Assembly (NCBI GenBank): GCA_964057225.1
Contig: OZ059894.1
Location: 4,216,001 to 4,280,000 of the forward strand
DNA: 64,000 nucleotides
Direction: 5' to 3'
Origin: Auanema rhodensis
Lineage: Eukaryota; Animalia; Nematoda
The translations under genes and the position numbers were made by a program. Below the pieces are notes generated by a model. It saw nothing but the letters and a program-made list of their open reading frames with translations. It was not told where the DNA came from and ran no database searches. Below, one piece after another: positions 1 to 64,000 of this stretch; position 1 is the first letter of the stretch; the number at the start of each line of letters is the position of its first letter.

Positions 1-3000
1 TTTTTGTCAAAATGTTTTTGGAAGCAATGTTGAGTGTACATGGAAACTCAACATACACTAATGCATCATTTTTCAAACGATCATAACTAATTTTTGTATC
101 AAGCGTTTCTTAATGTAGTATAGTGCATTCGATGCGGATTTTTAAGCTGCGTCGATCTGTGTTATCAGATTTGCGCTAGCTTAAAAATGCACCGAGATAT
201 CAACTGATATAAGTTCACACTTATATCCTCGATTTTCACCCTGAAGAATTAACTTTTTCGTTGAATAACATTGTCTATCGTCTTTGCCTTGAAAAATGGA
301 ATCTAAAAACATCTACTATTTGCTAAATTATTTTGAAATTTTTCGAAAAAATTTTTGTCAAAATGTTTTTGGAAGCAATGTTGAGTGTACATGGAAACTC
401 AACATACACTAATGCATCATTTTTCAAACGATCATAACTAATTTTTGTATCAAGCGTTTTTCAATGTAGTATAGTGCATTCGATGCGGATTTTTAAGCTG
501 CGTCGATCTGTGTTATCAGATTTGCGCTAGCTTAAAAATGCACCGAGATATCAACTGATATAAAATCACACTTATATCCTCGATTTTCACCCTGAAGAAA
601 TAATTTTTTCGTTGAATAACATTGTCCATCGTCTTTGCCTTGAAAAATGGAATCTAAAAACATCTACTTTTTGCTAAATTATTTTGAAATTTTTCGAAAC
701 AATTTTTGTCAAAATGTTTTTGGAAGCAATGTTGAGTGTACATGGAAACTCAACATACACTAATGCATCATTTTTCAAACGATCATAACTAATTTTTGTA
801 TCAAGTGTTTCTCAATGTAATATAGTGCATTCGATGCGGATTTTTAAGCTGCGTCGATCTGTGTTATCAGATTTGCGCTAGCTTAAAAATGCACCGAGAT
901 ATCAACTGATATAAGTTCACACTTATATCCTCGATTTTCACCCCGAAGAATTAATTTTTTCGTTGAATAACATTGTCCATCGTCTTTGCCTTGAAAAATG
1001 GAATCTAAAAACATCTACTTTTTGCTAAATTATTTTGAAATGTTTCGAAACAATTTTTGTCAAAATGTTTTTGGAAGCAATGTTGAGTGTACATGGAAAC
1101 TCAACATACACTAATGCATCATTTTTCAAACGATCATAACTAATTTTTGTATCAAGCGTTTCTTAATGTAGTATAGTGCATTCGATGCGGATTTTTAAGC
1201 TGCGTCGATCTGTGTTATCAGATTTGCGCTAGCTTAAAAATGCACCGAGATATCAACTGATATAAGTTCACACTTATATCCTCGATTTTCACCCCGAAGA
1301 ATTAATTTTTTCGTTGAATAACATTGTCCATCGTCTTTGCCTTGAAAAATGGAATCTAAAAACATCTACTTTTTGCTAAATTATTTTGAAATTTTTCGAA
1401 ACAATTTTTGTCAAAATGTTTTTGGAAGCAATGTTGAGTGTACATGGAAACTCAACATACACTAATGCATCATTTTTCAAACGATCATAACTAATTTTTG
1501 TATCAAGCGTTTCTTAATGTAGTATAGTGCATTCGATGCGGATTTTTAAGCTGCGTCGATCTGTGTTATCAGATTTGCGCTAGCTTAAAAATGCACCGAG
1601 ATATCAACTGATATAAGTTCACACTTATATCCTCGATTTTCACCCTGAAGAATTAACTTTTTCGTTGAATAACATTGTCTATCGTCTTTGCCTTGAAAAA
1701 TGGAATCTAAAAACATCTACTATTTGCTAAATTATTTTGAAATTTTTCGAAAAAATTTTTGTCAAAATGTTTTTGGAAGCAATGTTGAGTGTACATGGAA
1801 ACTCAACATACACTAATGCATCATTTTTCAAACGATCATAACTAATTTTTGTATCAAGCGTTTTTCAATGTAGTATAGTGCATTCGATGCGGATTTTTAA
1901 GCTGCGTCGATCTGTGTTATCAGATTTGCGCTAGCTTAAAAATGCACCGAGATATCAACTGATATAAGTTCACACTTATATCCTCGATTTTCACCCTGAA
2001 GAAATAATTTTTTCGTTGAATATTATTGTCCATCGTCTTTGCCTTAAAAAAAGGAATCTAAAAACATCTACTTTTTGCTAAATTATTTTGAAATTTTTCG
2101 AAAAAATTTTTGTCAAAATGTTTTTGGAAGCAATGTTGAGTGTACATGGAAACTCAACATACACTAATGCATCATTTTTCAAAAGATCATAACTAATTTT
2201 TGTATCAAGCGTTTCTCAATGTAGTATAGTGCGTTCGATGCAGATTTTTAAGCTGCGTCGATCTGTGTTATCAGATTTGCGCTAGCTTAAAAATGCACCG
2301 AGATATCAACTGATATAAGTTCACACTTATATCCTCGATTTTCACCCTGAAGAATTAATTTTTTCGTTGAATAACATTGTCCATCGTCTTTGCCTTGAAA
2401 AATGGAATCTAAAAACATCTACTTTTTGCTAAATTATTCTGAAATTTTTCGAAACAATTTTTGTCAAAATGTTTTTGGAAGCAATGTTGAGTGTACATGG
2501 AAACTCAACATACACTAATGCATCATTTTTCTAACGATCATAACTAATTTTTGTATTAAGCTTTACTCAATGTAGTATAGTGCATTCGATGCAGATTTTT
2601 AAGCTGCGTCGATCTGTGTTATCAGATTTGCGCTAGCTTAAAAATGCACCGAGATATCAACTGATATAAGTTCACACTTATATCCTCGATTTTCACCCTG
2701 AAGAATTAATTTTTTCGTTGAATAACATTGTCCATCGTCTTTGCCTTGAAAAATGGAATCTAAAAACATCTACTTTTTGCTAAATTATTTTGAAATTTTT
2801 CGAAACAATTTTTGTCAAAATGTTTTTGGAAGCAATGTTGAGTGTACATGGAAACTCAACATACACTAATGCATCATTTTTCAAACGATCATAACTAATT
2901 TTTGTATCAAGCGTTTCTTAATGTAGTATAGTGCATTCGATGCGGATTTTTAAGCTGCGTCGATCTGTGTTATCAGATTTGCGCTAGCTTAAAAATGCAC

Positions 3001-3916
3001 CGAGATATCAACTGATATAAGTTCACACTTATATCCTCGATTTTCACCCTGAAGAAATAATTTTTTCGTTGAATAACATTGTCCATCGTCTTTGCCTTGG
3101 AAAAAGGAATCTAAAAACATTTAATTTTTGCTGAATTATTTTGAAATTTTTCGAAAAAATTTTTGTCAAAATGTTTTTGGAAGCAATGTTGAGTGTACAT
3201 GGAAACTCAACATACACTAATGCATCATTTTTCTAACGATCATAACTAATTTTTGTATTAAGCTTTTCTCAATGTAGTATAGTGCATTCGATGCAGATTT
3301 TTAAGCTGCGTCGATCTGTGTTATCAGATTTGCGCTAGCTTAAAAATGCACCGAGATATCAACTGATATAAGTTCACACTTATATCCTCGATTTTCACCC
3401 TGAAGAATTAACTTTTTCGTTGAATAACATTGTCTATCGTCTTTGCCTTGAAAAATGGAATCTAAAAACATCTACTATTTGCTAAATTATTTTGAAATTT
3501 TTCGAAAAAATTTTTGTCAAAATGTTTTTGGAAGCAATGTTGAGTGTACATGGAAACTCAACATACACTAATGCATCATTTTTCAAACGATCATAACTAA
3601 TTTTTGTATCAAGCGTTTTTCAATGTAGTATAGTGCATTCGATGCGGATTTTTAAGCTGCGTCGATCTGTGTTATCAGATTTGCGCTAGCTTAAAAATGC
3701 ACCGAGATATCAACTGATATAAGTTCACACTTATATCCTCGATTTTCACCCTGAAGAAATAATTTTTTCGTTGAATATTATTGTCCATCGTCTTTGCCTT
3801 AAAAAAAGGAATCTAAAAACATCTACTTTTTGCTAAATTATTTTGAAATTTTTCGAAAAAATTTTTGTCAAAATGTTTTTGGAAGCAATGTTGAGTGTAC
3901 ATGGAAACTCAACATA
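1..3916. repeat. 351-bp tandem satellite array, left arm (about 11 monomers; continues beyond window start)
   Basis: TTTTTGTCAAAATG recurs at 1, 352, 703 and onward (period 351). Monomers differ only by scattered substitutions. The array stops inside ...CTCAACATA at the retroelement junction. Confidence 0.99.
3912..3916 (+). other. Left target-site duplication ACATA
   Basis: The satellite reads CTCA-ACATA-CACTA, and ACATA flanks the element on both sides. A 6-bp AACATA reading is formally possible if the LTR ends one base earlier. Confidence 0.9.
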
Positions 3917-4234
3917 TGTTTCGTATATTATACGAAATTTAATGAAAGTAACGGAGAAACTATTAAAAAAGTGAGAATTCATTAAATATTAAAATCATCC
4001 TGAAAAGAAATTATTCATTAATCATTTATTCTCATTTGGTTTGAGAAAACCGGTTGAATACGCGTCACGTCATAAGCGCGTGAAATTGACGTAACGAGGA
4101 CTAAAAAGTTATCTTTCAGTTCACATAGTTGGCTCATAGCGCGTAGTCGCATATTTAATAATATATATCGTGATTCATAAAATATTTCTTATAAATAAAT
4201 CATTTTCATTATATTTCGTTTTAATTTCGAGATA
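3917..4234 (+). repeat. 5' LTR (318 bp, TGTTTCG...CGAGATA)
   Basis: Matches 12393-12710 with no difference seen by eye. Contains an Inr-like TCAGTT (4116-4121), AATAAA (4194-4199) and a CGTCAC/ACGT motif cluster (about 4061-4097). Confidence 0.96.
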
Positions 4235-4241
4235 TAAAAAG

Positions 4242-4264
4242 TGGTGCATCGGCCGGGAAACGAA
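4242..4264 (+). promoter_or_regulatory. Primer-binding site copy 1, complementary to the 3' end of tRNA-Gly(GCC), extended into the T-loop
   Basis: TGGTGCATCGGCCGGGAA is the reverse complement of TTCCCGGCCGATGCACCA, the invertebrate tRNA-Gly(GCC) 3' end as I recall it. It is followed by A-CGAA where the tRNA complement would be T-CGAA. Confidence 0.88.
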
Positions 4265-4757
4265 TCTTTTAATTTCGATTTTTTCGTTTTCGATCTTTTT
4301 ATATAAGGTTTTCCATACTGATTGTTGTTTTTCTGGTATTAGTTCGTCCCATCCTATTTTGGAATCCCAAATTTCTTTCAAAAATAACCTTAGTTTTAAT
4401 GTTAGAGGTTGTGTTATACCGAGAGGGTCGAATATTGAGTTTATATAGCTCAAAATTCCTCTTTTGGTTATAGACTTCTCTTCCCATTTGGGTATTTTTA
4501 TTAATAAAACATCTTTTTCACCGTTGTAATGCATTCCTAGTATTTTGAAGCTTGTTTCTTTAATCTGGTCTTTGATTGGGATCATGTCTTTTTGAATTAC
4601 ATCATTAGTATAAAATTCTCTAACGTTCATTCCTATTTTTGAAAATAAATTTTTTACTTCCTCATAAAATTTGAAAATTTGATCTTTATTTTCAATTTTC
4701 AGCATTATGTTGTCCACATAAATGTTTCTTAATATATTTTCTGAGATTTCACTTTTT
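4265..4757 (-). repeat. Inverted copy A of the element's own pol (corresponds to 8832-9324, RT C-terminal half including YVDN)
   Basis: Reverse complement of 8832-9324. ORF 4175..4717(-) translates identically to the polyprotein stretch DNIMLKIENK...KIEIKR. Confidence 0.96.
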
Positions 4758-5494
4758 CTGCATTTTAGTGATGAAAATTAGAACTTGGCGAATTATGTTA
4801 ATGAACTTTGAATACGATGAAAAAGTTTGTGCCAAGAAATCTAAATCTTGATTCTCAGCTGGATTCATTTCAGATTTTAACAACAAAGTCACTATTTTTA
4901 GTTGTGGTTCATCACAATACTTTTCTATAACTTCTTTCAATGTTTTTATGTGCAAATTTCGTTCTTTTTCTGCTTTATACCATTGAGGACCTTCGATCCA
5001 TTGCATATATGTTTCATCGGGTTTTTCTAAACCTCTCGTAGGTAAATCGGCAGGATTAAACTTTGTATTCACATAAAAAAATTCAATTTTTCGGTTTCCT
5101 TGTTCAATTTCGGTTATTAATTCTGTTATTTTGTTCAATCTGTTCCGTATATATATTTTTTTCGTTGGATTCTTATGTAACCAACATAGAACAACTTGTG
5201 AATCAGTGAAAATTTTAATATTTTTGATTTTTACGTTTATTTCTTTGATATTTTCTTTTAACATTTTCATTCCGAAAAGAACAGCAGTTAGTTCTTTCAT
5301 TGGTATGGTTCCTTCAACCATTGTCGATGATTTAGAGCATAAAAAATCTATTTTTTCAATTTTTCCATGAATATTTATACTCATCACATATGCGACGGCC
5401 GCTATGACATCTTTAGACGCGTCAGTGAATAATAAAAATTCATATTTTTGAGATGTATCGCTTGTTTCATCGATAATTGCTCTTTTAATTTCGA
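4753..5494 (-). repeat. Inverted copy B of the element's own pol (corresponds to 9311-10052, RNase H domain)
   Basis: Reverse complement of 9311-10052. ORF 4749..5537(-) translates identically to the polyprotein stretch EIKRAIIDETSD...ITKMQK. Confidence 0.96.
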
Positions 5495-5517
5495 GATATA
5501 AAAAGTGGTGCATCGGC
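5483..5517 (+). promoter_or_regulatory. Second copy of LTR 3' end + spacer + short (12-nt) PBS
   Basis: TTTTAATTTCGAGATATAAAAAGTGGTGCATCGGC is identical to 4219-4253. The PBS part, TGGTGCATCGGC, lies at 5506-5517 and is followed by the gag leader. Confidence 0.93.
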
Positions 5518-5625
5518 AAATCTAGAATCACAAACATAAAAGAAATATCAATTCCAAAAATAAGATCAATTCTTAAACAGAGAATAAACTTATAAAATTA
5601 ATTGGAAAAAAAATTATAAGCTGAA

Positions 5626-8600
5626 ATGAGCAGTCAAGGAAACAAAAATGACAATAGTGCCTATAAATCAGCTATACAAAGAAAAATAAACTGTACATTA
5701 GCAAGAAGAGAAAAAATAAAAATTATTTTCGATTCAGATTTGAACGAAATGGAAGTTTATTTACCAGAAATAAAGGAATACTTAAATTATTTTGTTAGAT
5801 TCATGGAAAGTGTGATTTCTCTCAGAATTGAAGAAGATTTTCCAATTATAAAAGAAAAAGTTGAAAATTCAATCATAATTGAAAACTGGGAAATCATAAA
5901 AAATGAAATATACTTTATTGCGAAAAATATTAATAGTGATATACAAAGCGCTTCACGAGAAGAAATAAAATTATGCATCAGAAATTTCAAATTAAATGAA
6001 AAAGACTTCCTAGAAGCAATAAATCAAAAAGATTTAATCGAAATCGAAGAGGAACCCTCAGATAATGAAGAGGAAACTCAATTTTCTTCAGAAGAAGATT
6101 TAGAATCGGAATACGAAAAGTTATCACAAAGATTCACTCCTACCAACTTCAAAATTAACCAACTTAAAAGCAAACATGCAAAATGTGTGTACCAAACCCC
6201 AATCAAAAAAGGTACACCTAATTTAATAATATCCCCAAGAGCAAAACAAACAGTTCAATATAAAGAAAACGATTTACTATCAAAAATAAAACAATTGACA
6301 AACAATTTAAATGAATTAAAAACGAAATATAATGAAGAAATTGGAAAAACACATAAAAAATGTGTAATACACAAAAGAACAGAAAAGTACGAAAGTAATG
6401 AAGAATATAATACAGAATCAGATGAAGAAAATATATCTTATGGAAAAAACAAACACAAGATCATGAAAAATGAAGGATTCAAACCAAAAATGGAATTACA
6501 AAAATTTGATGGAGAAATCAAAAAATTTAAAGAATTTTACAACATGTTCAAAATGCTCATACATAATAATAAAAAAATAACGAAATTAGAAAAATTATAC
6601 TATCTCAAAACATCACTTACCGGCTTCCCATCACAACTGTTGGAACACATCAGCCTAGAGGCGAACAATTATGCAAAAGCTCTGAAATTGTTAAAAGATA
6701 CGTTTGATAGACCTTACGAAATTAAAAAAGATTTAAAAATGGAGCTTAGTAACGTAAGAAAATCATATAACAACCCAATACATGCAAGAGAAAATTTTTA
6801 TAAAATTAAGTCAATAATATCAGCATTAGAAGAGTACGAAAACGTTGATAATGATGAAATAATAGAAATAATAAAAAGCAAATTTGATATAGAGATCAAC
6901 ACAAAAATATCCGAAATAGAAATAACAGAAAAAAGGAGAATGAACATAGAAGACGTGCTAAAATGCATAGAAATCAAAATAGAAGCAGGAATTGCAGCAA
7001 CAAAAAACAGCAAAAGTGAAAAATATGAGCATAGATCAACAATTAATTTTTTAACAAATTCAAATAAAGAAAGAAAGCCGAAAACAATAAAAAATTATAA
7101 TAGAATGAACGAAAATAATTATAGCCCTACAAAACAAATTGAAAAAACATGCATATACTGTAGAATGGATAATCATGATACGAAATACTGTAGAAAATTG
7201 AAACCAATTAGCGAAAAGCGAAATATTATTATGCAAAACAAAGTATGCTGGATTTGTTTTAGCAAAAAACATTCATCATTCGAATGTAAAGAAAAACCAT
7301 GCGAAATATGCAATGGACGGCATCATCAAAGCATTTGCATAAAAAACCAATATGCTAATGAGCAAACTACACTCAAAAACAACAGAAACGCATATGCTAA
7401 TGAAGGTACCCCAAACCAAAATGAAAGAAAATATTATGCTAATGAAGAGAGGCCAGAAACTTCAACTAACAGGTGGCAATCAAGAACCATTAGGGCAAAA
7501 TTTTCGAATAATGAAAAATGTAATAGAAAAGGGATAATAAGAACTAATCTTTTATCAGAAAATATAAATAACACAGAAAAAAATAGAAATAACACATTTT
7601 TCATATCATTTTTCAAAACTTATCATAAAAATCTAGTAATATTATTCGATACTTGCTCTCATCAATCATTTATAAAAGAAAAAACAGCGAAACTGTTGAA
7701 TTTAAAAATTTTAAACGAAAAATCTTTAAGTATTTCAAGCATAAATAACAATATAAAAAACATATCATCTAGAGAAGTTATGTGGGATATTCCCGAAGTC
7801 AAAAAAGCAGTAAAACTAATGAGTATTGATCAAATTACAAAATATGTTAATATGCCCATATTAAATGAAGAGGATATTAAAGAAATCAAAGCATATAAAC
7901 TAAAAAGTAATACATTATTATTTGAAAAAGGTCTTGTAGAACCAGATATTTTAATAGGAATGGACAATTTCTTCGATTTTGTTCCAAAAACTTTCAAATC
8001 TATTAATATACGTAATGATTTGATTATAATACCAACTATAATACATCCTATTATTGCTCAAAGTGACTGTAATGATAGTAATTCAAAAGAATCCGTTCAA
8101 AACGAAGATATAAGCTGTTTTTTAAACGGAATTAGTTTAAATAATGATAATAAAAAAGCAACTAAAGAAGAAATACGTAAATATGAAGATAAAATGGCTT
8201 GGAAACATTTTTACGATAATGTACAATATGTAAATGATCGAATTAAAGTTAAATTTCCAATAAGACCGGATGTTCAATCAATTAACGATAATTATGGCAA
8301 AAGTATCGGATGTTTGAATGGCATACTGAACACAATGAAAGATAAAACCGATATTTTGATGAAATATAACGAAACAATGATGGAACAAATGAAAACTGGA
8401 ATTCTAGAAATTGCTCCAGAGCAAAATCATCCTTTTTTCACTTATTATATACCACATCATTATGTTTTAAAACTGTCGAGCCTGACTACAAAGCTCAGAA
8501 TTGTTTTAAATGCATCAAGTAAAAAGAAAAATGAAAAATCTCTCAATGACATACTGTATCAAGGTGAAGGCATCATACCAAGTCTTGCAGGCATGCTAAT

Positions 8601-11571
8601 AAGACTCAGAATGAGTAGAAACTTCTTAATAGGGGACATAGAGAAAGCGTTCCACCAAATAGAATTAGACGAAAGTCATAGAGATTTAACAAGAATTTTA
8701 TGGGTGAAAGACATTCACAAAGGAACGCAGAAAAGTAACATTCTAAACTTACGATTTACAAGAATACCTTTTGGAGTGAACAGTTCACCATTTCTATTAG
8801 CAGCAAGCATAATTTATTTTTTAAAAACGGAAAAAAGTGAAATCTCAGAAAATATATTAAGAAACATTTATGTGGACAACATAATGCTGAAAATTGAAAA
8901 TAAAGATCAAATTTTCAAATTTTATGAGGAAGTAAAAAATTTATTTTCAAAAATAGGAATGAACGTTAGAGAATTTTATACTAATGATGTAATTCAAAAA
9001 GACATGATCCCAATCAAAGACCAGATTAAAGAAACAAGCTTCAAAATACTAGGAATGCATTACAACGGTGAAAAAGATGTTTTATTAATAAAAATACCCA
9101 AATGGGAAGAGAAGTCTATAACCAAAAGAGGAATTTTGAGCTATATAAACTCAATATTCGACCCTCTCGGTATAACACAACCTCTAACATTAAAACTAAG
9201 GTTATTTTTGAAAGAAATTTGGGATTCCAAAATAGGATGGGACGAACTAATACCAGAAAAACAACAATCAGTATGGAAAACCTTATATAAAAAGATCGAA
9301 AACGAAAAAATCGAAATTAAAAGAGCAATTATCGATGAAACAAGCGATACATCTCAAAAATATGAATTTTTATTATTCACTGACGCGTCTAAAGATGTCA
9401 TAGCGGCCGTCGCATATGTGATGAGTATAAATATTCATGGAAAAATTGAAAAAATAGATTTTTTATGCTCTAAATCATCGACAATGGTTGAAGGAACCAT
9501 ACCAATGAAAGAACTAACTGCTGTTCTTTTCGGAATGAAAATGTTAAAAGAAAATATCAAAGAAATAAACGTAAAAATCAAAAATATTAAAATTTTCACT
9601 GATTCACAAGTTGTTCTATGTTGGTTACATAAGAATCCAACGAAAAAAATATATATACGGAACAGATTGAACAAAATAACAGAATTAATAACCGAAATTG
9701 AACAAGGAAACCGAAAAATTGAATTTTTTTATGTGAATACAAAGTTTAATCCTGCCGATTTACCTACGAGAGGTTTAGAAAAACCCGATGAAACATATAT
9801 GCAATGGATCGAAGGTCCTCAATGGTATAAAGCAGAAAAAGAACGAAATTTGCACATAAAAACATTGAAAGAAGTTATAGAAAAGTATTGTGATGAACCA
9901 CAACTAAAAATAGTGACTTTGTTGTTAAAATCTGAAATGAATCCAGCTGAGAATCAAGATTTAGATTTCTTGGCACAAACTTTTTCATCGTATTCAAAGT
10001 TCATTAACATAATTCGCCAAGTTCTAATTTTCATCACTAAAATGCAGAAAAATATCGGAAAAACAAGTCAAAATCTGCTTGAGAATTTTTATGAAAAAGA
10101 TACGTTGACAAAAAACAAAATGATTCAACAACTTCTAATAAAATGTCATCAAAACCAAAACAGCAATTTGCTTAAAAAAGAAAAATACAAGAAATTGGAT
10201 ATAATTACAGATGATTCTGGAATATTAAGAGTGCGAGGCCGATTAGGCAACTCAGAAAATAGTAACAAACAGTATCCAATTCTTCTTTTTGGAAAAAAAA
10301 CATTCACTAAACTCATTCTTACTCACATTCATGAGACATCGCTTCATAGTTCGCGAGAAACCATGATGGCAATAGTAAGAAGAGAATTTTTCATCATAAA
10401 ACTTAAAACATGCATAAATACAGTAATTTCAAAATGTTTAAAATGTAAAAAATTAAATAATAGGCCATATAAATACCCAAATTATCCTCAATTACCAAAA
10501 GAAAGAGTCCTAATATATAAACCTTTCGAAAATATAGGTATTGATTACGCCGGTCCGTTATTAGTAAAAACAAATAGTAATTATGACAAGAAGGTTTGGA
10601 TTATGTTAATTACTTGCCTGTGTACACGAGCAGTATATTTGGATTTAGCCAATGATTGCTCCAGTAAAGAATTAACACTAAATCTGAGAAAATTTTTTGC
10701 TCGAAAACGAGTACCAACAAAAATAATATCAGATAACGGCAGTCAGTTTATAAAAACTGATAAAATTCTCGAAACTTTCATTGAAAAAAAGCATGTAAAC
10801 TGGCAAAAAATAACTCCTTATTCACCATGGAAAGGAGGATTTTATGAAAGATTGATTGGAGTAACAAAAAAGTACTTAATAAAAACACTTGGAACAAGAA
10901 CAGTTTATTTCAATGAATTAAGTACAATTTTAACAGAAATTGAAAATATAATAAATTCGAGACCTATATCGTACATACATGACGATTTTGACAAAATAAT
11001 AACTCCTAAAAGTCTAGAGTACTACCATTCAGAAAACCTCATTTGCGAATTCTCGGATAATGCAAAGAAAACAAATTTATCTCAAATTAACGAAATAAAA
11101 GACTGGATGAGTATTTGCAATAGAACTATTTCGGAATTTTGGAGAGAATGGTCTTTAACTTACCTTGAAGAACTAAGAGCATTATCTAACAAGAGTGCTA
11201 TCAACAAAAACTGTAATAAAACAAATCCCAAAGTTGGTGAAATTGTTTTATGCATTGAAAATAACGTAAAAAGACACAAATGGCCACTTGCAATTATTGA
11301 AGAATTGATATATTCGCAAGATGGAGAGATCAGAACCGTCAAAATTAGAAATTCTGAAGGGAATCGATTTCTCAGATCTATTAATCATCTCATCCCTCTG
11401 GAAATATCAGAAAATACACCAAATAACGAAGAAAATCATAGAATAAACAGTGAATCATTGCAAAATCATGAAAAAAGTAATGAACCAAAAAATATAAAAG
11501 AGGATAATCCAGAATTATGGAAAAATAGACTTCGGAATATCGAAAAAATTGACTACACTATGTTCTTTTAG
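5626..11571 (+). CDS. gag-pol: BEL/Pao Gag-Pol polyprotein, 1981 aa (Gag with three Zn knuckles, aspartic protease, reverse transcriptase, RNase H, integrase)
   Basis: Uninterrupted ORF. Gag region KFDGEIKKFKEFY (DUF1759-like). Knuckles CIYCRMDNHDTKYC, CWICFSKKHSSFEC, CEICNGRHHQSIC (about 7150-7338). Protease LFDTCS (about 7645). RT motifs YYIPHH, KLRIVLNAS, DIEKAFHQI, RIPFGVNSSPFLL and YVDN (8869-8880). Pao-type IFDPLG. RNase H FTDAS/ELTA/FTDSQ/NPADLPTRG. Integrase HETSLH..CLKC, IDYAGP, SDNGSQF, GGFYERLIG, and C-terminal FWREWSLTYL/WPLAIIEEL. Confidence 0.97.
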   Translation: MSSQGNKNDNSAYKSAIQRKINCTLARREKIKIIFDSDLNEMEVYLPEIKEYLNYFVRFMESVISLRIEEDFPIIKEKVENSIIIENWEIIKNEIYFIAKNINSDIQSASREEIKLCIRNFKLNEKDFLEAINQKDLIEIEEEPSDNEEETQFSSEEDLESEYEKLSQRFTPTNFKINQLKSKHAKCVYQTPIKKGTPNLIISPRAKQTVQYKENDLLSKIKQLTNNLNELKTKYNEEIGKTHKKCVIHKRTEKYESNEEYNTESDEENISYGKNKHKIMKNEGFKPKMELQKFDGEIKKFKEFYNMFKMLIHNNKKITKLEKLYYLKTSLTGFPSQLLEHISLEANNYAKALKLLKDTFDRPYEIKKDLKMELSNVRKSYNNPIHARENFYKIKSIISALEEYENVDNDEIIEIIKSKFDIEINTKISEIEITEKRRMNIEDVLKCIEIKIEAGIAATKNSKSEKYEHRSTINFLTNSNKERKPKTIKNYNRMNENNYSPTKQIEKTCIYCRMDNHDTKYCRKLKPISEKRNIIMQNKVCWICFSKKHSSFECKEKPCEICNGRHHQSICIKNQYANEQTTLKNNRNAYANEGTPNQNERKYYANEERPETSTNRWQSRTIRAKFSNNEKCNRKGIIRTNLLSENINNTEKNRNNTFFISFFKTYHKNLVILFDTCSHQSFIKEKTAKLLNLKILNEKSLSISSINNNIKNISSREVMWDIPEVKKAVKLMSIDQITKYVNMPILNEEDIKEIKAYKLKSNTLLFEKGLVEPDILIGMDNFFDFVPKTFKSINIRNDLIIIPTIIHPIIAQSDCNDSNSKESVQNEDISCFLNGISLNNDNKKATKEEIRKYEDKMAWKHFYDNVQYVNDRIKVKFPIRPDVQSINDNYGKSIGCLNGILNTMKDKTDILMKYNETMMEQMKTGILEIAPEQNHPFFTYYIPHHYVLKLSSLTTKLRIVLNASSKKKNEKSLNDILYQGEGIIPSLAGMLIRLRMSRNFLIGDIEKAFHQIELDESHRDLTRILWVKDIHKGTQKSNILNLRFTRIPFGVNSSPFLLAASIIYFLKTEKSEISENILRNIYVDNIMLKIENKDQIFKFYEEVKNLFSKIGMNVREFYTNDVIQKDMIPIKDQIKETSFKILGMHYNGEKDVLLIKIPKWEEKSITKRGILSYINSIFDPLGITQPLTLKLRLFLKEIWDSKIGWDELIPEKQQSVWKTLYKKIENEKIEIKRAIIDETSDTSQKYEFLLFTDASKDVIAAVAYVMSINIHGKIEKIDFLCSKSSTMVEGTIPMKELTAVLFGMKMLKENIKEINVKIKNIKIFTDSQVVLCWLHKNPTKKIYIRNRLNKITELITEIEQGNRKIEFFYVNTKFNPADLPTRGLEKPDETYMQWIEGPQWYKAEKERNLHIKTLKEVIEKYCDEPQLKIVTLLLKSEMNPAENQDLDFLAQTFSSYSKFINIIRQVLIFITKMQKNIGKTSQNLLENFYEKDTLTKNKMIQQLLIKCHQNQNSNLLKKEKYKKLDIITDDSGILRVRGRLGNSENSNKQYPILLFGKKTFTKLILTHIHETSLHSSRETMMAIVRREFFIIKLKTCINTVISKCLKCKKLNNRPYKYPNYPQLPKERVLIYKPFENIGIDYAGPLLVKTNSNYDKKVWIMLITCLCTRAVYLDLANDCSSKELTLNLRKFFARKRVPTKIISDNGSQFIKTDKILETFIEKKHVNWQKITPYSPWKGGFYERLIGVTKKYLIKTLGTRTVYFNELSTILTEIENIINSRPISYIHDDFDKIITPKSLEYYHSENLICEFSDNAKKTNLSQINEIKDWMSICNRTISEFWREWSLTYLEELRALSNKSAINKNCNKTNPKVGEIVLCIENNVKRHKWPLAIIEELIYSQDGEIRTVKIRNSEGNRFLRSINHLIPLEISENTPNNEENHRINSESLQNHEKSNEPKNIKEDNPELWKNRLRNIEKIDYTMFF
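7351..7476 (+). repeat. Degenerate 42-bp (14-aa) triple repeat in the Gag-protease linker
   Basis: TATGCTAATGA at 7351, 7393 and 7435, giving YANE three times at 14-aa spacing. Confidence 0.8.
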
Positions 11572-11727
11572 CTATAACAACATTGAATTAAATTAAATTT
11601 TGTAGATGAATAGTGTAGTTTCTAGAATAAAAAAAAAAAAAAAATATATATATATTAATTTTAAATAAAAAGTAATTCAAATTATGTGAAGAGAGTTAAT
11701 CGGTCGTTTTTTTTGCGGCGGATGATT

Positions 11728-11819
11728 CGTGACACGTCATAACGTTACGTGAACGTCACGTAAAGTCACGCAACCAGAAATAGTATATAAAGAAAAGAAT
11801 CTAACAGAAAAATTCATTT
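11728..11819 (+). promoter_or_regulatory. Putative internal Pol II promoter for the 3' accessory gene
   Basis: Cluster of CGTGAC/ACGTCA/GTCACG motifs (11728-11772), TATATAAA at 11784-11791, Inr-like TCATTT at 11814-11819 about 30 nt downstream, then ATG at 11823. Confidence 0.6.
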
Positions 11820-11822
11820 CTC

Positions 11823-12325
11823 ATGAAGGAACAGAACGAAATCATGAATGATTATGAAGAACTACTTCTGGAGGAAGGAATTGAAGAAAACCAAGCAACC
11901 ACCGACAATCTCATAGAAAGAATATCTTTTCTGGAGAAACACGTGGTTACTATGTGTGAAGCACTGAAGAAATTGAATGATATTTACTCTGAAAAACGAG
12001 AGATAAGTAGTAAACAACCAGAAAAGGTATATAATTTAATAATAAACAACTTATAAATAACAAAAAATTATTTAAGAAAGATGGTACATCAACTATAACA
12101 TATAAACCGAAGGCATACTGCAAACTCTGTAAAAAAGAACACAACACCGAAAAATGTTCCCAACATCCATCTAAACTTTCTAAGTTTACCAAAGCAGTCT
12201 CTATGAAGTTATGCTTACTCTGTCTTAACAGACATAAAGGAGATTGCACAAAAGCAAAAATTTGTAAATTTTGTAATTTGAAGCAGTATAATTTTATTAT
12301 CTGCCCATGTACCAAACGAAAATAA
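11823..12325 (+). CDS. Predicted two-exon accessory protein, 150 aa (acidic/coiled-coil-like N-terminus + Cys/His Zn-knuckle-like C-terminus); exons 11823-12026 and 12077-12325
   Basis: Donor AAG|GTATAT at 12027 and acceptor TTTAAG| at 12076 define a 50-nt AT-rich phase-0 intron containing the exon-1 stop. Exon 2 reads KDGTSTITYKPKAYCKLCKKEHNTEKCSQHPSKLSKFTKAVSMKLCLLCLNRHKGDCTKAKICKFCNLKQYNFIICPCTKRK*. AATAAA at 12321 and 12340. Confidence 0.7.
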
Positions 12326-12392
12326 ACATTTTTAAATGAAATAAAATGAATTCTTTCGTGAAACATATTAAAAAACCCGATTCGGGCTGGAA

Positions 12393-12710
12393 TGTTTCGT
12401 ATATTATACGAAATTTAATGAAAGTAACGGAGAAACTATTAAAAAAGTGAGAATTCATTAAATATTAAAATCATCCTGAAAAGAAATTATTCATTAATCA
12501 TTTATTCTCATTTGGTTTGAGAAAACCGGTTGAATACGCGTCACGTCATAAGCGCGTGAAATTGACGTAACGAGGACTAAAAAGTTATCTTTCAGTTCAC
12601 ATAGTTGGCTCATAGCGCGTAGTCGCATATTTAATAATATATATCGTGATTCATAAAATATTTCTTATAAATAAATCATTTTCATTATATTTCGTTTTAA
12701 TTTCGAGATA
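12393..12710 (+). repeat. 3' LTR (318 bp)
   Basis: Direct repeat of 3917-4234, followed by the TSD and resumption of the satellite in register. Confidence 0.96.
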
Positions 12711-12715
12711 ACATA
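12711..12715 (+). other. Right target-site duplication ACATA
   Basis: ...CGAGATA|ACATA|CACTAATGC; the satellite continues exactly where it was interrupted. Confidence 0.9.
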
Positions 12716-15700
12716 CACTAATGCATCATTTTTCAAAAGATCATAACTAATTTTTGTATCAAGCGTTTCTCAATGTAGTATAGTGCGTTCGATGCGGATT
12801 TTTAAGCTGCGTCGATCTGTGTTATCAGATTTGCGCTAGCTTAAAAATGCACCGAGATATCAACTGATATAAGTTCACACTTATATCCTCGATTTTCACC
12901 CTGAAGAATTAATTTTTTCGTTGAATAACATTGTCCATCGTCTTTGCCTTGAAAAATGGAATCTAAAAACATCTACTTTTTGCTAAATTATTTTGAAATT
13001 TTTCGAAACAATTTTTGTCAAAATGTTTTTGGAAGCAATGTTGAGTGTACATGGAAACTCAACATACACTAATGCATCATTTTTCTAACGATCATAACTA
13101 ATTTTTGTATTAAGCTTTTCTCAATGTAGTATAGTGCATTCGATGCAGATTTTTAAGCTGCGTCGATCTGTGTTATCAGATTTGCGCTAGCTTAAAAATG
13201 CACCGAGATATCAACTGATATAAGTTCACACTTATATCCTCGATTTTCACCCTGAAGAATTAACTTTTTCGTTGAATAACATTGTCTATCGTCTTTGCCT
13301 TGAAAAATGGAATCTAAAAACATCTACTATTTGCTAAATTATTTTGAAATTTTTCGAAAAAATTTTTGTCAAAATGTTTTTGGAAGCAATGTTGAGTGTA
13401 CATGGAAACTCAACATACACTAATGCATCATTTTTCAAACGATCATAACTAATTTTTGTATCAAGCGTTTTTCAATGTAGTATAGTGCATTCGATGCGGA
13501 TTTTTAAGCTGCGTCGATCTGTGTTATCAGATTTGCGCTAGCTTAAAAATGCACCGAGATATCAACTGATATAAGTTCACACTTATATCCTCGATTTTCA
13601 CCCTGAAGAAATAATTTTTTCGTTGAATATTATTGTCCATCGTCTTTGCCTTAAAAAAAGGAATCTAAAAACATCTACTTTTTGCTAAATTATTTTGAAA
13701 TTTTTCGAAAAAATTTTTGTCAAAATGTTTTTGGAAGCAATGTTGAGTGTACATGGAAACTCAACATACACTAATGCATCATTTTTCAAAAGATCATAAC
13801 TAATTTTTGTATCAAGCGTTTCTCAATGTAGTATAGTGCGTTCGATGCGGATTTTTAAGCTGCGTCGATCTGTGTTATCAGATTTGCGCTAGCTTAAAAA
13901 TGCACCGAGATATCAACTGATATAAGTTCACACTTATATCCTCGATTTTCACCCTGAAGAATTAATTTTTTCGTTGAATAACATTGTCCATCGTCTTTGC
14001 CTTGAAAAATGGAATCTAAAAACATCTACTTTTTGCTAAATTATTTTGAAATTTTTCGAAACAATTTTTGTCAAAATGTTTTTGGAAGCAATGTTGAGTG
14101 TACATGGAAACTCAACATACACTAATGCATCATTTTTCTAAAGATCATAACTAATTTTTGTATTAAGCTTTTCTCAATGTAGTATAGTGCATTCGATGCA
14201 GATTTTTAAGCTGCGTCGATCTGTGTTATCAGATTTGCGCTAGCTTAAAAATGCACCGAGATATCAACTGATATAAGTTCACACTTATATCCTCGATTTT
14301 CACCCTGAAGAAATAATTTTTTCGTTGAATAACATTGTCCATCGTCTTTGCCTTGAAAAATGGAATCTAAAAACATCTACTTTTTGCTAAATTATCTTGA
14401 AATTTTTCGAAACAATTTTTGTCAAAATGTTTTTGGAAGCAATGTTGAGTGTACATGGAAACTCAACATACACTAATGCATCATTTTTCAAACGATCATA
14501 ACTAATTTTTGTATCAAGCGTTTCTTAATGTAGTATAGTGCATTCGATGCGGATTTTTAAGCTGCGTCGATCTGTGTTATCAGATTTGCGCTAGCTTAAA
14601 AATGCACCGAGATATCAACTGATATAAGTTCACACTTATATCCTCGATTTTCACCCTGAAGAAATAATTTTTTCGTTGAATATTATTGTCCATCGTCTTT
14701 GCCTTAAAAAAAGGAATCTAAAAACATCTACTTTTTGCTAAATTATTTTGAAATTTTTCGAAAAAATTTTTGTCAAAATGTTTTTGGAAGCAATGTTGAG
14801 TGTACATGGAAACTCAACATACACTAATGCATCATTTTTCAAAAGATCATAACTAATTTTTGTATCAAGCGTTTCTCAATGTAGTATAGTGCGTTCGATG
14901 CGGATTTTTAAGCTGCGTCGATCTGTGTTATCAGATTTGCGCTAGCTTAAAAATGCACCGAGATATCAACTGATATAAGTTCACACTTATATCCTCGATT
15001 TTCACCCTGAAGAATTAATTTTTTCGTTGAATAACATTGTCCATCGTCTTTGCCTTGAAAAATGGAATCTAAAAACATCTACTTTTTGCTAAATTATTTT
15101 GAAATTTTTCGAAACAATTTTTGTCAAAATGTTTTTGGAAGCAATGTTGAGTGTACATGGAAACTCAACATACACTAATGCATCATTTTTCTAAAGATCA
15201 TAACTAATTTTTGTATTAAGCTTTTCTCAATGTAGTATAGTGCATTCGATGCAGATTTTTAAGCTGCGTCGATCTGTGTTATCAGATTTGCGCTAGCTTA
15301 AAAATGCACCGAGATATCAACTGATATAAGTTCACACTTATATCCTCGATTTTCACCCTGAAGAAATAATTTTTTCGTTGAATAACATTGTCCATCGTCT
15401 TTGCCTTGAAAAATGGAATCTAAAAACATCTACTTTTTGCTAAATTATCTTGAAATTTTTCGAAACAATTTTTGTCAAAATGTTTTTGGAAGCAATGTTG
15501 AGTGTACATGGAAACTCAACATACACTAATGCATCATTTTTCAAACGATCATAACTAATTTTTGTATCAAGCGTTTCTTAATGTAGTATAGTGCATTCGA
15601 TGCGGATTTTTAAGCTGCGTCGATCTGTGTTATCAGATTTGCGCTAGCTTAAAAATGCACCGAGATATCAACTGATATAAGTTCACACTTATATCCTCGA

Positions 15701-18700
15701 TTTTCACCCTGAAGAAATAATTTTTTCGTTGAATAACATTGTCCATCGTCTTTGCCTTGAAAAATGGAATCTAAAAACATCTACTTTTTGCTAAATTATT
15801 TTGAAATTTTTCGAAACAATTTTTGTCAAAATGTTTTTGGAAGCAATGTTGAGTGTACATGGAAACTCAACATACACTAATGCATCATTTTTCTAACGAT
15901 CATAACTAATTTTTGTATTAAGCTTTTCTCAATGTAGTATAGTGCATTCGATGCAGATTTTTAAGCTGCGTCGATCTGTGTTATCAGATTTGCGCTAGCT
16001 TAAAAATGCACCGAGATATCAACTGATATAAGTTCACACTTATATCCTCGATTTTCACCCTGAAGAATTAATTTTTTCGTTGAATAACATTGTCCATCGT
16101 CTTTGCCTTGAAAAATGGAATCTAAAAACATCTACTTTTTGCTAAATTATTTTGAAATTTTTCGAAACAATTTTTGTCAAAATGTTTTTGGAAGCAATGT
16201 TGAGTGTACATGGAAACTCAACATACACTAATGCATCATTTTTCAAACGATCATAACTAATTTTTGTATCAAGCGTTTCTTAATGTAGTATAGTGCATTC
16301 GATGCGGATTTTTAAGCTGCGTCGATCTGTGTTATCAGATTTGCGCTAGCTTAAAAATGCACCGAGATATCAACTGATATAAGTTCACACTTATATCCTC
16401 GATTTTCACCCTGAAGAAATAATTTTTTCGTTGAATAACATTGTCCATCGTCTTTGCCTTGAAAAAAGGAATCTAAAAACATTTAATTTTTGCTGAATTA
16501 TTTTGAAATTTTTCGAAAAAATTTTTGTCAAAATGTTTTTGGAAGCAATGTTGAGTGTACATGGAAACTCAACATACACTAATGCATCATTTTTCTAACG
16601 ATCATAACTAATTTTTGTATTAAGCTTTTCTCAATGTAGTATAGTGCATTCGATGCAGATTTTTAAGCTGCGTCGATCTGTGTTATCAGATTTGATCAAA
16701 ATGTTTTTGGAAGCAATGTTGAGTGTACATGGAAACTCAACATACACTAATGCATCATTTTTCAAACGGTCATAACTAATTTTTGTATCAAGCGTTTCTT
16801 AATGTAGTATAGTGCATTCGATCCGGATTTTTAAGCTGCGTCAATCTGTGTTATCAGATTTGCGCTAGCTTAAAAATGCACCGAGATATCAACTGATATA
16901 AGTTCACACTTATATCCTCGATTTTCACCCTGAAGAAATAATTTTTTCGTTGAATAACATTGTCCATCGTCTTTGCCTTGAAAAAAGGAATCTAAAAACA
17001 TCTACTTTTTGCTAAATTATTTTGAAATTTTTCGAAAAAATTTTTGTCAAAATGTTTTTGGAAGCAATGTTGAGTGTACATGGAAACTCAACATACACTA
17101 ATGCATCATTTTTCTAACGATCATAACTAATTTTTGTATTAAGCTTTTCTCAATGTAGTATAGTGCATTCGATGCGGATTTTTGAGCTGCGTCGATCTGT
17201 GTTATCAGATTTGCGCTAGCTTAAAAATGCACCGAGATATCAACTGATATAAGTTCACACTTATATCCTCGATTTTCACCCTGAAGAATTAATTTTTTCG
17301 TTGAATAACATTGTCCATCGTCTTTGCCTTGAAAAATGGAATCTTAAAACATCTACTTTTTGCTAAATTATTTTGAAATTTGTCGAAAAAATTTTTGTCA
17401 AAATGTTTTTGGAAGCAATGTTGAGTGTACATGGAAACTCAACATACACTAATGCATCATTTTTCAAACGATCATAACTAATTTTTGTATCAAGTGTTTC
17501 TCAATGTAATATAGTGCATTCGATGCGGATTTTTAAGCTGCGTCGATCTGTGTTATCAGATTTGCGCTAGCTTAAAAATGCACCGAGATATCAACTGATA
17601 TAAGTTCACACTTATATCCTCGATTTTCACCCTGAAGAATTAATTTTTTCGTTGAATAACATTGTCCATCGTCTTTGCCTTGAAAAATGGAATCTAAAAA
17701 CATCTACTTTTTGCTAAATTATTTTGAAATTTTTCGAAACAATTTTTGTCAAAATGTTTTTGGAAGCAATGTTGAGTGTACATGGAAACTCAACATACAC
17801 TAATGCATCATTTTTCAAACGATCATAACTAATTTTTGTATCAAGCGTTTCTCAATGTAGTATAGTGCGTTCGATGCGGATTTTTAAGCTGCGTCGATCT
17901 GTGTTATCAGATTTGCGCTAGCTTAAAAATGCACCGAGATATCAACTGATATAAGTTCACACTTATATCCTCGATTTTCACCCTGAAGAATTAATTTTTT
18001 CGTTGAATAACATTGTCCATCGTCTTTGCCTTGAAAAATGGAATCTAAAAACATCTACTTTTTGCTAAATTATTTTGAAATTTTTCGAAACAATTTTTGT
18101 CAAAATGTTTTTGGAAGCAATGTTGAGTGTACATGGAAACTCAACATACACTAATGCATCATTTTTCTAACGATCATAACTAATTTCTGTATTAAGCTTT
18201 TCTCAATGTAGTATAGTGCATTCGATGCAGATTTTTAAGCTGCGTCGATCTGTGTTATCAGATTTGCGCTAGCTTAAAAATGCACCGAGATATCAACTGA
18301 TATAAGTTCACACTTATATCCTCGATTTTCACCCTGAAGAATTAATTTTTTCGTTGAATAACATTGTCCATCGTCTTTGCCTTGAAAAATGGAATCTAAA
18401 AACATCTACTTTTTGCTAAATTATTTTGAAATTTTTCGAAACAATTTTTGTCAAAATGTTTTTGGAAGCAATGTTGAGTGTACATGGAAACTCAACATAC
18501 ACTAATGCATCATTTTTCAAACGATCATAACTAATTTTTGTATCAAGCGTTTCTTAATGTAGTATAGTGCATTCGATGCGGATTTTTAAGCTGCGTCGAT
18601 CTGTGTTATCAGATTTGCGCTAGCTTAAAAATGCACCGAGATATCAACTGATATAAGTTCACACTTATATCCTCGATTTTCACCCTGAAGAATTAACTTT

Positions 18701-21700
18701 TTCGTTGAATAACATTGTCTATCGTCTTTGCCTTGAAAAAAGGAATCTAAAAACATCTACTTTTTGCTAAATTATTTTGAAATTTTTCGAAAAAATTTTT
18801 GTCAAAATGTTTTTGGAAGCAATGTTGAGTGTACATGGAAACTCAACATACACTAATGCATCATTTTTCAAACGGTCATAACTAATTTTTGTATCAAGCG
18901 TTTCTTAATGTAGTATAGTGCATTCGATCCGGATTTTTAAGCTGCGTCAATCTGTGTTATCAGATTTGCGCTAGCTTAAAAATGCACCGAGATATCAACT
19001 GATATAAGTTCACACTTATATCCTCGATTTTCACCCTGAAGAAATAATTTTTTCGTTGAATAACATTGTCCATCGTCTTTGCCTTGAAAAAAGGAATCTA
19101 AAAACATCTACTTTTTGCTAAATTATTTTGAAATTTTTCGAAAAAATTTTTGTCAAAATGTTTTTGGAAGCAATGTTGAGTGTACATGGAAACTCAACAT
19201 ACACTAATGCATCATTTTTCTAACGATCATAACTAATTTTTGTATTAAGCTTTTCTCAATGTAGTATAGTGCATTCGATGCGGATTTTTGAGCTGCGTCG
19301 ATCTGTGTTATCAGATTTGCGCTAGCTTAAAAATGCACCGAGATATCAACTGATATAAGTTCACACTTATATCCTCGATTTTCACCCTGAAGAATTAATT
19401 TTTTCGTTGAATAACATTGTCCATCGTCTTTGCCTTGAAAAATGGAATCTTAAAACATCTACTTTTTGCTAAATTATTTTGAAATTTGTCGAAAAAATTT
19501 TTGTCAAAATGTTTTTGGAAGCAATGTTGAGTGTACATGGAAACTCAACATACACTAATGCATCATTTTTCAAACGATCATAACTAATTTTTGTATCAAG
19601 TGTTTCTCAATGTAATATAGTGCATTCGATGCGGATTTTTAAGCTGCGTCGATCTGTATTATCAGATTTGCGCTAGCTTAAAAATGCACCGAGATATCAA
19701 CTGATATAAGTTCACACTTATATCCTCGATTTTCACCCTGAAGAATTAATTTTTTCGTTGAATAACATTGTCCATCGTCTTTGCCTTGAAAAATGGAATC
19801 TAAAAACATCTACTTTTTGCTAAATTATTTTGAAATTTTTCGAAACAATTTTTGTCAAAATGTTTTTGGAAGCAATGTTGAGTGTACATGGAAACTCAAC
19901 ATACACTAATGCATCATTTTTCAAACGGTCATAACTAATTTTTGTATCAAGCGTTTCTTAATGTAGTATAGTGCATTCGATCCGGATTTTTAAGTTGCGT
20001 CGATCTGTGTTATCAGATTTGCGCTAGCTTAAAAATGCACCGAGATATCAACTGATATAAGTTCACACTTATATCCTCGATTTTCACCCTGAAGAATTAA
20101 TTTTTTCGTTGAATAACATTGTCCATCGTCTTTGCCTTGAAAAATGGAATCTAAAAACATCTACTATTTGCTAAATTATTTTGAAATTTTTCGAAAAAAT
20201 TTTTGTCAAAATGTTTTTGGAAGCAATGTTGAGTGTACATGGAAACTCAACATACACTAATGCATCATTTTTCAAACGATCATAACTAATTTTTGTATTA
20301 AGCGTTTCTCAATGTAGTATAGTGCATTCGATGCGGATTTTTAAGCTGCGTCGATCTGTGTTATCAGATTTGCGCTAGCTTAAAAATGCACCGAGATATC
20401 AACTGATATAAGTTCACACTTATATCCTCGATTTTCACCCTGAAGAATTAACTTTTTCGTTGAATAACATTGTCCATCGTCTTTGCCTTGAAAAAAGGAA
20501 TCTAAAAACATCTACTTTTTGCTAAATTATTTTGAAATTTTTCGAAAAAATTTTTGTCAAAATGTTTTTGGAAGCAATGTTGAGTGTACATGGAAACTCA
20601 ACATACACTAATGCATCATTTTTCTAACGATCATAACTAATTTTTGTATTAAGCTTTTCTCAATGTAGTGTAGTGCATTCGATGCGAATTTTTAAGCTGC
20701 GTCGATCTGTGTTATCAGATTTGCGCTAGCTTAAAAATGCACCGAGATATCAACTGATATAAGTTCACACTTATATCCTCGATTTTCACCCTGAAGAAAT
20801 AATTTTTTCGTTGAATAACATTGTCCATCGTCTTTGCCTTGAAAAAAGGAATCTAAAAACATCTACTTTTTGCTAAATTATTTTGAAATTTTTCGAAAAA
20901 ATTTTTGTCAAAATGTTTTTGGAAGCAATGTTGAGTGTACATGGAAACTCAACATACACTAATGCATCATTTTTCTAACGATCATAACTAATTTTTGTAT
21001 TAAGCTTTTCTCAATGTAGTATAGTGCATTCGATGCGGATTTTTGAGCTGCGTCGATCTGTGTTATCAGATTTGCGCTAGCTTAAAAATGCACCGAGATA
21101 TCAACTGATATAAGTTCACACTTATATCCTCGATTTTCACCCTGAAGAATTAATTTTTTCGTTGAATAACATTGTCCATCGTCTTTGCCTTGAAAAATGG
21201 AATCTTAAAACATCTACTTTTTGCTAAATTATTTTGAAATTTGTCGAAAAAATTTTTGTCAAAATGTTTTTGGAAGCAATGTTGAGTGTACATGGAAACT
21301 CAACATACACTAATGCATCATTTTTCAAACGATCATAACTAATTTTTGTATCAAGTGTTTCTCAATGTAATATAGTGCATTCGATGCGGATTTTTAAGCT
21401 GCGTCGATCTGTGTTATCAGATTTGCGCTAGCTTAAAAATGCACCGAGATATCAACTGATATAAGTTCACACTTATATCCTCGATTTTCACCCTGAAGAA
21501 TTAATTTTTTCGTTGAATAACATTGTCCATCGTCTTTGCCTTGAAAAAAGGAATCTAAAAACTTCTACTTTTTGCTAAATTATTTTGAAATTTTTCGAAA
21601 CAATTTTTGTCAAAATGTTTTTGGAAGCAATGTTGAGTGTACATGGAAACTCAACATACACTAATGCATCATTTTTCAAACGGTCATAACTAATTTTTGT

Positions 21701-24700
21701 ATCAAGCGTTTCTTAATGTAGTATAGTGCATTCGATCCGGATTTTTAAGTTGCGTCGATCTGTGTTATCAGATTTGCGCTAGCTTAAAAATGCACCGAGA
21801 TATCAACTGATATAAGTTCACACTTATATCCTCGATTTTCACCCTGAAGAATTAATTTTTTCGTTGAATAACATTGTCCATCGTCTTTGCCTTGAAAAAT
21901 GGAATCTAAAAACATCTACTATTTGCTAAATTATTTTGAAATTTTTCGAAAAAATTTTTGTCAAAATGTTTTTGGAAGCAATGTTGAGTGTACATGGAAA
22001 CTCAACATACACTAATGCATCATTTTTCAAACGATCATAACTAATTTTTGTATTAAGCGTTTCTCAATGTAGTATAGTGCATTCGATGCGGATTTTTAAG
22101 CTGCGTCGATCTGTGTTATCAGATTTGCGCTAGCTTAAAAATGCACCGAGATATCAACTGATATAAGTTCACACTTATATCCTCGATTTTCACCCTGAAG
22201 AAATAATTTTTTCGTTGAATAACATTGTCCATCGTCTTTGCCTTGAAAAAAGGAATCTAAAAACATCTACTTTTTGCTAAATTATTTTGAAATTTTTCGA
22301 AAAAATTTTTGTCAAAATGTTTTTGGAAGCAATGTTGAGTGTACATGGAAACTCAACATACACTAATGCATCATTTTTCAAACGGTCATAACTAATTTTT
22401 GTATCAAGCGTTTCTTAATGTAGTATAGTGCATTCGATCCGGATTTTTAAGTTGCGTCGATCTGTGTTATCAGATTTGCGCTAGCTTAAAAATGCACCGA
22501 GATATCAACTGATATAAGTTCACACTTATATCCTCGATTTTCACCCTGAAGAATTAATTTTTTCGTTGAATAACATTGTCCATCGTCTTTGCCTTGAAAA
22601 ATGGAATCTAAAAACATCTACTATTTGCTAAATTATTTTGAAATTTTTCGAAAAAATTTTTGTCAAAATGTTTTTGGAAGCAATGTTGAGTGTACATGGA
22701 AACTCAACATACACTAATGCATCATTTTTCAAACGATCATAACTAATTTTTGTATTAAGCGTTTCTCAATGTAGTATAGTGCATTCGATGCGGATTTTTA
22801 AGCTGCGTCGATCTGTGTTATCAGATTTGCGCTAGCTTAAAAATGCACCGAGATATCAACTGATATAAGTTCACACTTATATCCTCGATTTTCACCCTGA
22901 AGAAATAATTTTTTCGTTGAATAACATTGTCCATCGTCTTTGCCTTGAAAAAAGGAATCTAAAAACATCTACTTTTTGCTAAATTATTTTGAAATTTTTC
23001 GAAAAAATTTTTGTCAAAATGTTTTTGGAAGCAATGTTGAGTGTACATGGAAACTCAACATACACTAATGCATCATTTTTCTAACGATCATAACTAATTT
23101 TTGTATTAAGCTTTTCTCAATGTAGTATAGTGCATTCGATGCGAATTTTTAAGCTGCGTCGATCTGTGTTATCAGATTTGCGCTAGCTTAAAAATGCACC
23201 GAGATATCAACTGATATAAGTTCACACTTATATCCTCGATTTTCACCCTGAAGAATTAATTTTTTCGTTGAATAACATTGTCCATCGTCTTTGCCTTGAA
23301 AAATGGAATCTTAAAACATCTACTTTTTGCTAAATTATTTTGAAATTTTTCGAAAAAATTTTTGTCAAAATGTTTTTGGAAGCAATGTTGAGTGTACATG
23401 GAAACTCAACATACACTAATGCATCATTTTTCAAACGATCATAACTAATTTTTGTATCAAGTGTTTCTCAATGTAATATAGTGCATTCGATGCGGATTTT
23501 TAAGCTGCGTCGATCTGTGTTATCAGATTTGCGCTAGCTTAAAAATGCACCGAGATATCAACTGATATAAGTTCACACTTATATCCTCGATTTTCACCCT
23601 GAAGAATTAATTTTTTCGTTGAATAACATTGTCCATCGTCTTTGCCTTGAAAAATGGAATCTAAAAACATCTACTTTTTGCTAAATTATTTTGAAATTTT
23701 TCGAAACAATTTTTGTCAAAATGTTTTTGGAAGCAATGTTGAGTGTACATGGAAACTCAACATACACTAATGCATCATTTTTCAAACGGTCATAACTAAT
23801 TTTTGTATCAAGCGTTTCTTAATGTAGTATAGTGCATTCGATCCGGATTTTTAAGCTGCGTCAATCTGTGTTATCAGATTTGCGCTAGCTTAAAAATGCA
23901 CCGAGATATCAACTGATATAAGTTCACACTTATATCCTCGATTTTCACCCCGAAGAATTAATTTTTTCGTTGAATAACATTGTCCATCGTCTTTGCCTTG
24001 AAAAATGGAATCTAAAAACATCTACTTTTTGCTAAATTATTTTGAAATTTTTCGAAACAATTTTTGTCAAAATGTTTTTGGAAGCAATGTTGAGTGTACA
24101 TGGAAACTCAACATACACTAATGCATCATTTTTCAAACGGTCATAACTAATTTTTGTATCAAGCGTTTCTTAATGTAGTATAGTGCATTCGATCCGGATT
24201 TTTAAGCTGCGTCGATCTGTGTTATCAGATTTGCGCTAGCTTAAAAATGCACCGAGATATCAACTGATATAAGTTCACACTTATATCCTCGATTTTCACC
24301 CTGAAGAATTAATTTTTTCGTTGAATAACATTGTCCATCGTCTTTGCCTTGAAAAATGGAATCTAAAAACATCTACTTTTTGCTAAATTATTTTGAAATT
24401 TTTCGAAACAATTTTTGTCAAAATGTTTTTGGAAGCAATGTTGAGTGTACATGGAAACTCAACATACACTAATGCATCATTTTTCAAACGGTCATAACTA
24501 ATTTTTGTATCAAGCGTTTCTTAATGTAGTATAGTGCATTCGATCCGGATTTTTAAGCTGCGTCAATCTGTGTTATCAGATTTGCGCTAGCTTAAAAATG
24601 CACCGAGATATCAACTGATATAAGTTCACACTTATATCCTCGATTTTCACCCCGAAGAATTAATTTTTTCGTTGAATAACATTGTCCATCGTCTTTGCCT

Positions 24701-27700
24701 TGAAAAATGGAATCTAAAAACATCTACTTTTTGCTAAATTATTTTGAAATTTTTCGAAACAATTTTTGTCAAAATGTTTTTGGAAGCAATGTTGAGTGTA
24801 CATGGAAACTCAACATACACTAATGCATCATTTTTCAAACGGTCATAACTAATTTTTGTATCAAGCGTTTCTTAATGTAGTATAGTGCATTCGATCCGGA
24901 TTTTTAAGCTGCGTCAATCTGTGTTATCAGATTTGCGCTAGCTTAAAAATGCACCGAGATATCAACTGATATAAGTTCACACTTATATCCTCGATTTTCA
25001 CCCTGAAGATATAATTTTTTCGTTGAATAACATTGTCCATCGTCTTTGCCTTGAAAAAAGGAATCTAAAAACATCTACTTTTTGCTAAATTATTTTGAAA
25101 TTTTTCGAAAAAATTTTTGTCAAAATGTTTTTGGAAGCAATGTTGAGTGTACATGGAAACTCAACATACACTAATGCATCATTTTTCAAACGATCATAAC
25201 TAATTTTTGTATCAAGCGTTTCTCAATGTAGTATAGTGCATTCGATGCGGATTTTTAAGCTGCGTCGATCTGTGTTATCAGATTTGCGCTAGCTTAAAAA
25301 TGCACCGAGATATCAACTGATATAAGTTCACACTTATATCCTCGATTTTCACCCTGAAGAAATAATTTTTTCGTTGAATATTATTGTCCATCGTCTTTGC
25401 CTTGAAAAAAGGAATCTAAAAACAACTACTTTTTGCTAAATTATTTTGAAATTTTTCGAAAAAATTTTTGTCAAAATGTTTTTGGAAGCAATGTTGAGTG
25501 TACATGGAAACTCAACATACACTAATGCATCATTTTTCAAACGATCATAACTAATTTTTGTATCAAGCGTTTCTCAATATAGTATAGTGCATTCGATGCG
25601 GATTTTTAAGCTGCGTCGATCTGTGTTATCAGATTTGCGCTAGCTTAAAAATGCACCGAGACATCAACTGATATAAGTTCACACTTATATCCTCGATTTT
25701 CACCCTGAAGAATTAACTTTTTCGTTGAATAACATTGTCTATCGTCTTTGCCTTGAAAAATGGAATCTAAAAACATCTACTTTTTGCTAAATTATTTTGA
25801 AATTTTTCGAAAAAATTTTTGTCAAAATGTTTTTGGAAGCAATGTTGAGTGTACATGGAAACTCAACATACACTAATGCATCATTTTTCAAACGATCATA
25901 ACTAATTTTTGTATTAAGCGTTTCTCAATGTAGTATAGTGCATTCGATGCGGATTTTTAAGCTGCGTCAATCTGTGTTATCAGATTTGCGCTAGCTTAAA
26001 AATGCACCGAGATATCAACTGATATAAGTTCACACTTATATCCTCGATTTTCACCCTGAAGAATTAATTTTTTCGTTGAATAACATTGTCCATCGTCTTT
26101 GCCTTGAAAAATGGAATCTCAAAACATCTACTTTTTGCTAAATTATTTTGAAATTTTTCGAAAAAATTTTTGTCAAAATGTTTTTGGAAGCAATGTTGAG
26201 TGTACATGGAAACTCAACATACACTAATGCATCATTTTTCAAACGATCATAACTAATTTTTGTATCAAGTGTTTCTCAATGTAATATAGTGCATTCGATG
26301 CGGATTTTTAAGCTGCGTCGATCTGTGTTATCAGATTTGCGCTAGCTTAAAAATGCACCGAGATATCAACTGATATAAGTTCACACTTATATCCTCGATT
26401 TTCACCCTGAAGAATTAATTTTTTCGTTGAATAACATTGTCCATCGTCTTTGCCTTGAAAAATGAAATCTAAAAACATCTACTTTTTGCTAAATTATTTT
26501 GAAATTTTTCGAAACAATTTTTGTCAAAATGTTTTTGGAAGCAATGTTGAGTGTACATGGAAACTCAACATACACTAATGCATCATTTTTCAAACGGTCA
26601 TAACTAATTTTTGTATCAAGCGTTTCTTAATGTAGTATAGTGCATTCGATCCGGATTTTTAAGCTGCGTCGATCTGTGTTATCAGATTTGCGCTAGCTTA
26701 AAAATGCACCGAGATATCAACTGATATAAGTTCACACTTATATCCTCGATTTTCACCCTGAAGAATTAATTTTTTTGTTGAATAACATTGTCCATCGTCT
26801 TTGCCTTGAAAAATGGAATCTAAAAACATCTACTTTTTGCTAAATTATTTTGAAATTTTTCGAAAAAATTTTTGTCAAAATGTTTTTGGAAGCAATGTTG
26901 AGTGTACATGGAAACTCAACATACACTAATGCATCATTTTTCAAACGATCATAACTAATTTTTGTATTAAGCGTTTCTCAATGTAGTATAGTGCATTCGA
27001 TGCGGATTTTTAAGCTGCGTCAATCTGTGTTATCAGATTTGCGCTAGCTTAAAAATGCACCGAGATATCAACTGATATAAGTTCACACTTATATCCTCGA
27101 TTTTCACCCTGAAGAAATAATTTTTTCGTTGAATATTATTGTCCATCGTCTTTGCCTTAAAAAAAGGAATCTAAAAACATCTACTTTTTGCTAAATTATT
27201 TTGAAATTTTTCGAAAAAATTTTTGTCAAAATGTTTTTGGAAGCAATGTTGAGTGTACATGGAAACTCAACATACACTAATGCATCATTTTTCAAACGAT
27301 CATAACTAATTTTTGTATCAAGCGTTTCTCAATGTAGTATAGTGCATTCGATGCGGATTTTTAAGCTGCGTCGATCTGTGTTATCAGATTTGCGCTAGCT
27401 TAAAAATGCACCGAGATATCAACTGATATAAGTTCACACTTATATCCTCGATTTTCACCCTGAAGAATTAATTTTTTCGTTGAATAACATTGTCCATCGT
27501 CTTTGCCTTGAAAAATGGAATCTAAAAACATCTACTTTTTGCTAAATTATTTTGAAATTTTTCGAAACAATTTTTGTCAAAATGTTTTTGGAAGCAATGT
27601 TGAGTGTACATGGAAACTCAACATACACTAATGCATCATTTTTCAAACGGTCATAACTAATTTTTGTATCAAGCGTTTCTTAATGTAGTATAGTGCATTC

Positions 27701-30700
27701 GATCCGGATTTTTAAGCTGCGTCGATCTGTGTTATCAGATTTGCGCTAGCTTAAAAATGCACCGAGATATCAACTGATATAAGTTCACACTTATATCCTC
27801 GATTTTCACCCTGAAGAATTAATTTTTTTGTTGAATAACATTGTTCATCGTCTTTGCCTTGAAAAATGGAATCTAAAAACATCTACTTTTTGCTAAATTA
27901 TTTTGAAATTTTTCGAAAAAATTTTTGTCAAAATGTTTTTGGAAGCAATGTTGAGTGTACATGGAAACTCAACATACACTAATGCATCATTTTTCAAACG
28001 ATCATAACTAATTTTTGTATTAAGCGTTTCTCAATGTAGTATAGTGCATTCGATGCGGATTTTTAAGCTGCGTCAATCTGTGTTATCAGATTTGCGCTAG
28101 CTTAAAAATGCACCGAGATATCAACTGATATAAGTTCACACTTATATCCTCGATTTTCACCCTGAAGAAATAATTTTTTCGTTGAATATTATTGTCCATC
28201 GTCTTTGCCTTAAAAAAAGGAATCTAAAAACATCTACTTTTTGCTAAATTATTTTGAAATTTTTCGAAAAAATTTTTGTCAAAATGTTTTTGGAAGCAAT
28301 GTTGAGTGTACATGGAAACTCAACATACACTAATGCATCATTTTTCAAACGATCATAACTAATTTTTGTATCAAGCGTTTCTCAATGTAGTATAGTGCAT
28401 TCGATGCGGATTTTTAAGCTGCGTCGATCTGTGTTATCAGATTTGCGCTAGCTTAAAAATGCACCGAGATATCAACTGATATAAGTTCACACTTATATCC
28501 TCGATTTTCACCCTGAAGAAATAATTTTTTCGTTGAATATTATTGTCCATCGTCTTTGCCTTGAAAAAAGGAATCTAAAAACATCTACTTTTTGCTAAAT
28601 TATTTTGAAATTTTTCGAAAAAATTTTTGTCAAAATGTTTTTGGAAGCAATGTTGAGTGTACATGGAAACTCAACATACACTAATGCATCATTTTTCAAA
28701 CGATCATAACTAATTTTTGTATCAAGCGTTTCTCAATATAGTATAGTGCATTCGATGCGGATTTTTAAGCTGCGTCGATCTGTGTTATCAGATTTGCGCT
28801 AGCTTAAAAATGCACCGAGATATCAACTGATATAAGTTCACACTTATATCCTCGATTTTCACCCTGAAGAATTAACTTTTTCGTTTAATAACATTGTCTA
28901 TCGTCTTTGCCTTGAAAAATGGAAACTAAAAACATCTACTTTTTGCTAAATTATTTTGAAATTTTTCGAAAAAATTTTTGTCAAAATGTTTTTGGAAGCA
29001 ATGTTGAGTGTACATGGAAACTCAACATACACTAATGCATCATTTTTCAAACGATCATAACTAATTTTTGTATTAAGCGTTTCTCAATGTAGTATAGTGC
29101 ATTCGATGCGGATTTTTAAGCTGCGTCAATCTGTGTTATCAGATTTGCGCTAGCTTAAAAATGCACCGAGATATCAACTGATATAAGTTCACACTTATAT
29201 CCTCGATTTTCACCCTGAAGAAATAATTTTTTCGTTGAATATTATTGTCCATCGTCTTTGCCTTGAAAAAAGGAATCTAAAAACATCTACTTTTTGCTAA
29301 ATTATTTTGAAATTTTTCGAAAAAATTTTTGTCAAAATGTTTTTGGAAGCAATGTTGAGTGTACATGGAAACTCAACATACACTAATGCATCATTTTTCA
29401 AACGGTCATAACTAATTTTTGTATCAAGCGTTTCTTAATGTAGTATAGTGCATTCGATCCGGATTTTTAAGCTGCGTCGATCTGTGTTATCAGATTTGCG
29501 CTAGCTTAAAAATGCACCGAGATATCAACTGATATAAGTTCACACTTATATCCTCGATTTTCACCCTGAAGAATTAACTTTTTCGTTTAATAACATTGTC
29601 TATCGTCTTTGCCTTGAAAAATGGAATCTAAAAACATCTACTTTTTGCTAAATTATTTTGAAATTTTTCGAAAAAATTTTTGTCAAAATGTTTTTGGAAG
29701 CAATGTTGAGTGTACATGGAAACTCAACATACACTAATGCATCATTTTTCAAACGATCATAACTAATTTTTGTATTAAGCGTTTCTCAATGTAGTATAGT
29801 GCATTCGATGAGGATTTTTAAGCTGCGTCAATCTGTGTTATCAGATTTGCGCTAGCTTAAAAATGCACCGAGATATCAACTGATATAAGTTCACACTTAT
29901 ATCCTCGATTTTCACCCTGAAGAAATAATTTTTTCGTTGAATATTATTGTCCATCGTCTTTGCCTTGGAAAAAGGAATCTAAAAACATCTACTTTTTGCT
30001 AAATTATTTTGAAATTTTTCGAAACAATTTTTGTCAAAATGTTTTTGGAAGCAATGTTGAGTGTACATGGAAACTCAACATACACTAATGCATCATTTTT
30101 CAAACGGTCATAACTAATTTTTGTATCAAGCGTTTCTTAATGTAGTATAGTGCATTCGATCCGGATTTTTAAGCTGCGTCAATCTGTGTTATCAGATTTG
30201 CGCTAGCTTAAAAATGCACCGAGATATCAACTGATATAAGTTCACACTTATATCCTCGATGTTCACCCTGAAGAAATAATTTTTTCGTTGAATAACATTG
30301 TCCATCGTCTTTGCCTTGAAAAAAGGAATCTAAAAACATCTACTTTTTGCTAAATTATTTTGAAATTTTTCGAAAAAATTTTTGTCAAAATGTTTTTGGA
30401 AGCAATGTTGAGTGTACATGGAAACTCAACATACACTAATGCATCATTTTTCAAACGATCATAACTAATTTTTGTATTAAGCGTTTCTCAATGTAGTATA
30501 GTGCATTCGATGCGGATTTTTAAGCTGCGTCAATCTGTGTTATCAGATTTGCGCTAGCTTAAAAATGCACCGAGATATCAACTGATATAAGTTCACACTT
30601 ATATCCTCGATTTTCACCCTGAAGAATTAACTTTTTCGTTGAATAACATTGTCTATCGTCTTTGCCTTGAAAAATGGAATCTAAAAACATCTACTTTTTG

Positions 30701-33700
30701 CTAAATTATTTTGAAATTTTTCGAAAAAATTTTTGTCAAAATGTTTTTGGAAGCAATGTTGAGTGTACATGGAAACTCAACATACACTAATGCATCATTT
30801 TTCAAACGATCATAACTAATTTTTGTATTAAGCGTTTCTCAATGTAGTATAGTGCATTCGATGCGGATTTTTAAGCTGCGTCAATCTGTGTTATCAGATT
30901 TGCGCTAGCTTAAAAATGCACCGAGATATCAACTGATATAAGTTCACACTTATATCCTCGATTTTCACCCTGAAGAATTAATTTTTTCGTTGAATAACAT
31001 TGTCCATCGTCTTTGCCTTGAAAAATGGAATCTTAAAACATCTACTTTTTGCTAAATTATTTTGAAATTTTTCGAAAAAATTTTTGTCAAAATGTTTTTG
31101 GAAGCAATGTTGAGTGTACATGGAAACTCAACATACACTAATGCATCATTTTTCAAACGATCATAACTAATTTTTGTATCAAGTGTTTCTCAATGTAATA
31201 TAGTGCATTCGATGCGGATTTTTAAGCTGCGTCGATCTGTGTTATCAGATTTGCGCTAGCTTAAAAATGCACCGAGATATCAACTGATATAAGTTCACAC
31301 TTATATCCTCGATTTTCACCCTGAAGAATTAATTTTTTCGTTGAATAACATTGTCCATCGTCTTTGCCTTGAAAAATGGAATCTAAAAACATCTACTTTT
31401 TGCTAAATTATTTTGAAATTTTTCGAAACAATTTTTGTCAAAATGTTTTTGGAAGCAATGTTGAGTGTACATGGAAACTCAACATACACTAATGCATCAT
31501 TTTTCAAACGGTCATAACTAATTTTTGTATCAAGCGTTTCTTAATGTAGTATAGTGCATTCGATCCGGATTTTTAAGCTGCGTCGATCTGTGTTATCAGA
31601 TTTGCGCTAGCTTAAAAATGCACCGAGATATCAACTGATATAAGTTCACACTTATATCCTCGATTTTCACCCTGAAGAATTAATTTTTTTGTTGAATAAC
31701 ATTGTCCATCGTCTTTGCCTTGAAAAATGGAATCTAAAAACATCTACTTTTTGCTAAATTATTTTGAAATTTTTCGAAAAAATTTTTGTCAAAATGTTTT
31801 TGGAAGCAATGTTGAGTGTACATGGAAACTCAACATACACTAATGCATCATTTTTCAAACGATCATAACTAATTTTTGTATCAAGCGTTTCTCAATGTAG
31901 TATAGTGCATTCGATGCGGATTTTTAAGCTGCGTCGATCTGTGTTATCAGATTTGCGCTAGCTTAAAAATGCACCGAGATATCAACTGATATAAGTTCAC
32001 ACTTATATCCTCGATTTTCACCCTGAAGAAATAATTTTTTCGTTGAATATTATTGTCCATCGTCTTTGCCTTGAAAAAAGGAATCTAAAAACATCTACTT
32101 TTTGCTAAATTATTTTGAAATTTTTCGAAAAAATTTTTGTCAAAATGTTTTTGGAAGCAATGTTGAGTGTACATGGAAACTCAACATACACTAATGCATC
32201 ATTTTTCAAACGATCATAACTAATTTTTGTATCAAGCGTTTCTCAATATAGTATAGTGCATTCGATGCGGATTTTTAAGCTGCGTCGATCTGTGTTATCA
32301 GATTTGCGCTAGCTTAAAAATGCACCGAGATATCAACTGATATAAGTTCACACTTATATCCTCGATTTTCACCCTGAAGAATTAATTTTTTCGTTGAATA
32401 ACATTGTCCATCGTCTTTGCCTTGAAAAATGGAATCTAAAAACATCTACTTTTTGCTAAATTATTTTGAAATTTTTCGAAACAATTTTTGTCAAAATGTT
32501 TTTGGAAGCAATGTTGAGTGTACATGGAAACTCAACATACACTAATGCATCATTTTTCAAACGGTCATAACTAATTTTTGTATCAAGCGTTTCTTAATGT
32601 AGTATAGTGCATTCGATCCGGATTTTTAAGCTGCGTCGATCTGTGTTATCAGATTTGCGCTAGCTTAAAAATGCACCGAGATATCAACTGATATAAGTTC
32701 ACACTTATATCCTCGATTTTCACCCTGAAGAATTAATTTTTTTGTTGAATAACATTGTCCATCGTCTTTGCCTTGAAAAATGGAATCTAAAAACATCTAC
32801 TTTTTGCTAAATTATTTTGAAATTTTTCGAAAAAATTTTTGTCAAAATGTTTTTGGAAGCAATGTTGAGTGTACATGGAAACTCAACATACACTAATGCA
32901 TCATTTTTCAAACGATCATAACTAATTTTTGTATCAAGCGTTTCTCAATGTAGTATAGTGCATTCGATGCGGATTTTTAAGCTGCGTCGATCTGTGTTAT
33001 CAGATTTGCGCTAGCTTAAAAATGCACCGAGATATCAACTGATATAAGTTCACACTTATATCCTCGATTTTCACCCTGAAGAAATAATTTTTTCGTTGAA
33101 TATTATTGTCCATCGTCTTTGCCTTGAAAAAAGGAATCTAAAAACATCTACTTTTTGCTAAATTATTTTGAAATTTTTCGAAAAAATTTTTGTCAAAATG
33201 TTTTTGGAAGCAATGTTGAGTGTACATGGAAACTCAACATACACTAATGCATCATTTTTCAAACGATCATAACTAATTTTTGTATCAAGCGTTTCTCAAT
33301 ATAGTATAGTGCATTCGATGCGGATTTTTAAGCTGCGTCGATCTGTGTTATCAGATTTGCGCTAGCTTAAAAATGCACCGAGATATCAACTGATATAAGT
33401 TCACACTTATATCCTCGATTTTCACCCTGAAGAATTAACTTTTTCGTTGAATAACATTGTCTATCGTCTTTGCCTTGAAAAATGGAATCTAAAAACATCT
33501 ACTTTTTGCTAAATTATTTTGAAATTTTTCGAAAAAATTTTTGTCAAAATGTTTTTGGAAGCAATGTTGAGTGTACATGGAAACTCAACATACACTAATG
33601 CATCATTTTTCAAACGATCATAACTAATTTTTGTATTAAGCGTTTCTCAATGTAGTATAGTGCATTCGATGCGGATTTCTAAGCTGCGTCAATCTGTGTT

Positions 33701-36700
33701 ATCAGATTTGCGCTAGCTTAAAAATGCACCGAGATATCAACTGATATAAGTTCACACTTATATCCTCGATTTTCACCCTGAAGAAATAATTTTTTCGTTG
33801 AATAACATTGTCCATCGTCTTTGCCTTGAAAAAAGGAATCTAAAAACATCTACTTTTTGCTAAATTATTTTGAAATTTTTCGAAAAAATTTTTGTCAAAA
33901 TGTTTTTGGAAGCAATGTTGAGTGTACATGGAAACTCAACATACACTAATGCATCATTTTTCTAACGATCATAACTAATTTTTGTATTAAGCTTTTCTCA
34001 ATGTAGTATAGTGCATTCGATGCGGATTTTTAAGCTGCGTCGATCTGTGTTATCAGATTTGCGCTAGCTTAAAAATGCACCGAGATATCAACTGATATAA
34101 GTTCACACTTATATCCTCGATTTTCACCCTGAAGAAATAATTTTTTCGTTGAATAACATTGTCCATCGTCTTTGCCTTGAAAAAAGGAATCTAAAAACAT
34201 CTACTTTTTGCTAAATTATTTTGAAATTTTTCGAAAAAATTTTTGTCAAAATGTTTTTGGAAGCAATGTTGAGTGTACATGGAAACTCAACATACACTAA
34301 TGCATCATTTTTCTAACGATCATAACTAATTTTTGTATTAAGCTTTTCTCAATGTAGTATAGTGCATTCGATGCGGATTTTTAAGCTGCGTCGATCTGTG
34401 TTATCAGATTTGCGCTAGCTTAAAAATGCACCGAGATATCAACTGATATAAGTTCACACTTATATCCTCGATTTTCACCCTGAAGAATTAATTTTTTCGT
34501 TGAATAACATTGTCCATCGTCTTTGCCTTGAAAAATGGAATCTTAAAACATCTACTTTTTGCTAAATTATTTTGAAATTTTTCGAAAAAATTTTTGTCAA
34601 AATGTTTTTGGAAGCAATGTTGAGTGTACATGGAAACTCAACATACACTAATGCATCATTTTTCAAACGATCATAACTAATTTTTGTATCAAGTGTTTCT
34701 CAATGTAATATAGTGCATTCGATGCGGATTTTAAAGCTGCGTCGATCTGTGTTATCAGATTTGCGCTAGCTTAAAAATGCACCGAGATATCAACTGATAT
34801 AAGTTCACACTTATATCCTCGATTTTCACCCTGAAGAATTAATTTTTTCGTTGAATAACATTGTCCATCGTCTTTGCCTTGAAAAATGGAATCTAAAAAC
34901 ATCTACTTTTTGCTAAATTATTTTGAAATTTTTCGAAACAATTTTTGTCAAAATGTTTTTGGAAGCAATGTTGAGTGTACATGGAAACTCAACATACACT
35001 AATGCATCATTTTTCAAACGGTCATAACTAATTTTTGTATCAAGCGTTTCTTAATGTAGTATAGTGCATTCGATCCGGATTTTTAAGCTGCGTCGATCTG
35101 TGTTATCAGATTTGCGCTAGCTTAAAAATGCACCGAGATATCAACTGATATAAGTTCACACTTATATCCTCGATTTTCACCCTGAAGAATTAATTTTTTT
35201 GTTGAATAACATTGTCCATCGTCTTTGCCTTGAAAAATGGAATCTAAAAACATCTACTTTTTGCTAAATTATTTTGAAATTTTTCGAAAAAATTTTTGTC
35301 AAAATGTTTTTGGAAGCAATGTTGAGTGTACATGGAAACTCAACATACACTAATGCATCATTTTTCAAACGATCATAACTAATTTTTGTATCAAGCGTTT
35401 CTTAATGTAGTATAGTGCATTCGATCCGGATTTTTAAGCTGCGTCAATCTGTGTTATCAGATTTGCGCTAGCTTAAAAATGCACCGAGATATCAACTGAT
35501 ATAAGTTCACACTTATATCCTCGATGTTCACCCTGAAGAAATAATTTTTTCGTTGAATAACATTGTCCATCGTCTTTGCCTTGAAAAAAGGAATCTAAAA
35601 ACATCTACTTTTTGCTAAATTATTTTGAAATTTTTCGAAAAAATTTTTGTCAAAATGTTTTTGGAAGCAATGTTGAGTGTACATGGAAACTCAACATACA
35701 CTAATGCATCATTTTTCAAACGATCATAACTAATTTTTGTATTAAGCGTTTCTCAATGTAGTATAGTGCATTCGATGCGGATTTTTAAGCTGCGTCAATC
35801 TGTGTTATCAGATTTGCGCTAGCTTAAAAATGCACCGAGATATCAACTGATATAAGTTCACACTTATATCCTCGATTTTCACCCTGAAGAATTAACTTTT
35901 TCGTTGAATAACATTGTCTATCGTCTTTGCCTTGAAAAATGGAATCTAAAAACATCTACTTTTTGCTAAATTATTTTGAAATTTTTCGAAAAAATTTTTG
36001 TCAAAATGTTTTTGGAAGCAATGTTGAGTGTACATGGAAACTCAACATACACTAATGCATCATTTTTCAAACGATCATAACTAATTTTTGTATTAAGCGT
36101 TTCTCAATGTAGTATAGTGCATTCGATGCGGATTTTTAAGCTGCGTCAATCTGTGTTATCAGATTTGCGCTAGCTTAAAAATGCACCGAGATATCAACTG
36201 ATATAAGTTCACACTTATATCCTCGATTTTCACCCTGAAGAATTAATTTTTTCGTTGAATAACATTGTCCATCGTCTTTGCCTTGAAAAATGGAATCTAA
36301 AAACATCTACTTTTTGCTAAATTATTTTGAAATTTTTCGAAACAATTTTTGTCAAAATGTTTTTGGAAGCAATGTTGAGTGTACATGGAAACTCAACATA
36401 CACTAATGCATCATTTTTCAAACGGTCATAACTAATTTTTGTATCAAGCGTTTCTTAATGTAGTATAGTGCATTCGATCCGGATTTTTAAGCTGCGTCGA
36501 TCTGTGTTATCAGATTTGCGCTAGCTTAAAAATGCACCGAGATATCAACTGATATAAGTTCACACTTATATCCTCGATTTTCACCCTGAAGAATTAATTT
36601 TTTTGTTGAATAACATTGTCCATCGTCTTTGCCTTGAAAAATGGAATCTAAAAACATCTACTTTTTGCTAAATTATTTTGAAATTTTTCGAAAAAATTTT

Positions 36701-39700
36701 TGTCAAAATGTTTTTGGAAGCAATGTTGAGTGTACATGGAAACTCAACATACACTAATGCATCATTTTTCAAACGATCATAACTAATTTTTGTATCAAGC
36801 GTTTCTCAATGTAGTATAGTGCATTCGATGCGGATTTTTAAGCTGCGTCGATCTGTGTTATCAGATTTGCGCTAGCTTAAAAATGCACCGAGATATCAAC
36901 TGATATAAGTTCACACTTATATCCTCGATTTTCACCCTGAAGAAATAATTTTTTCGTTGAATATTATTGTCCATCGTCTTTGCCTTGAAAAAAGGAATCT
37001 AAAAACACCTACTTTTTGCTAAATTATTTTGAAATTTTTCGAAAAAATTTTTGTCAAAATGTTTTTGGAAGCAATGTTGAGTGTACATGGAAACTCAACA
37101 TACACTAATGCATCATTTTTCAAACGATCATAACTAATTTTTGTATCAAGCGTTTCTCAATATAGTATAGTGCATTCGATGCGGATTTTTAAGCTGCGTC
37201 GATCTGTGTTATCAGATTTGCGCTAGCTTAAAAATGCACCGAGATATCAACTGATATAAGTTCACACTTATATCCTCGATTTTCACCCTGAAGAATTAAT
37301 TTTTTCGTTGAATAACATTGTCCATCGTCTTTGCCTTGAAAAATGGAATCTAAAAACATCTACTTTTTGCTAAATTATTTTGAAATTTTTCGAAACAATT
37401 TTTGTCAAAATGTTTTTGGAAGCAATGTTGAGTGTACATGGAAACTCAACATACACTAATGCATCATTTTTCAAACGGTCATAACTAATTTTTGTATCAA
37501 GCGTTTCTTAATGTAGTATAGTGCATTCGATCCGGATTTTTAAGCTGCGTCGATCTGTGTTATCAGATTTGCGCTAGCTTAAAAATGCACCGAGATATCA
37601 ACTGATATAAGTTCACACTTATATCCTCGATTTTCACCCTGAAGAATTAATTTTTTTGTTGAATAACATTGTCCATCGTCTTTGCCTTGAAAAATGGAAT
37701 CTAAAAACATCTACTTTTTGCTAAATTATTTTGAAATTTTTCGAAAAAATTTTTGTCAAAATGTTTTTGGAAGCAATGTTGAGTGTACATGGAAACTCAA
37801 CATACACTAATGCATCATTTTTCAAACGATCATAACTAATTTTTGTATCAAGCGTTTCTCAATGTAGTATAGTGCATTCGATGCGGATTTTTAAGCTGCG
37901 TCGATCTGTGTTATCAGATTTGCGCTAGCTTAAAAATGCACCGAGATATCAACTGATATAAGTTCACACTTATATCCTCGATTTTCACCCTGAAGAAATA
38001 ATTTTTTCGTTGAATATTATTGTCCATCGTCTTTGCCTTGAAAAAAGGAATCTAAAAACATCTACTTTTTGCTAAATTATTTTGAAATTTTTCGAAAAAA
38101 TTTTTGTCAAAATGTTTTTGGAAGCAATGTTGAGTGTACATGGAAACTCAACATACACTAATGCATCATTTTTCAAACGATCATAACTAATTTTTGTATC
38201 AAGCGTTTCTCAATATAGTATAGTGCATTCGATGCGGATTTTTAAGCTGCGTCGATCTGTGTTATCAGATTTGCGCTAGCTTAAAAATGCACCGAGATAT
38301 CAACTGATATAAGTTCACACTTATATCCTCGATTTTCACCCTGAAGAATTAACTTTTTCGTTGAATAACATTGTCTATCGTCTTTGCCTTGAAAAATGGA
38401 ATCTAAAAACATCTACTTTTTGCTAAATTATTTTGAAATTTTTCGAAAAAATTTTTGTCAAAATGTTTTTGGAAGCAATGTTGAGTGTACATGGAAACTC
38501 AACATACACTAATGCATCATTTTTCAAACGATCATAACTAATTTTTGTATTAAGCGTTTCTCAATGTAGTATAGTGCATTCGATGCGGATTTCTAAGCTG
38601 CGTCAATCTGTGTTATCAGATTTGCGCTAGCTTAAAAATGCACCGAGATATCAACTGATATAAGTTCACACTTATATCCTCGATTTTCACCCTGAAGAAA
38701 TAATTTTTTCGTTGAATAACATTGTCCATCGTCTTTGCCTTGAAAAAAGGAATCTAAAAACATCTACTTTTTGCTAAATTATTTTGAAATTTTTCGAAAA
38801 AATTTTTGTCAAAATGTTTTTGGAAGCAATGTTGAGTGTACATGGAAACTCAACATACACTAATGCATCATTTTTCAAACGATCATAACTAATTTTTGTA
38901 TCAAGCGTTTCTCAATATAGTATAGTGCATTCGATGCGGATTTTTAAGCTGCGTCGATCTGTGTTATCAGATTTGCGCTAGCTTAAAAATGCACCGAGAT
39001 ATCAACTGATATAAGTTCACACTTATATCCTCGATTTTCACCCTGAAGAATTAATTTTTTTGTTGAATAACATTGTCCATCGTCTTTGCCTTGAAAAATG
39101 GAATCTAAAAACATCTACTTTTTGCTAAATTATTTTGAAATTTTTCGAAAAAATTTTTGTCAAAATGTTTTTGGAAGCAATGTTGAGTGTACATGGAAAC
39201 TCAACATACACTAATGCATCATTTTTCAAACGATCATAACTAATTTTTGTATCAAGCGTTTCTCAATGTAGTATAGTGCATTCGATGCGGATTTTTAAGC
39301 TGCGTCGATCTGTGTTATCAGATTTGCGCTAGCTTAAAAATGCACCGAGATATCAACTGATATAAGTTCACACTTATATCCTCGATTTTCACCCTGAAGA
39401 AATAATTTTTTCGTTGAATATTATTGTCCATCGTCTTTGCCTTGAAAAAAGGAATCTAAAAACATCTACTTTTTGCTAAATTATTTTGAAATTTTTCGAA
39501 AAAATTTTTGTCAAAATGTTTTTGGAAGCAATGTTGAGTGTACATGGAAACTCAACATACACTAATGCATCATTTTTCAAACGATCATAACTAATTTTTG
39601 TATCAAGCGTTTCTCAATATAGTATAGTGCATTCGATGCGGATTTTTAAGCTGCGTCGATCTGTGTTATCAGATTTGCGCTAGCTTAAAAATGCACCGAG

Positions 39701-42700
39701 ATATCAACTGATATAAGTTCACACTTATATCCTCGATTTTCACCCTGAAGAATTAACTTTTTCGTTGAATAACATTGTCTATCGTCTTTGCCTTGAAAAA
39801 TGGAATCTAAAAACATCTACTTTTTGCTAAATTATTTTGAAATTTTTCGAAAAAATTTTTGTCAAAATGTTTTTGGAAGCAATGTTGAGTGTACATGGAA
39901 ACTCAACATACACTAATGCATCATTTTTCAAACGATCATAACTAATTTTTGTATTAAGCGTTTCTCAATGTAGTATAGTGCATTCGATGCGGATTTCTAA
40001 GCTGCGTCAATCTGTGTTATCAGATTTGCGCTAGCTTAAAAATGCACCGAGATATCAACTGATATAAGTTCACACTTATATCCTCGATTTTCACCCTGAA
40101 GAAATAATTTTTTCGTTGAATAACATTGTCCATCGTCTTTGCCTTGAAAAAAGGAATCTAAAAACATCTACTTTTTGCTAAATTATTTTGAAATTTTTCG
40201 AAAAAATTTTTGTCAAAATGTTTTTGGAAGCAATGTTGAGTGTACATGGAAACTCAACATACACTAATGCATCATTTTTCTAACGATCATAACTAATTTT
40301 TGTATTAAGCTTTTCTCAATGTAGTATAGTGCATTCGATGCGGATTTTTAAGCTGCGTCGATCTGTGTTATCAGATTTGCGCTAGCTTAAAAATGCACCG
40401 AGATATCAACTGATATAAGTTCACACTTATATCCTCGATTTTCACCCTGAAGAAATAATTTTTTCGTTGAATAACATTGTCCATCGTCTTTGCCTTGAAA
40501 AAAGGAATCTAAAAACATCTACTTTTTGCTAAATTATTTTGAAATTTTTCGAAAAAATTTTTGTCAAAATGTTTTTGGAAGCAATGTTGAGTGTACATGG
40601 AAACTCAACATACACTAATGCATCATTTTTCTAACGATCATAACTAATTTTTGTATTAAGCTTTTCTCAATGTAGTATAGTGCATTCGATGCGGATTTTT
40701 AAGCTGCGTCGATCTGTGTTATCAGATTTGCGCTAGCTTAAAAATGCACCGAGATATCAACTGATATAAGTTCACACTTATATCCTCGATTTTCACCCTG
40801 AAGAATTAATTTTTTCGTTGAATAACATTGTCCATCGTCTTTGCCTTGAAAAATGGAATCTTAAAACATCTACTTTTTGCTAAATTATTTTGAAATTTTT
40901 CGAAAAAATTTTTGTCAAAATGTTTTTGGAAGCAATGTTGAGTGTACATGGAAACTCAACATACACTAATGCATCATTTTTCAAACGATCATAACTAATT
41001 TTTGTATCAAGTGTTTCTCAATGTAATATAGTGCATTCGATGCGGATTTTAAAGCTGCGTCGATCTGTGTTATCAGATTTGCGCTAGCTTAAAAATGCAC
41101 CGAGATATCAACTGATATAAGTTCACACTTATATCCTCGATTTTCACCCTGAAGAATTAATTTTTTCGTTGAATAACATTGTCCATCGTCTTTGCCTTGG
41201 AAAATGGAATCTAAAAACATCTACTTTTTGCTAAATTATTTTGAAATTTTTCGAAACAATTTTTGTCAAAATGTTTTTGGAAGCAATGTTGAGTGTACAT
41301 GGAAACTCAACATACACTAATGCATCATTTTTCAAACGGTCATAACTAATTTTTGTATCAAGCGTTTCTTAATGTAGTATAGTGCATTCGATCCGGATTT
41401 TTAAGTTGCGTCGATCTGTGTTATCAGATTTGCGCTAGCTTAAAAATGCACCGAGATATCAACTGATATAAGTTCACACTTATATCCTCGATTTTCACCC
41501 TGAAGAATTAATTTTTTCGTTGAATAACTTTGTCCATCGTCTTTGCCTTGAAAAATGGAATCTAAAAACATCTACTTTTTGCTAAATTATTTTGAAATTT
41601 TTCGAAAAAATTTTTGTCAAAATGTTTTTGGAAGCAATGTTGAGTGTACATGGAAACTCAACATACACTAATGCATCATTTTTCAAACGGTCATAACTAA
41701 TTTTTGTATTAAGCGTTTCTCAATGTAGTATAGTGCATTCGATGCGGATTTTTAAGCTGCGTCGATCTGTGTTATCAGATTTGCGCTAGCTTAAAAATGC
41801 ACCGAGATATCAACTGATATAAGTTCACATTTATATCCTCGATTTTCACCCTGAAGAAATAATTTTTTCGTTGAATAACATTGTCCATCGTCTTTGCTTT
41901 GAAAAAAGGAATCTAAAAACATCTACTTTTTGCTAAATTATTTTGAAATTTTTCGAAAAAATTTTTGTCAAAATGTTTTTGGAAGCAATGTTGAGTGTAC
42001 ATGGAAACTCAACATACACTAATGCATCATTTTTCTAACGATCATAACTAATTTTTGTATTAAGCTTTTCTCAATGTAGTATAGTGCATTCGATGCGGAT
42101 TTTTAAGCTGCGTCGATCTGTGTTATCAGATTTGCGCTAGCTTAAAAATGCACCGAGATATCAACTGATATAAGTTCACACTTATATCCTCGATTTTCAC
42201 CCTGAAGAATTAATTTTTTCGTTGAATAACATTGTCCATCGTCTTTGCCTTGAAAAATGGAATCTTAAAACATCTACTTTTTGCTAAATTATTTTGAAAT
42301 TTTTCGAAAAAATTTTTGTCAAAATGTTTTTGGAAGCAATGTTGAGTGTACATGGAAACTCAACATACACTAATGCATCATTTTTCAAACGATCATAACT
42401 AATTTTTGTATCAAGTGTTTCTCAATGTAATATAGTGCATTCGATGCGGATTTTTAAGCTGCGTCGATCTGTGTTATCAGATTTGCGCTAGCTTAAAAAT
42501 GCACCGAGATATCAACTGATATAAGTTCACACTTATATCCTCGATTTTCACCCTGAAGAATTAATTTTTTCGTTGAATAACATTGTCCATCGTCTTTGCC
42601 TTGAAAAATGGAATCTAAAAACATCTACTTTTTGCTAAATTATTTTGAAATTTTTCGAAACAAATTTTGTCAAAATGTTTTTGGAAGCAATGTTGAGTGT

Positions 42701-45700
42701 ACATGGAAACTCAACATACACTAATGCATCAATTTTCAAACGGTAATAACTAATTTTTGTATCAAGCGTTTCTTAATGTAGTATAGTGTATTCGATCCGG
42801 ATTTTTAAGCTGCGTCAATCTGTGTTATCAGATTTGCGCTAGCTTAAAAATGCACCGAGATATCAACTGATATAAGTTCACACTTATATCCTCGATTTTC
42901 ACCCTGAAGAAATAATTTTTTCGTTGAATAACATTGTCCATCGTCTTTGCCTTGAAAAAAGGAATCTAAAAACATCTACTTTTTGCTAAATTATTTTGAA
43001 ATTTTTCGAAAAAATTTTTGTCAAAATGTTTTTGGAAGCAATGTTGAGTGTACATGGAAACTCAACATACACTAATGCATCATTTTTCTAACGATCATAA
43101 CTAATTTTTGTATTAAGCTTTTCTCAATGTAGTATAGTGCATTCGATGCGGATTTTTAAGCTGCGTCGATCTGTGTTATCAGATTTGCGCTAGCTTAAAA
43201 ATGCACCGAGATATCAACTGATATAAGTTCACACTTATATCCTCGATTTTCACCCTGAAGAATTAATTTTTTCGTTGAATAACATTGTCCATCATCTTTG
43301 CCTTGAAAAATGGAATCTTAAAACATCTACTTTTTGCTAAATTATTTTGAAATTTTTTGAAAAAATTTTTGTCAAAATGTTTTTGGAAGCAATGTTGAGT
43401 GTACATGGAAACTCAACATACACTAATGCATCATTTTTCAAACGATCATAACTAATTTTTGTATCAAGTGTTTCTCAATGTAATATAGTGCATTCGATGC
43501 GGATTTTTAAGCTGCGTCGATCTGTGTTATCAGATTTGCGCTAGCTTAAAAATGCACCGAGATATCAACTGATATAAGTTCACACTTATATCCTCGATTT
43601 TCACCCTGAAGAATTAATTTTTTCGTTGAATAACATTGTCCATCGTCTTTGCCTTGGAAAATGGAATCTAAAAACATCTACTTTTTGCTAAATTATTTTG
43701 AAATTTTTCGAAAAAATTTTTGTCAAAATGTTTTTGGAAGCAATGTTGAGTGTACATGGAAACTCAACATACACTAATGCATCATTTTTCTAACGATCAT
43801 AACTAATTTTTGTATCAAGCGTTTCTTAATGTAGTATAGTGCATTCGATCCGGATTTTTAAGTTGCGTCGATCTGTGTTATCAGATTTGCGCTAGCTTAA
43901 AAATGCACCGAGATATCAACTGATATAAGTTCACACTTATATCCTCGATTTTCACCCTGAAGAATTAATTTTTTCGTTGAATAACTTTGTCCATCGTCTT
44001 TGCCTTGAAAAATGGAATCTAAAAACATCTACTTTTTGCTAAATTATTTTGAAATTTTTCGAAAAAATTTTTGTCAAAATGTTTTTGGAAGCAATGTTGA
44101 GTGTACATGGAAACTCAACATACACTAATGCATCATTTTTCAAACGGTCATAACTAATTTTTGTATTAAGCGTTTCTCAATGTAGTATAGTGCATTCGAT
44201 GCGGATTTTTAAGCTGCGTCGATCTGTGTTATCAGATTTGCGCTAGCTTAAAAATGCACCGAGATATCAACTGATATAAGTTCACATTTATATCCTCGAT
44301 TTTCACCCTGAAGAAATAATTTTTTCGTTGAATAACATTGTCCATCGTCTTTGCTTTGAAATAAGGAATCTAAAAACATCTACTTTTTGCTAAATTATTT
44401 TGAAATTTTTCGAAAAAATTTTTGTCAAAATGTTTTTGGAAGCAATGTTGAGTGTACATGGAAACTCAACATACACTAATGCATCATTTTTCTAACGATC
44501 ATAACTAATTTTTGTATTAAGCTTTTCTCAATGTAGTATAGTGCATTCGATGCGGATTTTTAAGCTGCGTCGATCTGTGTTATCAGATTTGCGCTAGCTT
44601 AAAAATGCACCGAGATATCAACTGATATAAGTTCACACTTATATCCTCGATTTTCACCCTGAAGAATTAATTTTTTCGTTGAATAACATTGTCCATCGTC
44701 TTTGCCTTGAAAAATGGAATCTTAAAACATCTACTTTTTGCTAAATTATTTTGAAATTTTTCGAAAAAATTTTTGTCAAAATGTTTTTGGAAGCAATGTT
44801 GAGTGTACATGGAAACTCAACATACACTAATGCATCATTTTTCAAACGATCATAACTAATTTTTGTATCAAGTGTTTCTCAATGTAATATAGTGCATTCG
44901 ATGCGGATTTTTAAGCTGCGTCGATCTGTGTTATCAGATTTGCGCTAGCTTAAAAATGCACCGAGATATCAACTGATATAAGTTCACACTTATATCCTCG
45001 ATTTTCACCCTGAAGAATTAATTTTTTCGTTGAATAACATTGTCCATCGTCTTTGCCTTGAAAAATGGAATCTAAAAACATCTACTTTTTGCTAAATTAT
45101 TTTGAAATTTTTCGAAACAAATTTTGTCAAAATGTTTTTGGAAGCAATGTTGAGTGTACATGGAAACTCAACATACACTAATGCATCATTTTTCAAACGG
45201 TCATAACTAATTTTTGTATCAAGCGTTTCTTAATGTAGTATAGTGTATTCGATCCGGATTTTTAAGCTGCGTCAATCTGTGTTATCAGATTTGCGCTAGC
45301 TTAAAAATGCACCGAGATATCAACTGATATAAGTTCACACTTATATCCTCGATTTTCACCCTGAAGAAATAATTTTTTCGTTGAATAACATTGTCCATCG
45401 TCTTTGCCTTGAAAAAAGGAATCTAAAAACATCTACTTTTTGCTAAATTATTTTGAAATTTTTCGAAAAAATTTTTGTCAAAATGTTTTTGGAAGCAATG
45501 TTGAGTGTACATGGAAACTCAACATACACTAATGCATCATTTTTCTAACGATCATAACTAATTTTTGTATTAAGCTTTTCTCAATGTAGTATAGTGCATT
45601 CGATGCGGATTTTTAAGCTGCGTCGATCTGTGTTATCAGATTTGCGCTAGCTTAAAAATGCACCGAGATATCAACTGATATAAGTTCACACTTATATCCT

Positions 45701-48700
45701 CGATTTTCACCCTGAAGAATTAATTTTTTCGTTGAATAACATTGTCCATCGTCTTTGCCTTGAAAAATGGAATCTTAAAACATCTACTTTTTGCTAAATT
45801 ATTTTGAAATTTTTCGAAAAAATTTTTGTCAAAATGTTTTTGGAAGCAATGTTGAGTGTACATGGAAACTCAACATACACTAATGCATCATTTTTCTAAC
45901 GATCATAACTAATTTTTGTATTAAGCTTTTCTCAATGTAGTATAGTGCATTCGATGCGGATTTTTAAGCTGCGTCGATCTGTGTTATCAGATTTGCGCTA
46001 GCTTAAAAATGCACCGAGATATCAACTGATATAAGTTCACACTTATATCCTCGATTTTCACCCTGAAGAATTAATTTTTTCGTTGAATAACATTGTCCAT
46101 CGTCTTTGCCTTGAAAAATGGAATCTTAAAACATCTACTTTTTGCTAAATTATTTTGAAATTTTTCGAAAAAATTTTTGTCAAAATGTTTTTGGAAGCAA
46201 TGTTGAGTGTACATGGAAACTCAACATACACTAATGCATCATTTTTCTAACGATCATAACTAATTTTTGTATTAAGCTTTTCTCAATGTAGTATAGTGCA
46301 TTCGATGCGGATTTTTAAGCTGCGTCGATCTGTGTTATCAGATTTGCGCTAGCTTAAAAATGCACCGAGATATCAACTGATATAAGTTCACACTTATATC
46401 CTCGATTTTCACCCTGAAGAATTAATTTTTTCGTTGAATAACATTGTCCATCGTCTTTGCCTTGAAAAATGGAATCTTAAAACATCTACTTTTTGCTAAA
46501 TTATTTTGAAATTTTTCGAAAAAATTTTTGTCAAAATGTTTTTGGAAGCAATGTTGAGTGTACATGGAAACTCAACATACACTAATGCATCATTTTTCTA
46601 ACGATCATAACTAATTTTTGTATTAAGCTTTTCTCAATGTAGTATAGTGCATTCGATGCGGATTTTTAAGCTGCGTCGATCTGTGTTATCAGATTTGCGC
46701 TAGCTTAAAAATGCACCGAGATATCAACTGATATAAGTTCACACTTATATCCTCGATTTTCACCCTGAAGAATTAATTTTTTCGTTGAATAACATTGTCC
46801 ATCGTCTTTGCCTTGAAAAATGGAATCTTAAAACATCTACTTTTTGCTAAATTATTTTGAAATTTTTCGAAAAAATTTTTGTCAAAATGTTTTTGGAAGC
46901 AATGTTGAGTGTACATGGAAACTCAACATACACTAATGCATCATTTTTCAAACGATCATAACTAATTTTTGTATCAAGTGTTTCTCAATGTAATATAGTG
47001 CATTCGATGCGGATTTTTAAGCTGCGTCGATCTGTGTTATCAGATTTGCGCTAGCTTAAAAATGCACCGAGATATCAACTGATATAAGTTCACACTTATA
47101 TCCTCGATTTTCACCCTGAAGAATTAATTTTTTCGTTGAATAACATTGTCCATCGTCTTTGCCTTGAAAAATGGAATCTTAAAACATCTACTTTTTGCTA
47201 AATTATTTTGAAATTTTTCGAAAAAATTTTTGTCAAAATGTTTTTGGAAGCAATGTTGAGTGTACATGGAAACTCAACATACACTAATGCATCATTTTTC
47301 TAACGATCATAACTAATTTTTGTATTAAGCTTTTCTCAATGTAGTATAGTGCATTCGATGCGGATTTTTAAGCTGCGTCGATCTGTGTTATCAGATTTGC
47401 GCTAGCTTAAAAATGCACCGAGATATCAACTGATATAAGTTCACACTTATATCCTCGATTTTCACCCTGAAGAATTAATTTTTTCGTTGAATAACATTGT
47501 CCATCGTCTTTGCCTTGAAAAATGGAATCTTAAAACATCTACTTTTTGCTAAATTATTTTGAAATTTTTCGAAAAAATTTTTGTCAAAATGTTTTTGGAA
47601 GCAATGTTGAGTGTACATGGAAACTCAACATACACTAATGCATCATTTTTCAAACGATCATAACTAATTTTTGTATCAAGTGTTTCTCAATGTAATATAG
47701 TGCATTCGATGCGGATTTTTAAGCTGCGTCGATCTGTGTTATCAGATTTGCGCTAGCTTAAAAATGCACCGAGATATCAACTGATATAAGTTCACACTTA
47801 TATCCTCGATTTTCACCCTGAAGAATTAATTTTTTCGTTGAATAACATTGTCCATCGTCTTTGCCTTGAAAAATGGAATCTTAAAACATCTACTTTTTGC
47901 TAAATTATTTTGAAATTTTTCGAAAAAATTTTTGTCAAAATGTTTTTGGAAGCAATGTTGAGTGTACATGGAAACTCAACATACACTAATGCATCATTTT
48001 TCTAACGATCATAACTAATTTTTGTATTAAGCTTTTCTCAATGTAGTATAGTGCATTCGATGCGGATTTTTAAGCTGCGTCGATCTGTGTTATCAGATTT
48101 GCGCTAGCTTAAAAATGCACCGAGATATCAACTGATATAAGTTCACACTTATATCCTCGATTTTCACCCTGAAGAATTAATTTTTTCGTTGAATAACATT
48201 GTCCATCGTCTTTGCCTTGAAAAATGGAATCTTAAAACATCTACTTTTTGCTAAATTATTTTGAAATTTTTCGAAAAAATTTTTGTCAAAATGTTTTTGG
48301 AAGCAATGTTGAGTGTACATGGAAACTCAACATACACTAATGCATCATTTTTCAAACGATCATAACTAATTTTTGTATCAAGTGTTTCTCAATGTAATAT
48401 AGTGCATTCGATGCGGATTTTTAAGCTGCGTCGATCTGTGTTATCAGATTTGCGCTAGCTTAAAAATGCACCGAGATAACAACTGATATAAGTTCACACT
48501 TATATCCTCGATTTTCACCCTGAAGAATTAATTTTTTCGTTGAATAACATTGTCCATCGTCTTTGCCTTGAAAAATGGAATCTAAAAACATCTACTTTTT
48601 GCTAAATTATTTTGAAATTTTTCGAAACAATTTTTGTCAAAATGTTTTTGGAAGCAATGTTGAGTGTACATGGAAACTCAACATACACTAATGCATCATT

Positions 48701-51700
48701 TTTCAAACGGTCATAACTAATTTTTGTATCAAGCGTTTCTTAATGTAGTATAGTGCATTCGATCCGGATTTTTAAGCTGCGTCAATCTGTGTTATCAGAT
48801 TTGCGCTAGCTTAAAAATGCACCGAGATATCAACTGATATAAGTTCACACTTATATCCTCGATTTTCACCCTGAAGAAATAATTTTTTCGTTGAATAACA
48901 TTGTCCATCGTCTTTGCCTTGAAAAAAGGAATCTAAAAACATCTACTTTTTGCTAAATTATTTTGAAATTTTTCGAAAAAATTTTTGTCAAAATGTTTTT
49001 GGAAGCAATGTTGAGTGTACATGGAAACTCAACATACACTAATGCATCATTTTTCTAACGATCATAACTAATTTTTGTATTAAGCTTTTCTCAATGTAGT
49101 ATAGTGCATTCGATGCGGATTTTTAAGCTGCGTCGATCTGTGTTATCAGATTTGCGCTAGCTTAAAAATGCACCGAGATATCAACTGATATAAGTTCACA
49201 CTTATATCCTCGATTTTCACCCTAATGAATTAATTTTTTCGTTGAATAACATTGTCCATCGTCTTTGCCTTGAAAAATGGAATCTTAAAACATCTACTTT
49301 TTGCTAAATTATTTTGAAATTTTTCGAAAAAATTTTTGTCAAAATGTTTTTGGAAGCAATGTTGAGTGTACATGGAAACTCAACATACACTAATGCATCA
49401 TTTTTCTAACGATCATAACTAATTTTTGTATTAAGCTTTTCTCAATGTAGTATAGTGCATTCGATGCGGATTTTTAAGCTGCGTCGATCTGTGTTATCAG
49501 ATTTGCGCTAGCTTAAAAATGCACCGAGATATCAACTGATATAAGTTCACACTTATATCCTCGATTTTCACCCTGAAGAATTAATTTTTTCGTTGAATAA
49601 CATTGTCCATCATCTTTGCCTTGAAAAATGGAATCTTAAAACATCTACTTTTTGCTAAATTAATTTGAAATTTTTCGAAAAAATTTTTGTCAAAATGTTT
49701 TTGGAAGCAATGTTGAGTGTACATGGAAACTCAACATACACTAATGCATCATTTTTCAAACGATCATAACTAATTTTTGTATCAAGTGTTTCTCAATGTA
49801 ATATAGTGCATTCGATGCGGATTTTTAAGCTGCGTCGATCTGTGTTATCAGATTTGCGCTAGCTTAAAAATGCACCGAGATATCAACTGATATAAGTTCA
49901 CACTTATATCCTCGATTTTCACCCTGAAGAATTAATTTTTTCGTTGAATAACATTGTCCATCGTCTTTGCCTTGAAAAATGGAATCTAAAAACATCTACT
50001 TTTTGCTAAATTATTTTGAAATTTTTCGAAACAATTTTTGTCAAAATGTTTTTGGAAGCAATGTTGAGTGTACATGGAAACTCAACATACACTAATGCAT
50101 CATTTTTCAAACGGTCATAACTAATTTTTGTATCAAGCGTTTCTTAATGTAGTATAGTGCATTCGATCCGGATTTTTAAGCTGCGTCAATCTGTGTTATC
50201 AGATTTGCGCTAGCTTAAAAATGCACCGAGATATCAACTGATATAAGTTCACACTTATATCCTCGATTTTCACCCTGAAGAAATAATTTTTTCGTTGAAT
50301 AACATTGTCCATCGTCTTTGCCTTGAAAAAAGGAATCTAAAAACATCTACTTTTTGCTAAATTATTTTGAAATTTTTCGAAAAAATTTTTGTCAAAATGT
50401 TTTTGGAAGCAATGTTGAGTGTACATGGAAACTCAACATACACTAATGCATCATTTTTCTAACGATCATAACTAATTTTTGTATTAAGCTTTTCTCAATG
50501 TAGTATAGTGCATTCGATGCGGATTTTTAAGCTGCGTCGATCTGTGTTATCAGATTTGCGCTAGCTTAAAAATGCACCGAGATATCAACTGATATAAGTT
50601 CACACTTATATCCTCGATTTTCACCCTGAAGAAATAATTTTTTCGTTGAATAACATTGTCCATCGTCTTTGCCTTGAAAAAAGGAATCTAAAAACATCTA
50701 CTTTTTGCTAAATTATTTTGAAATTTTTCGAAAAAATTTTTGTCAAAATGTTTTTGGAAGCAATGTTGAGTGTACATGGAAACTCAACATACACTAATGC
50801 ATCATTTTTCTAACGATCATAACTAATTTTTGTATTAAGCTTTTCTCAATGTAGTATAGTGCATTCGATGCGGATTTTTAAGCTGCGTCGATCTGTGTTA
50901 TCAGATTTGCGCTAGCTTAAAAATGCACCGAGATATCAACTGATATAAGTTCACACTTATATCCTCGATTTTCACCCTGAAGAAATAATTTTTTCGTTGA
51001 ATAACATTGTCCATCGTCTTTGCCTTGAAAGAAGGAATCTAAAAACATCTACTTTTTGCTAAATTATTTTGAAATTTTTCGAAAAAATTTTTGTCAAAAT
51101 GTTTTTGGAAGCAATGTTGAGTGTACATGGAAACTCAACATACACTAATGCATCATTTTTCTAACGATCATAACTAATTTTTGTATTAAGCTTTTCTCAA
51201 TGTAGTATAGTGCATTCGATGCGGATTTTTAAGCTGCGTCGATCTGTGTTATCAGATTTGCGCTAGCTTAAAAATGCACCGAGATATCAACTGATATAAG
51301 TTCACACTTATATCCTCGATTTTCACCCTGAAGAATTAATTTTTTCGTTGAATAACATTGTCCATCGTCTTTGCCTTGAAAAATGGAATCTAAAAACATC
51401 TACTTTTTGCTAAATTATTTTGAAATTTTTCGAAAAAATTTTTGTCAAAATGTTTTTGGAAGCAATGTTGAGTGTACATGGAAACTCAACATACACTAAT
51501 GCATCATTTTTCAAACGATCATAACTAATTTTTGTATCAAGCGTTTCTCAATGTAATATAGTGCATTCGATGCGGATTTTTAAGCTGCGTCGATCTGTGT
51601 TATCAGATTTGCGCTAGCTTAAAAATGCACCGAGATATCAACTGATATAAGTTCACACTTATATCCTCGATTTTCACCCTGAAGAATTAATTTTTTCGTT

Positions 51701-54700
51701 GAATAACATTGTCCATCGTCTTTGCCTTGAAAAATGGAATCTTAAAACATCTAATTTTTGCTAAATTATTTTGAAATTTTTCGAAAAAATTTTTGTCAAA
51801 ATGTTTTTGGAAGCAATGTTGAGTGTACATGGAAACTCAACATACACTAATGCATCATTTTTCTAACGATCATAACTAATTTTTGTATTAAGCTTTTCTC
51901 AATGTAGTATAGTGCATTCGATGCGGATTTTTAAGCTGCGTCGATCTGTGTTATCAGATTTGCGCTAGCTTAAAGATGCACCGAGATATCAACTGATATA
52001 AGTTCACACTTATATCCTCGATTTTCACCCTGAAGAATTAATTTTTTCGTTGAATAACATTGTCCATCGTCTTTGCCTTGAAAAATGGAATCTTAAAACA
52101 TCTAATTTTTGCTAAATTATTTTGAAATTTTTCGAAAAAATTTTTGTCAAAATGTTTTTGGAAGCAATGTTGAGTGTACATGGAAACTCAACATACACTA
52201 ATGCATCATTTTTCAAACGATCATAACTAATTTTTCTATCAAGTGTTTCTCAATGTAATATAGTGCATTCGATGCGGATTTTTGAGCTGCGTCGATCTGT
52301 GTTATCAGATTTGCGCTAGCTTAAAAATGCACCGAGATATCAACTGATATAAGTTCACACTTATATCCTCGATTTTCACCCTGAAGAATTAATTTTTTCG
52401 TTGAATAACATTGTCCATCGTCTTTGCCTTGAAAAATGGAATCTAAAAACATCTACTTTTTGCTAAATTATTTTGAAATTTTTCGAAAAAATTTTTGTCA
52501 AAATGTTTTTGGAAGCAATGTTGAGTGTACATGGAAACTCAACATACACTAATGCATCATTTTTCAAACGATCATAACTAATTTTTGTATCAAGTTTTTC
52601 TCAATGTAGTATAGTGCATTCGATGCGGATTTTTAAGCTGCGTCGATCTGTGTTATCAGATTTGCGCTAGCTTAAAAATGCACCGAGATATCAACTGATA
52701 TAAGTTCACACTTATATCCTCGATTTTCACCCTGAAGAATTAATTTTTTCGTTGAATAACATTGTTCATCGTCTTTGCCTTGAAAAATGGAATCTTAAAA
52801 CATCTAATTTTTGCTAAATTATTTTGAAATTTTTCGAAAAAATTTTTGTCAAAATGTTTTTGGAAGCAATGTTGAGTGTACATGGAAACTCAACATACAC
52901 TAATGCATCATTTTTCAAACGATCATAACTAATTTTTGTATCAAGTGTTTCTCAATGTAATATAGTGCATTCGATGCGGATTTTTAAGCTGCGTCGATCT
53001 GTGTTATCAGATTTGCGCTAGCTTAAAAATGCACCGAGATATCAACTGATATAAGTTCACACTTATATCCTCGATTTTCACCCTGAAGAATTAATTTTTT
53101 CGTTGAATAACATTGTCCATCGTCTTTGCCTTGAAAAATGGAATCTAAAAACATCTACTTTTTGCTAAATTATTTTGAAATTTTTCGAAAAAATTTTTGT
53201 CAAAATGTTTTTGGAAGCAATGTTGAGTGTACATGGAAACTCAACATACACTAATGCATCATTTTTCTAACGATCATAACTAATTTTTGTATTTAGCTTT
53301 TCTCAATGTAGTATAGTGCATTCGATGCGGATTTTTAAGCTGCGTCGATCTGTGTTATCAGATTTGCGCTAGCTTAAAAATGCACCGAGATATCAACTGA
53401 TATAAGTTCACACTTATATCCTCGATTTTCACCCTGAAGAATTAATTTTTTCGTTGAATAACATTGTCCATCGTCTTTGCCTTGAAAAATGGAATCTTAA
53501 AACATCTAATTTTTGCTAAATTATTTTGAAATTTTTCGAAAAAATTTTTGTCAAAATGTTTTTGGAAGCAATGTTGAGTGTACATGGAAACTCAACATAC
53601 ACTAATGCATCATTTTTCAAACGATCATAACTAATTTTTGTATCAAGTGTTTCTCAATGTAATATAGTGCATTCGATGCGGATTTTTGAGCTGCGTCGAT
53701 CTGTGTTATCAGATTTGCGCTAGCTTAAAAATGCACCGAGATATCAACTGATATAAGTTCACACTTATATCCTCGATTTTCACCCTGAAGAATTAATTTT
53801 TTCGTTGAATAACATTGTCCATCGTCTTTGCCTTGAAAAATGGAATCTAAAAACATCTACTTTTTGCTAAATTATTTTGAAATTTTTCGAAAAAATTTTT
53901 GTCAAAATGTTTTTGGAAGCAATGTTGAGTGTACATGGAAACTCAACATACACTAATGCATCATTTTTCAAACGATCATAACTAATTTTTGTATCAAGTT
54001 TTTCTCAATGTAGTATAGTGCATTCGATGCGGATTTTTAAGCTGCGTCGATCTGTGTTATCAGATTTGCGCTAGCTTAAAAATGCACCGAGATATCAACT
54101 GATATAAGTTCACACTTATATCCTCGATTTTCACCCTGAAGAATTAATTTTTTCGTTGAATAACATTGTTCATCGTCTTTGCCTTGAAAAATGGAATCTT
54201 AAAACATCTAATTTTTGCTAAATTATTTTGAAATTTTTCGAAAAAATTTTTGTCAAAATGTTTTTGGAAGCAATGTTGAGTGTACATGGAAACTCAACAT
54301 ACACTAATGCATCATTTTTCAAACGATCATAACTAATTTTTGTATCAAGTGTTTCTCAATGTAATATAGTGCATTCGATGCGGATTTTTAAGCTGCGTCG
54401 ATCTGTGTTATCAGATTTGCGCTAGCTTAAAAATGCACCGAGATATCAACTGATATAAGTTCACACTTATATCCTCGATTTTCACCCTGAAGAATTAATT
54501 TTTTCGTTGAATAACATTGTCCATCGTCTTTGCCTTGAAAAATGGAATCTAAAAACATCTACTTTTTGCTAAATTATTTTGAAATTTTTCGAAAAAATTT
54601 TTGTCAAAATGTTTTTGGAAGCAATGTTGAGTGTACATGGAAACTCAACATACACTAATGCATCATTTTTCAAACGATCATAACTAATTTTTGTATCAAG

Positions 54701-57700
54701 CGTTTTTCAATGTAGTATAGTGCATTCGATGCGGAGTTTTAAGCTGCGTCGATCTGTGTTATCAGATTTGCGCTAGCTTAAAAATGCACCGAGATATCAA
54801 CTGATATAAGTTCACACTTATATCCTCGATTTTCACCCTGAAGAATTAATTTTTTCGTTGAATAACATTGTCCATCGTCTTTGCCTTGAAAAATGGAATC
54901 TAAAAACATCTACTTTTTGCTAAATTATTTTGAAATTTTTCGAAAAAATTTTTGTCAAAATGTTTTTGGAAGCAATGTTGAGTGTACATGGAAACTCAAC
55001 ATACACTAATGCATCATTTTTCAAACGATCATAACTAATTTTTGTATCAAGCGTTTTTCAATGTAGTATAGTGCATTCGATGCGGAGTTTTAAGCTGCGT
55101 CGATCTGTGTTATCAGATTTGCGCTAGCTTAAAAATGCACCGAGATATCAACTGATATAAGTTCACACTTATATCCTCGATTTTCACCCTGAAGAAATAA
55201 TTTTTTCGTTGAATATTATTGTCCATCGTCTTTGCCTTAAAAAATGGAATCTTGAAACATCTACTTTTTGCTAAATTATTTAGAAATTTTTCGAAAAAAT
55301 TTTTGTCAAAATGTTTTTGGAAGCAATGTTGAGTGTATATGGAAACTCAACATACACTAATGCATCATTTTTCAAACGATCATAACTAATTTTTGTATCA
55401 AGTGTTTCTCAATGTAATATAGTGCATTCGATGCGGATTTTTAAGCTGCGTCGATCTGTGTTATCAGATTTGCGCTAGCTTAAAAATGCACCGAGATATC
55501 AACTGATATAAGTTCACACTTATATCCTCGATTTTCACCCTGAAGAATTAATTTTTTCGTTGAATAACATTGTCCATCGTCTTTGCCTTGAAAAATGGAA
55601 TCTAAAAACATCTACTTTTTGCTAAATTATTTTGAAATTTTTCGAAAAAATTTTGGTCAAAATGTTTTTGGAAGCAATGTTGAGTGTACATGGAAACTCA
55701 ACATACACTAATGCATCATTTTTCAAACGATCATAACTAATTTTTGTATCAAGCGTTTTTCAATGTAGTATAGTGCATTCGATGCGGATTTTTAAGCTGC
55801 GTCGATCTGTGTTATCAGATTTGCGCTAGCTTAAAAATGCACCGAGATATCAACTGATATAAGTTCACACTTATATCCTCGATTTTCACCCTGAAGAATT
55901 AATTTTTTCGTTGAATAACATTGTCCATCGTCTTTGCCTTGAAAAATGGAATCTAAAAACATCTACTTTTTGCTAAATTATTTTGAAATTTTTCGAAACA
56001 ATTTTTGTCAAAATGTTTTTGGAAGCAATGTTGAGTGTACATGGAAACTCAACATACACTAATGCATCATTTTTCAAACGGTCATAACTAATTTTTGTAT
56101 CAAGCGTTTCTTAATGTAGTATAGTGCATTCGATCCGGATTTTTAAGCTGCGTCAATCTGTGTTATCAGATTTGCGCTAGCTTAAAAATGCACCGAGATA
56201 TCAACTGATATAAGTTCACACTTATATCCTCGATTTTCACCCTGAAGAAATAATTTTTTCGTTGAATAACATTGTCCATCGTCTTTGCCTTGAAAAAAGG
56301 AATCTAAAAACATTTAATTTTTGCTGAATTATTTTGAAATTTTTCGAAAAAATTTTTGTCAAAATGTTTTTGGAAGCAATGTTGAGTGTACATGGAAACT
56401 CAACATACACTAATGCATCATTTTTCTAACGATCATAACTAATTTTTGTATTAAGCTTTTCTCAATGTAGTATAGTGCATTCGATGCGGATTTTTAAGCT
56501 GCGTCGATCTGTGTTATCAGATTTGCTCTAGCTTAAAAATGCACCGAGATATCAACTGATATAAGTTCACACTTATATCCTCGATTTTCACCCTGAAGAA
56601 TTAATTTTTTCGTTGAATAACATTGTCCATCGTCTTTGCCTTGAAAAATGGAATCTTAAAACATCTACTTTTTGCTAAATTATTTTGAAATTTTTCGAAA
56701 AAATTTTTGTCAAAATGTTTTTGGAAGCAATGTTGAGTGTACATGGAAACTCAACATACACTAATGCATCATTTTTCAAACGATCATAACTAATTTTTGT
56801 ATTAAGCGTTTTTCAATGTAGTATAGTGCATTCGATGCGGATTTCTAAGCTGCGTCGATCTGTGTTATCAGATTTGCGCTAGCTTAAAAATGCACCGAGA
56901 TATCAACTGATATAAGTTCACACTTATATCCTCGATTTTCATCCTGAAGAATTAATTTTTTCGTTGAATAACATTGTCCATCGTCTTTGCCTTGAAAAAT
57001 GGAATCTTAAAACATCTACTTTTTGCTAAATTATTTTGAAATTTTTCGAAAAAATTTTTGTCAAAATGTTTTTGGAAGCAATGTTGAGTGTACATGGAAA
57101 CTCAACATACACTAATGCATCATTTTTCAAACGATCATAACTAATTTTTGTATTATGCGTTTTTCAATGTAGTATAGTGCATTCGATGCGGATTTTCAAG
57201 CTGCGTCGATCTGTGTTATCAGATTTGCGCTAGCTTAAAAATGCACCGAGATATCAACTGATATAAGTTCACACTTATATCCTCGATTTTCACCCTGAAG
57301 AATTAATTTTTTCGTTGAATAACATTGTCCATCGTCTTTGCCTTGAAAAATGGAATCTTAAAACATCTAATTTTTGCTAAATTATTTTGAAATTTTTCGA
57401 AAAAATTTTTGTCAAAATGTTTTTGGAAGCAATGTTGAGTGTACATGGAAACTCAACATACACTAATGCATCATTTTTCAAACGATCATAACTAATTTTT
57501 GTATCAAGTGTTTCTCAATGTAATATAGTGCATTCGATGCGGATTTTTAAGCTGCGTCGATCTGTGTTATCAGATTTGCGCTAGCTTAAAAATGCACCGA
57601 GATATCAACTGATATAAGTTCACACTTATATCCTCGATTTTCACCCTGAAGAATTAATTTTTTCGTTGAATAACATTGTCCATCCTCTTTGCCTTGAAAA

Positions 57701-60700
57701 ATGGAATCTAAAAACATCTACTTTTTGCTAAATTATTTTGAAATTTTTCGAAAAAATTTTTGTCAAAATGTTTTTGGAAGCAATGTTGAGTGTACATGGA
57801 AACTCAACATACACTAATGCATCATTTTTCAAACGATCATAACTAATTTTTGTATCAAGCGTTTTTCAATGTTGTATAGTGCATTCGATGCGGAGTTTTA
57901 AGCTGCGTCGATCTGTGTTATCAGATTTGCGCTAGCTTAAAAATGCACCGAGATATCAACTGATATAAGTTCACACTTATATCCTCGATTTTCACCCTGA
58001 AGAAATAATTTTTTCGTTGAATATTATTGTCCATCGTCTTTGCCTTGAAAAATGGAATCTTGAAACATCTACTTTTTGCTAAATTATTTAGAAATTTTTC
58101 GAAAAAATTTTTGTCAAAATGTTTTTGGAAGCAATGTTGAGTGTACATGGAAACTCAACATACACTAATGCATCATTTTTCAAACGATCATAACTAATTT
58201 TTGTATCAAGTGTTTCTCAATGTAATATAGTGCATTCGATGCGGATTTTTAAGCTGCGTCGATCTGTGTTATCAGATTTGCGCTAGCTTAAAAATGCACC
58301 GAGATATCAACTGATATAAGTTCACACTTATATCCTCGATTTTCACCCTGAAGAATTAATTTTTTCGTTGAATAACATTGTCCATCGTCTTTGCCTTGAA
58401 AAATGGAATCTAAAAACATCTACTTTTTGCTAAATTATTTTGAAATTTTTCGAAAAAATTTTTGTCAAAATGTTTTTGGAAGCAATGTTGAGTGTACATG
58501 GAAACTCAACATACACTAATGCATCATTTTTCAAACGGTCATAACTAATTTTTGTATCAAGCGTTTCTTAATGTAGTATAGTGCATTCGATCCGGATTTT
58601 TAAGCTGCGTCAATCTGTGTTATCAGATTTGCGCTAGCTTAAAAATGCACCGAGATATCAACTGATATAAGTTCACACTTATATCCTCGATTTTCACCCT
58701 GAAGAATTAATTTTTTCGTTGAATAACATTGTCCATCGTCTTTGCCTTGAAAAATGGAATCTAAAAACATCTACTTTTTGCTAAATTATTTTGAAATTTT
58801 TCGAAAAAATTTTTGTCAAAATGTTTTTGGAAGCAATGTTGAGTGTACATGGAAACTCAACATACACTAATGCATCATTTTTCAAACGATCATAACTAAT
58901 TTTTGTATCAAGCGTTTTTCAATGTAGTATAGTGCATTCGATGCGGAGTTTTAAGCTGCGTCGATCTGTGTTATCAGATTTGCGCTAGCTTAAAAATGCA
59001 CCGAGATATCAACTGATATAAGTTCACACTTATATCCTCGATTTTCACCCTGAAGAAATAATTTTTTCGTTGAATATTATTGTCCATCGTCTTTGCCTTG
59101 AAAAATGGAATCTTGAAACATCTACTTTTTGCTAAATTATTTAGAAATTTTTCGAAAAAATTTTTGTCAAAATGTTTTTGGAAGCAATGTTGAGTGTACA
59201 TGGAAACTCAACATACACTAATGCATCATTTTTCAAACGATCATAACTAATTTTTGTATCAAGTGTTTCTCAATGTAATATAGTGCATTCGATGCGGATT
59301 TTTAAGCTGCGTCGATCTGTGTTATCAGATTTGCGCTAGCTTAAAAATGCACCGAGATATCAACTGATATAAGTTCACACTTATATCCTCGATTTTCACC
59401 CTGAAGAATTAATTTTTTCGTTGAATAACATTGTCCATCGTCTTTGCCTTGAAAAATGGAATCTAAAAACATCTACTTTTTGCTAAATTATTTTGAAATT
59501 TTTCGAAAAAATTTTTGTCAAAATGTTTTTGGAAGCAATGTTGAGTGTACATGGAAACTCAACATACACTAATGCATCATTTTTCAAACGATCATAACTA
59601 ATTTTTGTATCAAGCGTTTTTCAATGTAGTATAGTGCATTCGATGCGGATTTTTAAGCTGCGTCGATCTGTGTTATCAGATTTGCGCTAGCTTAAAAATG
59701 CACCGAGATATCAACTGATATAAGTTCACACTTATATCCTCGATTTTCACCCTGAAGAAATAATTTTTTCGTTGAATATTATTGTCCATCGTCTTTGCCT
59801 TGAAAAATGGAATCTTGAAACATCTACTTTTTGCTAAATTATTTTGAAATTTTTTGAAAAAATTTTTGTCAAAATGTTTTTGGAAGCAATGTTGAGTGTA
59901 CATGGAAACTCAACATACACTAATGCATCATTTTTCAAACGATCATAACTAATTTTTGTATCAAGTGTTTCTCAATGTAATATAGTGCATTCGATGCGGA
60001 TTTTTAAGCTGCGTCGATCTGTGTTATCAGATTTGCGCTAGCTTAAAAATGCACCGAGATATCAACTGATATAAGTTCACACTTATATCCTCGATTTTCA
60101 CCCTGAAGAATTAATTTTTTCGTTGAATAACATTGTCATCGTCTTTGCCTTGAAAAATGGAATCTAAAAACATCTACTTTTTGCTAAATTATTTTGAAAT
60201 TTTTCGAAACAATTTTTGTCAAAATGTTTTTGGAAGCAATGTTGAGTGTACATGGAAACTCAACATACACTAATGCATCATTTTTCAAACGGTCATAACT
60301 AATTTTTGTATCAAGCGTTTCTTAATGTAGTATAGTGCATTCGATCCGGATTTTTAAGCTGCGTCAATCTGTGTTATCAGATTTGCGCTAGCTTAAAAAT
60401 GCACCGAGATATCAACTGATATAAGTTCACACTTATATCCTCGATTTTCACCCTGAAGAATTAATTTTTTCGTTGAATAACATTGTCCATCGTCTTTGCC
60501 TTGAAAAATGGAATCTAAAAACATCTACTTTTTGCTAAATTATTTTGAAATTTTTCGAAAAAATTTTGGTCAAAATGTTTTTGGAAGCAATGTTGAGTGT
60601 ACATGGAAACTCAACATACACTAATGCATCATTTTTCAAACGATCATAACTAATTTTTGTATCAAGCGTTTTTCAATGTAGTATAGTGCATTCGATGCGG

Positions 60701-63700
60701 AGTTTTAAGCTGCGTCGATCTGTGTTATCAGATTTGCGCTAGCTTAAAAATGCACCGAGATATCAACTGATATAAGTTCACACTTATATCCTCGATTTTC
60801 ACCCTGAAGAAATAATTTTTTCGTTGAATATTATTGTCCATCGTCTTTGCCTTGAAAAATGGAATCTTGAAACATCTACTTTTTGCTAAATTATTTAGAA
60901 ATTTTTCGAAAAAATTTTTGTCAAAATGTTTTTGGAAGCAATGTTGAGTGTACATGGAAACTCAACATACACTAATGCATCATTTTTCAAACGATCATAA
61001 CTAATTTTTGTATCAAGTGTTTCTCAATGTAATATAGTGCATTCGATGCGGATTTTTAAGCTGCGTCGATCTGTGTTATCAGATTTGCGCTAGCTTAAAA
61101 ATGCACCGAGATATCAACTGATATAAGTTCACACTTATATCCTCGATTTTCACCCTGAAGAATTAATTTTTTCGTTGAATAACATTGTCCATCGTCTTTG
61201 CCTTGAAAAATGGAATCTAAAAACATCTACTTTTTGCTAAATTATTTTGAAATTTTTCGAAAAAATTTTTGTCAAAATGTTTTTGGAAGCAATGTTGAGT
61301 GTACATGGAAACTCAACATACACTAATGCATCATTTTTCAAACGATCATAACTAATTTTTGTATCAAGCGTTTTTCAATGTAGTATAGTGCATTCGATGC
61401 GGATTTTTAAGCTGCGTCGATCTGTGTTATCAGATTTGCGCTAGCTTAAAAATGCACCGAGATATCAACTGATATAAGTTCACACTTATATCCTCGATTT
61501 TCACCCTGAAGAAATAATTTTTTCGTTGAATATTATTGTCCATCGTCTTTGCCTTGAAAAATGGAATCTTGAAACATCTACTTTTTGCTAAATTATTTTG
61601 AAATTTTTCGAAAAAATTTTTGTCAAAATGTTTTTGGAAGCAATGTTGAGTGTACATGGAAACTCAACATACACTAATGCATCATTTTTCAAACGGTCAT
61701 AACTAATTTTTGTATCAAGCGTTTCTTAATGTAGTATAGTGCATTCGATCCGGATTTTTAAGCTGCGTCAATCTGTGTTATCAGATTTGCGCTAGCTTAA
61801 AAATGCACCGAGATATCAACTGATATAAGTTCACACTTATATCCTCGATTTTCACCCTGAAGAATTAATTTTTTCGTTGAATAACATTGTCCATCGTCTT
61901 TGCCTTGAAAAATGGAATCTAAAAACATCTACTTTTTGCTAAATTATTTTGAAATTTTTCGAAAAAATTTTGGTCAAAATGTTTTTGGAAGCAATGTTGA
62001 GTGTACATGGAAACTCAACATACACTAATGCATCATTTTTCAAACGATCATAACTAATTTTTGTATCAAGCGTTTTTCAATGTAGTATAGTGCATTCGAT
62101 GCGGATTTTTAAGCTGCGTCGATCTGTGTTATCAGATTTGCGCTAGCTTAAAAATGCACCGAGATATCAACTGATATAAGTTCACACTTATATCCTCGAT
62201 TTTCACCCTGAAGAATTAATTTTTTCGTTGAATAACATTGTCCATCGTCTTTGCCTTGAAAAATGGAATCTAAAAACATCTACTTTTTGTTAAATTATTT
62301 TGAAATTTTTCGAAACAATTTTTGTCAAAATGTTTTTGGAAGCAATGTTGAGTGTACATGGAAACTCAACATACACTAATGCATCATTTTTCAAACGGTC
62401 ATAACTAATTTTTGTATCAAGCGTTTCTTAATGTAGTATAGTGCATTCGATCCGGATTTTTAAGCTGCGTCAATCTGTGTTATCAGATTTGCGCTAGCTT
62501 AAAAATGCACCGAGATATCAACTGATATAAGTTCACACTTATATCCTCGATTTTCACCCTGAAGAAATAATTTTTTCGTTGAATAACATTGTCCATCGTC
62601 TTTGCCTTGAAAAAAGGAATCTAAAAACATTTAATTTTTGCTGAATTATTTTGAAATTTTTCGAAAAAATTTTTGTCAAAATGTTTTTGGAAGCAATGTT
62701 GAGTGTACATGGAAACTCAACATACACTAATGCATCATTTTTCTAACGATCATAACTAATTTTTGTATTAAGCTTTTCTCAATGTAGTATAGTGCATTCG
62801 ATGCGGATTTTTAAGCTGCGTCGATCTGTGTTATCAGATTTGCTCTAGCTTAAAAATGCACCGAGATATCAACTGATATAAGTTCACACTTATATCCTCG
62901 ATTTTCACCCTGAAGAATTAATTTTTTCGTTGAATAACATTGTCCATCGTCTTTGCCTTGAAAAATGGAATCTTAAAACATCTACTTTTTGCTAAATTAT
63001 TTTGAAATTTTTCGAAAAAATTTTTGTCAAAATGTTTTTGGAAGCAATGTTGAGTGTACATGGAAACTCAACATACACTAATGCATCATTTTTCAAACGG
63101 TCATAACTAATTTTTGTATCAAGCGTTTCTTAATGTAGTATAGTGCATTCGATCCGGATTTTTAAGCTGCGTCAATCTGTGTTATCAGATTTGCGCTAGC
63201 TTAAAAATGCACCGAGATATCAACTGATATAAGTTCACACTTATATCCTCGATTTTCACCCTGAAGAAATAATTTTTTCGTTGAATAACATTGTCCATCG
63301 TCTTTGCCTTGAAAAAAGGAATCTAAAAACATCTACTTTTTGCTAAATTATTTTGAAATTTTTCGAAACAATTTTTGTCAAAATGTTTTTGGAAGCAATG
63401 TTGAGTGTACATGGAAACTCAACATACACTAATGCATCATTTTTCTAACGATCATAACTAATTTTTGTATTAAGCTTTTCTCAATGTAGTATAGTGCATT
63501 CGATGCGGATTTTTAAGCTGCGTCGATCTGTGTTATCAGATTTGCGCTAGCTTAAAAATGCACCGAGATATCAACTGATATAAGTTCACACTTATATGCT
63601 CGATTTTCACCCTGAAGAATTAATTTTTTCGTTGAATAACATTGTCCATCGTCTTTGCCTTGAAAAATGGAATCTAAAAACATCTACTTTTTGCTAAATT

Positions 63701-64000
63701 ATTTTGAAATTTTTCGAAACAATTTTTGTCAAAATGTTTTTGGAAGCAATGTTGAGTGTACATGGAAACTCAACATACACTAATGCATCATTTTTCAAAC
63801 GGTCATAACTAATTTTTGTATCAAGCGTTTCTTAATGTAGTATAGTGCATTCGATCCGGATTTTTAAGCTGCGTCAATCTGTGTTATCAGATTTGCGCTA
63901 GCTTAAAAATGCACCGAGATATCAACTGATATAAGTTCACACTTATATCCTCGATTTTCACCCTGAAGAAATAATTTTTTCGTTGAATAACATTGTCCAT
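12711..64000. repeat. 351-bp tandem satellite array, right arm (about 146 monomers; continues beyond window end)
   Basis: Same monomer and orientation as the left arm. Period 351 holds except for one 168-bp truncated monomer (junction about 16695) and a 1-bp deletion near 60137. Confidence 0.99.

Follow-up and report, generated by a model that had tools for sequence, protein, structure and literature searches.

The window, by which we mean the whole 64-kb stretch of DNA that was analyzed, is made up of a mobile element and the satellite into which it was inserted. Positions 3917-12710 are an LTR retrotransposon of the BEL/Pao type, and all of the window outside these positions is a 351-bp satellite (Table 1). 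Satellite units are about 97% identical and have a G+C content of 31%, with a half-unit (168-bp) irregularity near 16524-16862; a literature search for this satellite gave no matching paper. The arrangement described below for 3917-12710 carries the caveat that assemblies of satellite DNA, such as surrounds it, are prone to error.

Table 1. Coordinates of the features in the window. Columns are as follows. "Strand": orientation relative to the forward strand. "Remarks": size, similarity, or relation to other features.
Feature	Position	Strand	Remarks
351-bp satellite array, left flank	1..3916		TRF, 97% matches between units; phase comparison
Target-site duplication, left, 5 bp	3912..3916	+	same 5-mer recurs at 12711-12715
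5' LTR	3917..4234	+	318 bp; 318/318 identical to 12393-12710
7-nt spacer between LTR and PBS	4235..4241	+	follows the 5' LTR; absent behind the 3' LTR
PBS copy 1, 12 nt common to copy 2	4242..4253	+	tRNA positions 76-65
tRNA-only extension, 11 nt	4254..4264	+	tRNA positions 64-54; agrees with fetched genes for tRNA-Gly(GCC) at 10/11
Inverted copy of 8832-9324 (pol)	4265..4757	-	493 nt, 100% complementary
Inverted copy of 9311-10052 (pol)	4753..5494	-	742 nt, 100% complementary; 5-nt A-run overlap with the preceding arm
Second copy of the LTR's last 16 nt and the 7-nt spacer	5483..5505	+	23 nt shared with 4219-4241
PBS copy 2, 12 nt	5506..5517	+	runs on into leader and gag
Leader	5518..5625	+	from PBS copy 2 up to the ORF start
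gag-pol ORF, 1981 codons	5626..11571	+	from the ORF list; 0 stops, 0 frameshifts
Source segment of the inverted duplicate	8832..10052	+	about aa 1070-1476: RT end, Peptidase_A17/RNase H-like region, and the stretch beyond
Internal 12-mer	9311..9322	-	same 12 nt as at 4219-4230, close to the LTR end; provides the homology of one junction
pol-to-3'-LTR region	11572..12392	+	small ORFs; a purine-rich stretch abutting the LTR is a putative PPT
3' LTR	12393..12710	+	318/318 identical to the 5' LTR
Target-site duplication, right, 5 bp	12711..12715	+	the satellite unit contains the 5-mer once
351-bp satellite array, right flank	12711..64000		TRF

The gag-pol ORF matches, in order, Pfam DUF1759, DUF1758, RVT_1, Peptidase_A17, integrase domains and DUF5641. 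This domain order is the BEL/Pao architecture (gag, protease, RT, Peptidase_A17, integrase, DUF5641). Peptidase_A17 is detected at 2.3e-39, and Integrase_H2C2 is present, with rve below the cut-off. Other features expected of a BEL/Pao element are also found, namely a direct LTR pair (318/318) with a short target-site duplication (5 bp), and, after the 5' LTR, 12 nt that match the 3' end of tRNA-Gly(GCC), including its CCA. Since the gag-pol ORF has neither stops nor frameshifts, no gene of the element is broken. A search of a protein collection for the exact polyprotein gave no match. The insertion is very young, and the target duplication together with the satellite phase indicates that the element integrated normally.

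Several other characteristics of the element were recorded. Its LTR termini (3917; 4234/12710) are TGT...ATA, as compared with TG...CA. The spacer between LTR and PBS in retroviruses is usually 0-2 nt, and the 7 nt of this element are longer. A comparison of the LTR with the internal upstream region gave similarity within the range of shuffled sequences. At the other end, about 820 nt separate the pol stop from the 3' LTR. An A run followed by (TA)n occupies 11625-11655, directly past the gag-pol stop; farther on are a 77-codon ORF with coiled-coil-like character (11823-12056) and a frame (12077-12322) with Cys/His knuckle-like spacing and a faint likeness to gag aa 511-575 (E=2). Upstream of these small ORFs lie motifs of the ACGTCA type and a TATA-like box, and 11572-12392 could possibly hold an accessory gene with its own promoter. 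When the two pieces were searched separately, the small ORFs past pol gave no significant family match and no significant likeness to gag.

The element carries two copies of its PBS. The PBS 12-mer occurs exactly twice in the 64 kb, against 0.06 occurrences expected when up to one mismatch is allowed. The sequence duplicated at the two sites is 35 nt long, comprising 23 nt leftward and 12 nt from the TGG onward, and the first 12 nt of the leftward part at the second site (5483-5505) double as the end of an inverted arm. At the first site, the similarity to the tRNA goes on beyond these 12 nt. Positions 4242-4264 complement positions 76-54 of tRNA-Gly(GCC) at 22/23, and the sole mismatch, an A at 4260 in place of T, lies opposite A58. 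At least 10 matches among the 11 nt of the extension have a probability of 3.6e-6 by chance, given the base composition of the element. The last A, at 4264, is either templated by T54 or untemplated, and in the latter case the tRNA copy is 22 nt rather than 23. Unlike the 23-nt form, the 12-nt form (copy 2) is continuous with leader and gag. As judged from this single copy of the element, the 12-nt form is probably the native PBS. RNA folds around both PBS copies were no better than those of shuffled sequences, and thus do not help in deciding which of the two contexts is native.

The identity of the tRNA was tested on fetched tRNA genes. We used as a pattern the reverse complement of 4245-4264, with N at position 58, and scanned metagenome contigs with it. 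The N position is A in 123 of 127 matches. Among these matches, 111 lie in tRNA-Gly(GCC) genes called by ARAGORN, and A is at position 58 in every one (111/111). These reference genes come from eukaryotes in metagenomes and may differ from those of the host. In published data from Drosophila, the 3' fragment of GlyGCC is printed starting with A58, and GlyTCC differs from GlyGCC inside the 12-mer (PMC4572633). An earlier note on this DNA, which worked from the sequence without database searches, had described a 23-mer (4242-4264) and a 12-mer (5506-5517), and both read as it claimed. Its match of 22/23 to positions 76-54 of tRNA-Gly(GCC), with a lone mismatch at 58, is confirmed on the fetched genes, which come from metagenomes rather than the host.

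The scan also returned sequences of other kinds. One metagenome match, the only one with T58, was considered as a copy of the element and rejected; its flanks are unrelated, and no tRNA was called there. Three contigs have a tRNA-Gly-derived 3' half with G at 58 in SINE-like contexts, and another three contain intron-bearing tRNA-Gly-like genes of 88-90 nt. No copy of the element was found among the by-catch of the metagenome scan. The possibility that the 23-mer is part of a tRNA gene or pseudogene was likewise dismissed, as neither ARAGORN nor Rfam detects a tRNA or another known RNA within the window or the element.

Between the two PBS copies lies a 1.23-kb inverted, circularly permuted duplicate of pol. 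On the minus strand, 9311-10052 comes first and 8837-9324 follows, so that a circle of 1216 nt is traversed once in full and then for another 14 nt. The three junctions differ in their homology: 12 nt where the LTR end meets the internal 12-mer, 5 nt at the A run, and 0 nt between the tRNA copy and the arm. The 12-mer of 4219-4230 and 9311-9322 occurs five times in the window, where 0.25 occurrences would be expected. No substitution separates the members of the LTR pair (318 nt) or of the inverted arms (1230 nt), making more than 1500 nt of unchanged duplicates. Minus-strand ORFs of 180 codons (4175-4717) and 262 codons (4749-5537) also occur here; they represent pol itself, read in the sense direction of the inverted copy, rather than separate genes.

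We propose that this element is the integrated product of one aberrant reverse transcription, in an element with a PBS that pairs with the 3'-terminal 12 nt of tRNA-Gly(GCC) and no further, and we assign this reading a probability of roughly 0.7. The left end consists of a complete LTR, the 7-nt spacer, and 23 nt complementary to tRNA positions 76-54. This is the composition of plus-strand strong-stop DNA that ran past its usual stop before m1A58. After LTR and spacer, the complement of the tRNA continues without a gap beyond the element's own PBS, as defined from copy 2 only. The end point of the copy, position 54 (or 55, should the last A be untemplated), is moreover a known pause site in the T loop: minor strong-stop products have been reported to end at psi55 and m5U54 (PMC13191261, PMC8599865). 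Because the LTRs are 318/318 identical and the arms are 100% identical, all of the copies are best explained by one event, and later mutation is unlikely.

The proposed sequence of events is as follows. Plus-strand strong-stop DNA would have passed m1A58, with dA inserted opposite it, and ended at T54. Once the second strand transfer had taken place, an unpaired 3' flap made of the 11 tRNA-only bases would have remained, because the element's own PBS pairs with 12 nt only. The minus strand would then have been extended by 23 nt on the strong-stop DNA, at which point its 3' end equals the internal 12-mer at 9311-9322. At this 12-mer it could have switched onto minus-strand DNA and copied 9323-10052, then jumped back by way of the 5-nt A run and copied as far as 9324, where it presumably stalled 14 nt inside the duplex left by its own first pass. 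From there, the minus strand would have changed template once more, now with no homology, onto the 3' terminus of the flap, and used the strong-stop DNA as template over its full length. Through this last step the tRNA-templated bases, with the one misincorporated at m1A58 among them, would have become part of both strands. The same step would account for the end of the second pass lying 14 nt beyond the start of the first, a coincidence that an alternative scheme driven by the plus strand leaves unexplained. The product, retaining both LTR ends, could then have integrated with its 5-bp duplication. How the junction of tRNA copy and inverted arm was formed is something that we infer, and homology at this junction is 0 nt. 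We also considered autointegration and set it aside; that process yields circles, whereas here both outer LTR ends join satellite with a target duplication.

The nature of the mismatch is consistent with read-through of a modified base. When m1A is followed by U, misincorporation of dATP is very efficient (PMC4787781). Position 59 of tRNA-Gly(GCC) is U, and the plus strand of the element has A opposite position 58. Insertion of dA opposite m1A-U thus agrees with the published preference, although this is a single event and the preference was measured with other reverse transcriptases (PMC4787781). The proposal of the earlier note that copy 1 was templated by tRNA modified at m1A58 is supported by the match of the extension, the site of the mismatch, the inserted base, the end at position 54, and the identity of the duplicates. 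The site is more than a simple fossil PBS, however: the inverted, permuted pol duplicate between the two copies, which the note does not mention, points to a reverse-transcription accident with multiple switches.

The alternative to be taken most seriously has the 23-nt form, A opposite 58 included, as the normal PBS of the family, an older scar present family-wide, with copy 2 as a duplicate truncated by rearrangement. Precedents are available: a family of mouse endogenous retroviruses has a family-wide complementarity of 22 nt with a conserved mismatch at the m1A position (bioRxiv 10.1101/2025.05.12.650695), and lentiviruses have a primer over-extension sequence adjoining the PBS (PMC13191261). 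In this element, however, leader and gag are continuous with the 12-nt form. A long native PBS would also call for a fourth junction, one that deletes exactly the 11 tRNA-only bases without homology, and the 35-nt duplication stops exactly where the pairing of strong-stop DNA with a 12-nt PBS would stop. We consequently regard a long native PBS as unlikely.

A different question is which molecule served as primer. The tRNA stretch, at 22-23 nt, has the length of the tRF-3b class of 3' tRNA fragments, and the zero-homology junction resembles what synthesis running off a short template at its 5' end would leave; for these reasons, a fragment rather than a whole tRNA can be imagined as the primer, an idea that we consider doubtful. 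To our knowledge, 3' tRNA fragments have so far been regarded as inhibitors, not primers. If such a fragment did act here, the element would be a natural trace of one used as a primer.

It is also conceivable that the extension was templated by a tRNA whose A58 was unmodified, and that the A arose by ordinary polymerase error or a later point mutation. Under-modification of A58 favors read-through to psi55 (PMC13191261), and the event is a single one. Nevertheless, with 0 substitutions in the LTR pair and the inverted arms, a change at one given base is expected well below 1e-3, and the change that occurred is at the one position, and to the one base, predicted for m1A-U (PMC4787781). Given more than 1500 nt of duplicates without substitution, bypass of m1A is far more probable than a later mutation or a random error made on an unmodified tRNA, and we consider the explanation without an m1A signature very improbable. 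Hardly credible is a rearrangement after integration (for example, template switching during replication) or an assembly artifact in satellite, with the 11 bases as filler that resembles the tRNA by chance; replication-based repair does give microhomology junctions and inverted duplications, and satellite regions are difficult to assemble, but neither process provides tRNA sequence, the extension continues the tRNA complement gaplessly from the 12-nt PBS, and 10/11 matches in register with the PBS would be fortuitous at 3.6e-6.

The concept involved in the proposed aberrant reverse transcription is not new, as over-extension past m1A58, over-extension sequences, and PBS mismatches at the m1A position have already been described. 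Over-extension past m1A58 and the primer over-extension sequence are known from lentiviruses and spumaviruses (PMC13191261, PMC8599865). Stops at psi55/m5U54 have been described for HIV-1. In these viruses, as in our element, synthesis goes beyond m1A58 and terminates within the T loop, at psi55/m5U54 in the viruses and at 54 in the element. The viral cases are in vitro products or conserved tRNA-matching genome sequences, whereas the present case is one integrated BEL/Pao copy of insect type, in which position 58 is mismatched and nothing past its own 12-nt PBS matches the tRNA. In the mouse ERV ETn/MusD, an extended 22-nt PBS has a mismatch at the m1A position that its authors ascribe to misincorporation (bioRxiv 10.1101/2025.05.12.650695). 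ETn/MusD and our element share complementarity to a tRNA past the PBS and a mismatch at position 58. In ETn/MusD, however, the extension is family-wide, the tRNA is tRNA-Lys3, and the inserted base is a different one, whereas our element combines short and tRNA-templated forms, tRNA Gly(GCC), an inserted A, and a coupled inverted duplication.

Two other systems resemble the element in part. Ty1 of yeast has a short PBS, and its tRNA-copied bases were reportedly found by Lauermann and Boeke in 1994 not to be inherited. With a short PBS, as in our element, strong-stop DNA ends in bases that are unpaired with the minus strand. Unlike in Ty1, the tRNA-copied bases were retained in the element, apparently as the minus strand copied strong-stop DNA from its very end. 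The second system is cqgypsy_1 of Culex quinquefasciatus, with tRNA sequence and CCA at the LTR/PBS border and a 26-nt direct duplication of the LTR end (PMC3286476). Both cqgypsy_1 and our element thus have tRNA sequence and a duplicated LTR end at the PBS. In cqgypsy_1, two whole tRNAs lie head to head, which its authors read as SINE insertion (PMC3286476). Our element, in contrast, has a partial tRNA copy of 23 nt and its own pol inverted. Particular to this element are a single, very young BEL/Pao event, the use of tRNA-Gly(GCC), the presence of both PBS forms in one molecule, and the permuted inverted duplicate.

On the proposed reading, the element is a rare preserved record, natural and in vivo, in which a retroelement polymerase went past m1A58 and halted at T54. 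A template-derived 12-nt PBS beside a tRNA-derived 23-nt copy in one molecule constitutes an internal control, and the junctions allow an aberrant reverse transcription to be followed stepwise along its path. The element also provides a search image, namely an LTR followed by tRNA complement past the PBS of the family, together with the base opposite 58, that could be applied in genome surveys for such scars and could in this way allow past tRNA modification to be read from DNA.

The inverted duplicate may have consequences for the family as well. The perfect inverted arms (493 and 742 nt, 100% complementary) fall within one potential transcript, and transcription starting in the 5' LTR would yield an RNA with both antisense and sense pol, predicted to form a perfect 1.2-kb hairpin. 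In maize, Mu killer arose from a transposon by inverted duplication, makes hairpin RNA, and likewise has an inverted self-copy within the same transcription unit. Mu killer belongs to a plant DNA transposon, and silencing has been demonstrated for it, whereas the hairpin of our element is a prediction from the sequence. The inverted pol arm may turn this copy into a source of dsRNA against its own family.

Follow-up and report, generated by a model that had tools for sequence, protein, structure and literature searches.

A recent Bel/Pao insertion in Auanema rhodensis with a permuted antisense copy of its own pol, a probable product of derailed reverse transcription

A 64,000-nt stretch of contig OZ059894.1 of Auanema rhodensis (GCA_964057225.1), referred to here as the window and providing the position numbers used below, contains what is, judged by its structure, a Bel/Pao LTR retrotransposon that has very recently been inserted into a satellite array. 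A block of antisense pol lies between the 5' LTR/PBS and an uninterrupted gag-pol ORF, and it is likely that the cDNA of this copy was put together wrongly in a single round of reverse transcription. An origin in a single retrotransposition event, as proposed in the initial annotation, is well supported by a relic of the tRNA primer, a duplicated U5/PBS segment, junctional microhomologies, LTRs that do not differ and are flanked by a 6-bp target duplication, and the perfect match of the block to the element's own pol. The features are as follows.

3911–3916, no strand: left copy of the target-site duplication, AACATA, within the 351-bp satellite; the same hexamer follows the 3' LTR
3917–4233, plus strand: 5' LTR, 317 bp, identical to the 3' LTR
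4234–4241, plus strand: 8-nt spacer between LTR and PBS, the same in the canonical copy L002
4242–4253, plus strand: PBS copy 1, 12 nt, the family's normal PBS, in common with the 3' end of tRNA-Gly(GCC)
4254–4264, plus strand: primer over-read, 11 nt beyond the PBS, complementary to tRNA-Gly 64–54, with A for T opposite position 58
4265–4757, minus strand: antisense arm A, exact reverse complement of pol 8832–9324 (inverted-repeat pair; Peptidase_A17 match)
4753–4757, no strand: junction J2, 5-nt microhomology TTTTT, common to both antisense arms
4753–5494, minus strand: antisense arm B, exact reverse complement of pol 9311–10052 (inverted-repeat pair; Peptidase_A17 and RT_RNaseH)
5483–5494, no strand: junction J3, 12-nt microhomology between the reverse complement of pol 9311–9322 and the U5 end
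5483–5517, plus strand: second U5 end (15 nt), 8-nt spacer and 12-nt PBS, identical to 4219–4253 and followed by the normal leader
5518–5625, plus strand: normal leader without AUG, from comparison with the canonical copy and the AUG count
5626–11571, plus strand: uninterrupted gag-pol ORF of 1981 aa, Bel/Pao type by its domain matches
8832–10052, plus strand: sense RT-RNase H interval (8832–9324 and 9311–10052), partner of the antisense block
12393–12709, plus strand: 3' LTR, exact repeat of the 5' LTR
12710–12715, no strand: right copy of the target-site duplication, repeating AACATA

The single ORF encodes, in this order, DUF1759 (gag), DUF1758, RVT_1, Peptidase_A17, integrase and DUF5641, in agreement with the Pao-type order of pol domains (protease, RT, RNase H, integrase) and the Peptidase_A17 signature; the domain search returned Peptidase_A17 with an E-value of 2e-39, besides RVT_1, Integrase_H2C2, rve and DUF5641. 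The structural hallmarks of the group are likewise present: the LTRs are in direct orientation, the target duplication measures 6 bp, and the PBS beside the 5' LTR is complementary to the 3' end of a tRNA, its match to tRNA-Gly(GCC) extending to the CCA, which the tRNA gene does not encode. The two LTRs show no differences, and the exact run extends over 319 nt (3916–4234 and 12392–12710). Apart from the element, the satellite runs uninterrupted for at least 55 kb, and its phase is unbroken across the element (spacing 9150 = 351 + 8793 + 6). A canonical copy of the family, L002 (C6:1412928–1420471), consists of LTR, 8 nt, 12-nt PBS and leader without the block, and is likewise flanked by a 6-bp target duplication (AATGTT); its length of 7.54 kb agrees with the approximately 7.53 kb that had been predicted for copies without the block.

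An inverted-repeat search showed 4265–4757 to be 100% complementary to 8832–9324 over 493 nt, and 4753–5494 to be 100% complementary to 9311–10052 over 742 nt, lengths which preclude chance matches. The block had been described as the reverse complement of pol 8832–10052, with junctions at 4264/4265 (J1), 4753–4757 and 5483–5494. The coordinates of the junctions are all correct and the arms are exact, but the block is not one contiguous stretch: its two arms are arranged in circularly permuted order, running from 9324 to 8832 and then from 10052 to 9311, so that the same 14 nt occur at both of its ends (4265–4278 and 5481–5494). Microhomology amounts to 0 nt at J1, 5 nt at J2 and 12 nt at J3. 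Compared with the element's own pol, the block shows no difference in 1235 nt, while other copies diverge in arm A. Minus-strand ORFs at 4175–4717 and 4749–5537 were considered as separate genes and rejected, being just RT-RNase H fragments of the inverted block.

The sequence preceding the block carries the signature of the primer. Alignment to the tRNA-Gly genes L017–L019 of the same genome identified 4242–4264 as a 23-nt reverse complement of positions 76–54 of mature tRNA-Gly(GCC), with a sole mismatch at position 58. Complementarity after the LTR thus reaches past the family's PBS and past position 58, comprising 23 nt as compared to 12 nt in the canonical copy, which has plain leader sequence at the place of the over-read. 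Plus-strand strong-stop DNA evidently missed the stop before tRNA position 58 and extended over 23 nt of the tRNA-Gly primer, with a wrong base inserted opposite position 58 on the way. The m1A58 modification of primer tRNAs is generally conserved and acts as the plus-strand stop, with position 54 as a second stop (PMC8599865). The A opposite position 58 recurs in two further relics (L011/L021 and L006), making three independent relics altogether; by analogy with the conservation of m1A58 (PMC8599865), and from the A for T at the three relics, we assume that position 58 of tRNA-Gly is m1A-modified in A. rhodensis.

Three other loci, belonging to two or more families, show the same succession of tRNA relic, antisense pol and second PBS. 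At L001, antisense pol follows a relic of 41 nt; the copy at C3:4021–4029 kb (L014, the C3 copy) combines a relic of 74 nt and 128 nt of antisense pol with a J3 junction identical to that in the window; and at L020, 2.4 kb of antisense pol from another family stand behind a relic of 42 nt. At L021, a 45-nt relic precedes an internal deletion. Both L020 and the C3 copy are chimeras between families. The J3 junction of the window copy recurs letter for letter at C3:4028198–4028391. Over the 4.65 kb compared, none of the variable sites unites the window copy with the C3 copy, which makes two separate origins of J3 at the 12-nt homology probable. A common ancestor bearing J3 was rejected as the simpler reading on this ground and because the block does not differ from the pol of its own copy, and the 12-nt homology would recreate the junction each time. 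The two copies are inserted at the same satellite position. This might be taken as a sign of segmental duplication, but a stretch of about 45 bp of the satellite monomer has received five insertions, from two or more families, which points to a target preference.

Since the PBS of the family comprises only 12 nt, the over-read 3' end could not have performed the normal second strand transfer. It is established that minus-strand DNA can prime itself and that the second transfer depends on the PBS (PMC6088434). In the sequence of events that we propose, the minus strand would have passed the PBS and entered the U5 end, whereupon its 3' end would have snapped back on its own pol via the 12-nt complementarity and copied from 9323 to 10052. 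A jump to 8832 via the 5-nt homology, with copying up to 9324, may have followed; this end point lies 14 nt inside the duplex that would just have been synthesised, and a stop at this place would explain the permutation by one turn plus 14 nt. A homology-free jump onto the end of the over-read strong-stop DNA would have been the last step. The product, bounded by two perfect LTR ends, underwent normal integration. We infer this order of template switches from the final sequence only, and a plus-strand-centred order could yield the same product. Moreover, the antisense pol of L020 derives from a different family, for which pure self-snap-back cannot account.

Any transcript from the 5' LTR into pol would comprise both strands of the RT-RNase H region, as had been pointed out in the initial annotation, since the arms lie on one strand together with their sense partners. 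Such LTR-driven RNA would contain perfect intramolecular duplexes of 493 and 742 bp, with computed energies of –805 and –1244 kcal/mol. The further claim that the copy keeps its full coding capacity holds at the DNA level, where the ORF is intact, but not beyond it: the insert adds 19 AUGs to a leader normally devoid of AUG, extending it to 1.39 kb, and the RT-RNase H coding region would be paired. The AUG-rich leader and the duplexes should cripple translation of the window copy itself, and the copy should be a source of dsRNA if transcribed. None of the listed sequencing runs that contain the stretch is an RNA run, and sequence words of the locus were next to absent from three possible RNA runs of the species, which is no proof of silence. 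Premature polyadenylation caused by the antisense block was also considered, but the AATAAA motif alone is uninformative, as three occur in the block and 26 in the sense interior.

That the locus acts as a functional killer, the transcript from the 5' LTR folding and being diced into small RNAs, amplified by nematode RNA-dependent RNA polymerases, that silence the whole family in trans, is compatible with an origin by reverse transcription but appears unlikely. An inverted duplication with perfectly complementary arms does lie downstream of an intact 5' LTR, inside a single possible transcription unit, and inverted duplications of transposable elements are known as silencers (Slotkin et al. 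2005, as cited in PMC11624286). The family is tiny, the 5' end of gag being retained at only three of its loci, the majority of its loci are rearranged, several with inverted segments, and the genome search revealed no daughter copies with J1 or J2. However, many other causes may underlie a low copy number, and the insertion, whose LTRs have not diverged, is too young to account for the decay of older copies. The locus may also be silent chromatin, as it alone interrupts the satellite. Endogenous hairpin RNAs of wild-type Caenorhabditis elegans are edited by ADAR and excluded from RNAi (PMC7084138), so silencing by a hairpin is not automatic. Any silencing role of the window copy is possible but unproven, and an incidental dead-end copy is the default reading.

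With respect to the origin of the block, we consider it rather improbable that the pieces were joined as DNA instead of by reverse transcriptase. Host repair might have end-joined dead-end cDNAs, i.e., a duplex of LTR, PBS and tRNA relic with partial cDNAs, before integration, or a replication-based template switch might have rearranged a normal insertion later. The microhomologies at J1 and J2, 0–5 nt in length, are what end joining typically leaves, a mixture of free cDNA fragments would easily explain the inter-family chimeras L020 and C3, and end joining of cDNA fragments could yield the same product as template switching. A rearrangement after integration, however, would create neither the tRNA relic nor the duplicated U5/PBS; the recurrent 12-nt J3 and the geometry of one turn plus 14 nt favour annealing-primed synthesis over the ligation of random ends, and the LTR ends are intact on both sides, with a normal target duplication.

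Support for the junctions was sought in public data, using assembled short-read contigs of four runs (X1, X3, X4 and X9). Contigs of X9 break exactly at 4265 and 5494, with extra depth over J1 and no break at J2, whereas those of X1, X3 and X4 follow the normal pol path only, with no extra depth at J1 or J3. The X9 signal at J3 might derive from the C3 copy. The block shares with the pol of its own copy a private T, at 4469, where the contigs of all four runs have G. The contigs also hint that three of the four public samples lack the insertion. Read support is partial and, coming from assembled short-read contigs only, suggestive but not decisive. Creation of the inverted block by a chimeric or fold-back long read, or by a mis-join of family copies, is nevertheless scarcely credible: such an artefact would likewise give arms of 100% identity, and J2 has no visible short-read-contig support, with three of the four runs showing the normal path only, but an assembler cannot place 11 nt of tRNA sequence, mismatched at position 58, exactly behind the PBS, nor a second U5/PBS copy joined via 12-nt homology, J3 and the layout as a whole recur at loci on other contigs, one clean insertion of 8793 bp accounts for both the target duplication and the phase of the satellite, and the X9 contigs break precisely at the outer ends of the block. 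The relic, the second U5/PBS, the identical LTRs, the duplication, the satellite phase and the canonical copy without the block argue for one derailed reverse transcription rather than an assembly error.

As a product of derailed reverse transcription, the window copy documents a failed second strand transfer base by base, with the over-read end, the wrong base at position 58 and three switch junctions. Such intermediates are normally visible only in test-tube and cell-culture work on retroviruses; in A. rhodensis they are germline-fixed, and four or more loci, from two or more families, carry records of failed transfer. From this it seems that the combination of a 12-nt PBS with copying of at least 18 nt of the tRNA makes these elements error-prone. 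LTR retrotransposons are normally without inverted repeats (PMC7084138), and the process would naturally give rise to retrotransposon loci with hairpin-forming or antisense sequence. Provided that they are transcribed, these loci would reveal how an animal with amplifiable RNAi can begin to silence LTR retrotransposons. In a broader, decidedly speculative reading, to which we attach a low probability, tRNA over-reading would be a regular failure of short-PBS Bel/Pao elements that plants heritable dsRNA or antisense triggers and so immunises the genome: cDNA would be diverted into integrated copies with antisense pol, from the own family or a co-packaged one, directly behind an active LTR, and triggers would be planted at each burst of activity. 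The window copy would be the clearest case, as its block pairs with its own uninterrupted pol.

No description of a tRNA relic followed by antisense pol in an LTR retrotransposon was found in our partial coverage of the literature, which leaves its novelty unproven. Several known systems share individual traits with the window copy. LINE-1 elements acquire 5' inversions by twin priming, an aberrant priming event in reverse transcription, so that the copy is born with an inverted 5' segment, as the window copy would have been; LINE-1, however, has no LTRs and is copied where it inserts, and its inversion replaces sequence and forms no hairpin, whereas in the window copy the sequence is duplicated. 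In maize, the Mutator family is silenced by Mu killer, a MuDR fragment in inverted duplication (Slotkin et al. 2005, as cited in PMC11624286). Mu killer resembles the window copy in that a transposon-derived inverted duplication in one potential transcript may give a long hairpin RNA homologous to an active family. It is, however, a fragment of a DNA transposon, rearranged as DNA, with a flanking promoter and no coding capacity, and its silencing activity has been demonstrated; the inversion of the window copy, a putative silencer, lies inside an otherwise complete LTR retrotransposon, is probably a product of reverse transcription, and would have the element's own LTR as promoter. In Arabidopsis, a nested antisense self-insertion of EVD is a candidate hairpin trigger (PMC11624286), and this locus, like that in the window, combines sense and antisense of its own LTR-retrotransposon sequence and is proposed to start silencing; it consists of two separate insertions, one nested, with LTRs in opposite orientation, while the window copy is a single element with one LTR pair and an internal antisense pol segment. 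The failure of HIV-1 strong-stop synthesis at m1A58 (PMC8599865) is similar in that synthesis passes position 58 into the primer tRNA, and the extra 3' tail no longer fits the PBS required for second strand transfer. The second stop of HIV is located one nt before position 54, whereas the relic in the window includes position 54 and ends after it; the HIV-1 work, performed in vitro and in cell culture, described loss of infectivity and no integrated rescue products, in contrast to the germline-fixed outcome joined to antisense pol seen here. In retroviral self-priming (PMC6088434), the nascent minus-strand 3' end folds back and is extended to give an inverted copy, as proposed for the window copy. 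There, the TAR hairpin of strong-stop DNA leads to dead-end products in vitro, while the fold-back proposed here would have used a 12-nt complementarity between U5 and pol, 3.8 kb away, and the resulting copy was completed and integrated.

The antisense block lies in an LTR retrotransposon whose coding domains identify it as a Bel/Pao element:

3917-4233 and 12393-12709, LTRs, identical to each other
5626-11571, gag-pol ORF of 1981 aa with DUF1759, DUF1758, RVT_1, Peptidase_A17, integrase and DUF5641 domains

Among four copies compared, this is the only one with an uninterrupted gag-pol frame. It is flanked by a 6-bp target duplication (AACATA) and is the sole interruption of a 351-bp satellite, which makes up 86% of the window and is back in phase beyond the element (spacing 9150 = 351 + 8793 + 6). 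Two minus-strand ORFs within the block are merely inverted fragments of the RT-RNase H (RT-RH) region; another minus-strand ORF, of 138 aa, lies between pol and the 3' LTR (11950-12366; also 11823-12325).

A repeat search over 3000-14000 reproduced the coordinates and junctions of the block proposed in the initial annotation. Arm A (4265-4757) pairs with 8832-9324 over 493 nt and arm B (4753-5494) with 9311-10052 over 742 nt, both inverted and 100% complementary. The block had been described as an apparently exact reverse complement of pol, which is true of each arm but not of the whole: its order is 9324 to 8832, then 10052 to 9311, i.e., a circular permutation of a 1221-nt interval, with an identical 14 nt at both ends (4265-4278 and 5481-5494). 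Microhomology amounts to 0 nt at the left junction J1 (4264/4265), 5 nt at J2 between the arms (4753-4757), and 12 nt at the right junction J3 (5483-5494).

An 8-nt spacer separates the 5' LTR from 4242-4264. This stretch is the reverse complement of positions 76-54 of mature tRNA-Gly(GCC), as compared with three 71-nt tRNA-Gly genes of the same genome, in which CCA is not encoded; the sole mismatch is an A instead of T opposite position 58. The canonical copy at C6:1412928-1420471, which at 7.54 kb has the length predicted for family members lacking the block (about 7.53 kb), matches the tRNA for 12 nt only and then continues into the leader, so that the window copy's additional 11 nt represent copied primer. 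On the right-hand side of the block, the terminal 15 nt of U5 occur a second time together with the spacer and the 12-nt primer-binding site (PBS), at 5483-5517, and the normal leader and gag come after them. The U5 end (4219-4230) is perfectly complementary over 12 nt to pol 9311-9322; this complementarity, which may be fortuitous or reflect a functional long-range contact in the RNA, served as switch point in two independent rearranged copies.

Products of the same class were found at other loci of the genome:

L001, C6:850126-857822, LTR, 41-nt tRNA complement, correct at position 58, then antisense pol 10730 to 10675
L014, C3:4021-4029 kb, complete 74-nt tRNA copy and 128 nt of antisense pol ending at 9311
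L020, C5:18636500-18646499 (element 617-9320), a different Bel/Pao family with identical 232-nt LTRs
L021, C5:16259500-16269499, minus strand, element of 3.9 kb with an internal deletion; its 293-nt LTRs are identical

In L001 the unit of LTR, relic and antisense pol is repeated once, and the 5' end of gag is absent. L014 has a J3 identical to that of the window copy, followed by PBS, leader and gag, and its 5' LTR derives from another family; the 3' LTR breaks off at position 253, where it meets an inverted U5 end starting exactly at the PBS-adjacent base. No variable site in the 4.65 kb compared groups this copy with the window copy, and two separate origins of J3, each at the 12-nt homology, are most likely. 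In L020, a 42-nt tRNA-Gly relic precedes 2382 nt of antisense pol (903-3284) with an open frame of 794 codons on the minus strand; a second 12-nt PBS and the element's own gag-pol come next. Since this antisense segment shares 99% identity with a third family and only 66% with the element's own pol, L020 is an inter-family version of the layout seen in the window copy. The 45-nt tRNA-Gly relic of L021, with A opposite position 58, adjoins the RNase H-integrase part of pol, an arrangement suggestive of an ectopic plus-strand transfer. At C6:14146044-14146117 and C3:4028397-4028470, U5 ends of LTR elements are directly adjoined by full-length (74-nt) copies of mature tRNA-Gly with its CCA; the whole primer tRNA was reverse-transcribed in these cases.

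Part of the L014 locus (C3:4019000-4028999; C3:3989930-4024923) is amplified as tandem repeats of about 7754 bp, at least five units in number. At C3:4130630-4138436, two inverted partial copies of the window copy's family form a large palindrome, at whose centre (about C3:4134746) pol 8634 abuts pol 9058 with the orientation reversed. The primer tRNA gene is unusually amplified: the tRNA-Gly(GCC) 3' end has 513 occurrences genome-wide, most of them in dense arrays (C6:9.6-9.8 Mb, C6:10.57 Mb, C4:17.55-17.59 Mb). The 22-nt SL1 leader, queried with the C. elegans sequence, has 1267 copies genome-wide in tandem arrays of 252-bp period (e.g., C3:6741531-6768501 and beyond), which confirms a nematode as the host. 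Comparison of 3880-3916 and 12710-12750 with the flanks of other copies showed that five young insertions, from at least two Bel/Pao families (the window copy, L001, the canonical copy L002, L014 and L020), share the 351-bp satellite as target and lie no more than about 45 bp apart in the monomer, at or beside a 9-bp palindrome (ATGTTGAGT ... ACTCAACAT); this clustering suggests a satellite-specific integration preference.

Most words of 3850-5750 are present in nine public DNA runs from three studies; no RNA run was found among those matching. When these 1901 nt were compared with assembled contigs of four runs, contigs of three (X1, X3, X4) continued through the J1 and J3 positions as normal pol, with junction-bin depth at the level expected from normal pol alone. 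Contigs of the fourth (X9) begin exactly at 4265 and stop exactly at 5494, with extra depth over 4234-4297. These ends fit branches at J1 and J3, the latter signal possibly stemming from L014; no break at J2 was seen in the four runs. It is thus possible that only one sample or lineage carries the window insertion. The case for its structure comes mainly from internal evidence beyond what an assembler could produce, and the antisense block is confirmed as real.

The block and its own pol show no difference in 1235 nt, whereas arm A differs from other copies by 1-2 nt; at position 4469 the window has T and the contigs of all four runs have G. Since the window copy carries eight private differences over 4.65 kb, yet none between its LTRs or between block and pol, block formation and insertion must be recent and would most simply be a single event. 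Origin in one retrotransposition, as the initial annotation had proposed, is thus well supported by the tRNA relic, the identical LTRs and the identity of the block to its own pol. Neither J1 nor J2 was found at any other locus of the genome; the copy therefore has no known daughters.

In retroviruses, the strong stop of the plus strand lies one nucleotide before m1A58, with a second stop at position 54; over-running the stop leaves a 3' tail that fails to pair in the second strand transfer (PMC8599865, PMC6088434). Minus-strand DNA is known to prime itself by folding back, as a side reaction (PMC6088434). From the junctions we infer the following order of template switches. The minus strand would have been extended through the PBS into the U5 end, its 3' end pairing with the 12-nt complement within its own pol and 9323 to 10052 being copied. 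A switch via the 5-nt homology to 8832 would follow, and forward copying would displace 14 nt of the duplex just made; a stop there would account for the block's length of one full turn plus 14 nt. A homology-free jump to the 3' end of over-read strong-stop DNA would complete the product. A plus-strand-centred order of events could also give the block, as could end joining of cDNA fragments. The foreign pol in L020 shows that such events can draw on nucleic acids from more than one element.

An RNA beginning in the 5' LTR would contain both strands of RT-RH, as had been predicted, and the expected duplexes of about 490 and 740 bp correspond to the perfect intramolecular 493- and 742-nt pairs across the RT-RH coding region, with computed energies of -805 and -1244 kcal/mol. 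The claim that the copy keeps full coding capacity holds for the reading frame, but the leader is 1.39 kb long with 19 AUGs, as compared to 107 nt and none normally, and together with the duplexes this is likely to impair translation and replication. Long dsRNA is a substrate of Dicer and of ADAR. In wild-type C. elegans, however, editing of endogenous hairpins keeps them out of RNAi (PMC7084138), so that silencing by the putative dsRNA is plausible, not automatic. On present evidence, the proposed function as a hairpin 'killer' locus is less likely than an incidental dead-end copy.

Inverted repeats are normally absent from retrotransposons (PMC7084138), and in the literature searched, with partial coverage, no description of a tRNA relic with antisense pol as a recurring layout was found. 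We rate the layout as belonging with two known kinds, namely aberrant products of reverse transcription and inverted-repeat transposon loci.
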